Of a stretch of DNA of 32,736 nt, positions 1 through 32,736 are shown one piece after another; the first letter of the stretch is position 1, and each line of letters starts with the position of its first letter. The stretch lies in the NCBI GenBank assembly GCA_902803035.1, contig CADCON010000009.1, positions 1-32,736 on the forward strand, written 5' to 3'. This DNA is from an uncultured Ruminococcus sp. (GTDB lineage: Bacteria; Bacillota; Clostridia; Oscillospirales; Acutalibacteraceae). The notes under the pieces are model-generated. The model was not told the origin of the DNA, made no database searches, and saw only the letters and a program-made list of their open reading frames with translations. The position numbers and the translations under genes were made by a program.

Positions 1-941
1 CGCCTTGCCTTTCTGTAATCGCCGTGCAGCGTCCTCGCGCACCAAAAAACGCAGAACCGGAAGAATTCGCCTACCGAACGGAACCTGCGCCGGCAGTCCT
101 TCCAGCCGCACAGCGCGCGGTACTTTTTGAATACGCCCGCGGCAACCGGCGTAATGCCGTCGAACGTCCACATATCATGCCCCGCAAAATGCACGATACG
201 GGGGTGATGTAGCGCGTAGCGAAGCTGCTCCGCCGAGTAATAGAAATCCGGAATGCGGCGAAGCATCTTGGGAATGTCCCTTTCGCAGAGCATCCACATC
301 ATATTGTACTCCGGCGGCAGAATGACGATTTCGTGACCCAGCACGTAATTGATCGCGTCCTGATCGGGATAGAGCAACGCCTCCGGAAAGCTGTTGATAT
401 ATTCGACGATCCTGCGGGAAGCATCCAGCGCATTCCAGCGGGCGGTATCGATCACCAGAACGCCGGAATTGATGTAGTCGCATTCCGGCGCAATGCCGAG
501 AGCTTCCTTTCGCGGGGCATTGTCGGCGTCCGTAACCGCGGCCAGACACTTTCCGTGCAGATCCATCGTGAAAAGCTCCGTCACAGGCCTGTCCATCAGC
601 AGATCGCAGTCCAGGTAGACCAGCCTGTCCAGATCCTCATAGAGCGCGGGCAGCTCATTGAGAAACAGCCTGCCGTAAATCGCCCTGCGCCAGCGGGTTT
701 TGACCTTGGGCATGACGGCGTCCAGCTTCTTGTCGATGTCATAGAATATCATCTCCGCGTTGCCGAATTGCTCCGCCTGCCGCGTCAATTGCCGCTTGCT
801 TTCCTCCGTAATGCCGCAATCCATGACAAATAGCCTGACCTTGTCCACTTCGCCGCACATATTGTGCATGACGGAGTAGGTGCAGATTCCCAGATTCCTG
901 ACATAATTATCGTCTGAAACAAACAAAAAATCAGCTTTCAT
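1..941 (-). CDS. Glycosyltransferase family 8 (LPS glucosyl/galactosyltransferase-like); C-terminus runs off the window
   Basis: Absent from the supplied ORF track because no stop lies in the window. My reverse-complement translation from the ATG (complement of 939-941) gives MKADFLFVSDDNYVRNLGICTYSVMHNM...RLVYLDCDLLM...DYINSGVLVIDTARW...YPDQDAINYVL...RIVHFAGHDMW, with no stop for 313 codons down to base 3. DDNY, LDCD (DxD-type), NSGVL..W, DQD..N and HF.G are the GT8 pattern. Confidence 0.8.
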   Translation of the reverse strand, partial: MKADFLFVSDDNYVRNLGICTYSVMHNMCGEVDKVRLFVMDCGITEESKRQLTRQAEQFGNAEMIFYDIDKKLDAVMPKVKTRWRRAIYGRLFLNELPALYEDLDRLVYLDCDLLMDRPVTELFTMDLHGKCLAAVTDADNAPRKEALGIAPECDYINSGVLVIDTARWNALDASRRIVEYINSFPEALLYPDQDAINYVLGHEIVILPPEYNMMWMLCERDIPKMLRRIPDFYYSAEQLRYALHHPRIVHFAGHDMWTFDGITPVAAGVFKKYRALCGWKDCRRRFRSVGEFFRFCVFWCARTLHGDYRKAR

Positions 942-963
942 GTTTCTCATTCCTTTGTCATTC

Positions 964-1695
964 TCAATAGAGCAGGATTTTGCGGCTTCTGAGAAGATTC
1001 AGCAGAATAGCCGCTATCTGCCGCGCCGAGGGATGCCGCTCATAATTCATCCGCACCAGATCCGCGTCAGGATCCATCGAGAGAATGGCATATCTCTCGC
1101 GGGGTACCCTGTAGCGCGGCATCGAAGCATCGTAGCCCTTCTCAAAATTCCGGGCAAGCTCCGCCGCGGTCCAGTTCTCGGCTGCCAGCATTTCCAGAAT
1201 GGTCTTTTCGTCCCCGGTCAGCGGTTCCTGACGGCAGTCGGAATGCTCCGCGCCTTCCCAGTGCAGAAAGCGGTCGTAATAGTACGTGCAGCGCTTCTCC
1301 GGCCGGATCGCGTCGTGCTGCTCAACCGCGCGGGTAATGAATCCCGAACAGAACATACTGAAAAGCGCGTCGGGACGCTCGGGTTCGGCTCCTGCGCAGA
1401 CAAATCCGTCCTTCATCAGCTTCATCAGCACCCGGTCAGGCGGATCGGCCGTGATGCCCAGATGCTCCGCCGACCGCCGGTAACGACAGAAGCATTCGTC
1501 ATATTCCAGCGCGTCAAACAGCAGAACGTACCACAGCAGGCTTTCGGAAATGCTGAGCCTGCGTACCCCGAATCCGGTTTCCACTACCAGCTCCTTTTTC
1601 TCCGTCCGGTCCGACGCAACGCCGCAGGAGGTAAGCATGACCTGCAGACGGCGGGCGGCAAAATCCTGATATGTCCATTCTCTGCCGGTAAGCAT
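964..1695 (-). CDS. Hypothetical protein (243 aa), directly upstream of and probably co-transcribed with the GT8 gene
   Basis: ORF track 964..1695. AAGAAGGGG Shine-Dalgarno about 10 nt upstream of the ATG. Its stop is 22 nt before the GT8 start. I recognise no family motif. Confidence 0.55.
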   Translation of the reverse strand: MLTGREWTYQDFAARRLQVMLTSCGVASDRTEKKELVVETGFGVRRLSISESLLWYVLLFDALEYDECFCRYRRSAEHLGITADPPDRVLMKLMKDGFVCAGAEPERPDALFSMFCSGFITRAVEQHDAIRPEKRCTYYYDRFLHWEGAEHSDCRQEPLTGDEKTILEMLAAENWTAAELARNFEKGYDASMPRYRVPRERYAILSMDPDADLVRMNYERHPSARQIAAILLNLLRSRKILLY

Positions 1696-1782
1696 GAAAG
1701 AAACGCCCCTTCTTTATGACAAATACAGCCTGATATTTGTTTTATTATATCATAAATAACCGGGAAAAATATGATAATGCTG

Positions 1783-2541
1783 TTAATTTTTTGGATTTTG
1801 GGGATCGGAATGCCCTTCCCCGGCATTCATCAGCAGAAGCCCACGAAAGATGCAGGAGGCAAGCCTGTATTGGTATTCGTCTGTGCAGAGCTGCGCTTCC
1901 TCCGCCGCGTTGGACAGGAAGCCGCATTCGCACAGCACCGCCGTATTCTGCGCGTGGCGGAAAAGATAGAGATTCTTGCCGGTGGCGAAGATCTGACGCG
2001 GCTTCTGCGGCTGAATGTACGCGTTGAATTCGTTCTGGATGAAGTCCGCCAGCACCTTCGACGACGGTTCGTTCGGGGAATAGAATACCTGTGCGCCACG
2101 GACACGGCTGTCCCCCGCCAGCTTGTTCTGGTGAATGCTGATCAGCACCGAGCCGGGATAGAGCTTTGTCAGATTCAGGCGGTTGCGCATATCGCTGATT
2201 TTCTTGCGGCGGATGGTGGTATCCCCGCTGTCGTTGAGCGCGCGGTCGGAATCGCGGGTCATCACCACCGTAAAACCCGCGTCGGTCAGCATATCCCGCA
2301 GCTTGAGGGAGATCGCCAGATTGATGTCCTTCTCGACCGTTCCGTTGACGCCCACCGCCCCTCCGTCAAAATCCCCGTGTCCCGGATCAATCAGGATCAC
2401 CCTGCCGCCGTCATATTCCACCGAATCCGAAGACGCGGACGCCGTGGCGACGGCTCCCGTCAAGGCAAGCGCCATGCTCAGCGCGGCCGCTGTGAACAGC
2501 AGGAACCAGTGTCTGGCGCGTATGTGTACAATCCCCTTCAT
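1783..2541 (-). CDS. cwlD: N-acetylmuramoyl-L-alanine amidase, CwlD-like (Amidase_3 type)
   Basis: ORF 1783..2652 trimmed to the internal ATG at 2541 (MKGIVHIRARHW...), which has GGAGG 8 nt upstream. Signal/TM segment, then ILIDPGHGDFDGGAVG...EKDINLAISLKL...ISIHQN...GAQVFY...ECGFLSN, the zinc amidase_3 pattern. Size (252 aa) and single N-terminal anchor fit CwlD; the gene symbol is an inference. Confidence 0.75.
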   Translation of the reverse strand: MKGIVHIRARHWFLLFTAAALSMALALTGAVATASASSDSVEYDGGRVILIDPGHGDFDGGAVGVNGTVEKDINLAISLKLRDMLTDAGFTVVMTRDSDRALNDSGDTTIRRKKISDMRNRLNLTKLYPGSVLISIHQNKLAGDSRVRGAQVFYSPNEPSSKVLADFIQNEFNAYIQPQKPRQIFATGKNLYLFRHAQNTAVLCECGFLSNAAEEAQLCTDEYQYRLASCIFRGLLLMNAGEGHSDPQNPKN

Positions 2542-2549
2542 AAAAATAT

Positions 2550-2599
2550 ACCTCCGATAACAGACATAGTATTTCAGAACTATATCTATTATCGGAGGT
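2550..2599 (-). promoter_or_regulatory. Long hairpin between yfcE-like stop and cwlD-like start that buries the cwlD Shine-Dalgarno; followed by a U-rich tract
   Basis: Perfect 11-bp inverted repeat ACCTCCGATAA (2550-2560) / TTATCGGAGGT (2589-2599). Inner pairs 2662-64 style extension: 2562-2564 with 2585-2587, and ATAGT (2566-2570) with ACTAT (2579-2583), leaving an 8-nt loop. On the minus-strand RNA the 3' arm contains GGAGG and is followed by AUAUUUUU then AUG (2541). Confidence 0.6.
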
Positions 2600-2605
2600 C
2601 TGAAA

Positions 2606-3175
2606 CTATTCCTTTCCTGGCGTTCCCGGAACGTACTGCCGATAGAATTCACCCGTTACGATATCCCTCCAGCGGAAAATTCCGTTCTCCAGAAGGATAC
2701 AGCTTGGACGGCTGCCTTCCTTGGGAATCGACACGGAACCGGGATTCACACAGACACACCGGCTGCCCGCGCGTACTTCAGGGACGTGCGTATGCCCGAA
2801 AAGCAGAATGTCCTCCGGCTGAAGGGGCGGCGGATTGTCCGGATGGAAAATGTGCCCGTGGGTGGCGTACATCAACCGGCTACCGCAGGTGAAAACGGCG
2901 TAATCCGCCATGATCGGAAAAGGAAGCACCATCTGATCCACTTCGGTATCGCAGTTGCCCCGCACACAGAAAATACGGTCGGCCGCGTCACTCAGCATTC
3001 CGATGACCCGCTTCGGGTCATACTCCCGCGGCAGGTCGTTCCGGGGGCCGTGGTAGAGAAGATCGCCCAGCAGCAGAAGCCGGTCGGCGCGCGTTTCCTC
3101 AAACGCCCGCAGCAGCAGCCCGCAGTAATATGCCGACCCGTGAATGTCCGACGCAATCAGGTATTTCAAACTCAT
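2606..3175 (-). CDS. yfcE: YfcE/MJ0936-family metallophosphoesterase (phosphodiesterase)
   Basis: MSLKYLIASDIHGS...LLLLGDLLYHGPRN...VRGNCD...ATHGH...LFGHTH...VNPGS: the ordered DxH / GD / GNCD / H / GHTH metallophosphoesterase motifs. 4-nt overlap with the upstream ORF. Confidence 0.85.
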   Translation of the reverse strand: MSLKYLIASDIHGSAYYCGLLLRAFEETRADRLLLLGDLLYHGPRNDLPREYDPKRVIGMLSDAADRIFCVRGNCDTEVDQMVLPFPIMADYAVFTCGSRLMYATHGHIFHPDNPPPLQPEDILLFGHTHVPEVRAGSRCVCVNPGSVSIPKEGSRPSCILLENGIFRWRDIVTGEFYRQYVPGTPGKE

Positions 3176-3624
3176 TCACCGTCCCTTTCCGGCTGCCCGG
3201 ACGAGCATTCATCGGAATCCTCCCTGAGATCCGAATCCGAAACGCCGCTGCTGCAACGTCCGATTTCGCCCATTTCCCCGTCTGTTTCAGGATTCTCGCT
3301 GTATTCCACCGCGCTGTCAGCCTGCGCGGATTCCTTGCGGTTCAGCATCACGTTCAGCAGCAGTCCTCCCGTAAGGAATACCACCACCGCCGCCGCCGAC
3401 AGTCCGACGACTACGCGGGACGGGCGGATTCTCCTTCGCCGGGCGGCGTCCGCCTTCTCCTCGACGGACGGTTCAGTCCATTCTCCCTCGCCGTCCTCCC
3501 GTCCGGAAGCGGACAGCCGGGAAAGAACCACGGAAAAAGGCGGCAGGGGTGCGGACGCGCATTCCTCCGCGACGGCCGCGCCTATTTTCTTCTCAATGTC
3601 GTAAAGCGAGTCATTGTCCTTCAT
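3172..3624 (-). CDS. Putative anti-sigma factor (single-pass membrane protein)
   Basis: ATGA overlap with the stop of the ECF sigma gene. About 70-aa cytoplasmic part, RRRRIRP followed by a TM (VVVGLSAAAVVVFLTGGLLLNVML), then a short acidic C-terminal ectodomain. The call rests on position and topology only; no HxxxCxxC zinc motif is present. Confidence 0.55.
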   Translation of the reverse strand: MKDNDSLYDIEKKIGAAVAEECASAPLPPFSVVLSRLSASGREDGEGEWTEPSVEEKADAARRRRIRPSRVVVGLSAAAVVVFLTGGLLLNVMLNRKESAQADSAVEYSENPETDGEMGEIGRCSSGVSDSDLREDSDECSSGQPERDGE

Positions 3625-4181
3625 TCTGTCCCCTCCCTTCCAAATCCTTCACCGAGCAGCGAACGAAGCTTTTTGATGGCCTCGGCGTGTTTCCATTTGA
3701 TGGTGCCGAGCGGTCGTCCGGTCATCTCCGCGATCTCCCGGAGCGACAGCCCCGCAACCGCGTGAAGGGTTACGATCTCGCGTTCATCGGGTGTGAGCGC
3801 GGCCAGTGCCTGCGCCGCCGCCTGCGCGTCCAGCGCGCGTTCCTCCACGTCGGAGCTGTCGGGAATGCTGTCAGTCAGTTCCTCCGTACAGGGAGAACGA
3901 TTTCCCAACGCATTGAGCGCGAGCCTCCCCGCAATGCGGTAGACCCACGCCCGCCCCTGCCCCATCGGGGAAAACTTCGGCGCGTACTTCCACACCCGTA
4001 CAAAGGTATCCTGCGCCAGATCCTCCGCGCCGCTGCGGTCGCCGCCCAGCATGGAAAAAAGATAGCCGTAAATCTCGCGGTACATCGCGTTGTAAAGCGA
4101 TTCCAGCGCCGACATATCCCTCTGCGCTATTCTCAATATCAATGCATCGGCAGCCCGCCCGTCGATGGCTGATACGGACAT
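3621..4181 (-). CDS. ECF-type RNA polymerase sigma-70 family factor
   Basis: Region 2-like EDLAQDTFVRVWKYAPKF and region 4 HTH LSLREIAEMTGRPLGTIKWKHAEAIKKL. 186 aa. GGGGAG Shine-Dalgarno about 9 nt upstream. Confidence 0.85.
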   Translation of the reverse strand: MSVSAIDGRAADALILRIAQRDMSALESLYNAMYREIYGYLFSMLGGDRSGAEDLAQDTFVRVWKYAPKFSPMGQGRAWVYRIAGRLALNALGNRSPCTEELTDSIPDSSDVEERALDAQAAAQALAALTPDEREIVTLHAVAGLSLREIAEMTGRPLGTIKWKHAEAIKKLRSLLGEGFGREGTE

Positions 4182-4335
4182 TCCTGATCACTCCCCGTCT
4201 GATACTGTAACCTGATAAAGGCAGAATCGGTTGGTTTTTCATCGTAAGATTATTGTCGCATATTTTTATTGAATTTGCAACAGATTTTTTGCCAATTCCG
4301 GTCAGCAATCGTCATTATTCTCCCGCAAAAATGTA

Positions 4336-4364
4336 TTGCCTTTATCCTCCGCGTATGGTATAAT
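4336..4364 (+). promoter_or_regulatory. Sigma-A-type promoter candidate for pyrB
   Basis: TTGCCT (4336-4341), 17-nt spacer, TGgTATAAT extended -10 (TATAAT at 4359-4364), 77 nt upstream of the pyrB ATG. Confidence 0.55.
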
Positions 4365-4440
4365 TCAAAGTGGAGTGTTCTGCTTCCCCTGTCAGCATCG
4401 CTGACGTGCCACAAAACAATCAAAGGAGCTGCTGCCAACA

Positions 4441-5505
4441 ATGCTGGCAAGAAATCTCATAGACCTTAATCAGCTCTCTCTGGAAGAGCTGGACGATATA
4501 ACCGATATGGCGTGCCGCATCAGCCGGCACCCCTCCCACTACAGCTCCGCCTGCAGGGACAAGCTGATGGCGACGCTCTTCTATGAGCCGTCCACCCGCA
4601 CCCAGATGTCCTTTCAGTCGGCTATGCTCCGTCTGGGCGGCAAGATCATCGGCTTCGACAATCCCGGTGCGACCTCCGTCGCCAAGGGCGAAAGCCTCAA
4701 GGACACCGTCATCGTATTGAGCGGTTACACCGACATTCTCACCATCCGTCACCCCGTGGAGGGCGCGGCGATGGCGGCATCACTCTATTCGGGCGTCCCT
4801 GTGATCAACGCGGGCGACGGCGGACACCTTCACCCCACCCAGACCCTCACCGACGTCGTCACCCTCCGCAATGTCGCCGGAAGAACCGACCGATTGGTCA
4901 TCGGTATGTGCGGCGACCTCGCCAACGGCAGGACAGTGCATTCCCTCTGCAAATGCATGGCGCGCTACGGCGGCAATTCCTTCGTGTTCATCTCTTCTGA
5001 AACGCTCGCTATGCCGGCTTACATCAAGGAATATCTCACCGGCTGCGGCTGTCAGTATTCCGAAGTACGCACCATCGAAGAAGCCATGCCCTACCTCGAC
5101 GTGCTTTACATGACCCGCATCCAGCGCGAACGCTTCACCGACCCGGACGAATATGAGGCGCAGAAGGGCGTCTATGTACTCGACAGCAAGAAAATGCGTC
5201 TCGGTAAACCCGATCTCTGCGTGCTTCACCCGCTTCCCCGCGTGGATGAAATCGCCTATGAGGTGGACGATGATCCCAGAGCGTATTACTTCCGGCAGAC
5301 GCTCTACGGAATGTACGGCAGAATGGCCCTCATTATCCGCCTGACCTCCGAGCATGGGCATTGCGTCCCCGAAAAGCCTGCCGCTGACCCGGATTTCATC
5401 TGCGCCAATCCCAAATGCATTACAAAGGTTGAGCCTTACCTGCCCCGCCTTTCTCTGGAAACACCCAAGGGCAAGGTCTGCGCTTACTGCGAGCATCATT
5501 CATGA
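4441..5505 (+). CDS. pyrB: Aspartate carbamoyltransferase catalytic chain with a C-terminal PyrI-type zinc-domain extension
   Basis: FYEPSTRTQMSF (carbamoyl-phosphate site STRT), TDILTIRH, HPTQ, HPLPRV, at normal PyrB length (about 300 aa). About 50 extra residues follow: ...FICANPKCITKVEPYLPRLSLETPKGKVCAYCEHHS (CX4C ... CX2C). AAAGGAG Shine-Dalgarno upstream. Confidence 0.9.
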   Translation: MLARNLIDLNQLSLEELDDITDMACRISRHPSHYSSACRDKLMATLFYEPSTRTQMSFQSAMLRLGGKIIGFDNPGATSVAKGESLKDTVIVLSGYTDILTIRHPVEGAAMAASLYSGVPVINAGDGGHLHPTQTLTDVVTLRNVAGRTDRLVIGMCGDLANGRTVHSLCKCMARYGGNSFVFISSETLAMPAYIKEYLTGCGCQYSEVRTIEEAMPYLDVLYMTRIQRERFTDPDEYEAQKGVYVLDSKKMRLGKPDLCVLHPLPRVDEIAYEVDDDPRAYYFRQTLYGMYGRMALIIRLTSEHGHCVPEKPAADPDFICANPKCITKVEPYLPRLSLETPKGKVCAYCEHHS

Positions 5506-6080
5506 CGCCGCTGATCCTGACCATCAGCGGCGGTCCCCGCAAGGACGGCTGCTCCGCCCGGCTCCTCCGCCGCTTCACCGCCGGATGGCAGGCGGCATTC
5601 ATTCATTACGACGCCTATGAATGCCGTTTCGCTCCCTGCTCCGACTGCCGGTTCTGCCGGGAACACGAGGGCTGCGCCATCGACGATATGGACGGGTTCT
5701 TTGCCGACTTTGAACGGGCGGACGGCATTGTCTTCGCCTCCCCGGTCTACAATATGTCCTTCCCCGCCCCTATGAAGGCGGTCATCGACAGAATGCAGCG
5801 GTACTACAGCGCGCGCTTCTTCCTGGGCCAACGCCCTCCCATCGCCCGATTCCGCCCCGCCGCCCTGCTTCTTTCCGCAGGCTCACACGACGAAGACGGC
5901 AGTATCGTCGCTTCGCAGCTCCGGAAAATCTTCACCGTCACCAATTGTGAACTAACGTGCAGCGTCATTGTCAATAACACCGACCGCGGCGGCTGTGTGG
6001 CTGACAAGGAGAATGAAATCCGCTCTGCGGCCGCCCTGTTTGCCGCTTCAGTGGGTCTTATCACAAATTCATCACAATAA
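5502..6080 (+). CDS. Iron-sulfur flavoprotein / NADPH-dependent FMN reductase family protein
   Basis: ATGA overlap with the pyrB stop. ILTISGGPRKDGCS (flavodoxin-like FMN loop), compact CSDCRFCREHEGC = CX2CX2CX5C cluster motif, IVFASPVYNMSFPAPMKAVIDR typical of this family. Confidence 0.75.
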   Translation: MTPLILTISGGPRKDGCSARLLRRFTAGWQAAFIHYDAYECRFAPCSDCRFCREHEGCAIDDMDGFFADFERADGIVFASPVYNMSFPAPMKAVIDRMQRYYSARFFLGQRPPIARFRPAALLLSAGSHDEDGSIVASQLRKIFTVTNCELTCSVIVNNTDRGGCVADKENEIRSAAALFAASVGLITNSSQ

Positions 6081-6248
6081 TATTAACAAAAACTCATAAT
6101 AACAATAAATTTAACACATTAACTTGATGTATAATTTATATGAGATGATAGCGCAAATCTGAAGCAGGCTCGTTTCAAGCCGCTTCCGTCACGTCCTTTT
6201 TCGCAAGCTGTTGCATAGCGGTTATACATACATCTGAGGTGTTATCTT

Positions 6249-6941
6249 ATGAGCAATACGAATAATTGCGGCGCGCTGAGGATTCTTGTCGCGGACGACG
6301 AGGACAGGATCAGAAAGCTGGTCGGCGATTTTCTTTCACGCGCGGGCTATGAAATAATTGAGGCCGCTGACGGCGGAGAAGCTCTCAGGCTGGCCAGAGA
6401 GGATCCCGTCCCCGATCTTGTGATCCTCGACGTCATGATGCCTGTGCTCGACGGCTGGACCGTTCTTTCGGAGATCCGTCGGAGCAGCAATATCCCGGTC
6501 ATCCTTCTCACCGCCAAGAGCACCGAGAATGACCAGCTCGGCGGATTCCGCCTGGGCGCGGACGATTACATCACCAAGCCCTTCTCCCCCAGCCTGCTTG
6601 TGGCAAGGGTGGAAGCCCTTCTCAAGCGCGGCGGCAAGCTCGGTGACTGCCGCAGATGCTGCGGCGACATCGTTGTCGATGAGGTCGCCCATGTAGCCTA
6701 TGTCGGCGACCATCCGCTGGAGCTTACTCCGAAGGAGTACAACCTCCTTCTCTTCTTTCTGGAAAACAAAGGCGTTGCCCTTTCACGCGAAAAGATTCTC
6801 AACGGCGTATGGAATTACGATTATTTCGGCGACCTGCGCACCGTTGACACCCACGTCAAGCAGCTCCGTTCCAAGCTGGGCGAATCCGGCAATCTGATCG
6901 TGACAGTGCGCGGCGTCGGTTACAGACTTGAGGTGAAATAA
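6249..6941 (+). CDS. OmpR-family response regulator
   Basis: ILVADDE, DLVILDVMMP (phospho-acceptor Asp), LTAKS, DDYITKPF, and a C-terminal winged helix LTPKEYNLL...VDTHVKQLRSKL...VRGVGYRL. Confidence 0.92.
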   Translation: MSNTNNCGALRILVADDEDRIRKLVGDFLSRAGYEIIEAADGGEALRLAREDPVPDLVILDVMMPVLDGWTVLSEIRRSSNIPVILLTAKSTENDQLGGFRLGADDYITKPFSPSLLVARVEALLKRGGKLGDCRRCCGDIVVDEVAHVAYVGDHPLELTPKEYNLLLFFLENKGVALSREKILNGVWNYDYFGDLRTVDTHVKQLRSKLGESGNLIVTVRGVGYRLEVK

Positions 6942-8533
6942 TGCGCCGGATCATTTCTTTGCGCATAAAATTCAAGGGTCTTAAAAGGCGTACCAGGAAT
7001 CTTCCGATACGGGTACGCCTTTTTCTCGTGTCATTCAGCGTCATTCTGCTGTTTCTCGCCATCATCTTTTTCACCAACGCGGTGCTTCTCAAGCCCTATT
7101 ACAATTACATGAAGGAGCAGAAGCTCAAATCTACATTGCAGCAGATCGCCCGGCTGGATTTCTCCGAAACGAATGATTCGGGATATACAGGCGAAAAAAA
7201 CATCATGAAGCTCCGGTCGCTGGAGGAAACAGGCAATCTCCATATTATCATCCTCGACGAAAATCTCAATTATTTCTACTATGACAGCGAGCCGCCGGTT
7301 CATATCGACCCCTTCAAAAGATACGAAGGCGCGCGGCAGCTTTTCAACAGCATTTACCAGATTACCAAAATCAAGGGCGACGGCACACTGGATTCCCCTT
7401 CCATCAGCCACCGCCTGAATCCTGACACCGACTCCGAATTTCTCAGCCTTTACGCCATTGTCCCCTCGGGTCAAGACGGCGAATCTCCCTATTATCACGT
7501 TCTCATCAATACATCGCTGACCGCCATCGATGACGCTGTGGCGGCATTCGACGATTACGCTATCGTCCTGGGCATTTTCGGAATGATTATCAGCGGTCTG
7601 ATTTCCATCATGCTCTGCTCGCGTTTTGTGCAGCCCATCCTCAAGATCAACGAAGCCGCCAGCAGTATGGCTAAGATGGATTTCAGCGTCAAGCTGGACA
7701 TTTCTTCCCATGACGAACTCGGCGAGCTGGCGCAGAATATCAATCACCTCGCTTCCGAGCTGGAAAGCAATATCGGACAGCTCCGCGTCGCCAACGCCCA
7801 GCTCATGGAGGATATCCGCGAGAAGGAAAAAATCGACCAGATGCGCCGCGAGCTTCTCTCCAATGTGTCCCATGAATTCAAGACCCCTCTCGCCATCATC
7901 ATGGGCTATGCCGAAGGGCTTCAGCTCAACATCAACAGCGATGAGAAGGATTATTATTGCAGCGTCATCAATGACGAGGCGGTCAAGCTCAACAGCCTTG
8001 CCGCGCGGCTTCTCGACCTCGCCGAACTGGAATCCGGCGCCATCATGGATATTTCCGAATTCGATCTCTCCGGACTTGCCGAAGCGCGCCTGAAAACCCT
8101 GTCCTATATCTTCGCCGAGGAAGACATCACCGCGCAGTTCCATTCCTCCGGAGACTGCACACTTTCCGCCGATTACGGCAGAATCGAGGAGGTCATCAAC
8201 AACCTTCTCTCCAACGCGCTCCACCACACGCCCAAGGGCGGCGTTATCCGGCTGGACGTTTCCGGCGGCGGCGAAGATGTCACCTGCACGGTCTTCAATT
8301 CCGGCAGCCATATCCCGGACGACAGCATCGACCGCATCTGGGAGAGCTTCTACAAGGTGGACAAGGCCCGCACCCGCAAATACGGCGGCTCCGGACTGGG
8401 TCTGAAAATCGTCAGCTCCATTGTCAACCTCCACGGCGGCAGCTATTGCGCGGAAAATACGGATGACGGCGTGGTCTTCCGGTTCACGCTTCCCAAAAAA
8501 CGCGTTTTGTCACAGCCGGAGGACAAGCAGTAA
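6941..8533 (+). CDS. Sensor histidine kinase (two TM helices, extracytoplasmic loop, HAMP, HisKA, HATPase_c)
   Basis: TAATG overlap with the response regulator. TM1 LFLVSFSVILLFLAIIFF and TM2 AIVLGIFGMIISGLISIML. H-box LLSNVSHEFKTPL, N-box NLLSNALHHTP, G-boxes FNSGSHIPDD and GGSGLGLKIV. Confidence 0.92.
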   Translation: MRRIISLRIKFKGLKRRTRNLPIRVRLFLVSFSVILLFLAIIFFTNAVLLKPYYNYMKEQKLKSTLQQIARLDFSETNDSGYTGEKNIMKLRSLEETGNLHIIILDENLNYFYYDSEPPVHIDPFKRYEGARQLFNSIYQITKIKGDGTLDSPSISHRLNPDTDSEFLSLYAIVPSGQDGESPYYHVLINTSLTAIDDAVAAFDDYAIVLGIFGMIISGLISIMLCSRFVQPILKINEAASSMAKMDFSVKLDISSHDELGELAQNINHLASELESNIGQLRVANAQLMEDIREKEKIDQMRRELLSNVSHEFKTPLAIIMGYAEGLQLNINSDEKDYYCSVINDEAVKLNSLAARLLDLAELESGAIMDISEFDLSGLAEARLKTLSYIFAEEDITAQFHSSGDCTLSADYGRIEEVINNLLSNALHHTPKGGVIRLDVSGGGEDVTCTVFNSGSHIPDDSIDRIWESFYKVDKARTRKYGGSGLGLKIVSSIVNLHGGSYCAENTDDGVVFRFTLPKKRVLSQPEDKQ

Positions 8534-8585
8534 TCGCTTTTCAATATAATTCTTCCGATTTTTGATAATTTTTAATAAAATCATC

Positions 8586-8614
8586 TTGTATTCAATTCTA
8601 TGATAGTGTATAAT
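8586..8614 (+). promoter_or_regulatory. Sigma-A-type promoter candidate for the PHP/ispF gene string
   Basis: TTGTAT (8586-8591), 17-nt spacer, TATAAT (8609-8614), in an AT-rich gap after the kinase gene. Confidence 0.5.
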
Positions 8615-8657
8615 GATAGAAGCCAACGGATTTTTATTCCGTCGGCGTACTGACTGA

Positions 8658-9521
8658 TTGATTTCACGGGAAGTGATTAGATTGGGAGCGGACTTACATT
8701 GTCACACCAACCGTTCCGACGGCTCCGACTCTCCGGAATTCGTCATTCGTATGGCCAAGCGGCTGGGGCTTTCAGCACTTGCCATTACCGACCATGATTA
8801 TTACGCCGGTGCCTACGACGCGGAGGGGCTGGGCAGGAAATTCGGATTGCGGGTCATCAACGGCGTTGAGGTGTCCACCTTCGATAAGAAACGCGGTCAC
8901 AAGGTGCATATTCTTTGCTACAACATCAAACATACCGACGCGGTGTCGGAGCTTCTCAGGCGGATCACCAGAAACCGCGCCGAAGCCGCCTTTGCCAGTC
9001 TGGAGAAGGCGATGAAGCTCTACCCCATTACCGAGGAAATGGTCATGGACGGCGTGAGCGAATCCGGATACGTCGGCAAGCAGCACATTCTTCTTGCCCT
9101 CATGAAGGCGGGCTACGCCTCGGAGATGTACGGCGAGCTTTATCACAAGCTCTTCAACCGTCGCAACGGCACCTGCGCCGTCCCTGTCGAGCAGGTGGAT
9201 TCCCTTGAGGCGATGGAGTATCTCAGGCAGTCGGGCGGCGTCATTATCATGGCGCATCCTTCGGTCTACGGCAGCATCGACACGCTTGACGACCTCATCA
9301 GGGCGGGCATTCACGGCATCGAACTGCATCATCCCCGGAATACGCCCGAACATATGAAGGTAATTCGCCAGGCGGCCGCCGAGCACAAGCTTCTTCTCAC
9401 CGGCGGCACCGATTTCCACGGTTATTTCGTGGAGGAAAACCGACGCAATCCCCTCGGCGCGTTTACCACTACGGATGAAATGCTCAGACGCTTGGACGAA
9501 CTCAGCGCAAAGCTTCAATAA
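8658..9521 (+). CDS. PHP-domain metal-dependent phosphoesterase (TrpH/YciV-like)
   Basis: ADLHCHTNRSDGS, LAITDHD, KVHILCY, IMAHP, GIELHH, TGGTDFHG: the PHP His/Asp motif series. The track start at 8658 is TTG. GTG 8673 or TTG 8682 are alternatives, so the 5' end is uncertain by up to 24 nt. Confidence 0.8.
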   Translation: MISREVIRLGADLHCHTNRSDGSDSPEFVIRMAKRLGLSALAITDHDYYAGAYDAEGLGRKFGLRVINGVEVSTFDKKRGHKVHILCYNIKHTDAVSELLRRITRNRAEAAFASLEKAMKLYPITEEMVMDGVSESGYVGKQHILLALMKAGYASEMYGELYHKLFNRRNGTCAVPVEQVDSLEAMEYLRQSGGVIIMAHPSVYGSIDTLDDLIRAGIHGIELHHPRNTPEHMKVIRQAAAEHKLLLTGGTDFHGYFVEENRRNPLGAFTTTDEMLRRLDELSAKLQ

Positions 9522-10124
9522 ATGATTTCCATGGAGGCGATTGATTTGACGAACGAATACAATGACGACAGAGACGTAAAAATATTCAGCGGTGACAGTG
9601 ACGCCGACCGGACGCCAGAGGACAGCGAATATGTCAGGCTTATCAATGAGCAGAAGGGCAGCCGCAATATCCGCCGCGCTATGCAGCTCGGCGCTTCGCT
9701 GGTAATGGAAATAGACCGCAGTATGCCGGATCTCAATTCCGGCGTCTTCGCGCTCCCTGAGGATTACGACCCCATGCTGCTTCACAGGAGTATGCTCATG
9801 GTGTTCTCCATTATTATCGGCATGGAGCAGTATATTCCCGGCAAGGCACTGGAAGGCACCGCCCTCAATGTGTTCTACGACACCCTCAAGAAGGAAGACC
9901 CCAAGCTCTACGACGATATGAGCGCAACCGGCTCCCTGACCTTCTATTATCTCGCCTACCGCCGCGAGGGAGACCCCAAGCTCCGCGTCGCGCAGGCGTT
10001 CGCCATGCTCTGCGGCGATGAGGAGAGCGAGGATCTTATTCAGGTCGGCGAAGCGATCTATCACAGATACCGCCATATGGTCAGGGATTATGTCGATGGC
10101 ATCGGCTTCGAGCCGGAGGACTGA
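9522..10124 (+). CDS. Hypothetical acidic protein (200 aa)
   Basis: ORF track. The ATG immediately follows the PHP gene's TAA. Codon usage resembles its neighbours. No motif recognised. Confidence 0.5.
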
Positions 10125-10152
10125 TCTCCGTTACGGAAAGGATAATGCGGCT

Positions 10153-10620
10153 ATGAGAATCGGACACGGTTACGACGTTCACAGGCTCACCGAAGGCAGA
10201 AAGCTCATTCTCGGCGGGGTGGATATTCCATATGAAAAAGGGCTGCTGGGGCATTCCGACGCGGATGTGCTTGCCCACGCCATTTCCGACGCGCTTCTGG
10301 GGGCCGCCGCCCTCGGCGATATCGGGCATTTATTTCCCGACAGCGACGACAGATTCCTCGGTGCGGACAGCATGGCGCTTCTCGCGGAGGTATGCCGTGT
10401 CGTGCGGGAACACGGGTATGAAATCGGCAACATCGACGCCACCGTTCTCGCGCAGGCACCCAAGCTCGCCCCCCACATTCTGGCAATGCGGGAGAACATC
10501 GCCCGCGCGTGCGGGGTGGATGTGTCGCGGATCAGCGTGAAGGCGACTACCGAGGAGAAACTCGGCTTCACCGGCAGCGGTGAAGGAATGGCGGCGCACG
10601 CGGTCGCGCTGCTCATGTGA
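10153..10620 (+). CDS. ispF: 2-C-methyl-D-erythritol 2,4-cyclodiphosphate synthase
   Basis: ORF 10018..10620 trimmed to ATG 10153 ([12 protein letters not shown]...), with GGAAAGGA upstream. It matches IspF end to end ([32 protein letters not shown]), 155 aa. Confidence 0.93.
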
Positions 10621-10651
10621 TTTTTGCAAAATTCCATATTCCATATAACAG

Positions 10652-10706
10652 CAAGCCGGTCATGGCATATTATGTTAAAGAGCATAATAGCCAGCCGGCT
10701 TTTTGT
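10652..10706 (+). terminator. Probable intrinsic terminator after ispF
   Basis: AAGCCGG (10653-10659) pairs with CCGGCTT (10695-10701). There is inner TATTATG/CATAATA pairing, and TTTTG follows. The stem is long and imperfect. Confidence 0.45.
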
Positions 10707-10733
10707 ATTTCTCATAAAAATCAAGGATGGTGA

Positions 10734-10955
10734 ATGATCATGAAAGGACAGCATTCCTCTGTCAAAGTTGGCTCCTACACCCTTGCCATGCGCGGGTGCG
10801 AGCTTCTCAGGCAAAACGGCATTTCCTGCTCATTGCGGAAAATCTCCGATCCGGGCGGAAAATACGGCTGCATCTATTCCATCGACGTGGACGGCGACGC
10901 CCTCTGGCCCGCGGAAAGAATTCTCCGTTCGTCCGGCATCATGGTGCTGCCGTGA
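10734..10955 (+). CDS. Small DUF3343-like (putative S/Se carrier-like) protein
   Basis: 73 aa, AAGGA 6 nt upstream. It sits directly upstream of a class V cysteine desulfurase, a pairing I recall for DUF3343 proteins. Sequence similarity was judged from memory only (…A.R.E.LL...GI....R.I…GC…). Confidence 0.5.
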   Translation: MIMKGQHSSVKVGSYTLAMRGCELLRQNGISCSLRKISDPGGKYGCIYSIDVDGDALWPAERILRSSGIMVLP

Positions 10956-11000
10956 GAACGGCGCGGAACCGCGTCATCTGAAAAATTGGGGTGAATGGAA

Positions 11001-12161
11001 ATGATTTATCTTGACAATGCCGCGACCACATGGCCGAAGCCCAGAGGCACCGCGGCAGCCATCGCGGAGGTGCTTTCCTCACGCGGCGCCAATCCCGGAC
11101 GCGGCAGCTACCGCATGGCGGAGCTTTCGTCCGAAATCGTCTACAACTGCCGCCGCCGCGCCGCGGAATTCTTCGGGGCAAAGGCGCCGGAAAACGTGAT
11201 ATTCACGCCCTCCTGCACGCATTCCATCAATTATGTCCTCAAAGGCGTGTTATCCCCGGGCGATCATGTGATTATCTCCGATATGGAGCACAACGCCGTC
11301 ACCCGCCCGGTCACGCGGCTTGCGCGGCGCGGGGTGCAGTTCAGCGTCGCCCGCGTCCATGAAGGCGATCCGCAGGCGACTGTCGCGGAGTTCCGCAGGT
11401 GCATGAGGGTGAATACGAAGCTGATTTTCTGCACCCACGCGTCGAATGTCTTCGGCATTAAGCTGCCGGTCGAAGAAATCGGACAGCTCGCCTGCCGCAA
11501 CGGGATTCTCTTCGGCATCGACTGCGCCCAGAGCGCGGGAACGGCGCCGCTCGATCTCGGCCGCCTGAAGGCGGACTTTCTCTGTATGCCGGCGCACAAG
11601 GGGCTTTACGGTATGATGGGTCTTGGAATGCTCATCATCAACTGCGACCGCCTGCCGGAAACGGTCATCGAAGGCGGCACGGGCAGTCTTTCCGGGGTGA
11701 ACGAACAGCCCGGCTTCCTCCCCGACCGATTTGAAAGCGGCACATTGAACGTCCCCGCCATCGCCGCTCTCGGCGTGGGGCTGGATTTCATCGGCACTGT
11801 GGGGCGTCAGCGGCTGGAAGAACACGAAATGAGCCTGATTGCACGCGCTTACGACGCAATCGCCGCCATGCCGGGGTGCAGACTCTACACCTCCCGCCCG
11901 CAGCCGGAATTCCATGTGCCGCTGCTTTCCTTCAATATCGACGGCATTCCCTCCGATGAAGCGGCCGCGCGGCTCGGCGAACGTGACATTGCCGTGCGCG
12001 CGGGGCTTCACTGTGCCGGAGAAGCGCACCGCGCGATGGGAACGCAGTCGGGCGGCACCATACGCATCTGCCCGTCCGTCTTTACGTCGGCCGCGGAAAT
12101 TGACGGCTTTCTGCAGGCGGTGCAGGATATTGCCGGAGAAGCGGCCCGCCGCCAGAACTGA
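11001..12161 (+). CDS. Cysteine desulfurase family protein (aminotransferase class V)
   Basis: MIYLDNAATTWPKP, PLP-lysine context FLCMPAHKGLYG, catalytic Cys context VRAGLHCAGEAH. The track start 10995 sits too close to the GGGGTGA Shine-Dalgarno, so ATG 11001 is preferred. The 6-nt difference is uncertain. Confidence 0.88.
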   Translation: MIYLDNAATTWPKPRGTAAAIAEVLSSRGANPGRGSYRMAELSSEIVYNCRRRAAEFFGAKAPENVIFTPSCTHSINYVLKGVLSPGDHVIISDMEHNAVTRPVTRLARRGVQFSVARVHEGDPQATVAEFRRCMRVNTKLIFCTHASNVFGIKLPVEEIGQLACRNGILFGIDCAQSAGTAPLDLGRLKADFLCMPAHKGLYGMMGLGMLIINCDRLPETVIEGGTGSLSGVNEQPGFLPDRFESGTLNVPAIAALGVGLDFIGTVGRQRLEEHEMSLIARAYDAIAAMPGCRLYTSRPQPEFHVPLLSFNIDGIPSDEAAARLGERDIAVRAGLHCAGEAHRAMGTQSGGTIRICPSVFTSAAEIDGFLQAVQDIAGEAARRQN

Positions 12162-12187
12162 CGGGCGCACGGACTCATTTCAGCCCG

Positions 12188-12242
12188 GACGGGCGCGCAA
12201 CAGCCAAAGCGGTCACTCCACGCGGATTGTTGCGCGCCCGTC
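12188..12242 (+). terminator. GC-rich hairpin after the desulfurase gene (possible terminator, no clear T tract)
   Basis: Perfect 15-bp inverted repeat GACGGGCGCGCAACA (12188-12202) / TGTTGCGCGCCCGTC (12228-12242) with a 25-nt loop. The downstream sequence AATTGTCTGCTTTCC is only weakly T-rich. Confidence 0.45.
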
Positions 12243-12309
12243 AATTGTCTGCTTTCCGTCTGCCACGCGTATCGCCGCTAAAATAACCGCATTATTTGAT
12301 AAAAACATA

Positions 12310-12339
12310 TTGAATTTCTCCCTGACGATGTGTTATAAT
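12310..12339 (+). promoter_or_regulatory. Sigma-A-type promoter candidate for ruvCAB
   Basis: TTGAAT (12310-12315), 18-nt spacer ending in TGt, TATAAT (12334-12339), 37 nt before the ruvC ATG. Confidence 0.55.
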
Positions 12340-12375
12340 GGTATGAATAATGATTCTGATTGCAGGGAGGGCATT

Positions 12376-12894
12376 ATGATGATTATTATGGGAATTGATC
12401 CGGGATACGCGCTGGTCGGCTTCGGCGTTGTGAAATACGAGCCGCCGAGATTCATTCCGGTGGAGTACGGTTCCATTACCACCAAGGCGTCCTGCCCCTT
12501 TGAAAGGCGGCTTGAAACCATCTTCAGACGCACCATTGAAATAATCGACAAGCGGAAGCCGGAGGCCATTGCCATTGAAAAGCTCTTTTACACCAACAAC
12601 GCCAAAACCGTCATCGGTGTGGCCGAAGCGCGCGGCGTCATTCTGCTTGCGGCACAGCTCAAGGGCGTTCCGATTTTTGAATACACACCCCTTCAGGTCA
12701 AGCAGGCTGTCACAGGCTACGGACAGGCATTAAAGCCCCAGATGCAGGAAATGACCCGCCGTCTGCTCTGCCTGAAGGAAATTCCCAGACCGGATGACAC
12801 GGCCGACGCGCTCGCCATCGCTATCTGCCACGGGCAGAACAGCACCGTCAGAAAACCCATGCCCCAAAAGACTTATTACTACCAGAAGAACTGA
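12376..12894 (+). CDS. ruvC: Holliday junction resolvase RuvC
   Basis: ORF 11839..12894 trimmed to ATG 12376, with GGGAGGG upstream. IMGIDPGYALVGFG (catalytic Asp), AIEKLFY (Glu), QVKQAVTGYG, PDDTADALAIAICH (Asp pair). Confidence 0.92.
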   Translation: MMIIMGIDPGYALVGFGVVKYEPPRFIPVEYGSITTKASCPFERRLETIFRRTIEIIDKRKPEAIAIEKLFYTNNAKTVIGVAEARGVILLAAQLKGVPIFEYTPLQVKQAVTGYGQALKPQMQEMTRRLLCLKEIPRPDDTADALAIAICHGQNSTVRKPMPQKTYYYQKN

Positions 12895-12906
12895 GGATTA
12901 AAAAGA

Positions 12907-13512
12907 ATGCTATACAGTCTGACCGGCAAATACATTGCCGCTGAATCCAATTTTGTGGTGATCGAATGCGGCGGCGTGGGCTTCCGGTGCTTCACGTCCA
13001 TGTCAACCCTCACGCGGCTGCCCGCGCAGGGATCCACCGTCACCCTTTACACCTTCATGAGCGTCACGGAAAACGCCATCACGCTTTACGGCTTCTCCCA
13101 GAAGACCGAGCTGAGCTGCTTCAGAATGCTGATTTCCGTGTCGGGCATCGGTCCGAAGGCGGCGATTTCCATTCTCTCCACCCTCACCCCTGAGGACGTC
13201 GCCCTCGCTGTCGGTTCCGGCGATTACAAGGCCATCACCCGCGCGAACGGCGTCGGGCCGAAAATCGCCCAGCGCGTCGTGCTGGAGCTGAAGGACAAGT
13301 TCAAGAGCATGGGCGCGCCCGCCGATTCGCCCCAAGGGGCAAAGGGCGGGGCTTCTCTCTCTCCCGGCAATGCAGCCGCCGCGATCAATGCCTTGATGGT
13401 GCTGGGCTGCCAGTCCTCCGAAGCTGCCAGACTGGTCGCGGGACTGGATCCCTCCCTCCCCACTGAGGAGCTGATCCGGCTCGCCCTCATCGAAATGGCC
13501 AAAGGAATGTAG
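12907..13512 (+). CDS. ruvA: Holliday junction DNA helicase subunit RuvA
   Basis: MLYSLTGKY...VVIECGGVGF...LYGF (OB domain), LISVSGIGPKAAISIL and ITRANGVGPKIAQRVVLELKDK (two HhH motifs), plus a C-terminal domain III. Confidence 0.93.
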   Translation: MLYSLTGKYIAAESNFVVIECGGVGFRCFTSMSTLTRLPAQGSTVTLYTFMSVTENAITLYGFSQKTELSCFRMLISVSGIGPKAAISILSTLTPEDVALAVGSGDYKAITRANGVGPKIAQRVVLELKDKFKSMGAPADSPQGAKGGASLSPGNAAAAINALMVLGCQSSEAARLVAGLDPSLPTEELIRLALIEMAKGM

Positions 13513-13563
13513 CGCGCGGCTTCTTCCGGATTTTCCACAAGGCTGTGCGAATGACGATTGAAG

Positions 13564-14700
13564 ATGAAAGACAGGAAAATGAAAAAGAAAAACAACAACT
13601 ATCCCGACAGCGAAATCCGTTCAGTATCGTTTGATGAAACGGACAGCAGCTACTATGACGACGACTCGGATTTTGAAAACCGCATTGTCGCCCCTGAATA
13701 CAATCCTGAGGACGCGGAAACCGACAATCCCCTGCGTCCCCGGACACTCGACGCCTACATCGGGCAGGAAACCGTCAAGCAGAATCTTTCGGTCTATATC
13801 AGCGCGGCTCTCGCGCGGCACGAAACCCTCGACCACTGTCTGCTCTACGGCCCTCCGGGTCTGGGAAAAACCACCCTCGCCGGCATTATCGCCCACGAGA
13901 TGGGCGTGGGGCTGCGTATTACCTCCGGCCCCGCCATCGAACGCCCCGGCGATCTGGCCGCGCTTCTCAGCTCGCTCAATCCCGGCGACGTTCTCTTTAT
14001 CGACGAGATTCACCGCCTTTCGCGCACGGTGGAAGAAATTCTCTACCCGGCAATGGAGGACTTCGCCATCGACATCATGACCGGCAAGGGTCAGGGCGCG
14101 ATGAGCTATCATCTCCCGCTGCCGAAATTCACCCTTGTGGGGGCAACCACCCGCGCGGGACAGCTCTCCGCTCCCCTGCGCGACCGCTTCGGCGTTGTGC
14201 TGCGTCTGGAATTGTACACCCCTGAGCAGCTCGCCGACATCGTGGAACGCTCCGCCGGCATTCTCGGCATCGCCATCGACCGCGAGGGCGCGCTGGAGCT
14301 TGCTTCCCGTTCAAGGGGTACCCCCCGCATCGCCAACCGCCTTCTCCGCCGCGTCCGCGATTTCGCGCAGGTCATCGGCGACGGCGTCATCACCTGCGAC
14401 GTCGCCCGCATGGCGCTTGACCGTCAGGAAATTGACGAGCTGGGACTTGACAAGATCGACCGGCTGCTTCTCTCCGGCATCATTCAATTCTACGGCGGCG
14501 GACCTGTGGGTCTGGAAACCATCGCCGCCGCTATCGGTGAGGAAGCCGTGACCATCGAGGACGTCTATGAGCCTTATCTCATGCAGATCGGCTTTCTGGC
14601 GCGCACCCCCCGCGGACGCTGCGTCACCGACGCCGCCTATGCCCATCTCGGCCTTACTCCGCCTTCCCAGGCGGGCGGACAGCAGTCGCTCTTCAACTGA
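13564..14700 (+). CDS. ruvB: Holliday junction branch-migration ATPase RuvB, with an N-terminal low-complexity extension
   Basis: [12 protein letters not shown], Walker [10 protein letters not shown], Walker [10 protein letters not shown], sensor [23 protein letters not shown]. The track start 13558 is TTG; the first ATG is 13564 and the next is 13579. No strong Shine-Dalgarno precedes any of them, so the start is uncertain. Confidence 0.9.
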
Positions 14701-14736
14701 ATTCTTTGCATATTATGGAAGGGAATGTATATATAA

Positions 14737-16200
14737 ATGAAAATCACAAGTGACAGAGCCGCGTTCTGCGGTATTCTGGGAGAAAGCATCGACATCTATC
14801 AGGCGGAACACGCTACCGCCGCCGCTTACAGCAAGCTGGGCGGATATTCCTCTTCGCGCCGCGAACGATGCAGGGTCGTGGTCGGCCACGACGCCAGCCC
14901 CGCCGCCGATATGATGACATCCGCCGTCACCGCCGCGCTCTGCGCTTCCGGCGCGGACGTCATCTCCCTCGGACTCGTGCCTTCCGGCGCGGTGTCCTTC
15001 GCCACTCCGGAAAGCAACGCCATCATGGGCGTTATGGTGACCGGCGGCCGCTATCATTACGACCTCAGCGGGCTGAAATTCTATCAGAAGGACGGCAGTC
15101 AGGTGACCGGCGATCTGCTGGAATCCATTCAGGCGGCCATCGACGGCGGCGCGCTTCTCGGCGGCAAACAGTCCGGCAGAATCCTGCCGCCTGATTCATC
15201 GCTTCTCAGCAAGTACAGGCACAATATCATCGACGCCGCCGGCTTTACCATGTTTGAAAAGCTCAAGGTCGCGGTGGACTGCCGGAAAAGCGCGTGCGCG
15301 CCCTTCGCGGAATTCGTCTTCCGGCAGCTCGGCGCGGACGTCCTGCTGATGGACATTGCCGAAGACTCCTGCTATGAGGACACTTCAAGACTCATCGATT
15401 TTGTCAGGGACACCGGCAGCGATATCGGATTCACCTTCAGCGCGGACGGCGAGGTCTGCCTTGTCGCCCTTCCCGACGGCAAGCTGCTCGATTCCGAAAG
15501 ACTCGCCGAAATATTCGGCAAGGTCTACGGCAAGGCAACGAATAACGAGGACAGCGTTCCCCTCATCATGCTCAGCGACAACTGCCACATCGCTCTCGCG
15601 CCCTTCATCAAGTCCATGGGCGCGGAAATCAGAACCGTCACCGGCGATTACAGCTATCTCGCTGAGGAATGCGCCGGCTACGACAGTGTCATTATGACGG
15701 TCGACCGCTTCAACGGCATTGTCTTTCCCCGCCGCTCCCACGTTCCGGACGGACTTCTCACCGCCGTCATGCTTCTCGGCTGCATGAACCGTATGGGCAT
15801 GACCATTGACGAGCTGTGGGCGGAGGTTCCCAAGCTCATCCGCGGCACGACCTCTGTTGTCATTCCGTCCGGCGCGTTCATTCCGGTTATGCGTACCACC
15901 GATCTGGAAGAGGAAATCCGCGTCATGCGCTCCTATCTCTCCGGCGACGGGCGCGTGCTGATGTACCGCCCCGACAGCGGCAAGGTGGAAATCATTGTCG
16001 AGGGCATCAAGTCCGCTCAGGTCAGCAAGGTTCTCGAAATGGCGGAAGCCGTGGTGCGAAAGAATCTCAGAATTCCCGACGACGCGACTCTCTTCCGCCG
16101 CCCGGAAGCCGCCGGTGCCACCGGGAATACCGACTCGCCGGATGACGGAGGAACGCCCTCCGGCGGCAGTCATTACCTTGCAGTGAAAAAGGAAAGCTGA
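14737..16200 (+). CDS. Alpha-D-phosphohexomutase-fold protein with degenerate catalytic motifs
   Basis: Collinear with the PGM/PMM/GlmM layout: VVVGHDASP, GVMVTGGRYHYDLSGLKFY in place of G.m.TASHNP...NG.K., GFTFSADGEVCLV in place of DGDGDR, and YRPDSGKVEIIVEG in place of RPSGTEP..R. GGAAGGGA Shine-Dalgarno upstream. Confidence 0.7.
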   Translation: MKITSDRAAFCGILGESIDIYQAEHATAAAYSKLGGYSSSRRERCRVVVGHDASPAADMMTSAVTAALCASGADVISLGLVPSGAVSFATPESNAIMGVMVTGGRYHYDLSGLKFYQKDGSQVTGDLLESIQAAIDGGALLGGKQSGRILPPDSSLLSKYRHNIIDAAGFTMFEKLKVAVDCRKSACAPFAEFVFRQLGADVLLMDIAEDSCYEDTSRLIDFVRDTGSDIGFTFSADGEVCLVALPDGKLLDSERLAEIFGKVYGKATNNEDSVPLIMLSDNCHIALAPFIKSMGAEIRTVTGDYSYLAEECAGYDSVIMTVDRFNGIVFPRRSHVPDGLLTAVMLLGCMNRMGMTIDELWAEVPKLIRGTTSVVIPSGAFIPVMRTTDLEEEIRVMRSYLSGDGRVLMYRPDSGKVEIIVEGIKSAQVSKVLEMAEAVVRKNLRIPDDATLFRRPEAAGATGNTDSPDDGGTPSGGSHYLAVKKES

Positions 16201-16205
16201 TTCTG

Positions 16206-17099
16206 ATGAGATATTCAAAAGAATGGAAGGATTATGAGCTGATCGACGCGTCTGCCGGCGAAAGGCTCGAACGCTGGGGCGATATCATTCTCATCCGCCC
16301 CGACCCGCAGATCATCTGGAATACGCCGAAGGATAATCCCCTCTGGCACAAGGCTCACGCCCGCTACCACCGCTCTTCTTCGGGCGGCGGAAAATGGGAG
16401 GTCATCAGGCACATTCCGGACGTGTGGCAGGTGCGGTATCGCTCCCTTACCTTTAATATCAAGCCCATGGGATTCAAGCACACGGGTCTTTTTCCCGAAC
16501 AGGCGGTCAATTGGGACGATATGGCGCAAATAATCCGCGGCGCGGGGCGTCCCGTCAAAGTGCTGAATCTGTTCGCCTACACGGGCGGCGCGACGCTTGC
16601 CTGTCTCGCGGCCGGCGCGAACGTCTGTCATGTGGACGCTTCAAAGGGCATGACCCAGTGGGCGCGCGAGAATGCCGCTTCCTCCGGACTTGACAAGCTG
16701 CCGCAGCGTTGGATTGTGGACGACTGCATCAAATTCGTCCAGCGCGAGATCCGGCGCGGCAACCGCTACGACGCGGTCATCATGGACCCTCCCAGTTACG
16801 GCAGGGGGCCGGGTGGCGAGGTCTGGAAGCTGGAGGAGCAGATTTATCCGCTGGTGGAGCTTTGTTCGCAGGTGCTTTCCGACGACCCGCTTTTCTTCAA
16901 CATCAACAGCTACACCACCGGGCTCAGCCCTTCCGTCATGAATTACCTCAACGGCGCGATTCTTCTGCCGAAATTCGGCGGCATGATCACCGCTGACGAA
17001 ATCGGACTGCCCGTCACGGAGACAGGATTGATTCTCCCCTGCGGCGCAACGGCTTCGTGGCGGAAATGCGTGAAAAATGACACGCCGGCTGAAAGCTGA
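16206..17099 (+). CDS. Class I SAM-dependent methyltransferase (RlmI/RlmK C-terminal-like, probable rRNA methyltransferase)
   Basis: KHTGLFPEQ, VLNLFAYTGGATLA (SAM motif I), VDASK, DAVIMDPPSYGRG (motif IV DPP). Substrate not determinable from sequence. Confidence 0.75.
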   Translation: MRYSKEWKDYELIDASAGERLERWGDIILIRPDPQIIWNTPKDNPLWHKAHARYHRSSSGGGKWEVIRHIPDVWQVRYRSLTFNIKPMGFKHTGLFPEQAVNWDDMAQIIRGAGRPVKVLNLFAYTGGATLACLAAGANVCHVDASKGMTQWARENAASSGLDKLPQRWIVDDCIKFVQREIRRGNRYDAVIMDPPSYGRGPGGEVWKLEEQIYPLVELCSQVLSDDPLFFNINSYTTGLSPSVMNYLNGAILLPKFGGMITADEIGLPVTETGLILPCGATASWRKCVKNDTPAES

Positions 17100-17150
17100 C
17101 GCCCGACTCATTCGCGCTTGATTCTAAACATTCACTATCGGGGAAAGAAT

Positions 17151-18041
17151 ATGGAAGATAACATCACCATTCAATATGATCACACGGAAGAATCCCCGGA
17201 GATTCAGATCTCCCTGCAGAACGTCTTCTACGAATATGAAAGCACCGACGAATCTCCGCCCAAGGAGGTGCTGCACGGCATCTCCATCGACATCCGTCAG
17301 GGGGAATTCGTCGCGCTTCTCGGACACAACGGCTCCGGGAAGTCCACAATCGCCAAGCACATGAACGCTATTCTTCTTCCCAGCGGCGGCAAGGTGTTCG
17401 TCGCCGGCATGGATACCGCCGATGAGGCTCTTCTCACCGACATTCGACGCACGGTGGGAATGGTGTTCCAGAACCCGGACAATCAGCTCGTCGCCACCAT
17501 CGTTGAGGAAGACGTCGCCTTCGGCCCTGAAAATCTCGGCGTTCCTTCCGACGAAATGCGGAAGCTGGTTGACGACGCCCTCAAGGCGGTGGGAATGTAC
17601 GAATACCGCCGCCACGCCCCCCATAAGCTCTCCGGCGGTCAGAAGCAGAGGGTTGCTATCGCCGGCATCATTGCCATGCGCCCGAAATGCATCGTCTTTG
17701 ACGAACCGACCGCCATGCTTGACCCGCGGGGACGGCAGGAGGTTATGGACGCGATCGACAATCTGGTGAGAAATCTCGGCATCACCGTCATTCTGATCAC
17801 CCATTACATGGATGAAGCCGCCAGAGCCGACCGCGTGATCATTGTCAACGACGGAAATCTGCTCACCGAGGGCAAACCAAAAGACGTGTTCAGCCACATT
17901 GATATGCTGCGGGAGCATCATCTCGATGTACCACAGGCAACCGAGCTGGCGCAGTATCTCCGCGCAATGGGCTATGACATTCCCGACGACGTTCTCACAC
18001 CGGAAGAATGCGCCCGCGCCATCATGAACGCCCGCCGCTGA
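17151..18041 (+). CDS. ecfA1: Energy-coupling factor transporter ATPase EcfA1
   Basis: ORF 17118 (TTG) trimmed to ATG 17151, with GGGGAAAG upstream. GHNGSGKST, QNPDNQ (Q-loop), LSGGQKQRVAIAG, IVFDEPTAMLD, ITH. Followed by ecfA2 and ecfT. Confidence 0.9.
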   Translation: MEDNITIQYDHTEESPEIQISLQNVFYEYESTDESPPKEVLHGISIDIRQGEFVALLGHNGSGKSTIAKHMNAILLPSGGKVFVAGMDTADEALLTDIRRTVGMVFQNPDNQLVATIVEEDVAFGPENLGVPSDEMRKLVDDALKAVGMYEYRRHAPHKLSGGQKQRVAIAGIIAMRPKCIVFDEPTAMLDPRGRQEVMDAIDNLVRNLGITVILITHYMDEAARADRVIIVNDGNLLTEGKPKDVFSHIDMLREHHLDVPQATELAQYLRAMGYDIPDDVLTPEECARAIMNARR

Positions 18042-18192
18042 GCCATTTTTTTGCAAGCCCCTATCGGGCTTCCATTTACTCATTATCAGGAATACGCCGG
18101 AGAAGCCCCCGCCTGTTCGCCTCCGCAGGAACGCGGCAGGAAGCGGCGAGGAAATCGATTCGGCGTTTCCTTCACCACCCGGAGGTTTTGCC

Positions 18193-19131
18193 ATGGGAAT
18201 TATTGAAACACACGATCTGCGCTTTGTCTACGGCAAAGGCACTCCCTTTGAAAAGGTCGCGCTGGACGGCGTGAGCATTTCGATTGAACAGGGAGATTTT
18301 ATCGGCGTTATCGGACATACAGGTTCGGGCAAATCCACGCTTGTACAGCTTCTCAACGGACTTCTCCGCCCCGCGTCGGGACAGATTCTTCTCAACGGAA
18401 GCGATATCTGGGCAAAGCCGAAAAAAATCAGAAATGTGCGCTTTGAAGTCGGTCTGGTATTCCAGTACCCCGAATACCAGCTCTTTGAGGAAACCGTCTA
18501 CAAGGATATTGCGTTCGGTCCCCTTAACAAGGGTATCAAAAACAAGGACGAGCTGGACAGAATTATCCGCACCGCGGCCGAATTTGCCGGATTGAAGGAG
18601 TCGCTGCTGGAAAAATCTCCCTTCGACCTCTCCGGCGGTGAAAAACGTCGCGCCGCCATTGCCGGTGTGATCGCCATGCAGCCCAAGGTGCTGATTCTCG
18701 ACGAGCCGACCGCCGGACTCGATCCCCGCGGCAGGGACCGCATTCTCGACAGAATCCGCGCTTACCGTGAGAAAACCGGCAGCACCGTACTGCTGGTTTC
18801 CCATTCTATGGAGGATATTGCCCGCGTCGCCGACCGCGTGCTGGTCATGAATCACGGCAGGGTCGAGATGTTCGACGTCACCAAGAATATCTTCAGGCAC
18901 GGAGAAAGACTCTCTGAAATAGGGCTTCGTGTGCCGCAGGTGACGCAGGTCTTCCTGGAACTGAAACATCTGGGCGCGGACGTCCGCACCGACGTCTACA
19001 CAATGGATTTTGCCAAGGGCGTCGCGCTGGATTTTCTCAGCCGCCACGATGCCACCACGGAACAGCCCGACAGACCGCCCGCAGAGAATTCATCTGCCGG
19101 AGAAACGGCGGAAGGAGGTGAGGCACAGTGA
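18193..19131 (+). CDS. ecfA2: Energy-coupling factor transporter ATPase EcfA2
   Basis: GGAGG 8 nt upstream. GHTGSGKST, QYPEYQ, LSGGEKRRAAIAG, LILDEPTAGLD, VSH. C-terminal tail is about 35 aa and rich in P, E and A. Confidence 0.9.
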   Translation: MGIIETHDLRFVYGKGTPFEKVALDGVSISIEQGDFIGVIGHTGSGKSTLVQLLNGLLRPASGQILLNGSDIWAKPKKIRNVRFEVGLVFQYPEYQLFEETVYKDIAFGPLNKGIKNKDELDRIIRTAAEFAGLKESLLEKSPFDLSGGEKRRAAIAGVIAMQPKVLILDEPTAGLDPRGRDRILDRIRAYREKTGSTVLLVSHSMEDIARVADRVLVMNHGRVEMFDVTKNIFRHGERLSEIGLRVPQVTQVFLELKHLGADVRTDVYTMDFAKGVALDFLSRHDATTEQPDRPPAENSSAGETAEGGEAQ

Positions 19132-19946
19132 TTTCCGATATCACCATAGGACAGTTCATGCCGGGGCGTTCCTTCATTCACAAGCTCGACCCGCGCATGA
19201 AGATCATTCTCATGACGGTCATCATTGTCTTTATCTTCCTCGCCAAAAATCTTTTTTCAATGGGGGCTATGGTCGGACTGGTCATCTTGACAGTCATTCT
19301 CTCGCGCGTTCCGCTCAGAATGTACTTCAAGGGGCTGAAAGCCATCTGGTTCCTTGTCTTCTTCACCGCCTTGCTGAATATGCTCTACATCAGGGGGGAG
19401 CATATCGTCTTTCAGTACCGCTCGCTCACCATTTATGAGGAAGCCCTCTGGCAGAGTGGATTCGTGGCGGTCAGGCTTGTGCTGATCGTGCTGATCAGTT
19501 CCATGCTGACTTACACCACCTCCCCCACTGACCTCACCGCCGCCATTGAACGGCTTCTCGCGCCGCTCAAGCTCTTCCGTGTGCCGGTGCATGAGCTTGC
19601 CATGATGATGACCATCGCGCTGCGGTTCATTCCCACCCTTCTCGAAGAAACCGAAAAAATCATGAACGCGCAGAAAGCGCGCGGCGCGGACCTTGAAAGC
19701 GGAGGTATCATCAAGCGGGCGAAGGCACTGATTCCCATTCTCATTCCCCTCTTTATCTCATCCTTCCGCAGGGCGTTTGAGCTTGCCACCGCCATGGACT
19801 GCCGCTGCTACACAGGCGGCAAGGGCCGCACCCGCCTGAATGTCCTGAAATACCGCTTCCGCGATGTTTTCGCGTTCCTGCTGATGGGCGGGATCTGCGA
19901 GGGCATTCTCTACCTCAATACCCTCGCGCCTTCGCTTGTCCGCTAG
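19128..19946 (+). CDS. ecfT: Energy-coupling factor transporter transmembrane component EcfT
   Basis: GTGA overlap with ecfA2. ITIGQFMPGRSFIHKLDPRMKI, multiple TM helices, and the coupling-helix region ALRFIPTLLEETEKIMNAQKARG. Confidence 0.9.
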   Translation: MISDITIGQFMPGRSFIHKLDPRMKIILMTVIIVFIFLAKNLFSMGAMVGLVILTVILSRVPLRMYFKGLKAIWFLVFFTALLNMLYIRGEHIVFQYRSLTIYEEALWQSGFVAVRLVLIVLISSMLTYTTSPTDLTAAIERLLAPLKLFRVPVHELAMMMTIALRFIPTLLEETEKIMNAQKARGADLESGGIIKRAKALIPILIPLFISSFRRAFELATAMDCRCYTGGKGRTRLNVLKYRFRDVFAFLLMGGICEGILYLNTLAPSLVR

Positions 19947-20030
19947 GGAAACGCTGAAGAAGTCGGTTCCCGCACCGCTCAATACCGTATCCTCGCGGCG
20001 TTGCCTGCCCGCGTACATTACATTAACACA

Positions 20031-20070
20031 AAAAAACCTGCTTCCGTTTGCTTCGGAAACAGGTTTTTTC
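20031..20070. terminator. Bidirectional intrinsic terminator between convergent ecfT and the pilus operon
   Basis: AAAAAA-CCTGCTTCCG-tttgctt-CGGAAACAGG-TTTTTT: 9 of 10 bp stem (20037-20046 / 20054-20063), 7-nt loop, with A6 on one side and T6 on the other. Confidence 0.75.
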
Positions 20071-20145
20071 TTTTGTCCCTTCCCGCTTTCAAGCCGGAAG
20101 GATGAATTTCTATCGAAAATCGGACGTCACACGCCCGACGTCACA

Positions 20146-22062
20146 TCAGAACAGCACATACTGGGAGAAGATCACATTCGGAGACTGCGGACGGAATCCT
20201 GTCAGCTCGCAGCGGACGGTGACCCTCTTGCTGCCGCCTATGGTGCAGGTGAAAAGCGTGAGGTCGTAGTCCGAATGCTTCATTTCCTCAATGGCGTTGG
20301 GCACCAGCTCGGTGACTTCCCTCACCCTGTAGGTGAATACATCGCCATTCAGTGCCGTCACGGTAATCTCGTCGTTTTGGGTGAGATTCTTCAGCTTGCC
20401 GAAATGGGACTGGTAGTTATGCCCGCAGATCACCAGATCATCGGTGTACGCCGAGCCTGCATAGCGGCAGGGAGAACGGCGCAGTCCGGGATAGCTCCAC
20501 ACATTTCTGACCGGAAGCTCCAGCGAAAGCGAGGGAATTTCCAGAACCGCCGCGAAATCGGCTCCCTGATAAGTCTTCACAGGCATATCGGTGGTGACCG
20601 AACGGCTGTTGTCCGGCGCGATTCCGGACTGATCGGAGTTCCCGTTTCTGTCGGGAATGAACCGTACCACGCCGACGCATTCTTCCGCCACATCAGAGCC
20701 CGCTCTCATGTCGTCCCAGGAATTGTACAGCACAAGGCAGACCGCCGAGGATACCAGCACAATGCCCGCAAGAAGAACCAAGCCGCTCCGGGCGTCCTTC
20801 TTGTCGGATTTCTTCTTTCTGCCCATGAAGACGCCTGCCATGAATACCGCGAATCCCAGAATCGCCAGTACCGGCACGGGCCACCACAGCATTCCCGTCT
20901 GGGGAAGGATCGGGTCCTTCTTCTGTGTGTCGCTCCCGCCGGGTGAATTCGACGAGGTCGGCGTCTGTGAAGATCCGGAAGGGGTATTGGACGAGCCGGA
21001 GGGTGTATCCGACGAGCCGGAAGGTGTATCCGACGAGCCGGAAGGTGTATCCGACGAGCCGGAGGGTGTATCCGACGAGCCGGAGGGTGTATCCGATGAG
21101 CCGGAAGGTGTATCCGGCTCGTCTGAGGGTGTGCTGGAAGATTCCTCCGGCGGATCGTTGGCTCTCCAGATCGCGTAAACCGTGTATTCCCTGATATCGG
21201 GATAGAATGGCATGGTAGTATAGCCTTCGTCAGCCTCCGGGTCAATATTCCATCCCTCGAAGGTATAACCCGCCGCTTCCGGCTCAGGATCCATCGTCAG
21301 CCTGTAGCTGTTGTACTGCGACGCGCCGCTGCTTCCCCTGACATATCTGATGAGTTCGGTTTCCACCAGCAGCTTTCCGCTGTCAGCCTTGAATATTTCG
21401 GTAAAATCAGCCTGTGCATACGGCATATGCGTGACTGTCGCGCCGCCGATCCGCTCATTGTTGTCGCTGTAATGGATCACGTACTGTTTCGACATAAACT
21501 GCGCCTTGGGGACTACCGTGACGTCATAGCGCCACACGTCCTGCGGCTCAGTGCTCTGGGGAAGATCCCCGAAGAAGGTCGGAAGGCTTACCAGAAACGG
21601 TACGGAGGAATAGGTGTCCTCGTTGGCAAGCTCCAGCGGGTCGCTCGCCACCAGATATATGCCGGTGGAAAGGCGGTCGCCTTCCTCGCTCCTGAATTGA
21701 AGCTGTCCGTTGTCGCCGGTCACGCCCGTGCGCTTCGGCTCCACGCCGGATTCTTCGCTCCTCGCCAATGTGAGCATCTGGAGCGCGACGGTTGCCTGAT
21801 CCTGGTTCCGGTCATACACGCCAGCGAACGGCGCATTAAACCGGAAGGAGCCGGATTTGGTGACGTCGCCGACACGGTATAGATAGAAGGTCGCGCCTTC
21901 TATTGGCTCGTTATTATAGAGATATTGCAGCGTCAGCGTGGTATTTCTGGCTGTGTCTACAATTTCCATGGGATTCGGGTCCGCCGCCACCCGCAGCGCA
22001 AAGACGGAAAGCAGCAGCAGCAGCGACAGACTGATCGACACACTTCTTCTGATTTTTTTCAT
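20146..22062 (-). CDS. Pilin-like LPQTG surface protein fused in frame to a sortase catalytic domain
   Basis: Single 638-codon ORF. Signal peptide (aa 1-27). Pilin D1/Cna-B-like segment (ATFYLYRV, DNGQLQF, GIYLVAS, PFLVSLP). Pilin motif WRYDVTVVPK (K186). Listeria-Bacteroides-repeat-like GYTFEGW...YTVYAIW. (SDTPSGS)x7 stalk. LPQTG (aa 386-390, nt 20893-20907). TM MLWWPVPVLAILGFAVFMAGVFM. Basic GRKKKSDKKDAR. Second TM GLVLLAGIVLVSSAVCLVLY. Sortase domain with VICGHNY (His), LTLFTC (Cys606) and RVTVRC (Arg). Confidence 0.8.
   Translation of the reverse strand: MKKIRRSVSISLSLLLLLSVFALRVAADPNPMEIVDTARNTTLTLQYLYNNEPIEGATFYLYRVGDVTKSGSFRFNAPFAGVYDRNQDQATVALQMLTLARSEESGVEPKRTGVTGDNGQLQFRSEEGDRLSTGIYLVASDPLELANEDTYSSVPFLVSLPTFFGDLPQSTEPQDVWRYDVTVVPKAQFMSKQYVIHYSDNNERIGGATVTHMPYAQADFTEIFKADSGKLLVETELIRYVRGSSGASQYNSYRLTMDPEPEAAGYTFEGWNIDPEADEGYTTMPFYPDIREYTVYAIWRANDPPEESSSTPSDEPDTPSGSSDTPSGSSDTPSGSSDTPSGSSDTPSGSSDTPSGSSNTPSGSSQTPTSSNSPGGSDTQKKDPILPQTGMLWWPVPVLAILGFAVFMAGVFMGRKKKSDKKDARSGLVLLAGIVLVSSAVCLVLYNSWDDMRAGSDVAEECVGVVRFIPDRNGNSDQSGIAPDNSRSVTTDMPVKTYQGADFAAVLEIPSLSLELPVRNVWSYPGLRRSPCRYAGSAYTDDLVICGHNYQSHFGKLKNLTQNDEITVTALNGDVFTYRVREVTELVPNAIEEMKHSDYDLTLFTCTIGGSKRVTVRCELTGFRPQSPNVIFSQYVLF
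20975..21121 (-). repeat. Seven tandem 21-bp repeats encoding the (S-D-T-P-S-G-S)n stalk
   Basis: Plus-strand units CCGGA(A/G)GGTGTATCCGACGAG at 20975, 20996, 21017, 21038, 21059, 21080 and 21101. The inner units differ by 0-2 nt and the outer units are more diverged. Confidence 0.95.
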
Positions 22063-22101
22063 GCTTTTATCGCCTCTGTTTCTCTCATTTTTCTTTATGC
22101 T

Positions 22102-22917
22102 TTATGCTTTATGAATTTTTGTAGCCGCGTATGAAATCATTAGTATCAACAAAAGTCCCGCCAGCGCAATCATTACCGGGTTTCCGTAGAGCATATCCAC
22201 CAACGAGCTGTCCTCGGCAGCCTGCCGCGTTTCGTCGCCGGAGATCCGCCGTCCCCGCACAAGCAGCCTGTGAGTGTTGACCCCATAGGGCGTACAGGTG
22301 ACGAGCGTACAGTAATCCTGCCCCGGCTGAATTCTGAGGGCGTCGGTTTCGTCCGGCCTGACCACCAGAATGTTGTCAACCTCGTAGGTCAGCGTCCGTC
22401 CGAGCGTGGTCAGCGTGAATCTGTCGCCTTTTCTCAGCTTATCAAGATCGGTGAGCAGCTTGGCACTGGGAACCCCCGTGTGCCCCGTGAGGACGCAATG
22501 GGTGCTTTCGCCGCCCACGGGGAGCGAACTGGAGGGAAGATGCCCGATGTAGCTCTCCAGCGTCGCCGCGTCCGTGCCATGATACACCGGCAGGCGGCAG
22601 TTGATGGCGGGTATTTCCACATAAGACATCATACCGTCGCCGGAGATATTCAGCAAGTATTCGTAATCCGACGCGGAAACCGAGGTCGGTTCCCTGTCAA
22701 TGCCGGTGAGATACAATGCCCTGTTGAATTCCTCCGCGCGGCTGAGTTCCCTGTCGCAATCGCCGCTTTCCATGGCGTCCACATTGTCGGCGTACCGGCT
22801 GATGGCTTCGGAACTGCCGCGCTCGCTGAGGTAATTGCTGACTGACGGATAGAGGAACAGGGAGAGTCCCGTCAGTATTATCAGAGCAATAAGTATGGCG
22901 CTTATTCCTTTTTTCAT
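22102..22917 (-). CDS. srtC: Class C (pilus-assembly type) sortase
   Basis: N-terminal TM (ILIALIILTGLSLFLYP), VEIPAINCRLPVYHG, THCVLTGHTG (His), DYCTLVTCTPYGVNTHRLLVRGRR (TLVTC Cys and Arg), and a C-terminal second TM (VMIALAGLLLILMISY), a typical class C feature. AAGGAGAG Shine-Dalgarno upstream. Confidence 0.85.
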   Translation of the reverse strand: MKKGISAILIALIILTGLSLFLYPSVSNYLSERGSSEAISRYADNVDAMESGDCDRELSRAEEFNRALYLTGIDREPTSVSASDYEYLLNISGDGMMSYVEIPAINCRLPVYHGTDAATLESYIGHLPSSSLPVGGESTHCVLTGHTGVPSAKLLTDLDKLRKGDRFTLTTLGRTLTYEVDNILVVRPDETDALRIQPGQDYCTLVTCTPYGVNTHRLLVRGRRISGDETRQAAEDSSLVDMLYGNPVMIALAGLLLILMISYAATKIHKA

Positions 22918-22953
22918 GCAAAGACTCTCCTTGTCCGTGGGATTTGATTTGTT

Positions 22954-25900
22954 TTACTTCTTCAGATATTTCAAAAAGTCGGAGAAATCCGAGAGATCAA
23001 GATCCGCGTCCGCTGTGCGGAGCTTCCGCTTCCTGCTGTCTGACGGCATGAGCCTGAACGCAATGAGCATTCCGCCCGCGACGAGCAGGAAGAGTCCTGC
23101 CGCGATGAAAAGAAGGGTTCCGGATCCTCCTGTTCCAGGAAGCAGCGGACCGGTGTAGCGATTGGTGATTTTGAGCGAGCAGGTGGACTCATCGATTTCA
23201 TAGGAGGAATCGTAATTGTCCACGCTGACTTCGCTGATATGATACTGGTAGTAGACGATGGTTTCTTCCTCTCCGCTCACGATTCTGTCGGCTGCCTTTC
23301 TGTCCTTCAGAACCTTCTGCCACGCGGTCGTCCACGCGGAGGAATCGGAAGCCACAATGGTGATGGTTTCGGTCGCCACCACGGGCTTGCCCGGATCTTC
23401 CATCGTGAGCAGCGACGGCGGAACGGTGGAGCCGTAATTGAGCTGCCGGATGGTCAGGGTGATCTCTTCCGGACGGGAATCGAGGAAGATGAAGTCCTTC
23501 CACACCTTGTTGACCGTAATGTCAACCGGCGTGTCGCAAGGATCCTTGAGATCCACTGTGATGGGAGTGTCGCCCACAATGTTGTCATCAAGCGCCGTGT
23601 CGAGCATCAGAACCGCCATTGCTGGAGACACGTATGCCTTGAGCGGACGGCTCGCGCTGCCGGAAGCGTTATCCTCGGTCGCGTCCTTGAAATCCTCATG
23701 GACGGTGATATCGCCGAGATGCTCCACGATGTAGCGGTTGCAGGATTCGCCGTTGACGGTGACATTCTCGCTTTCCTTGTCGGCGATTCTGGCAGCGTTT
23801 TCCTTCTTGATCATGGTATATCCGCCATTGTCCGCACGGTAAACGCTGAAGCTGTTGCTGTAGGCTTCCGGTTCCCCGCCATCCGCCTCATGATAGCCTT
23901 CGAGGATTTCAATGGTCCTGCTGCGGGTGTTGGTGAAGCCTGTGAAGGGACCGACCTTGGAGGGCTGCCCTTCCCCGGCGGGAGGTGTGCCGCGGATCAC
24001 GTCGCACAGCTCGGTGCTGCAATAGTCGATCACACCCGCGTCATTATAGCCGATAAAGCCGCCGGCATAGCCCAGTTCGTCCACACCGTCCTCTTCGTCA
24101 GTCGCGCGTCCGGCGTAGATATTGTAGCCGTCCGGCACGCCCTTGACGGTGGAATGGGTGAATTCGGCGCGGTTGCCCTCGATCAGCGTAACCGAGATGT
24201 CGGGGGCGTTTTCCTCGTCGATTCCGTTCTCGTCGCAGGGAAGCTTGACGGTCGATGAGCCGATGGTGATGATCGCCGCGTCACGCGCGCCGTTGTATTG
24301 CTCGTCATTCTTGGAAAGCGCGACGCTGATCTTCAGACCAAAGAGGTTGACGGCAGCCACATTGCCCTCCGAGAACACCTGAAGCCCCAGAAGATCGCCG
24401 CTCGCGTTGAAGAAATCCGCGCGCTCCGCCTGATCGAGGTACAGTCCCCGCACCAGCACGTCGACCACCTTGACCAGAATGCCGGTCAGACCGGAGTCAA
24501 TCGCAATGTCAACCAGATAATTGAGCGCGGATCTGCCGGCAAAGCCGCCCGCGTTCTGGGTGCTCCACGCAAACTTGAATTGATCCACGGCGCATTCGTC
24601 AAAATGCGCCATATCGGCATAGCCCACAAAGCCTGCCGCGCAGGAGCCTTTCACGTCGCCGCTGTGCCCGTTGGCCACCTTCGTCTGGATATTGGTGGTT
24701 CTGGTGACAAAGCCGTTGGTAAAGCCGGTCACCGTACAATTCCGGAAGACCGAGCCGGAAACATTGAGCAGTTCCGCGCTGATATTCAGGTCGCCGAGAC
24801 CGAGTCCGTCGAGAGTCGTTTTCAGGGGATCTTCGGGATCCGGTTCCTCGCCTTCCTCGTTCTCTTCGGAGGGCTGAATGCCGAGGGAATCCTCGCCAAT
24901 GCCGCTGCTGGTGCCGCTGAGACCGACGAAGCCCGCCGCGTAATTGGGCGCCTGCGCAAAATTGAGAGTATCGACGGAGGAATTCTCCACCGTGCCGTTC
25001 ATCATCGCGCCGCCGAATCCGCCCGCCGCGCCGCTGAGATTGAGATTGCCGATCGAGCCACGCAGCGACTGGTCGTGAGCTACGATCATAATGCCGTCCT
25101 CAACGCCCGAAACCGTCGCGTGATAGATGTAGGTGCGGAAAATATCGAGTACGCTGATGTCTTCGGTCTGGAGCAGGTGAAGGATATTGGTATTGCCGTC
25201 CTTATCGCCCACTTCGGCGACGCTGCCGACATGAGCCAGTCCGAAGAAGCCGCCCGCGTAATAGGCCGCCGAAACGCCGCGCAGATCGCTGACAATCAGC
25301 GTGCGTTCGGGCGTATTCTTCGCTCCGAAGACCGTCGCTTCGGAGGAGCCGACAAAGCCACCGGCGCAATAGGCGTATTGCGTTTCGTTGTTGCTGTCCT
25401 TGTATTCGCCGTCCACGACAATGCCCCATTCGGTACCCGGAACGCCGGACACCTCCGCCTTGCCGATGACCGTAATGGTCGCGTCAAGTGCGTTCACAAG
25501 CTGCGAGGGATTGCTGATCACGGTGTCGAGAAGCCCCTGTATGAGGCCGTTGGAAGCGTCGCTGTCATCCGCGTTGGCAACGGAAGCCGCTGTGGTCTTG
25601 CCCGCAAAGCCGCCGATGCAGTTCCTGCCGGTGACGGTCTTGCAGTTTCTCACCCACACGCCAAGCTCCGGAATCTGAACCTCGCCGTCGACGCGTCCGT
25701 CTGCGCGGGTGCCGAGCTGGCCGCCGTAGCAGCCGCCGACAAAGCCGCCCGCCATACCGCAATCCACGCTGATGGTCTTGGTGACCGCGTCGTCGCCCTC
25801 GCCCGAAATGATTTTCTCGAAGGTGGGGAGTCCATCCGACCGCACAACCAGTCCGTTCTGGTAGCCGGTCACGCCCGATTCAAAGACAACCGGAGTGAGA

Positions 25901-28900
25901 ACGTCCGCCACCTTGAGAAGGTTATCCAGCGCGAGATCAAGACCCAGAATATTGACCTCACCGAATTCCACGAGTCCTTTGGTGATGACTTCGCCCGCGT
26001 AGCCGCCGGCCGCCCGGTAGGCACTGACAAGCTTGGCGTGGCTGGCGTTACCATAGCGTATGACGCCGCTGTGCATCGCGCCGGCATAACCGCCCGCGCA
26101 GCCGCCGTAGGTGGTGAAAACGCCGTCGTCGTATTCGTTACGGCCGGCAACCGCGTGATAGCCGTAGGTGAACTGGCTGAAGGCTTCCCTGAGCTGATCC
26201 TCATTGTCAAAAGTACCGAGAGCGATCAGGCTGCTCAGCTCGTTCGCTTCGGGAGCCGCGCTGCCCTTTGCCGCGACATAGGTGAGCCATTTATTCCATG
26301 TTTCCAGATCCATCTCTTCGAGAGGGCCGAAAACATTGGCGTTTTCGATGGTGGGATAGACAGCGTCGAGAGCCTCCAGCAGGTTATCCGCGCTGATGAT
26401 TCCGCCAAGAAGCGAAAGATTGCCCGATTTTGCCGTGCTGCCCGCTTCCATGAGACCCACATAGCCGCCGGCGTATTCCGCGCCGTAGACCGAGCGGATT
26501 CTCACCGCGTCACAGTCGCGCTTGTCGCCGGAATAATTCTCTTCTCCCAGCCACGGTTCGGAGCTGTTGCCCCAGATCTGTCCGCCGGAGCTGTGTCCGA
26601 CATAGCCGCCCGCAAAGCCGCGCGCCTGGGGCGTATTCACGCCGCGTCCGTCGGACAGGCTCTGCGCTCTGACCACACCGCCGCAGGGGATGCAGGTAGT
26701 AACACTGTTGTAAACCGTCGGAATGAACGCCTGCACCAGCTTCAGCGTGTCGCCGTCAATGATAGTGCTGACAATATCCGAAAGGGTGGCAGGCTCCTCC
26801 GGCTCTTCGGGATTCTCGTCTGCCTGCGGCGTATGCTCCACGTCCAGAATGTCCGCGACGTCGCCGGGCAGCATTTCGCCCGCGTAGCCGCCGGAAGCAA
26901 TCTCTCCGATGATGTAGGAGAATTTGTAGGAATTGCCGTCCTGAATATGCGCGCCGCCGATCTGACCGGCATAACCGCCCGCGTAGCCGAAGCCCGATGT
27001 GTCGTAGTTTTTGTCACCGAGATTCACGTGACTTGACGCGAGCACCGAGAAGCCGCCCGGCAGTCCGTAAACGTTGGAATGCTCGATGGTGGTCACCACC
27101 ACGTCCAGCCCGCTGAGAAGCTGCGTGCTGGTGAGCGATTCATGCATGAGGCTGATGCTGTCGCCCAGCGCGCGGGCGGAACCGACATTCATGCAGCCGA
27201 TGTAGCCGCCGGCGTATTCCGCGCCCGCGACCGAGTAGGGAACGGTGTCCCAGCCGGGGGTGAAATCCATGTATTCTGTACCGTCGCTGTCCTCCAGATT
27301 CGCGGGAATCTTGTCGGGGCACCGGCGCTTGAGACTCCTGACATGACAATGGGAAACCTCCATGCCGCTGCCATAGCCGATGTAGCCGCCGGCGTATCCC
27401 TTGGAGGAAGGCGAATTTTCATCGTCAATGTATGCCGCCAGAACGGTGAATCCTTTCTCCGAATACACGCCCGCGTACCAGAGCTTGGGCAGATAGGCGT
27501 TGGTAATGCTGGCAATGCCGGCGATGTCCACCTTGACATTCTTGTTGAGAAGTCCCAGACCGCTGCCGCCTTCACGCTCCAGCGCGCCGGAGAACACCTT
27601 GCCGCCAAAGCCGCCGGCGAATTTGCCGCCCTCCACATGGTCGATATTGTAGACTGCGTAGGGGCTGTTCTGCACCGCCTGCATTTCCTTGGAATCGATA
27701 TTCAGCGTGCCGCTGCGGAATTCGCCCGCGAAGCCGCCCGCCGCGTTGCCCTTGACATAGCCGCCGTCAAGGAAGGTGACGTCGCATCTTTCCAGCTTGG
27801 GAATGATGTCCAGTCCCAGTGAAATAAGCTGTCCGACGTCGAGAACCGTCACCGCCTGTTCGCCGACCGAACCTCCGCTGACTGTTTCATTGCCTACGCT
27901 GATGCCCGAAAGGTCGCCCGCGGCACAATGACCCACAAAGCCGCCTGATCTGCCGCAGCGCATATCCGAGGTGACGCTTCTGAGCCGGCTCACATGACAG
28001 TCGGTCACGGTCGCGCTGGTGCAGTCCCCGAAGAAGCCGCCCGCGCTGTAATCGGTCCGGCCGTTGTCATCCTCGTATTTTCCTGTCGCCTCCACCTCCA
28101 CCGCCAGACCGGAGGAACGATCGTTGACGCGGCAGTCTGTGATCGTGGTGTGAATGCCGTCGGTCATGCCGAGAAGGTCATTGATGGCGAGCAGATTGAT
28201 GCCCAGCAGCGTAAGGCTGAGTCCGTTGCCGCCCACAACCCTATCGGGGCCGGTCGTACCGGCAAAGCCGCCGGCGTGATTATTCGCCTTGACGAGCGTC
28301 ACGTTGTTGACATTCACTCTCGTGATGTCGCCGCCGATGGCAAAGCCCGCCGCGCCGCCGGCAAAATCGCCGGTGGCAATGACCCGGAATCCCGCGCGCT
28401 CTCCGGAGGAATTCTTCTCGCTGTCAATAGTGACGTCCTCCATGCGGAAGGCGAGATGGGATTGCAGACCCAACGTGCTGCCGAGCAGCGTGCCTGTGTT
28501 GGCGGAGCAGAGATAACCCGCGCCGCCGCCCGCAAGGGAGTATTTTCCGTCGATCGCGGGGTGATCGTTTTCGTCCTCCCCGCTGTCGCCTTCCCCGTCA
28601 TTGCCATCTGCGAACGCGCCCGAAGCGATGACCTCCACGAGCTGATCCACCAGAACCGGCTTCGCGGTGACCTCCGGAACCGGAATATTGCCGTCCCTGT
28701 AGCGGGAGAGATCCGCGATCGCGCCGGAATCGTCGATATATACGCCTTCGCCGTAGCCGATCAGACCGCCGGCGATGTTGCCTGAAGTGTGTACGACGAC
28801 CTTGCCCCTGATCTGGCATCCGAGAATGCCGGAATTGGACACGCCGCCCAGTTCGAGAAGTCCCTGGCTTCCCTCATTGCTGAGAAGATTGGTCAGCGCG

Positions 28901-31650
28901 GTCTTGACCGTGCTCAGAAGGTCCGCGTTGACCGGCAGATAATCGGGCAGGCAGAAGCCCGAACCGAGCTGCGCGCTGCCGGTAAATCCGCCCGCGCAGT
29001 CGCGGTGAGCGGTGATGCTGACCGTGCTGTCCGCGTCGATGACGCAATTGATGACGCTGCTGTTGGCCTGAATGCCCGCAAAGCCGCCCAGACTCCAGTT
29101 ACCGGTCAGGATAACAGAGCTGTTCCTTATCTGACACTCCCTGATCTCGCTCTGCGGATAGAGCGTTCCGACCGTAATGCCGAGACCGGAAAGGAGCTGC
29201 TGGATGATATCGTCGCGCGCGACGCCCACAAAGCCGCCGCCGCCGCGTTCCGCGTCCAGCGTGACCGACATATTCCTGACGGCCGACCAGGTCAGCTCCG
29301 TACCGCATATCGAACCGGCAAAGCCGCCCACGCCGTACCTTCCCGCGCCGAATGACAGTGTGCAGTTGTCAACCGTGCAGGCGTCGATCTTGGTTTCGAC
29401 ATATCCGGTGGGAATAATCTGATCAAGATGCAGCACATTCTGGGCGAGAATGGTCACCAGATCGCCCAGACCGATGCCGGGGATCAGATTGAGCACCCAT
29501 GTCAGACCGTCCACCACGCCGCCGAGAACGCTGTCAAGCGCGCTGTAGGTGAGGGTTCCCTGCACATGGCCCACAAAGCCGCCGCAGCCGACGATCTTGT
29601 GCATGTCGCTGCCCTCCTGCACGGTGACGGCTGACCGGACGTTCACCCGCTCCACATAGCAGTCGGAAACCTCCACCTTGCCCACGATCCTGCCCGCGAA
29701 CGCGCCTGTCGCCAGCGCGGTGGGATCCTTCTTGCGGGCATCGAGCAGATCCTGCAGCGTATCGCTGAGATTGATCGACTGCTCCCCGTTGCCGAGATTG
29801 ACGGCAAAATTCAGCAGTCCGTCGGCTACCCAGCCTAGAAGACTGGGCAGTCCTTTGAGAAGGATGCTGATGAAGGTTTCATTGGCGTCCACGTCGGTGC
29901 AGTTGTTGGTTACGGACGCGTCCCTGAGATGAATGTTCCTCACCACGGACGTTGTCCCCGACAGATCAGAATCGTTGTATTTCGCGCTGATCGTGCCGAA
30001 GAATCCGACGCCCATCTGCGAAGCGACGTCGAGTTTTCCGTCCTTCATGATCGGGTTGACGCTGAAATTCGAAATGACCGGCTTGCTGTCCGTGCTGAGA
30101 TTCAGCTCTGTCTTTTCGTCGTTCCACAGGTTGCCGCCGCCGTTCGGCTTCACGCCGTACATCGTGCCGGTAAACATGAGCGGCGCCCAGTCATAGCCGT
30201 CGAGATTGATGTTGCGGAATACGATGTAATTGGCGTCTGTGGCATATTCCAGACGGATGGTGTTATTCGACGGATCCGACAGATTGAGTTTGTTGGTCGC
30301 CGGATCAACCGTGGTGTAGATGGTGCCGCTCAGACCGGTTGTGTCATTGAGCGCGTGATAATTATTTCCTGTGCCGGCCGCGCTGTTGTAGCTGTCAAAC
30401 AGTCTGTCGTCGGTCACGTCCGCGTCGCCGGGATACACCAGCTCCGGGTCACCGTCCGGTTCCCACGGGTCTGTAAGGCGTGATCTCTTCACCTTCAGCT
30501 TGTAGACAGGCCCGTAGACCGCGACGTCTTCCCGGCTGCCGCTGACCGCAATGCCGAGGACTTCCTTTTCACGTCCCCTGTCAATGGCTTTGAGCTGCGC
30601 GGCCGTGCCGATGAGAATGTAATCGGTGCCGTTGATATTGGCTGTCACCTGACCCGCGTAATCCCTGCCGTCGCGGTCGCCGGCGTCGCGGTTGGCATAG
30701 GGCCAGAGAACCTTCGCCCCGCCGCGGATCGCAATGCTTTCGTCCCCCGGCTTCACCGGCGTGAATTCCGACGAAATCACATAGCGGTGGCCTTCGCTGT
30801 AGGTCAGGTATCCAAGCGATTCATCGCCCGGATAGATGAATTGTCCTGTGCCGAATAATTCGGTGCTCCAGTCGTTCGACATCACGGGAATCTCAGCCCT
30901 GTGGCTGTCCGCGAGCGTCATGAGCTGGAATCCGTTCTGCAGGTACACCGTGTCGCTCTCCACGTCGTACAACCGCTGGTTCAGCGCCCCTTTTGCGGGG
31001 CTTTCTTCCTCGCCGGGGTCAGGGTCCTCCCCGTCCCCGTCTTCCTCGCCGTCGCCGGCGTCTTCTCCGTCTCCGGAATTATCTCCGTCGTCGGTTTCCT
31101 CCGTCTTTCCGGCATTCTCCTCCATCTTCCTCGCGGAAGTGAATTCGCCGCTGAAGCCCGCCGGAACATTCCATTGTGTCTGCGCCGGAAGGGAAATGTC
31201 GCCTTCGAGATAATAAACCGCGTCCGCCGCGTACGTCACGGGTTCCCCATTCTGATCCGTGATCTGCGCGCCGCTGCCGACGGTTTCCTCAACGTCGTCC
31301 CCGGTCTTCAGCTCCGCGCCGCTGCCCGCAAGCTGAAGCTGGCGGAAATTGAAGATATGAATCATTCCGCCGCCGTAAAGCCGTTCGGCAGCTTCTTCAT
31401 ACGCCCTGATTGCTTCGGGCGAAGGCTGCTCTTCCGGCTCTTCCTGCGTGACAGGCGCATTGCCGTTCGTGCCGAGATCGACGCTGCCGGTGTAGGTGAT
31501 GTACTGGCCATCTCCGCCGTCCGCCGCGTCGCCTGAAGCGTAAACACTCACTGTCGTGTCCACTGATGTGGCAACCTGCTCCGCAATCGCGGTGATCAGC
31601 GATATGACCAGCAGCAGGGCGAGTGCTCTTGTGCTCCAATGCTTCTTCAT
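22954..31650 (-). CDS. Giant (2,898 aa) LPXTG-anchored surface protein with about 30 GLUG-like GGF/YxG modules and a C-terminal Cna-B-like domain
   Basis: GGGAGG 8 nt upstream of the ATG. Signal peptide MKKHWSTRALALLLVISLITAIA. Acidic D/E/G tract (aa 183-217). YIVFRNINLDGYDWAPLMFTGTMYG entry motif. Repeated AGGFAG / GGFVG / AGGYAG / AGGYIG motifs through roughly nt 24040-30020. Cna-B-like VDITVNKVWKD...YYQYHISEVSVDNY...ITNRY. LPGTG (nt 23128-23142), then TM and charged tail. Confidence 0.9.
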   Translation of the reverse strand: MKKHWSTRALALLLVISLITAIAEQVATSVDTTVSVYASGDAADGGDGQYITYTGSVDLGTNGNAPVTQEEPEEQPSPEAIRAYEEAAERLYGGGMIHIFNFRQLQLAGSGAELKTGDDVEETVGSGAQITDQNGEPVTYAADAVYYLEGDISLPAQTQWNVPAGFSGEFTSARKMEENAGKTEETDDGDNSGDGEDAGDGEEDGDGEDPDPGEEESPAKGALNQRLYDVESDTVYLQNGFQLMTLADSHRAEIPVMSNDWSTELFGTGQFIYPGDESLGYLTYSEGHRYVISSEFTPVKPGDESIAIRGGAKVLWPYANRDAGDRDGRDYAGQVTANINGTDYILIGTAAQLKAIDRGREKEVLGIAVSGSREDVAVYGPVYKLKVKRSRLTDPWEPDGDPELVYPGDADVTDDRLFDSYNSAAGTGNNYHALNDTTGLSGTIYTTVDPATNKLNLSDPSNNTIRLEYATDANYIVFRNINLDGYDWAPLMFTGTMYGVKPNGGGNLWNDEKTELNLSTDSKPVISNFSVNPIMKDGKLDVASQMGVGFFGTISAKYNDSDLSGTTSVVRNIHLRDASVTNNCTDVDANETFISILLKGLPSLLGWVADGLLNFAVNLGNGEQSINLSDTLQDLLDARKKDPTALATGAFAGRIVGKVEVSDCYVERVNVRSAVTVQEGSDMHKIVGCGGFVGHVQGTLTYSALDSVLGGVVDGLTWVLNLIPGIGLGDLVTILAQNVLHLDQIIPTGYVETKIDACTVDNCTLSFGAGRYGVGGFAGSICGTELTWSAVRNMSVTLDAERGGGGFVGVARDDIIQQLLSGLGITVGTLYPQSEIRECQIRNSSVILTGNWSLGGFAGIQANSSVINCVIDADSTVSITAHRDCAGGFTGSAQLGSGFCLPDYLPVNADLLSTVKTALTNLLSNEGSQGLLELGGVSNSGILGCQIRGKVVVHTSGNIAGGLIGYGEGVYIDDSGAIADLSRYRDGNIPVPEVTAKPVLVDQLVEVIASGAFADGNDGEGDSGEDENDHPAIDGKYSLAGGGAGYLCSANTGTLLGSTLGLQSHLAFRMEDVTIDSEKNSSGERAGFRVIATGDFAGGAAGFAIGGDITRVNVNNVTLVKANNHAGGFAGTTGPDRVVGGNGLSLTLLGINLLAINDLLGMTDGIHTTITDCRVNDRSSGLAVEVEATGKYEDDNGRTDYSAGGFFGDCTSATVTDCHVSRLRSVTSDMRCGRSGGFVGHCAAGDLSGISVGNETVSGGSVGEQAVTVLDVGQLISLGLDIIPKLERCDVTFLDGGYVKGNAAGGFAGEFRSGTLNIDSKEMQAVQNSPYAVYNIDHVEGGKFAGGFGGKVFSGALEREGGSGLGLLNKNVKVDIAGIASITNAYLPKLWYAGVYSEKGFTVLAAYIDDENSPSSKGYAGGYIGYGSGMEVSHCHVRSLKRRCPDKIPANLEDSDGTEYMDFTPGWDTVPYSVAGAEYAGGYIGCMNVGSARALGDSISLMHESLTSTQLLSGLDVVVTTIEHSNVYGLPGGFSVLASSHVNLGDKNYDTSGFGYAGGYAGQIGGAHIQDGNSYKFSYIIGEIASGGYAGEMLPGDVADILDVEHTPQADENPEEPEEPATLSDIVSTIIDGDTLKLVQAFIPTVYNSVTTCIPCGGVVRAQSLSDGRGVNTPQARGFAGGYVGHSSGGQIWGNSSEPWLGEENYSGDKRDCDAVRIRSVYGAEYAGGYVGLMEAGSTAKSGNLSLLGGIISADNLLEALDAVYPTIENANVFGPLEEMDLETWNKWLTYVAAKGSAAPEANELSSLIALGTFDNEDQLREAFSQFTYGYHAVAGRNEYDDGVFTTYGGCAGGYAGAMHSGVIRYGNASHAKLVSAYRAAGGYAGEVITKGLVEFGEVNILGLDLALDNLLKVADVLTPVVFESGVTGYQNGLVVRSDGLPTFEKIISGEGDDAVTKTISVDCGMAGGFVGGCYGGQLGTRADGRVDGEVQIPELGVWVRNCKTVTGRNCIGGFAGKTTAASVANADDSDASNGLIQGLLDTVISNPSQLVNALDATITVIGKAEVSGVPGTEWGIVVDGEYKDSNNETQYAYCAGGFVGSSEATVFGAKNTPERTLIVSDLRGVSAAYYAGGFFGLAHVGSVAEVGDKDGNTNILHLLQTEDISVLDIFRTYIYHATVSGVEDGIMIVAHDQSLRGSIGNLNLSGAAGGFGGAMMNGTVENSSVDTLNFAQAPNYAAGFVGLSGTSSGIGEDSLGIQPSEENEEGEEPDPEDPLKTTLDGLGLGDLNISAELLNVSGSVFRNCTVTGFTNGFVTRTTNIQTKVANGHSGDVKGSCAAGFVGYADMAHFDECAVDQFKFAWSTQNAGGFAGRSALNYLVDIAIDSGLTGILVKVVDVLVRGLYLDQAERADFFNASGDLLGLQVFSEGNVAAVNLFGLKISVALSKNDEQYNGARDAAIITIGSSTVKLPCDENGIDEENAPDISVTLIEGNRAEFTHSTVKGVPDGYNIYAGRATDEEDGVDELGYAGGFIGYNDAGVIDYCSTELCDVIRGTPPAGEGQPSKVGPFTGFTNTRSRTIEILEGYHEADGGEPEAYSNSFSVYRADNGGYTMIKKENAARIADKESENVTVNGESCNRYIVEHLGDITVHEDFKDATEDNASGSASRPLKAYVSPAMAVLMLDTALDDNIVGDTPITVDLKDPCDTPVDITVNKVWKDFIFLDSRPEEITLTIRQLNYGSTVPPSLLTMEDPGKPVVATETITIVASDSSAWTTAWQKVLKDRKAADRIVSGEEETIVYYQYHISEVSVDNYDSSYEIDESTCSLKITNRYTGPLLPGTGGSGTLLFIAAGLFLLVAGGMLIAFRLMPSDSRKRKLRTADADLDLSDFSDFLKYLKK

Positions 31651-31870
31651 GATTTGAACCTCCCATTCACATAAAATCGTGATGCATCATGCACTTCGCG
31701 GCGTTGTATTTTTTCCCCTCTGACAATCCCCCGCATTGAAAAAAAGAGTGAAAAAAAACAGACAATGAGGGACACTGAATGAGCGAATAATCAGTTTTCC
31801 ACAATTGTCCTGTTACGCTAAAACGTGGGGGTTAATGTCACGTCGCAATGCACAACCATCGCCAATATAT

Positions 31871-31898
31871 ATTATACATAAAGTATAGAAGAATGCAA
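31871..31898 (-). promoter_or_regulatory. Sigma-A-type promoter candidate for the pilus/adhesin operon
   Basis: Minus strand reads TTGCAT (31898-31893), 16-nt spacer, TATAAT (31876-31871). This would give a leader of about 215 nt before the ATG at 31650. It is the only good -35/-10 pair I found in the AT-rich gap. Confidence 0.4.
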
Positions 31899-32292
31899 TT
31901 GTAGAAAAATACAATTTTCACGAACTAAAGTCCATGCAAGATAGACATTCTATCTAGATTGTCTCATTACGAAAACGCCCGATTTCAGGGCAATTTACGA
32001 ATTATTCAGTAAAATTTCAGAACTCCATCACAATTGCATCTCAATTACATCTCAAGTTCCTCTCAAGCGGGATTTTTTCAATTTATTATCTACAATGACA
32101 GTCTAAAGTATTGTGACAAAATACATAGAAAAAAAGCCCTACGGACAACAGCACCGCATGAACGTATTTTCGTGCAATTAGCAGCGTAACAAGCCAATAA
32201 CGGAACGTCCGGACAGTCCGCAGCACAACCGCGCCTGCGGGCAAAAGAAAAAGCCCACCCGATTGAGTGAGCTTGGTTATTCGGTTGTATCA

Positions 32293-32521
32293 TCATCGGT
32301 CAGCGGTTTCTTTCAGTGGAATTTGAAGCCTGGCTATGAAATCCGCTTTGCTCACTCCGTATATTGCTTCATTGGCGTTTGCTCCGATGGAAGTGCCGCT
32401 TCGGATGATATGCTTTGACATGATGGACTCATGCTTTTCTTTGAGAAGATACTGATAAAGCCTGACAATACGGAAGGCGAATTTCAATGATTTTTACTAG
32501 AAGCGGGTGATCGTAGGACAT
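32293..32521 (-). pseudogene. Decayed four-helix-bundle protein gene (23S rRNA IVS protein / Avd-like family): frameshifted and C-terminally truncated
   Basis: AAGGAG, then 8 nt, then ATG at 32521, reading MSYDHPLLVK. The frame is lost in an A5 run (plus-strand TTTTT 32491-32495). Removing one A joins it to ...SLKFAFRIVRLYQYLLKEKHESIMSKHIIRSGTSIGANANEAIYGVSKADFIARLQIPLKET, the family core (RSGTSIGAN..EA...S..DFI.KL.I.LKE). The ORF then stops (TGATGA) about 40 aa short of family length. Confidence 0.65.
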
Positions 32522-32736
32522 GGCTGATTCTCCTTGACTGAAAAATGATGAAATAAATAATGGAAAGAATAAAGAATAAAAAAAGAATAATACACCAAAA
32601 AACGCTTACCTTCGCTTTCTACGGGTGTATTCTGTCTATGGCATTCCCACGGGAGGAAGCCGGCAGACAGGCTTGAACCCGAAGTATCCTCAGATGCGTG
32701 ATGAATTACGAGGATGCTCATTCATGCACGTTCACC

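What the first reader, a model, noticed from the sequence alone, without database searches (positions are those of the whole stretch)
20146..22062. Natural in-frame fusion of an LPQTG pilin-like substrate to a sortase
One uninterrupted ORF carries a complete sortase substrate: signal peptide, pilin-type domain, WRYDVTVVPK pilin motif, stalk, LPQTG, hydrophobic helix and a basic RKKKSDKK tail. Where the stop codon would normally be, it continues into a second TM helix and a full sortase catalytic domain (His in ICGHNY, Cys in LTLFTC, Arg in RVTVRC). The predicted topology is self-consistent: N-terminus outside, LPQTG outside, TM1 inward, basic loop cytoplasmic, TM2 outward, sortase domain outside. 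The enzyme would therefore be tethered about 60 residues from its own scissile T-G bond. Cis or neighbour cleavage would release the pilin as an acyl-enzyme and leave a two-TM sortase in the membrane. I saw no convincing Shine-Dalgarno before the internal Met408 or Met413, so separate translation of the sortase half is not obviously provided for. I do not know of a described natural substrate-sortase fusion.
Basis: partly seen in the sequence, partly recalled or inferred. Interest (0 to 1): 0.88.

Follow-up and report, generated by a model that had tools for sequence, protein, structure and literature searches.

The report
Basal pilin naturally fused to sortase
One gene in a gut or rumen Clostridia adhesin operon encodes both a cell-surface pilin with its LPQTG cleavage signal and the sortase enzyme expected to cut that signal; the fusion is real, conserved and recurrent in many bacteria, and I found no paper describing it.

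Summary
The 638-aa ORF at 20146-22062 (-) is exactly as described. It has a signal peptide, a pilin-like domain with an invariant WxYDVxxxPK lysine, a linker, LPQTG, TM1, a basic loop, TM2 and a complete sortase domain (Pfam E=1.7e-15; H548/C606/R613 invariant; AF2 pLDDT 84).

It is not an artefact. A second strain assembly carries the same ORF (636/638 identical). At least ten orthologues at about 50% identity keep the fusion in frame, with the same neighbours: a giant LPGTGGSG adhesin and a class C sortase.

About 60 of the other 69 related species loci encode the two halves as separate, start/stop-overlapping genes: a third pilin ending in LPQTG-xLWWPVPVL, then a ~200-aa sortase. The fused form recurs in many lineages, including cultured Enterococcus columbae DSM 7374.

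Sorting-signal logic fits a basal pilin. The adhesin and shaft pilins carry the triple-glycine LPxTGGxG signal; this pilin does not. Best reading: a basal pilin joined to its own dedicated wall-anchoring sortase. Cleavage, in cis or trans, is inferred and not shown.

No paper describing a natural sortase-substrate fusion was found. Verdict: a new variant of a known kind.

The parts
20146..22062 (-). Whole fusion ORF: 638 aa plus stop
   Evidence: Ten full-length homologues. The same ORF in independent contig L085, 636/638 identical.
21982..22062 (-). Signal peptide, aa 1-27 (MKKIRR...RVAA|DP)
   Evidence: Hydropathy segment 4-29. A27 is invariant. The cleavage site is inferred.
21493..21954 (-). 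Pilin D1-like domain, aa ~37-190
   Evidence: PF16555 at 47-162, 22.0 bits against 23.1. NF033902 at 40-192, 34 bits. Homologues P0002, P0004, P0008 and P0011 carry precomputed PF16555. Foldseek hits to the SpaA, SpaD and EbpC pilins, on a low-confidence model.
21505..21534 (-). Pilin motif W177-K186 (WRYDVTVVPK); K186 is the presumed acceptor lysine
   Evidence: W177, Y179, V181, P185 and K186 are invariant. W.YDV....K is also conserved in the unfused partner pilins.
21163..21489 (-). Second domain, aa 192-300, similar to the InlB B-repeat (Flg_new)
   Evidence: PF09479 at 252-297, 21 bits, below cutoff. TIGR02543 scores 21.0 against 20.95. Weak match to the InlB B-repeat 2y5p.
20923..21162 (-). 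Low-complexity Ser/Thr/Pro linker, aa 301-380, including a 21-nt x 6.8 tandem repeat (20975-21116, SSDTPSG units)
   Evidence: Length varies, down to absent, among orthologues. pLDDT below 50.
20893..20907 (-). LPQTG sortase cleavage motif, aa 386-390
   Evidence: L386, Q388, T389 and G390 are invariant; P387 is conserved in 10 of 11. The flanking KKD and LWWPVPVLA are invariant. There is no triple-glycine extension.
20821..20892 (-). TM1, aa 391-414: the hydrophobic part of the sorting signal
   Evidence: Hydropathy 389-416. AF2 helix 395-416, pLDDT ~92.
20782..20820 (-). Cytoplasmic basic loop, aa 415-427 (RKKKSDKKDARSG, net +5)
   Evidence: Loop length varies by whole codons among orthologues.
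20722..20781 (-). TM2, aa 428-447: the equivalent of the N-terminal signal-anchor of the stand-alone sortases
   Evidence: Hydropathy 423-449. Aligns with the N-terminal TM of ~200-aa unfused homologues.
20581..20721 (-). Juxtamembrane helix (YNSWDDMRAGSD...) and flexible tether, aa 448-494
   Evidence: The AF2 helix continues to aa 466; aa 474-487 have pLDDT below 50. N447, W449, D450, R453, A454 and G455 are invariant in the clade.
20149..20580 (-). Sortase catalytic domain, aa 495-638. H548 = 20419-20421, C606 = 20245-20247, R613 = 20224-20226.
   Evidence: PF04203 E=1.7e-15. The AF2 core has pLDDT above 90. Foldseek matches sortases with probability 1.00. The catalytic residues are invariant in 107 sequences.
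22102..22917 (-). Class C (pilus-specific) sortase, 271 aa, 39 nt upstream of the fusion gene
   Evidence: NF033745 scores 247 bits against 160. Conserved directly upstream of the pilin in nearly all related loci.
22954..31650 (-). Giant 2898-aa surface protein with an LPGTGGSG (triple-glycine) sorting signal; presumed adhesin and class C sortase substrate
   Evidence: Orthologues at 48-58% identity lie upstream in all fused-clade loci. No Pfam hit.
20030..20063 (-). Hairpin plus T-run terminator after the fusion gene, shared with the convergent ecfT
   Evidence: Read from the sequence. Partial detection on the + strand.

Best explanation
This is a genuine, selectively maintained gene fusion. 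A basal-type pilin, which is a sortase substrate, is joined through a two-helix membrane hairpin to its own dedicated, non-class-C sortase. It is the last gene of a three-gene surface-adhesin operon: giant adhesin, class C sortase, pilin::sortase.

Proposed mechanism, with shown and inferred steps marked:
1. Sec export places the pilin part and the sortase domain outside the cell. TM1 and TM2 form a hairpin and the basic loop is cytoplasmic. The topology is shown by sequence; the export route is inferred.
2. The class C sortase cleaves the adhesin's LPGTGGSG signal and joins its Thr to Lys186 of the pilin motif. This is inferred from the triple-glycine rule and the invariant lysine.
3. The fused sortase, through Cys606, cleaves LPQT|G of its own chain or of a neighbouring copy. 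It holds the pilin, with its adhesin cargo, as a thioester. This step is inferred.
4. The sortase transfers the pilin to lipid II, so the complex ends up covalently attached to the cell wall. This step is inferred.
5. A Gly390-TM1-loop-TM2-sortase fragment stays in the membrane.

The fusion hard-wires the 1:1 enzyme:substrate ratio. Relatives approximate that ratio with start/stop-overlapping, presumably translationally coupled, genes.
For: The fusion is real.
- Uninterrupted ORF.
- An independent strain contig has the same ORF and the same neighbours.
- Ten orthologues at 46-53% identity with 97-100% coverage; two of the clusters have 80 and 83 member sequences.
- LPQTG, the TMs and the catalytic residues are invariant, and the loop indels preserve the frame.
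- E. columbae WP_016183573.1 is fused in several assemblies.

The enzyme looks intact.
- Pfam sortase match.
- AF2 pLDDT 84, pTM 0.78.
- Foldseek matches sortases.
- H, C and R are invariant in 107 sequences.

The enzyme and substrate are a dedicated pair.
- In at least 60 of 69 unfused GTDB species loci, a pilin ending in LPQTG-xLWWPVPVL-TM-basic tail lies directly next to the ~200-aa sortase gene. In most of the 14 junctions examined closely, the pilin stop overlaps the sortase start by 3-16 nt.
- 43 of the top 147 cluster representatives are fused.
- About 23 fused/unfused switches on the sortase tree.

The pilin has a basal role.
- Relatives have the order tip (LPxTGGxG), shaft pilin (LPSTGGIGTT...), class C sortase, LPQTG pilin, small sortase.
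- Published rule: the triple-glycine LPXTGGXG marks class C substrates. Basal pilins (SpaB LPQTGD, LrpB LPQTGE) lack it and are carried by the anchoring sortase (PMC5536039).
- The pilin-motif lysine is conserved.

No conserved internal start exists.
Against: - No biochemical evidence exists that the LPQTG is cleaved, by which sortase, or what nucleophile resolves the intermediate.
- AF2 did not dock LPQTG in the active site (pLDDT below 60).
- The pilin domain is only borderline by HMM.
- The sortase fits none of the curated classes A-F, so an anchoring, housekeeping-like role cannot be read from class membership.
- The window clade has no shaft pilin, so 'basal' is assigned by homology and signal type, not by position in a fibre.
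- In one fused lineage (L001-L003) the class C sortase is only a 117-aa remnant. There the small sortase may have to do more than anchoring.
Confidence: 0.6

Rival explanations
1. The fused sortase is a pilin polymerase, not an anchoring enzyme. It joins T389 of one copy to K186 of the next and builds a homopolymeric shaft. The class C sortase only adds the giant adhesin at the tip.
For: The protein has both a pilin-motif lysine and an LPXTG motif. The window clade lacks a separate shaft pilin. In L001-L003 the class C sortase is a remnant.
Against: Relatives with the same LPQTG-LWWP pilin and small sortase already have a separate shaft pilin with the triple-glycine class C signal. The LPQTG signal lacks that motif. 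A long disordered linker sits before LPQTG in many members, and I would expect it to be a poor fit for a compact shaft; this is my inference. If each incorporated subunit is cleaved only by its own fused sortase copy, every subunit added would cost one enzyme molecule.
Confidence: 0.15
2. The class C sortase, not the fused one, cleaves the LPQTG. The fusion is a way of co-delivering or releasing the small sortase, which then acts on other substrates.
For: A class C sortase gene lies directly upstream in nearly every locus. Class C enzymes do process pilin signals (PMC5536039).
Against: The LPQTG-xLWWPVPVL signal and the small sortase sit side by side in nearly all of the related loci examined, and are repeatedly fused. 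The signal lacks the triple-glycine class C determinant that the adhesin and shaft pilins in the same operons have. No other LPQTG-LWWP substrate is seen in the loci.
Confidence: 0.12
3. The sortase half is also, or mainly, made separately by internal translation initiation. Functionally these would still be two proteins.
For: In the window a TTG (Leu428) has a GGAG sequence 4 nt upstream. Unfused relatives show the sortase works as a stand-alone protein.
Against: No start codon with a Shine-Dalgarno site is conserved at any loop or TM2 position in 13 fused loci. Several loci have no candidate start in the loop at all. A product starting at Leu428 would lack the basic N-terminus that stand-alone members have.
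Confidence: 0.08
4. This is a sequencing or assembly artefact, or a recent pseudogene: a lost stop codon or an indel has merged two ordinary adjacent genes.
For: Most relatives have two overlapping genes, which a single-base indel would fuse. Metagenome assemblies do contain frameshifts; L086 has one in the repeat linker.
Against: The same ORF occurs in an independent assembly of another strain. The fusion is conserved across about 50% sequence divergence, with loop indels in whole codons. Fused clusters have 80-83 members. Several isolate assemblies of E. columbae are fused.
Confidence: 0.02

Closest known systems
Canonical three-pilin sortase-dependent pili (C. diphtheriae SpaABC, L. rhamnosus GG SpaCBA): basal pilin plus housekeeping sortase
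   Same: The operon has a tip adhesin, a class C sortase and a pilin with a pilin-motif lysine. Tip and shaft signals carry LPXTGGXG. The basal pilin signal is LPQTG without the extra glycines, as in SpaB and LrpB. The model is that the anchoring sortase carries the basal pilin while the class C sortase links the fibre to its lysine (PMC5536039).
   Different: There the anchoring sortase is a general class A or E housekeeping enzyme. PMC5536039 describes its gene as 'invariably found elsewhere' in the genome, and it serves many substrates. Here it is a small unclassified sortase encoded immediately after, overlapping, or fused to one pilin. The window clade has no shaft pilin.
Engineered sortase self-cleaving fusion tags (for example the BISOP method, PMC2901362, and the sortase self-cleave display system, PMC10726597)
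   Same: A sortase and an LPXTG site sit in one polypeptide, so the enzyme cuts its own chain.
   Different: Those are artificial soluble S. aureus SrtA constructs. The order is enzyme-LPXTG-cargo and the reaction is hydrolysis or glycine release. Here the order is cargo-LPQTG-TM-TM-enzyme, the protein is natural and membrane-embedded, and the presumed outcome is transfer to the cell wall.
Dedicated one-to-one sorting enzyme and target systems (Haft; for example JDVT-CTERM and its protease, bioRxiv 10.1101/2023.06.07.544157)
   Same: One target per locus. Enzyme and target are co-operonic and consecutive, and the sorting signal is unusually conserved.
   Different: The enzyme families differ, and those targets sit at the true C-terminus. 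That paper mentions no enzyme-target fusion.
Clostridium perfringens sortase D (CpSrtD, PDB 4D70), reported to prefer LPQTGS (PMC4498605)
   Same: A small clostridial sortase associated with an LPQTG-type motif.
   Different: Only a marginal sequence match (20.5 bits, E=0.003). The NCBIfam class D model scores 23 against a cutoff of 165. It is not fused. Its genomic pairing was not examined here.
Class C sortase lid (DPF/DPY/DPW pseudo-substrate)
   Same: Most unfused members of this family have a conserved IPDYxLNPxMEMP segment at the position where class C enzymes carry the lid.
   Different: The motif differs from DP[FWY] and its function is unknown. It is mostly absent from fused members.

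Membership tests
Sortase superfamily (Pfam PF04203, peptidase C60) | HMM match above the gathering threshold | tested here: met
   57.3 bits against 26.6, E=1.7e-15, aa 507-620 covering profile positions 1-124 of 125.
Sortase superfamily (Pfam PF04203, peptidase C60) | Catalytic His, Cys (TLxTC) and Arg are present and conserved | tested here: met
   H548 (CGHNY), C606 (LTLFTC) and R613/R617 are invariant in 11 orthologues and in 107 family members.
Sortase superfamily (Pfam PF04203, peptidase C60) | Eight-stranded beta-barrel sortase fold | tested here: met
   AF2 model pLDDT 84.2, pTM 0.78. Foldseek probability 1.00 to class A, C and E sortase structures and B. anthracis SrtD, TM-score (target-normalised) up to 0.76.
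Curated sortase classes A-F (NCBIfam class models) | Score above the class model cutoff | tested here: not met
   Class C 29.8 against 160; class E 26.2 against 160; class D 23.1 against 165; class GN 27.4 against 158. No class A, B or F hit at E<0.01. The best PDB sequence hit is only 27.6 bits.
LPXTG cell-wall sorting signal | Tripartite signal: LPXTG, then a hydrophobic helix, then a positively charged tail | tested here: met
   LPQTG 386-390, hydrophobic 389-416, RKKKSDKK tail with net +5. The motif is invariant in orthologues. A fused homologue, P0158, hits PF00746 at its cutoff.
LPXTG cell-wall sorting signal | The signal lies at the extreme C-terminus of the precursor | tested here: not met
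   221 further residues (TM2 and the sortase) follow the basic tail. This is what makes it a variant.
LPXTG cell-wall sorting signal | Cleavage between T and G, and amide linkage to peptidoglycan | not testable with these tools
   Needs protein chemistry.
Gram-positive sortase-assembled pilin | Pilin domain HMM (PF16555 / NF033902) | tested here: inconclusive
   PF16555 scores 22.0 against 23.1; NF033902 scores 34.3 against 95. Four orthologues carry a precomputed PF16555 hit. Foldseek hits SpaA, SpaD and EbpC, on a low-confidence model.
Gram-positive sortase-assembled pilin | Pilin motif with a conserved lysine (WxxxVxVYPK type) | tested here: met
   W177-x-Y-D-V-x-x-x-P-K186 is invariant in the clade. 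The lysine is conserved in the unfused partner pilins.
Basal (anchor) pilin | No triple-glycine LPXTGGXG extension, while the tip and shaft proteins of the same operon have it | tested here: met
   Fusion: LPQTGMLWW. Giant adhesin: LPGTGGSG. In related loci the tip and shaft signals are LPxTGGxGT. The rule comes from PMC5536039.
Basal (anchor) pilin | Located at the fibre base and linked to peptidoglycan | not testable with these tools
   Needs immuno-EM or MS.

The most novel reading that the evidence does not exclude
The LPQTG-TM-loop-TM-sortase unit is a portable, self-contained 'self-anchoring' cassette. Each molecule cleaves its own sorting signal in cis and delivers its own passenger to the wall or to a partner. 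It is then spent or left as a remnant: a stoichiometric, essentially single-turnover sortase, analogous in logic to an autotransporter.

Three observations would fit this reading:
- The cassette is attached to unrelated passengers, including a 1553-aa BspA-LRR protein and a VWA/Big_2 protein.
- Fusion arose repeatedly.
- The IPDYxLNP lid-like segment is preferentially lost in fused forms. That would mean the tethered substrate has replaced an autoinhibitory pseudo-substrate.
Probability: 0.3. Interest if true: 0.85.

Novelty: new variant of a known kind. Interest (0 to 1): 0.68.

Why it matters
Sortases are normally treated as catalytic, multi-turnover enzymes that find their substrates by diffusion in the membrane. 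In the textbook pilus model, the basal pilin is handed to a housekeeping sortase encoded elsewhere in the genome.

Here a whole family of gut and rumen Clostridia, plus one Enterococcus, encodes a dedicated sortase next to one pilin and has fused the two repeatedly.

- The fusion acts as a natural 'Rosetta stone'. It assigns a substrate, the LPQTG-xLWWPVP signal, to an unclassified sortase subfamily.
- It implies 1:1 stoichiometry. It also suggests recognition beyond the pentapeptide, because the conserved TM-proximal residues of the signal sit next to the sortase's own juxtamembrane helix.
- It offers a tractable system for two open questions: whether sortases act in cis or in trans, and how the basal-pilin/sortase intermediate terminates pilus assembly. 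Enterococcus columbae DSM 7374 is cultured.
- It could inspire self-anchoring display cassettes for Gram-positive hosts.
- It flags a systematic annotation gap: these proteins are labelled only 'sortase' or 'sortase domain-containing protein'.

Tried and rejected
1. Full-length AF2 with the 11-sequence alignment gave a poor model (pLDDT 56.6). I used it only as weak support for a pilin-like N-terminus.
2. AF2 of aa 375-638 with 107 sequences gave a good sortase and TM hairpin model. LPQTG itself was low-confidence and coordinates were not returned. The question of whether LPQTG can reach Cys606 therefore stays open.
3. Class assignment failed. No NCBIfam class model is passed. The PDB sequence search and Foldseek score classes A, C, D and E about equally.
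4. I looked for a close unfused sister of the window clade. P0029, a '209-aa sortase', turned out to be a gene-calling artefact: it starts inside TM2, downstream of a frameshift in the repeat linker, and the LPQTG-TM-TM-sortase part is still contiguous there. P0027 and P0028 appear from their N-terminal sequences and short contigs to be fragments of fused proteins from the same clade.
5. I checked for an internal start with a Shine-Dalgarno site. None is conserved.
6. Eight literature searches and two recent sortase reviews found only engineered sortase fusions. The one 'Rosetta stone' hit concerned EpsH/CAAX protease fusions, not sortases.
7. The artefact hypothesis was rejected.
Full report
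**1. Observation**

The window has an uninterrupted ATG-started ORF of 638 codons on the minus strand, at 20146-22062.

- Hydropathy gives exactly three hydrophobic segments: aa 4-29 (signal peptide), 389-416 (TM1) and 423-449 (TM2). The loop between the TMs, RKKKSDKKDARSG, has net charge +5.
- Pfam finds a complete sortase domain at aa 507-620 (57.3 bits, cutoff 26.6, E=1.7e-15).
- Pfam also finds a near-threshold Gram-positive pilin D1 domain at 47-162 (22.0 against 23.1) and a weak Listeria-Bacteroides repeat at 252-297.
- NCBIfam gives weak hits to the SpaH/EbpB pilin model and to several sortase class models, none near its cutoff.
- The linker before LPQTG contains a 21-nt x 6.8 tandem repeat encoding SSDTPSG units.
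- The gene is followed by a hairpin and T-run at 20030-20063 (partly).

- The catalytic barrel begins about 105 residues after the scissile bond, not about 60.
- The catalytic Arg is more likely R613 than R617, by alignment to class C 'HRLLVRG'.
- The pilin call is just below HMM thresholds.

**2. Real or artefact?**

It is real.

- A homology search found ten full-length relatives of 579-661 aa. They are 46-53% identical, cover 97-100% of the query, and score E<=1e-167. Two of these clusters hold 80 and 83 member sequences.
- In their alignment KKD, L386, Q388, T389, G390 and LWWPVPVLA are invariant. So are L-x-L-Y-N-x-W-D at the exit of TM2, H548, C606, R613, R617 and the pilin-motif residues W177, Y179, V181, P185 and K186. 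The TM1-TM2 loop varies in length by whole codons and never contains a stop.
- A second assembly from another sample (ERZ1029111) carries a 638-aa ORF that is 636/638 identical, with the same two upstream genes.
- A fused homologue is present in several independent assemblies of the cultured type strain Enterococcus columbae DSM 7374. It is WP_016183573.1, annotated 'sortase domain-containing protein' (locus L081).
- No start codon with a Shine-Dalgarno site is conserved between LPQTG and TM2 in 13 fused loci.

**3. Surroundings**

The fusion gene is the last of three co-oriented genes.

- The first is a 2898-aa protein with no Pfam match. It has 23 GG[FY]xG motifs and ends in ...RYTGPLLPGTGGSG-TM-basic tail.
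- The second is a bona fide class C sortase (NF033745, 247 bits against 160).
- The third is the fusion.

The same cassette, with the giant protein at 48-58% identity, accompanies every fused orthologue for which enough contig is available. The rest of the window, on the + strand, holds housekeeping genes and is convergent with this operon: an ATCase-like protein, a HAMP histidine kinase, a class V aminotransferase, RuvB, a phosphoglucomutase, a methyltransferase and EcfA1/EcfA2/EcfT. Relatives come from rumen and gut MAGs labelled Clostridiales, Ruminococcus, Oscillospiraceae and Lachnospiraceae.

**4. The wider family**

A scan of one genome per GTDB species found 243 loci encoding a relative. 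Eighty were fetched.

- Eleven of the 80 are fused in frame: L005-L014 and E. columbae L081.
- In at least 60 of the other 69, the two halves are separate adjacent genes. One is a pilin of about 260-460 aa ending in LPQTG-(Q/M/V/L)LWWPVP(V/I/L)L-TM-basic tail. In most of the 14 junctions examined closely, its stop codon overlaps the start of a ~200-aa sortase by 3-16 nt. The N-terminus of that sortase is basic, followed by a TM, followed by YNxWDDxRA.
- A full HMMER search of 1.84 billion cluster representatives gave 9739 hits. Among the 147 newly returned representatives of the best 150, 43 have the fused architecture LPQTG-TM-basic loop-TM-sortase, at 260-1553 aa.
- Most fused proteins have pilin D1 and Cna_B passengers. 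One has BspA-type LRRs with Flg_new repeats (1553 aa). Another has Big_2/He_PIG/VWA domains and an extra peptidoglycan-binding domain after the sortase.
- On a neighbour-joining tree of 232 sortase domains (54 fused, 178 unfused), Fitch parsimony needs 23 fused/unfused changes, with an unfused root. The tree is crude and some singletons may be frameshift artefacts. Even so, the fusion is clearly recurrent and is stably inherited in several clades.

**5. What the halves are**

The sortase half folds confidently. AF2 with 107 sequences gave pLDDT 84.2 and pTM 0.78, with the core above 90. TM1 is a helix at 395-416. TM2 is a helix at 423-466 that continues outside the membrane. It is followed by a disordered tether at about 474-487.

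Foldseek matches sortases of classes A, C and E, and B. anthracis SrtD, about equally (E ~1e-9). The best PDB sequence match is only 27.6 bits, to the Ebp class C sortase. No NCBIfam class model is passed. The enzyme is therefore a sortase, but it belongs to no curated class.

The pilin half has the pilin-motif lysine, which is also conserved in the unfused partner pilins. On a low-confidence model it gives Foldseek hits to the SpaA, SpaD, EbpC and EbpB pilins.

**6. Role in the operon**

In typical unfused relatives the gene order is:
1. A large adhesin with LPxTGGxG.
2. A ~500-aa pilin with LPSTGG(I/M)GTT(I/L)FY.
3. A class C sortase.
4. The LPQTG-LWWP pilin.
5. The small sortase.

The review PMC5536039 states three relevant points:
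- Backbone and tip pilins share a 'triple glycine' LPXTGGXG motif that determines class C sortase specificity.
- Basal pilins lack it (SpaB LPQTGD, LrpB LPQTGE).
- Assembly terminates when the anchoring sortase carrying the basal pilin receives the fibre on the pilin's lysine and then passes it to lipid II. The housekeeping sortase gene is described as 'invariably found elsewhere'.

By these criteria the window's giant protein (LPGTGGSG) is a class C substrate. The fusion's pilin part (LPQTGMLWW) is a basal pilin whose cognate enzyme is the small sortase. The window clade has dropped the shaft pilin, so the predicted product is a giant adhesin mounted on a wall-anchored basal pilin.

**7. Mechanism (committed, about 0.6)**

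1. Sec export yields a hairpin topology, with the pilin part and the sortase both outside.
2. The class C sortase joins the adhesin's Thr to K186.
3. Cys606 of the fused sortase attacks T389-G390 of its own chain or of a neighbour. It holds the pilin as a thioester and transfers it to lipid II.
4. Gly390-TM1-loop-TM2-sortase remains in the membrane.

What is shown: the architecture, its conservation, the genetic pairing and the signal types. What is inferred: every catalytic step, and the choice between cis and trans.

Two points follow by inference.
- The leaving-group amine (Gly390) stays tethered beside the active site. Re-ligation should therefore compete until a better nucleophile arrives.
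- The conserved LWWPVP just after the motif and the conserved YNxWDDxRAG at the exit of TM2 both lie at the outer membrane face. This suggests substrate recognition beyond the pentapeptide.

**8. Rivals**

- Pilin polymerase role: 0.15.
- Cleavage by the class C sortase: 0.12.
- Additional internal initiation: 0.08.
- Artefact: 0.02.

**9. Comparison and novelty**

The system works like basal-pilin anchoring in SpaCBA/SpaABC pili. It differs in that the anchoring enzyme is a dedicated, unclassified sortase encoded in the operon, coupled to or fused with its single substrate.

The only sortase-substrate fusions I found in the literature are engineered purification or display tags. Two broad sortase reviews, from 2021 and 2024, mention no natural fusion. 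Haft's work on dedicated sorting systems describes adjacency, not fusion. Absence from an open-access library is not proof of absence. The proteins themselves are already in RefSeq under generic names. I rate this a new variant of a known kind, with interest 0.68.

**10. Unexplained**

Most unfused family members have a conserved IPDY(I/V)LNP(D/N)MEMP segment just before the catalytic barrel, where class C sortases carry their lid. It is present in 107 of 176 unfused proteins, 11 of 51 fused proteins from other lineages, and 0 of 14 in the window's clade. These counts are not corrected for phylogeny.

Noticed in passing
Window 20581-20721 (aa 448-494); alignment A2; proteins P0034-P0293: Unfused members of this sortase family carry a conserved IPDY(I/V)LNP(D/N)MEMP segment upstream of the catalytic barrel, at the position of the class C lid. 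It is present in 107/176 unfused proteins, 11/51 fused proteins of other lineages and 0/14 in the window's fused clade. It may be a lid or pseudo-substrate that becomes dispensable once the substrate is tethered. The counts are not phylogenetically corrected.
   Followed up: partly
L001 9623-9976; L002 9623-9976; L003 5394-5747: In the P0009 lineage the class C sortase upstream of the fusion gene is only a 117-aa remnant. It matches residues 158-268 of the window enzyme, so it has no TM or His region. This is seen in contigs from three samples. The fused sortase may be the only working sortase of that operon.
   Followed up: partly
Window 22954-31650 (-): A giant 2898-aa secreted protein with no Pfam match at E<0.01. 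It has 23 GG[FY]xG motifs spread over aa 690-2530 and an LPGTGGSG triple-glycine sorting signal. Orthologues are 48-58% identical. Its fold and ligand are unknown.
   Followed up: partly
P0272 (1104 aa) and P0195 (1553 aa): The LPQTG-TM-TM-sortase cassette is also fused to non-pilin passengers. One has Big_2/He_PIG/VWA domains, with an additional PG_binding_1 domain after the sortase. The other has BspA-type LRRs and Flg_new repeats.
   Followed up: partly
L086 2560-2900: A frameshift inside the NPD-repeat linker separates the pilin part from the still-contiguous LPQTG-TM-TM-sortase part. The gene caller then reported a '209-aa sortase' starting inside TM2. This is either an assembly error in a repeat or real repeat-mediated disruption. 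It is also a warning about automated calls in this family.
   Followed up: partly
Window 20975-21116 (-): A 21-nt x 6.8 tandem repeat (93% matches) encodes SSDTPSG units in the pre-LPQTG linker. Linker length ranges from 0 to about 90 residues among orthologues. This is a likely hotspot for in-frame length variation.
   Followed up: no
L045 and L068 (same contig JAGHUH010000013.1, about 15 kb apart): One genome (Candidatus Cacconaster stercorequi) carries two separate copies of the class C sortase / LPQTG-pilin / small-sortase module.
   Followed up: no
Window 17118-19946 (+) and 20030-20063: The ECF transporter genes ecfA1, ecfA2 and ecfT converge on the pilus operon. A single hairpin flanked by A- and T-runs could terminate both transcription units.
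   Followed up: no

Follow-up and report, generated by a model that had tools for sequence, protein, structure and literature searches.

From a gut or rumen Clostridia bacterium we describe a three-gene operon in which a basal-type pilin and a sortase are fused into one protein, and which, on homology, motifs and gene content, is probably a sortase-assembled pilus operon reduced to its tip and base. The stretch of DNA analysed, called the window here, is 32.7 kb long and carries the three genes of interest on its minus strand, to which all gene, domain and motif coordinates below refer. The operon encodes a giant GLUG-repeat surface adhesin of 2898 aa (22954..31650), predicted from ORF, translation and homology to form the pilus tip and to be a substrate of SrtC; a class C (pilus-specific) sortase, SrtC, of 271 aa (22102..22917; NCBIfam and Pfam), with N- and C-terminal transmembrane (TM) segments, H146 and C208; and a fusion of a basal-type pilin with a dedicated sortase, 638 aa (20146..22062; Pfam, NCBIfam and conservation). 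ORFs and translations agree with the gene order adhesin, class C sortase, pilin-sortase fusion given by an earlier sequence-only reading of this DNA. Its account of the layout also held at a finer scale: the intergenic gaps are 36 nt (22918–22953) and 39 nt (22063–22101), and each gene has its own purine-rich Shine-Dalgarno-like box, which reads GGAGG before the adhesin gene, GGAGA before srtC and, in a weaker version, AGAGG before the fusion gene. The terminator placed at 20031..20070 is a hairpin with a T-run, here given no strand, that separates the fusion gene from the convergent ecfT/cbiQ gene and is common to both.

Upstream of the adhesin gene is an AT-rich non-coding stretch, a putative leader and promoter region, of ∼600 nt (31651..32250), whose far boundary is the terminator of the preceding gene (32251–32274). 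Rfam matched no family in this leader or in the rest of the window. No sortase or LPXTG ORFs were found in the 32.7 kb beyond the three operon genes. A phage or plasmid setting was rejected on the housekeeping flanks (pyrB, a two-component system, ispF, ruvCAB and ECF transporter genes). These flanking genes vary between relatives, so the three operon genes behave as one unit.

From its N-terminus the 638-aa protein runs through a signal peptide, a D1-like pilin domain, a Listeria-Bacteroides repeat, a Ser/Pro stalk, LPQTG, a first TM segment (TM1), an RKKK loop, a second TM segment (TM2) and the sortase. Exact look-up of this protein in public assemblies returned no record. The D1-type domain occupies residues 36–192 (21487..21957), scoring 22 bits against Pfam GramPos_pilinD1 (cutoff 23.1), with the NCBIfam SpaH/EbpB model matched at positions 73–209. 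A family profile of the domain (A3) matched SpaD at 1e-14 and CppA at 1.5e-14, and SpaA and FimA as well. The characterised basal pilin EbpB was matched at E=0.0015, far less strongly than the D1 domains of major pilins.

The codon for K186, the predicted acceptor lysine within WRYDVTVVPK, is at 21505..21507. This lysine had been put forward as the one pilin-motif acceptor of the locus, and both conservation and profile alignment argue for that role: the column is lysine in 77/77 small LPQTG pilins, and profile search pairs K186 with the linking lysine of major pilins, in WNYNVVAYPK of SpaD and WNYDVTINPK of C. perfringens CppA. The small protein had also been described as a single pilin domain with a Pro/Ser stalk. 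The pilin domain and stalk were borne out, but a second folded domain had been overlooked, a Listeria-Bacteroides repeat (InlB B-repeat-like) domain at residues 252–302 (21157..21309), which scored 21.0 bits against TIGR02543 (cutoff 20.95), matched Pfam Flg_new weakly and matched InlB (2y5p) at E=0.12. The Ser/Pro-rich stalk follows at residues 303–380 (20923..21156). It holds 6.8 copies of a 21-nt tandem repeat (20975–21116) encoding SSDTPSG, and its length varies widely among relatives. The sorting signal (20821..20907) consists of LPQTG (20893–20907; residue 386) and the conserved TM1, LWWPVPVLAILGF... (20821–20889). An AF2 model of the whole fusion, built with an 11-sequence alignment, was poor (pLDDT 57), and its Foldseek matches to SpaA, SpaD, EbpC and EbpB are weak support.

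On the other side of the cytoplasmic RKKKSDKKDARS loop, TM2 (20716..20784) anchors the sortase module in the membrane. The catalytic domain covers residues 496–624 (20191..20577; Pfam Sortase PF04203, 1.7e-15), and its triad H548 (20419–20421), C606 (20245–20247) and R617 (20212–20214) is invariant among relatives. The best class scores were far under their cutoffs: class C reached 30 bits (cutoff 160), class D 23 (165), class E 26 (160) and class GN 27 (158), and the class A and class B models were absent among NCBIfam matches at E<=0.01. The split homologues and the other fusions likewise fell under every NCBIfam class cutoff. AF2 modelled the module alone well (pLDDT 87, pTM 0.81), with helices at module residues 15–36 and 44–86 (pLDDT 82–96). 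Foldseek on this model returned class A, C, D and E sortase structures at probability 1.0, with no class favoured. Placement in a known class failed by NCBIfam, by PDB sequence and profile search and by fold search: the fused module shows the eight-stranded beta-barrel of sortases together with a His/Cys/Arg triad, yet belongs to no curated class. In the module model the LPQTG was not docked in the active site and the first 10 residues had pLDDT ∼50, so the model is uninformative on whether the enzyme acts in cis or in trans.

The family of the fused sortase is large, totaling 3,261 representative clusters, and among the best 150 of these, 37 are fusions. One member is found on at least 1,000 contigs, Faecalibacterium prausnitzii records included. 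The free-standing relatives of the module are ∼200 aa. Other fusions bear an LRR protein or a VWA protein in place of a pilin, and these passengers point to a general self-anchoring role for the module.

In the adhesin, GLUG motifs were matched at 26.9 bits (cutoff 20.5). Pfam found nothing else in it but a weak Cna_B match (16.9 bits, under the 22.3 cutoff), marking a C-terminal CnaB-like domain at residues 2711–2830 (23161..23520), and a PDB sequence search gave no match; adhesin homologues have a precomputed PF05738 match. At the C-terminus, LPGTG (residue 2837; 23128..23142; context NRYTGPLLPGTGGSGTLLF) is followed by a TM segment and an unusually long, charged cytoplasmic tail (22957..23127) that ends in the conserved motif LDLSDFSDFLKYLKK. 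This terminal motif is kept across the adhesins of the clade and is missing from the sister lineage L013. Homologues of the adhesin, 2650–2930 aa long, are the first gene of pilus operons, such as that of Coprococcus comes, in which a backbone pilin comes next. A check proposed earlier, for any additional pilin-motif lysine in the adhesin, yielded two PK dipeptides in total, neither in pilin-motif context.

The middle gene had been called a class C sortase, and it scored 247 bits against NCBIfam class_C_sortase NF033745 (cutoff 160) and 1.6e-25 against Pfam Sortase. A simple pattern search of the window SrtC did not find the DP[FWY] lid motif. SrtC is intact in 9/10 lineages of the clade. In the L001-L003/L086-L087 lineage it is shortened to residues 158–268, without a TM segment or the catalytic His, beside an intact adhesin and fusion. 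This suggests either that SrtC may be dispensable, or that the locus of this lineage is decaying.

Two classes of sorting signal were distinguished in the related loci. The tip and backbone pilins, 96 in number, gave the consensus NxxGxxLPxTGGxGTxxFY. The small pilins gave LPQTGxLWWPVPVLAxxG (78 sequences), in which L, W and P are at ∼100%. In the window the adhesin signal is of the SrtC type (LPxTGGxGT); that of the small pilin differs from it, and accompanies a small or fused sortase. Both the LPGTG of the adhesin and the LPQTG of the small pilin precede a TM segment and basic residues.

We surveyed 84 related loci, 16 with the fusion and 68 split. In ∼70 related Clostridia loci the genes usually run from tip adhesin through backbone pilin and SrtC to small LPQTG pilin and small sortase. 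The pilin half of the fusion has its homologue in the small LPQTG pilin encoded 3' of SrtC in these loci, the position of a basal pilin, which supports its description as basal-type. Split counterparts of the fusion are adjacent overlapping gene pairs in 66–68 loci; in 53 of 66 split pairs the pilin stop and the sortase start overlap by 1–20 nt. The fusion ORF itself is conserved over its full length in 10 further protein clusters (P0002-P0011) at ∼50% identity, and is thus no chance pattern. K186 and the triad are invariant in full-length fusion relatives, and LPQTG is too, except for one LAQTG. The isolate genome of Enterococcus columbae also encodes a fusion (WP_016183573.1). Pilin-sortase fusion is a recurrent architecture, not one unique to the window locus, and basal pilin and small sortase genes have probably fused at least three times.

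That the locus lacks a backbone pilin was supported: none was found in the window or in ∼10 diverged loci of the clade. The backbone-less fused state is common to these ∼10 relatives, at ∼50–58% identity. In the closest relative there is no backbone pilin within 10 kb on either side of the locus, and in the window neither the 20 kb downstream of the operon nor the 1 kb upstream of it contains a pilin gene. Where related loci do have the backbone gene, it is always between the tip gene and SrtC, the interval that is 36 nt in the window. Sister lineage L013 has a SpaH/EbpB major pilin there (110.7 bits, cutoff 95), and the Coprococcus comes locus has a 519-aa backbone pilin between the giant-adhesin homologue and SrtC.

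Homology, K186, the absence of a backbone and the sorting signals, compared across these loci, support the minimal tip-plus-base assembly that had been proposed from motif logic, whose product would likely be a cell-wall-attached adhesin-base heterodimer. We infer the following steps. All three proteins would be exported by Sec and retained by the membrane. The class C sortase would cut the adhesin at LPGT|G and hold it as a thioester; K186 of the small pilin's D1 domain would attack this thioester through its epsilon-amine to give a Thr-Lys isopeptide bond. The predicted topology of the fusion puts LPQTG outside, then TM1, the cytoplasmic basic loop and TM2, with the catalytic domain outside again. 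This sortase domain, downstream on the same polypeptide, would cut the small pilin at LPQT|G, either in cis or on a neighbouring molecule. Lipid II would then resolve the acyl-enzyme, leaving the heterodimer on the peptidoglycan via the Ser/Pro stalk, with no polymerised shaft. That a non-polymerising sortase would make this transfer to peptidoglycan is suggested by the dedicated or fused enzyme and by the fusions with non-pilin passengers. As for origin, the fusion probably arose when overlapping, translationally coupled genes for a basal LPQTG pilin and a small sortase were joined in one frame, and the backbone pilin gene was presumably lost in the window's clade.

With a lysine as well as a sorting signal, the small pilin is in principle capable of polymerising. 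An unlikely alternative would make it shaft and base at once, with the fused sortase or SrtC linking LPQT to the next K186 and the adhesin capping a short homopolymer. This would fit the closeness of its D1 domain to those of major pilins (SpaD, CppA, SpaA) rather than to basal EbpB, and basal pilins are sometimes reported along the shaft too (PMC8244301). However, the small LPQTG pilin coexists with a separate 450–750-aa major pilin in ∼70 related loci, which suggests that it was ancestrally an ancillary subunit. It also has one pilin domain, and a ∼80-aa disordered Ser/Pro stalk would enter each repeat; its signal is unlike the SrtC type, and the same sortase module is fused to non-pilin passengers as well. 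In another improbable reading tip and base are not covalently linked: SrtC or an unlinked housekeeping sortase would anchor the adhesin to peptidoglycan, the small pilin would anchor itself, and K186 would be a relic. The non-pilin passengers, predicted to be anchored by the module, and the one lineage with a shortened SrtC and an intact adhesin favour it. Against a relic, K186 and its WxYxVxxxPK context are invariant in the backbone-less clade despite ∼50% overall identity, and the adhesin retains its SrtC-type signal, with SrtC itself intact in all but the one lineage of ten.

It is more doubtful still that this is an ordinary three-pilin pilus with its backbone gene elsewhere in the genome and its shaft still made. 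The 32.7 kb of the window is all of the source genome in view, and the relatives were viewed at locus level, which leaves room for such a gene; yet its consistent position in related loci, the absence of any pilin from the flanks in the window and in the closest relative, and the way the three genes move as a unit among variable flanks all speak against it. An artefact of assembly or frameshift, or a pseudogene in decay, is a very improbable account of the fusion. The split pairs overlap and could be joined by a single-base error, and fusions seen in a single MAG, such as L014, could reflect sequencing errors, but the fused ORF recurs across independent samples and species with its junction conserved, an isolate genome (that of E. 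columbae) has it, and a substantial part of the best 150 clusters is fused. We rejected an artefactual origin on this conservation across species and samples.

Most work on sortase-assembled pili concerns pathogens and lactobacilli, in which anchoring of the base is ascribed to an unlinked housekeeping sortase. Like SpaABC of C. diphtheriae and SpaCBA of L. rhamnosus GG, the window locus encodes LPXTG pilins with a class C sortase, an acceptor subunit with a WxxxVxVYPK-type lysine and a basal subunit with its own sorting motif, and SpaD and SpaA are homologues of its D1 domain. Unlike them it has no backbone pilin, it has a GLUG-repeat protein of 2,898 aa as its predicted tip, and its anchoring sortase is in the operon, fused to the basal pilin, where SpaABC and SpaCBA use an unlinked housekeeping enzyme of class A or E. 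In C. diphtheriae the tip adhesin is reportedly joined to a lysine of the basal pilin and placed on the wall without a shaft. Display of this SpaC-SpaB heterodimer is attributed to Chang et al. 2011 as cited in PMC3708956. The product proposed here is the same; in C. diphtheriae it is made beside full pili from a locus with a shaft pilin, whereas for the window locus it would be the sole product.

In L. rhamnosus GG, too, the basal pilin (SpaB) bears LPQTG and is processed by a non-class-C sortase (PMC8244301). In C. perfringens, SrtD (PDB 4D70) is a small sortase that prefers LPQTG(S), and its gene adjoins that of an LPQTGS-bearing substrate (PMC4498605). The likeness is of a small clostridial sortase with an LPQTG substrate encoded alongside; our family profile matched 4d70 at 3e-8, more weakly than the class C Ebp sortase at 1e-15, as for a distant relative. 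SrtD, unlike the window enzyme, is unfused and is not known to act in pili, and the LWWPVP membrane motif is missing from its substrate. The five-gene Clostridia loci (for example Faecalibacterium prausnitzii APC923/61-1, L048) encode a SrtC, a small LPQTG pilin and a small sortase that are direct homologues of those in the window. Unlike the window, these keep a backbone of ∼500 aa, have another tip protein, and have separate, overlapping genes for small pilin and sortase. Their database labels are only 'class C sortase', 'sortase' and 'isopeptide-forming fimbrial protein'. Engineered self-cleaving sortase fusions for protein purification put motif and sortase on one polypeptide and cleave intramolecularly (PMC2901362), so action in cis is chemically feasible. 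Those fusions are artificial, soluble and ordered sortase-LPXTG-cargo; the window protein is natural, membrane-seated and ordered cargo-LPQTG-TM-TM-sortase. A literature search for natural pilin-sortase fusions or LPQTG-specific Clostridia pilus sortases found only the engineered fusions, the SpaB of strain GG and the C. perfringens SrtD; the arrangement, present in many public sequences, has apparently never been studied.

We tentatively raise a wider possibility, which we hold with less confidence than the reduced tip-and-base operon. The fused module and its ∼200-aa relatives may form an undescribed sortase class for anchoring pilus bases. Its recognition signal, LPQTGxLWWPVP, would be extended and lie partly within the membrane, and would be read by the pairing of substrate and enzyme TM helices. 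The fused forms would anchor themselves in cis, one substrate per enzyme, and the window's clade would build a shaftless two-subunit 'pilus'. Many gut and rumen Clostridia encode such a second, dedicated sortase beside the basal pilin, with its own invariant sorting signal. A natural substrate-enzyme fusion offers a simple system for sortase substrate choice, including a possible contribution of membrane helices, and could show how polymerising and anchoring sortases divide their work. The locus could also be used to study the shaftless display of a 300-kDa adhesin, and a self-processing, LPQTG-specific sortase could serve in protein ligation. The current annotation of the proteins involved is only 'sortase' or 'hypothetical protein'.

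Three consecutive minus-strand ORFs were found where the sequence-only reading had placed them: a giant adhesin of 2898 aa (22954-31650), a class C sortase, SrtC, of 271 aa (22102-22917) and a pilin-sortase fusion of 638 aa (20146-22062), all defined by ORF and translation. The other proposed features of the layout were recovered as well. The intergenic gaps measure 36 and 39 nt, a purine-rich box precedes every start (GGAGG for the adhesin, GGAGA for SrtC, a weaker AGAGG for the fusion), and a terminator with hairpin and T-run lies at 20031-20070, between the fusion gene and a convergent ecfT/cbiQ gene. Upstream of the adhesin gene is an AT-rich non-coding stretch of ∼600 nt (31651-32250), in which no Rfam family was matched and a consensus scan gave no convincing minus-strand promoter. 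Its far boundary is the terminator (32251-32274) of a broken four-helix-bundle gene; two short minus-strand ORFs before that terminator (32290-32520), one containing ...RSGTSIGANANEA...DFIARL..., resemble fragments of this disrupted gene for a '23S rRNA intervening sequence' protein. Elsewhere the window carries genes of housekeeping type: pyrB, ispF, ruvCAB, a two-component system, a cysteine desulfurase and ECF transporters. No further sortase or LPXTG protein occurs in the 32.7 kb.

A species-level scan, using one genome per species, yielded 243 related loci; the best 80 were examined, together with four from metagenomes. A common five-gene arrangement, found in Lachnospiraceae, Oscillospiraceae, Faecalibacterium prausnitzii and others, consists of a large LPXTG tip, a backbone-size pilin (450-750 aa), one or two class C sortases, a small LPQTG-ending pilin (250-450 aa) and a small sortase (∼200-225 aa) homologous to the fused sortase module. 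The proposed absence of a backbone pilin from the locus was borne out by synteny: the adhesin leads directly to SrtC and then to the fusion in ∼10 distinct loci of the window's clade (the window, L001, L004, L005, L006, L009-L012 and L085). No pilin lies within 10 kb on either side of the operon in the closest relative (58% identity), and flanking genes vary from relative to relative. In the sister lineage, L013, the order is giant homologue, 487-aa major pilin, SrtC, fusion; the 487-aa protein scores 110.7 bits with the SpaH/EbpB major-pilin model (cutoff 95). In Coprococcus comes (L088:4135-15375, L089) the giant homologue is more distant (37% identity); its operon runs from this tip gene through a 519-aa backbone pilin and SrtC to a small pilin of 243 aa. 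Since a backbone pilin follows the giant homologue in both, the giant family is a tip-position family. The same distribution argues that backbone loss is a derived, stable trait of the locus in the window's clade.

The adhesin has a signal peptide, many GGF/YxG repeats corresponding to Pfam GLUG motifs (26.9 bits, cutoff 20.5), and a C-terminal, weak CnaB-like domain followed by an LPGTG sorting signal. The sequence at this signal, NRYTGPLLPGTGGSGTLLF, is of the tip/backbone type. No relative of known structure was found for the adhesin. Its supposed lack of a pilin-motif lysine held on search, which found two PK dipeptides only, neither in pilin-motif context.

In the fusion, a signal peptide precedes a pilin domain of D1 type that closes with WRYDVTVVPK (K186). 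Next come a Listeria-Bacteroides repeat domain and a Ser/Pro stalk; LPQTG, two membrane helices joined by a short basic loop, and a sortase domain with catalytic residues H548, C606 and R617 complete the chain. The predicted topology is self-consistent, with LPQTG and the catalytic domain both extracellular. The whole 638-aa architecture is common to 10 other protein clusters at ∼50% identity, none of which departs from K186 or the catalytic triad, and LPQTG is kept throughout apart from one LAQTG; the fusion is real, not a product of chance. The stalk sequence SSDTPSG is encoded by a 21-nt tandem repeat (20975-21116, 6.8 copies, 93% matches). This stretch is probably length-variable, since stalks differ greatly in size among relatives and one of them (P0010) lacks a stalk altogether. 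K186, previously named as a pilin-motif lysine, indeed aligns with the lysine of WNYNVVAYPK and WNYDVTINPK, and its column is lysine in 77/77 aligned small LPQTG pilins, fused or split, with the motif WxYxVxAxPK. Those two motifs belong to SpaD (1e-14) and C. perfringens CppA (1.5e-14), respectively, which are among several major pilins whose N-terminal domains are hit by the D1-domain profile; SpaA and FimA are hit as well.

The candidate sortase start nearest the pilin stop shows an overlap of 1-20 nt with it in 53 of the 66 split loci, so a small indel would join the small-pilin and small-sortase reading frames. In a neighbour-joining tree of sortase modules (no bootstrap values), fused forms branch at no fewer than three separate points: one for the window's clade and L013, one for locus L014 alone and one for Enterococcus columbae. 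An exhaustive HMMER search over 1.84 billion representative proteins returned 3,261 module relatives. Fusions, in which the match begins at LPQTG, make up 37 of the best 150 and are over-represented near the top of the ranking because they match more of the query. The module was also found with non-pilin passengers (clusters P0275, 1553 aa; P0355, 1104 aa; P0276, 835 aa), among them a 1,553-aa LRR protein and a VWA protein. One passenger is LRR/BspA-like with Flg_new repeats, and the VWA-domain protein has a peptidoglycan-binding-like extension after the sortase; in these fusions the transmembrane motif behind LPQTG departs from LWWPVP. Separately, an 859-aa ORF (L070:6838-9417) joins a pilin-like N-terminal part, whose LPGTG lies at residue 482, to a class C sortase domain; it may represent another type of fusion between substrate and sortase, or else a frameshift artefact.

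AlphaFold (AF2) gave a confident sortase fold for the module alone (pLDDT 87, pTM 0.81), and LPQTG was not placed in the active site of this model. Fold comparison favours no class, with neighbours drawn evenly from classes A, C, D and E, and the family profile best matches the Ebp class C sortase (1e-15), with B. anthracis SrtA next, ahead of others. Scores of 20-48 bits with NCBI class models whose cutoffs are 140-165 were obtained for the module, for its free-standing relatives and for other fusions, so the module falls outside every curated class; public annotation of its relatives reads only 'sortase' or 'sortase domain-containing protein'.

The small-pilin sorting signal is LPQTGxLWWPVPVLAxxG (n=78), with the post-motif L, W and P ∼100% conserved, and that of tip and backbone pilins in the same loci (n=96) is NxxGxxLPxTGGxGTxxFY, X variable. 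Because two signal types pair with two sortases, we infer that SrtC handles the adhesin and the fused sortase the small pilin; this pairing is the strongest indirect evidence. The C. comes counter-example fits: its small pilin keeps a lysine motif (...EYNVTIEPK) and ends in VKTGD, not LPQTG, and no small sortase was found downstream in that locus. In the best-supported model, whose catalytic steps are all predicted from sequence, SrtC would form an acyl-enzyme with the adhesin at LPGT, and K186 of the small pilin would resolve it into a Thr-Lys bond. The fused sortase would then cut between LPQT and G, in its own or a neighbouring chain, and pass the heterodimer to lipid II. Four points qualify this model: the small pilin might in principle form polymers, SrtC is N-terminally deleted in one lineage whose partner genes are intact, AF2 did not put LPQTG into the active site, and the window SrtC shows no obvious DP[FWY] lid motif. 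The tip-plus-base assembly of the sequence-only reading, with no polymerised shaft, is supported as far as sequence evidence goes.

The operon model agrees with the division of labour accepted for L. rhamnosus GG, where a sortase outside class C acts on SpaB, the basal pilin with LPQTG (PMC8244301). The product proposed for the operon resembles a SpaC-SpaB heterodimer reported from C. diphtheriae (Chang et al. 2011, cited in PMC3708956). Engineered sortase-LPXTG fusions show that cis cleavage is feasible (PMC2901362). C. perfringens SrtD, which prefers LPQTGS and adjoins an LPQTGS protein (PMC4498605), is the nearest characterised enzyme to the fused sortase, yet a distant relative by profile search. 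Within the literature searched, neither a natural fusion of pilin and sortase nor a clostridial pilus sortase dedicated to LPQTG was described. In kind the system is a sortase-assembled pilus; it departs from the usual form in having lost the shaft and in an anchoring sortase that is unclassified, encoded within the operon and fused to its substrate.

SrtC passes the NCBI curated class C sortase model (247 bits, cutoff 160) and has the C-terminal membrane segment typical of class C. A pattern search found no DP[F/W/Y] lid motif in the window SrtC (22102-22917, minus strand); its lid, if any, would be non-canonical. In one lineage the gene is N-terminally deleted (L001:9623-9976; L003:5394-5747; L086:18674-19027; L087:18674-19027), leaving residues 158-268 with no transmembrane segment and no catalytic His. 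The adhesin (2,859-2,887 aa) and fusion (611-621 aa) are intact there, as contigs of several samples show. This points either to decay of the locus in that lineage or to a SrtC that it can do without. Phage holin and CHAP endolysin genes lie on one side of the operon in L086, with integrase and repressor genes on the other (4376-5599 and 24361-26177), suggesting prophage remnants nearby.

The adhesin tail behind the transmembrane segment is unusually long, at ∼35 cytoplasmic residues (22957-23127, minus strand). It ends in (E/D)LD(L/I)S(D/N)FSDF(L/F/I)K..KK, which is kept in L001, L004-L006 and L009-L011 but not in the L013 homologue. The tails of sorting signals are usually short and basic; the conservation of this motif suggests that it has an additional role on the fragment that stays behind in the membrane once cleavage has occurred.
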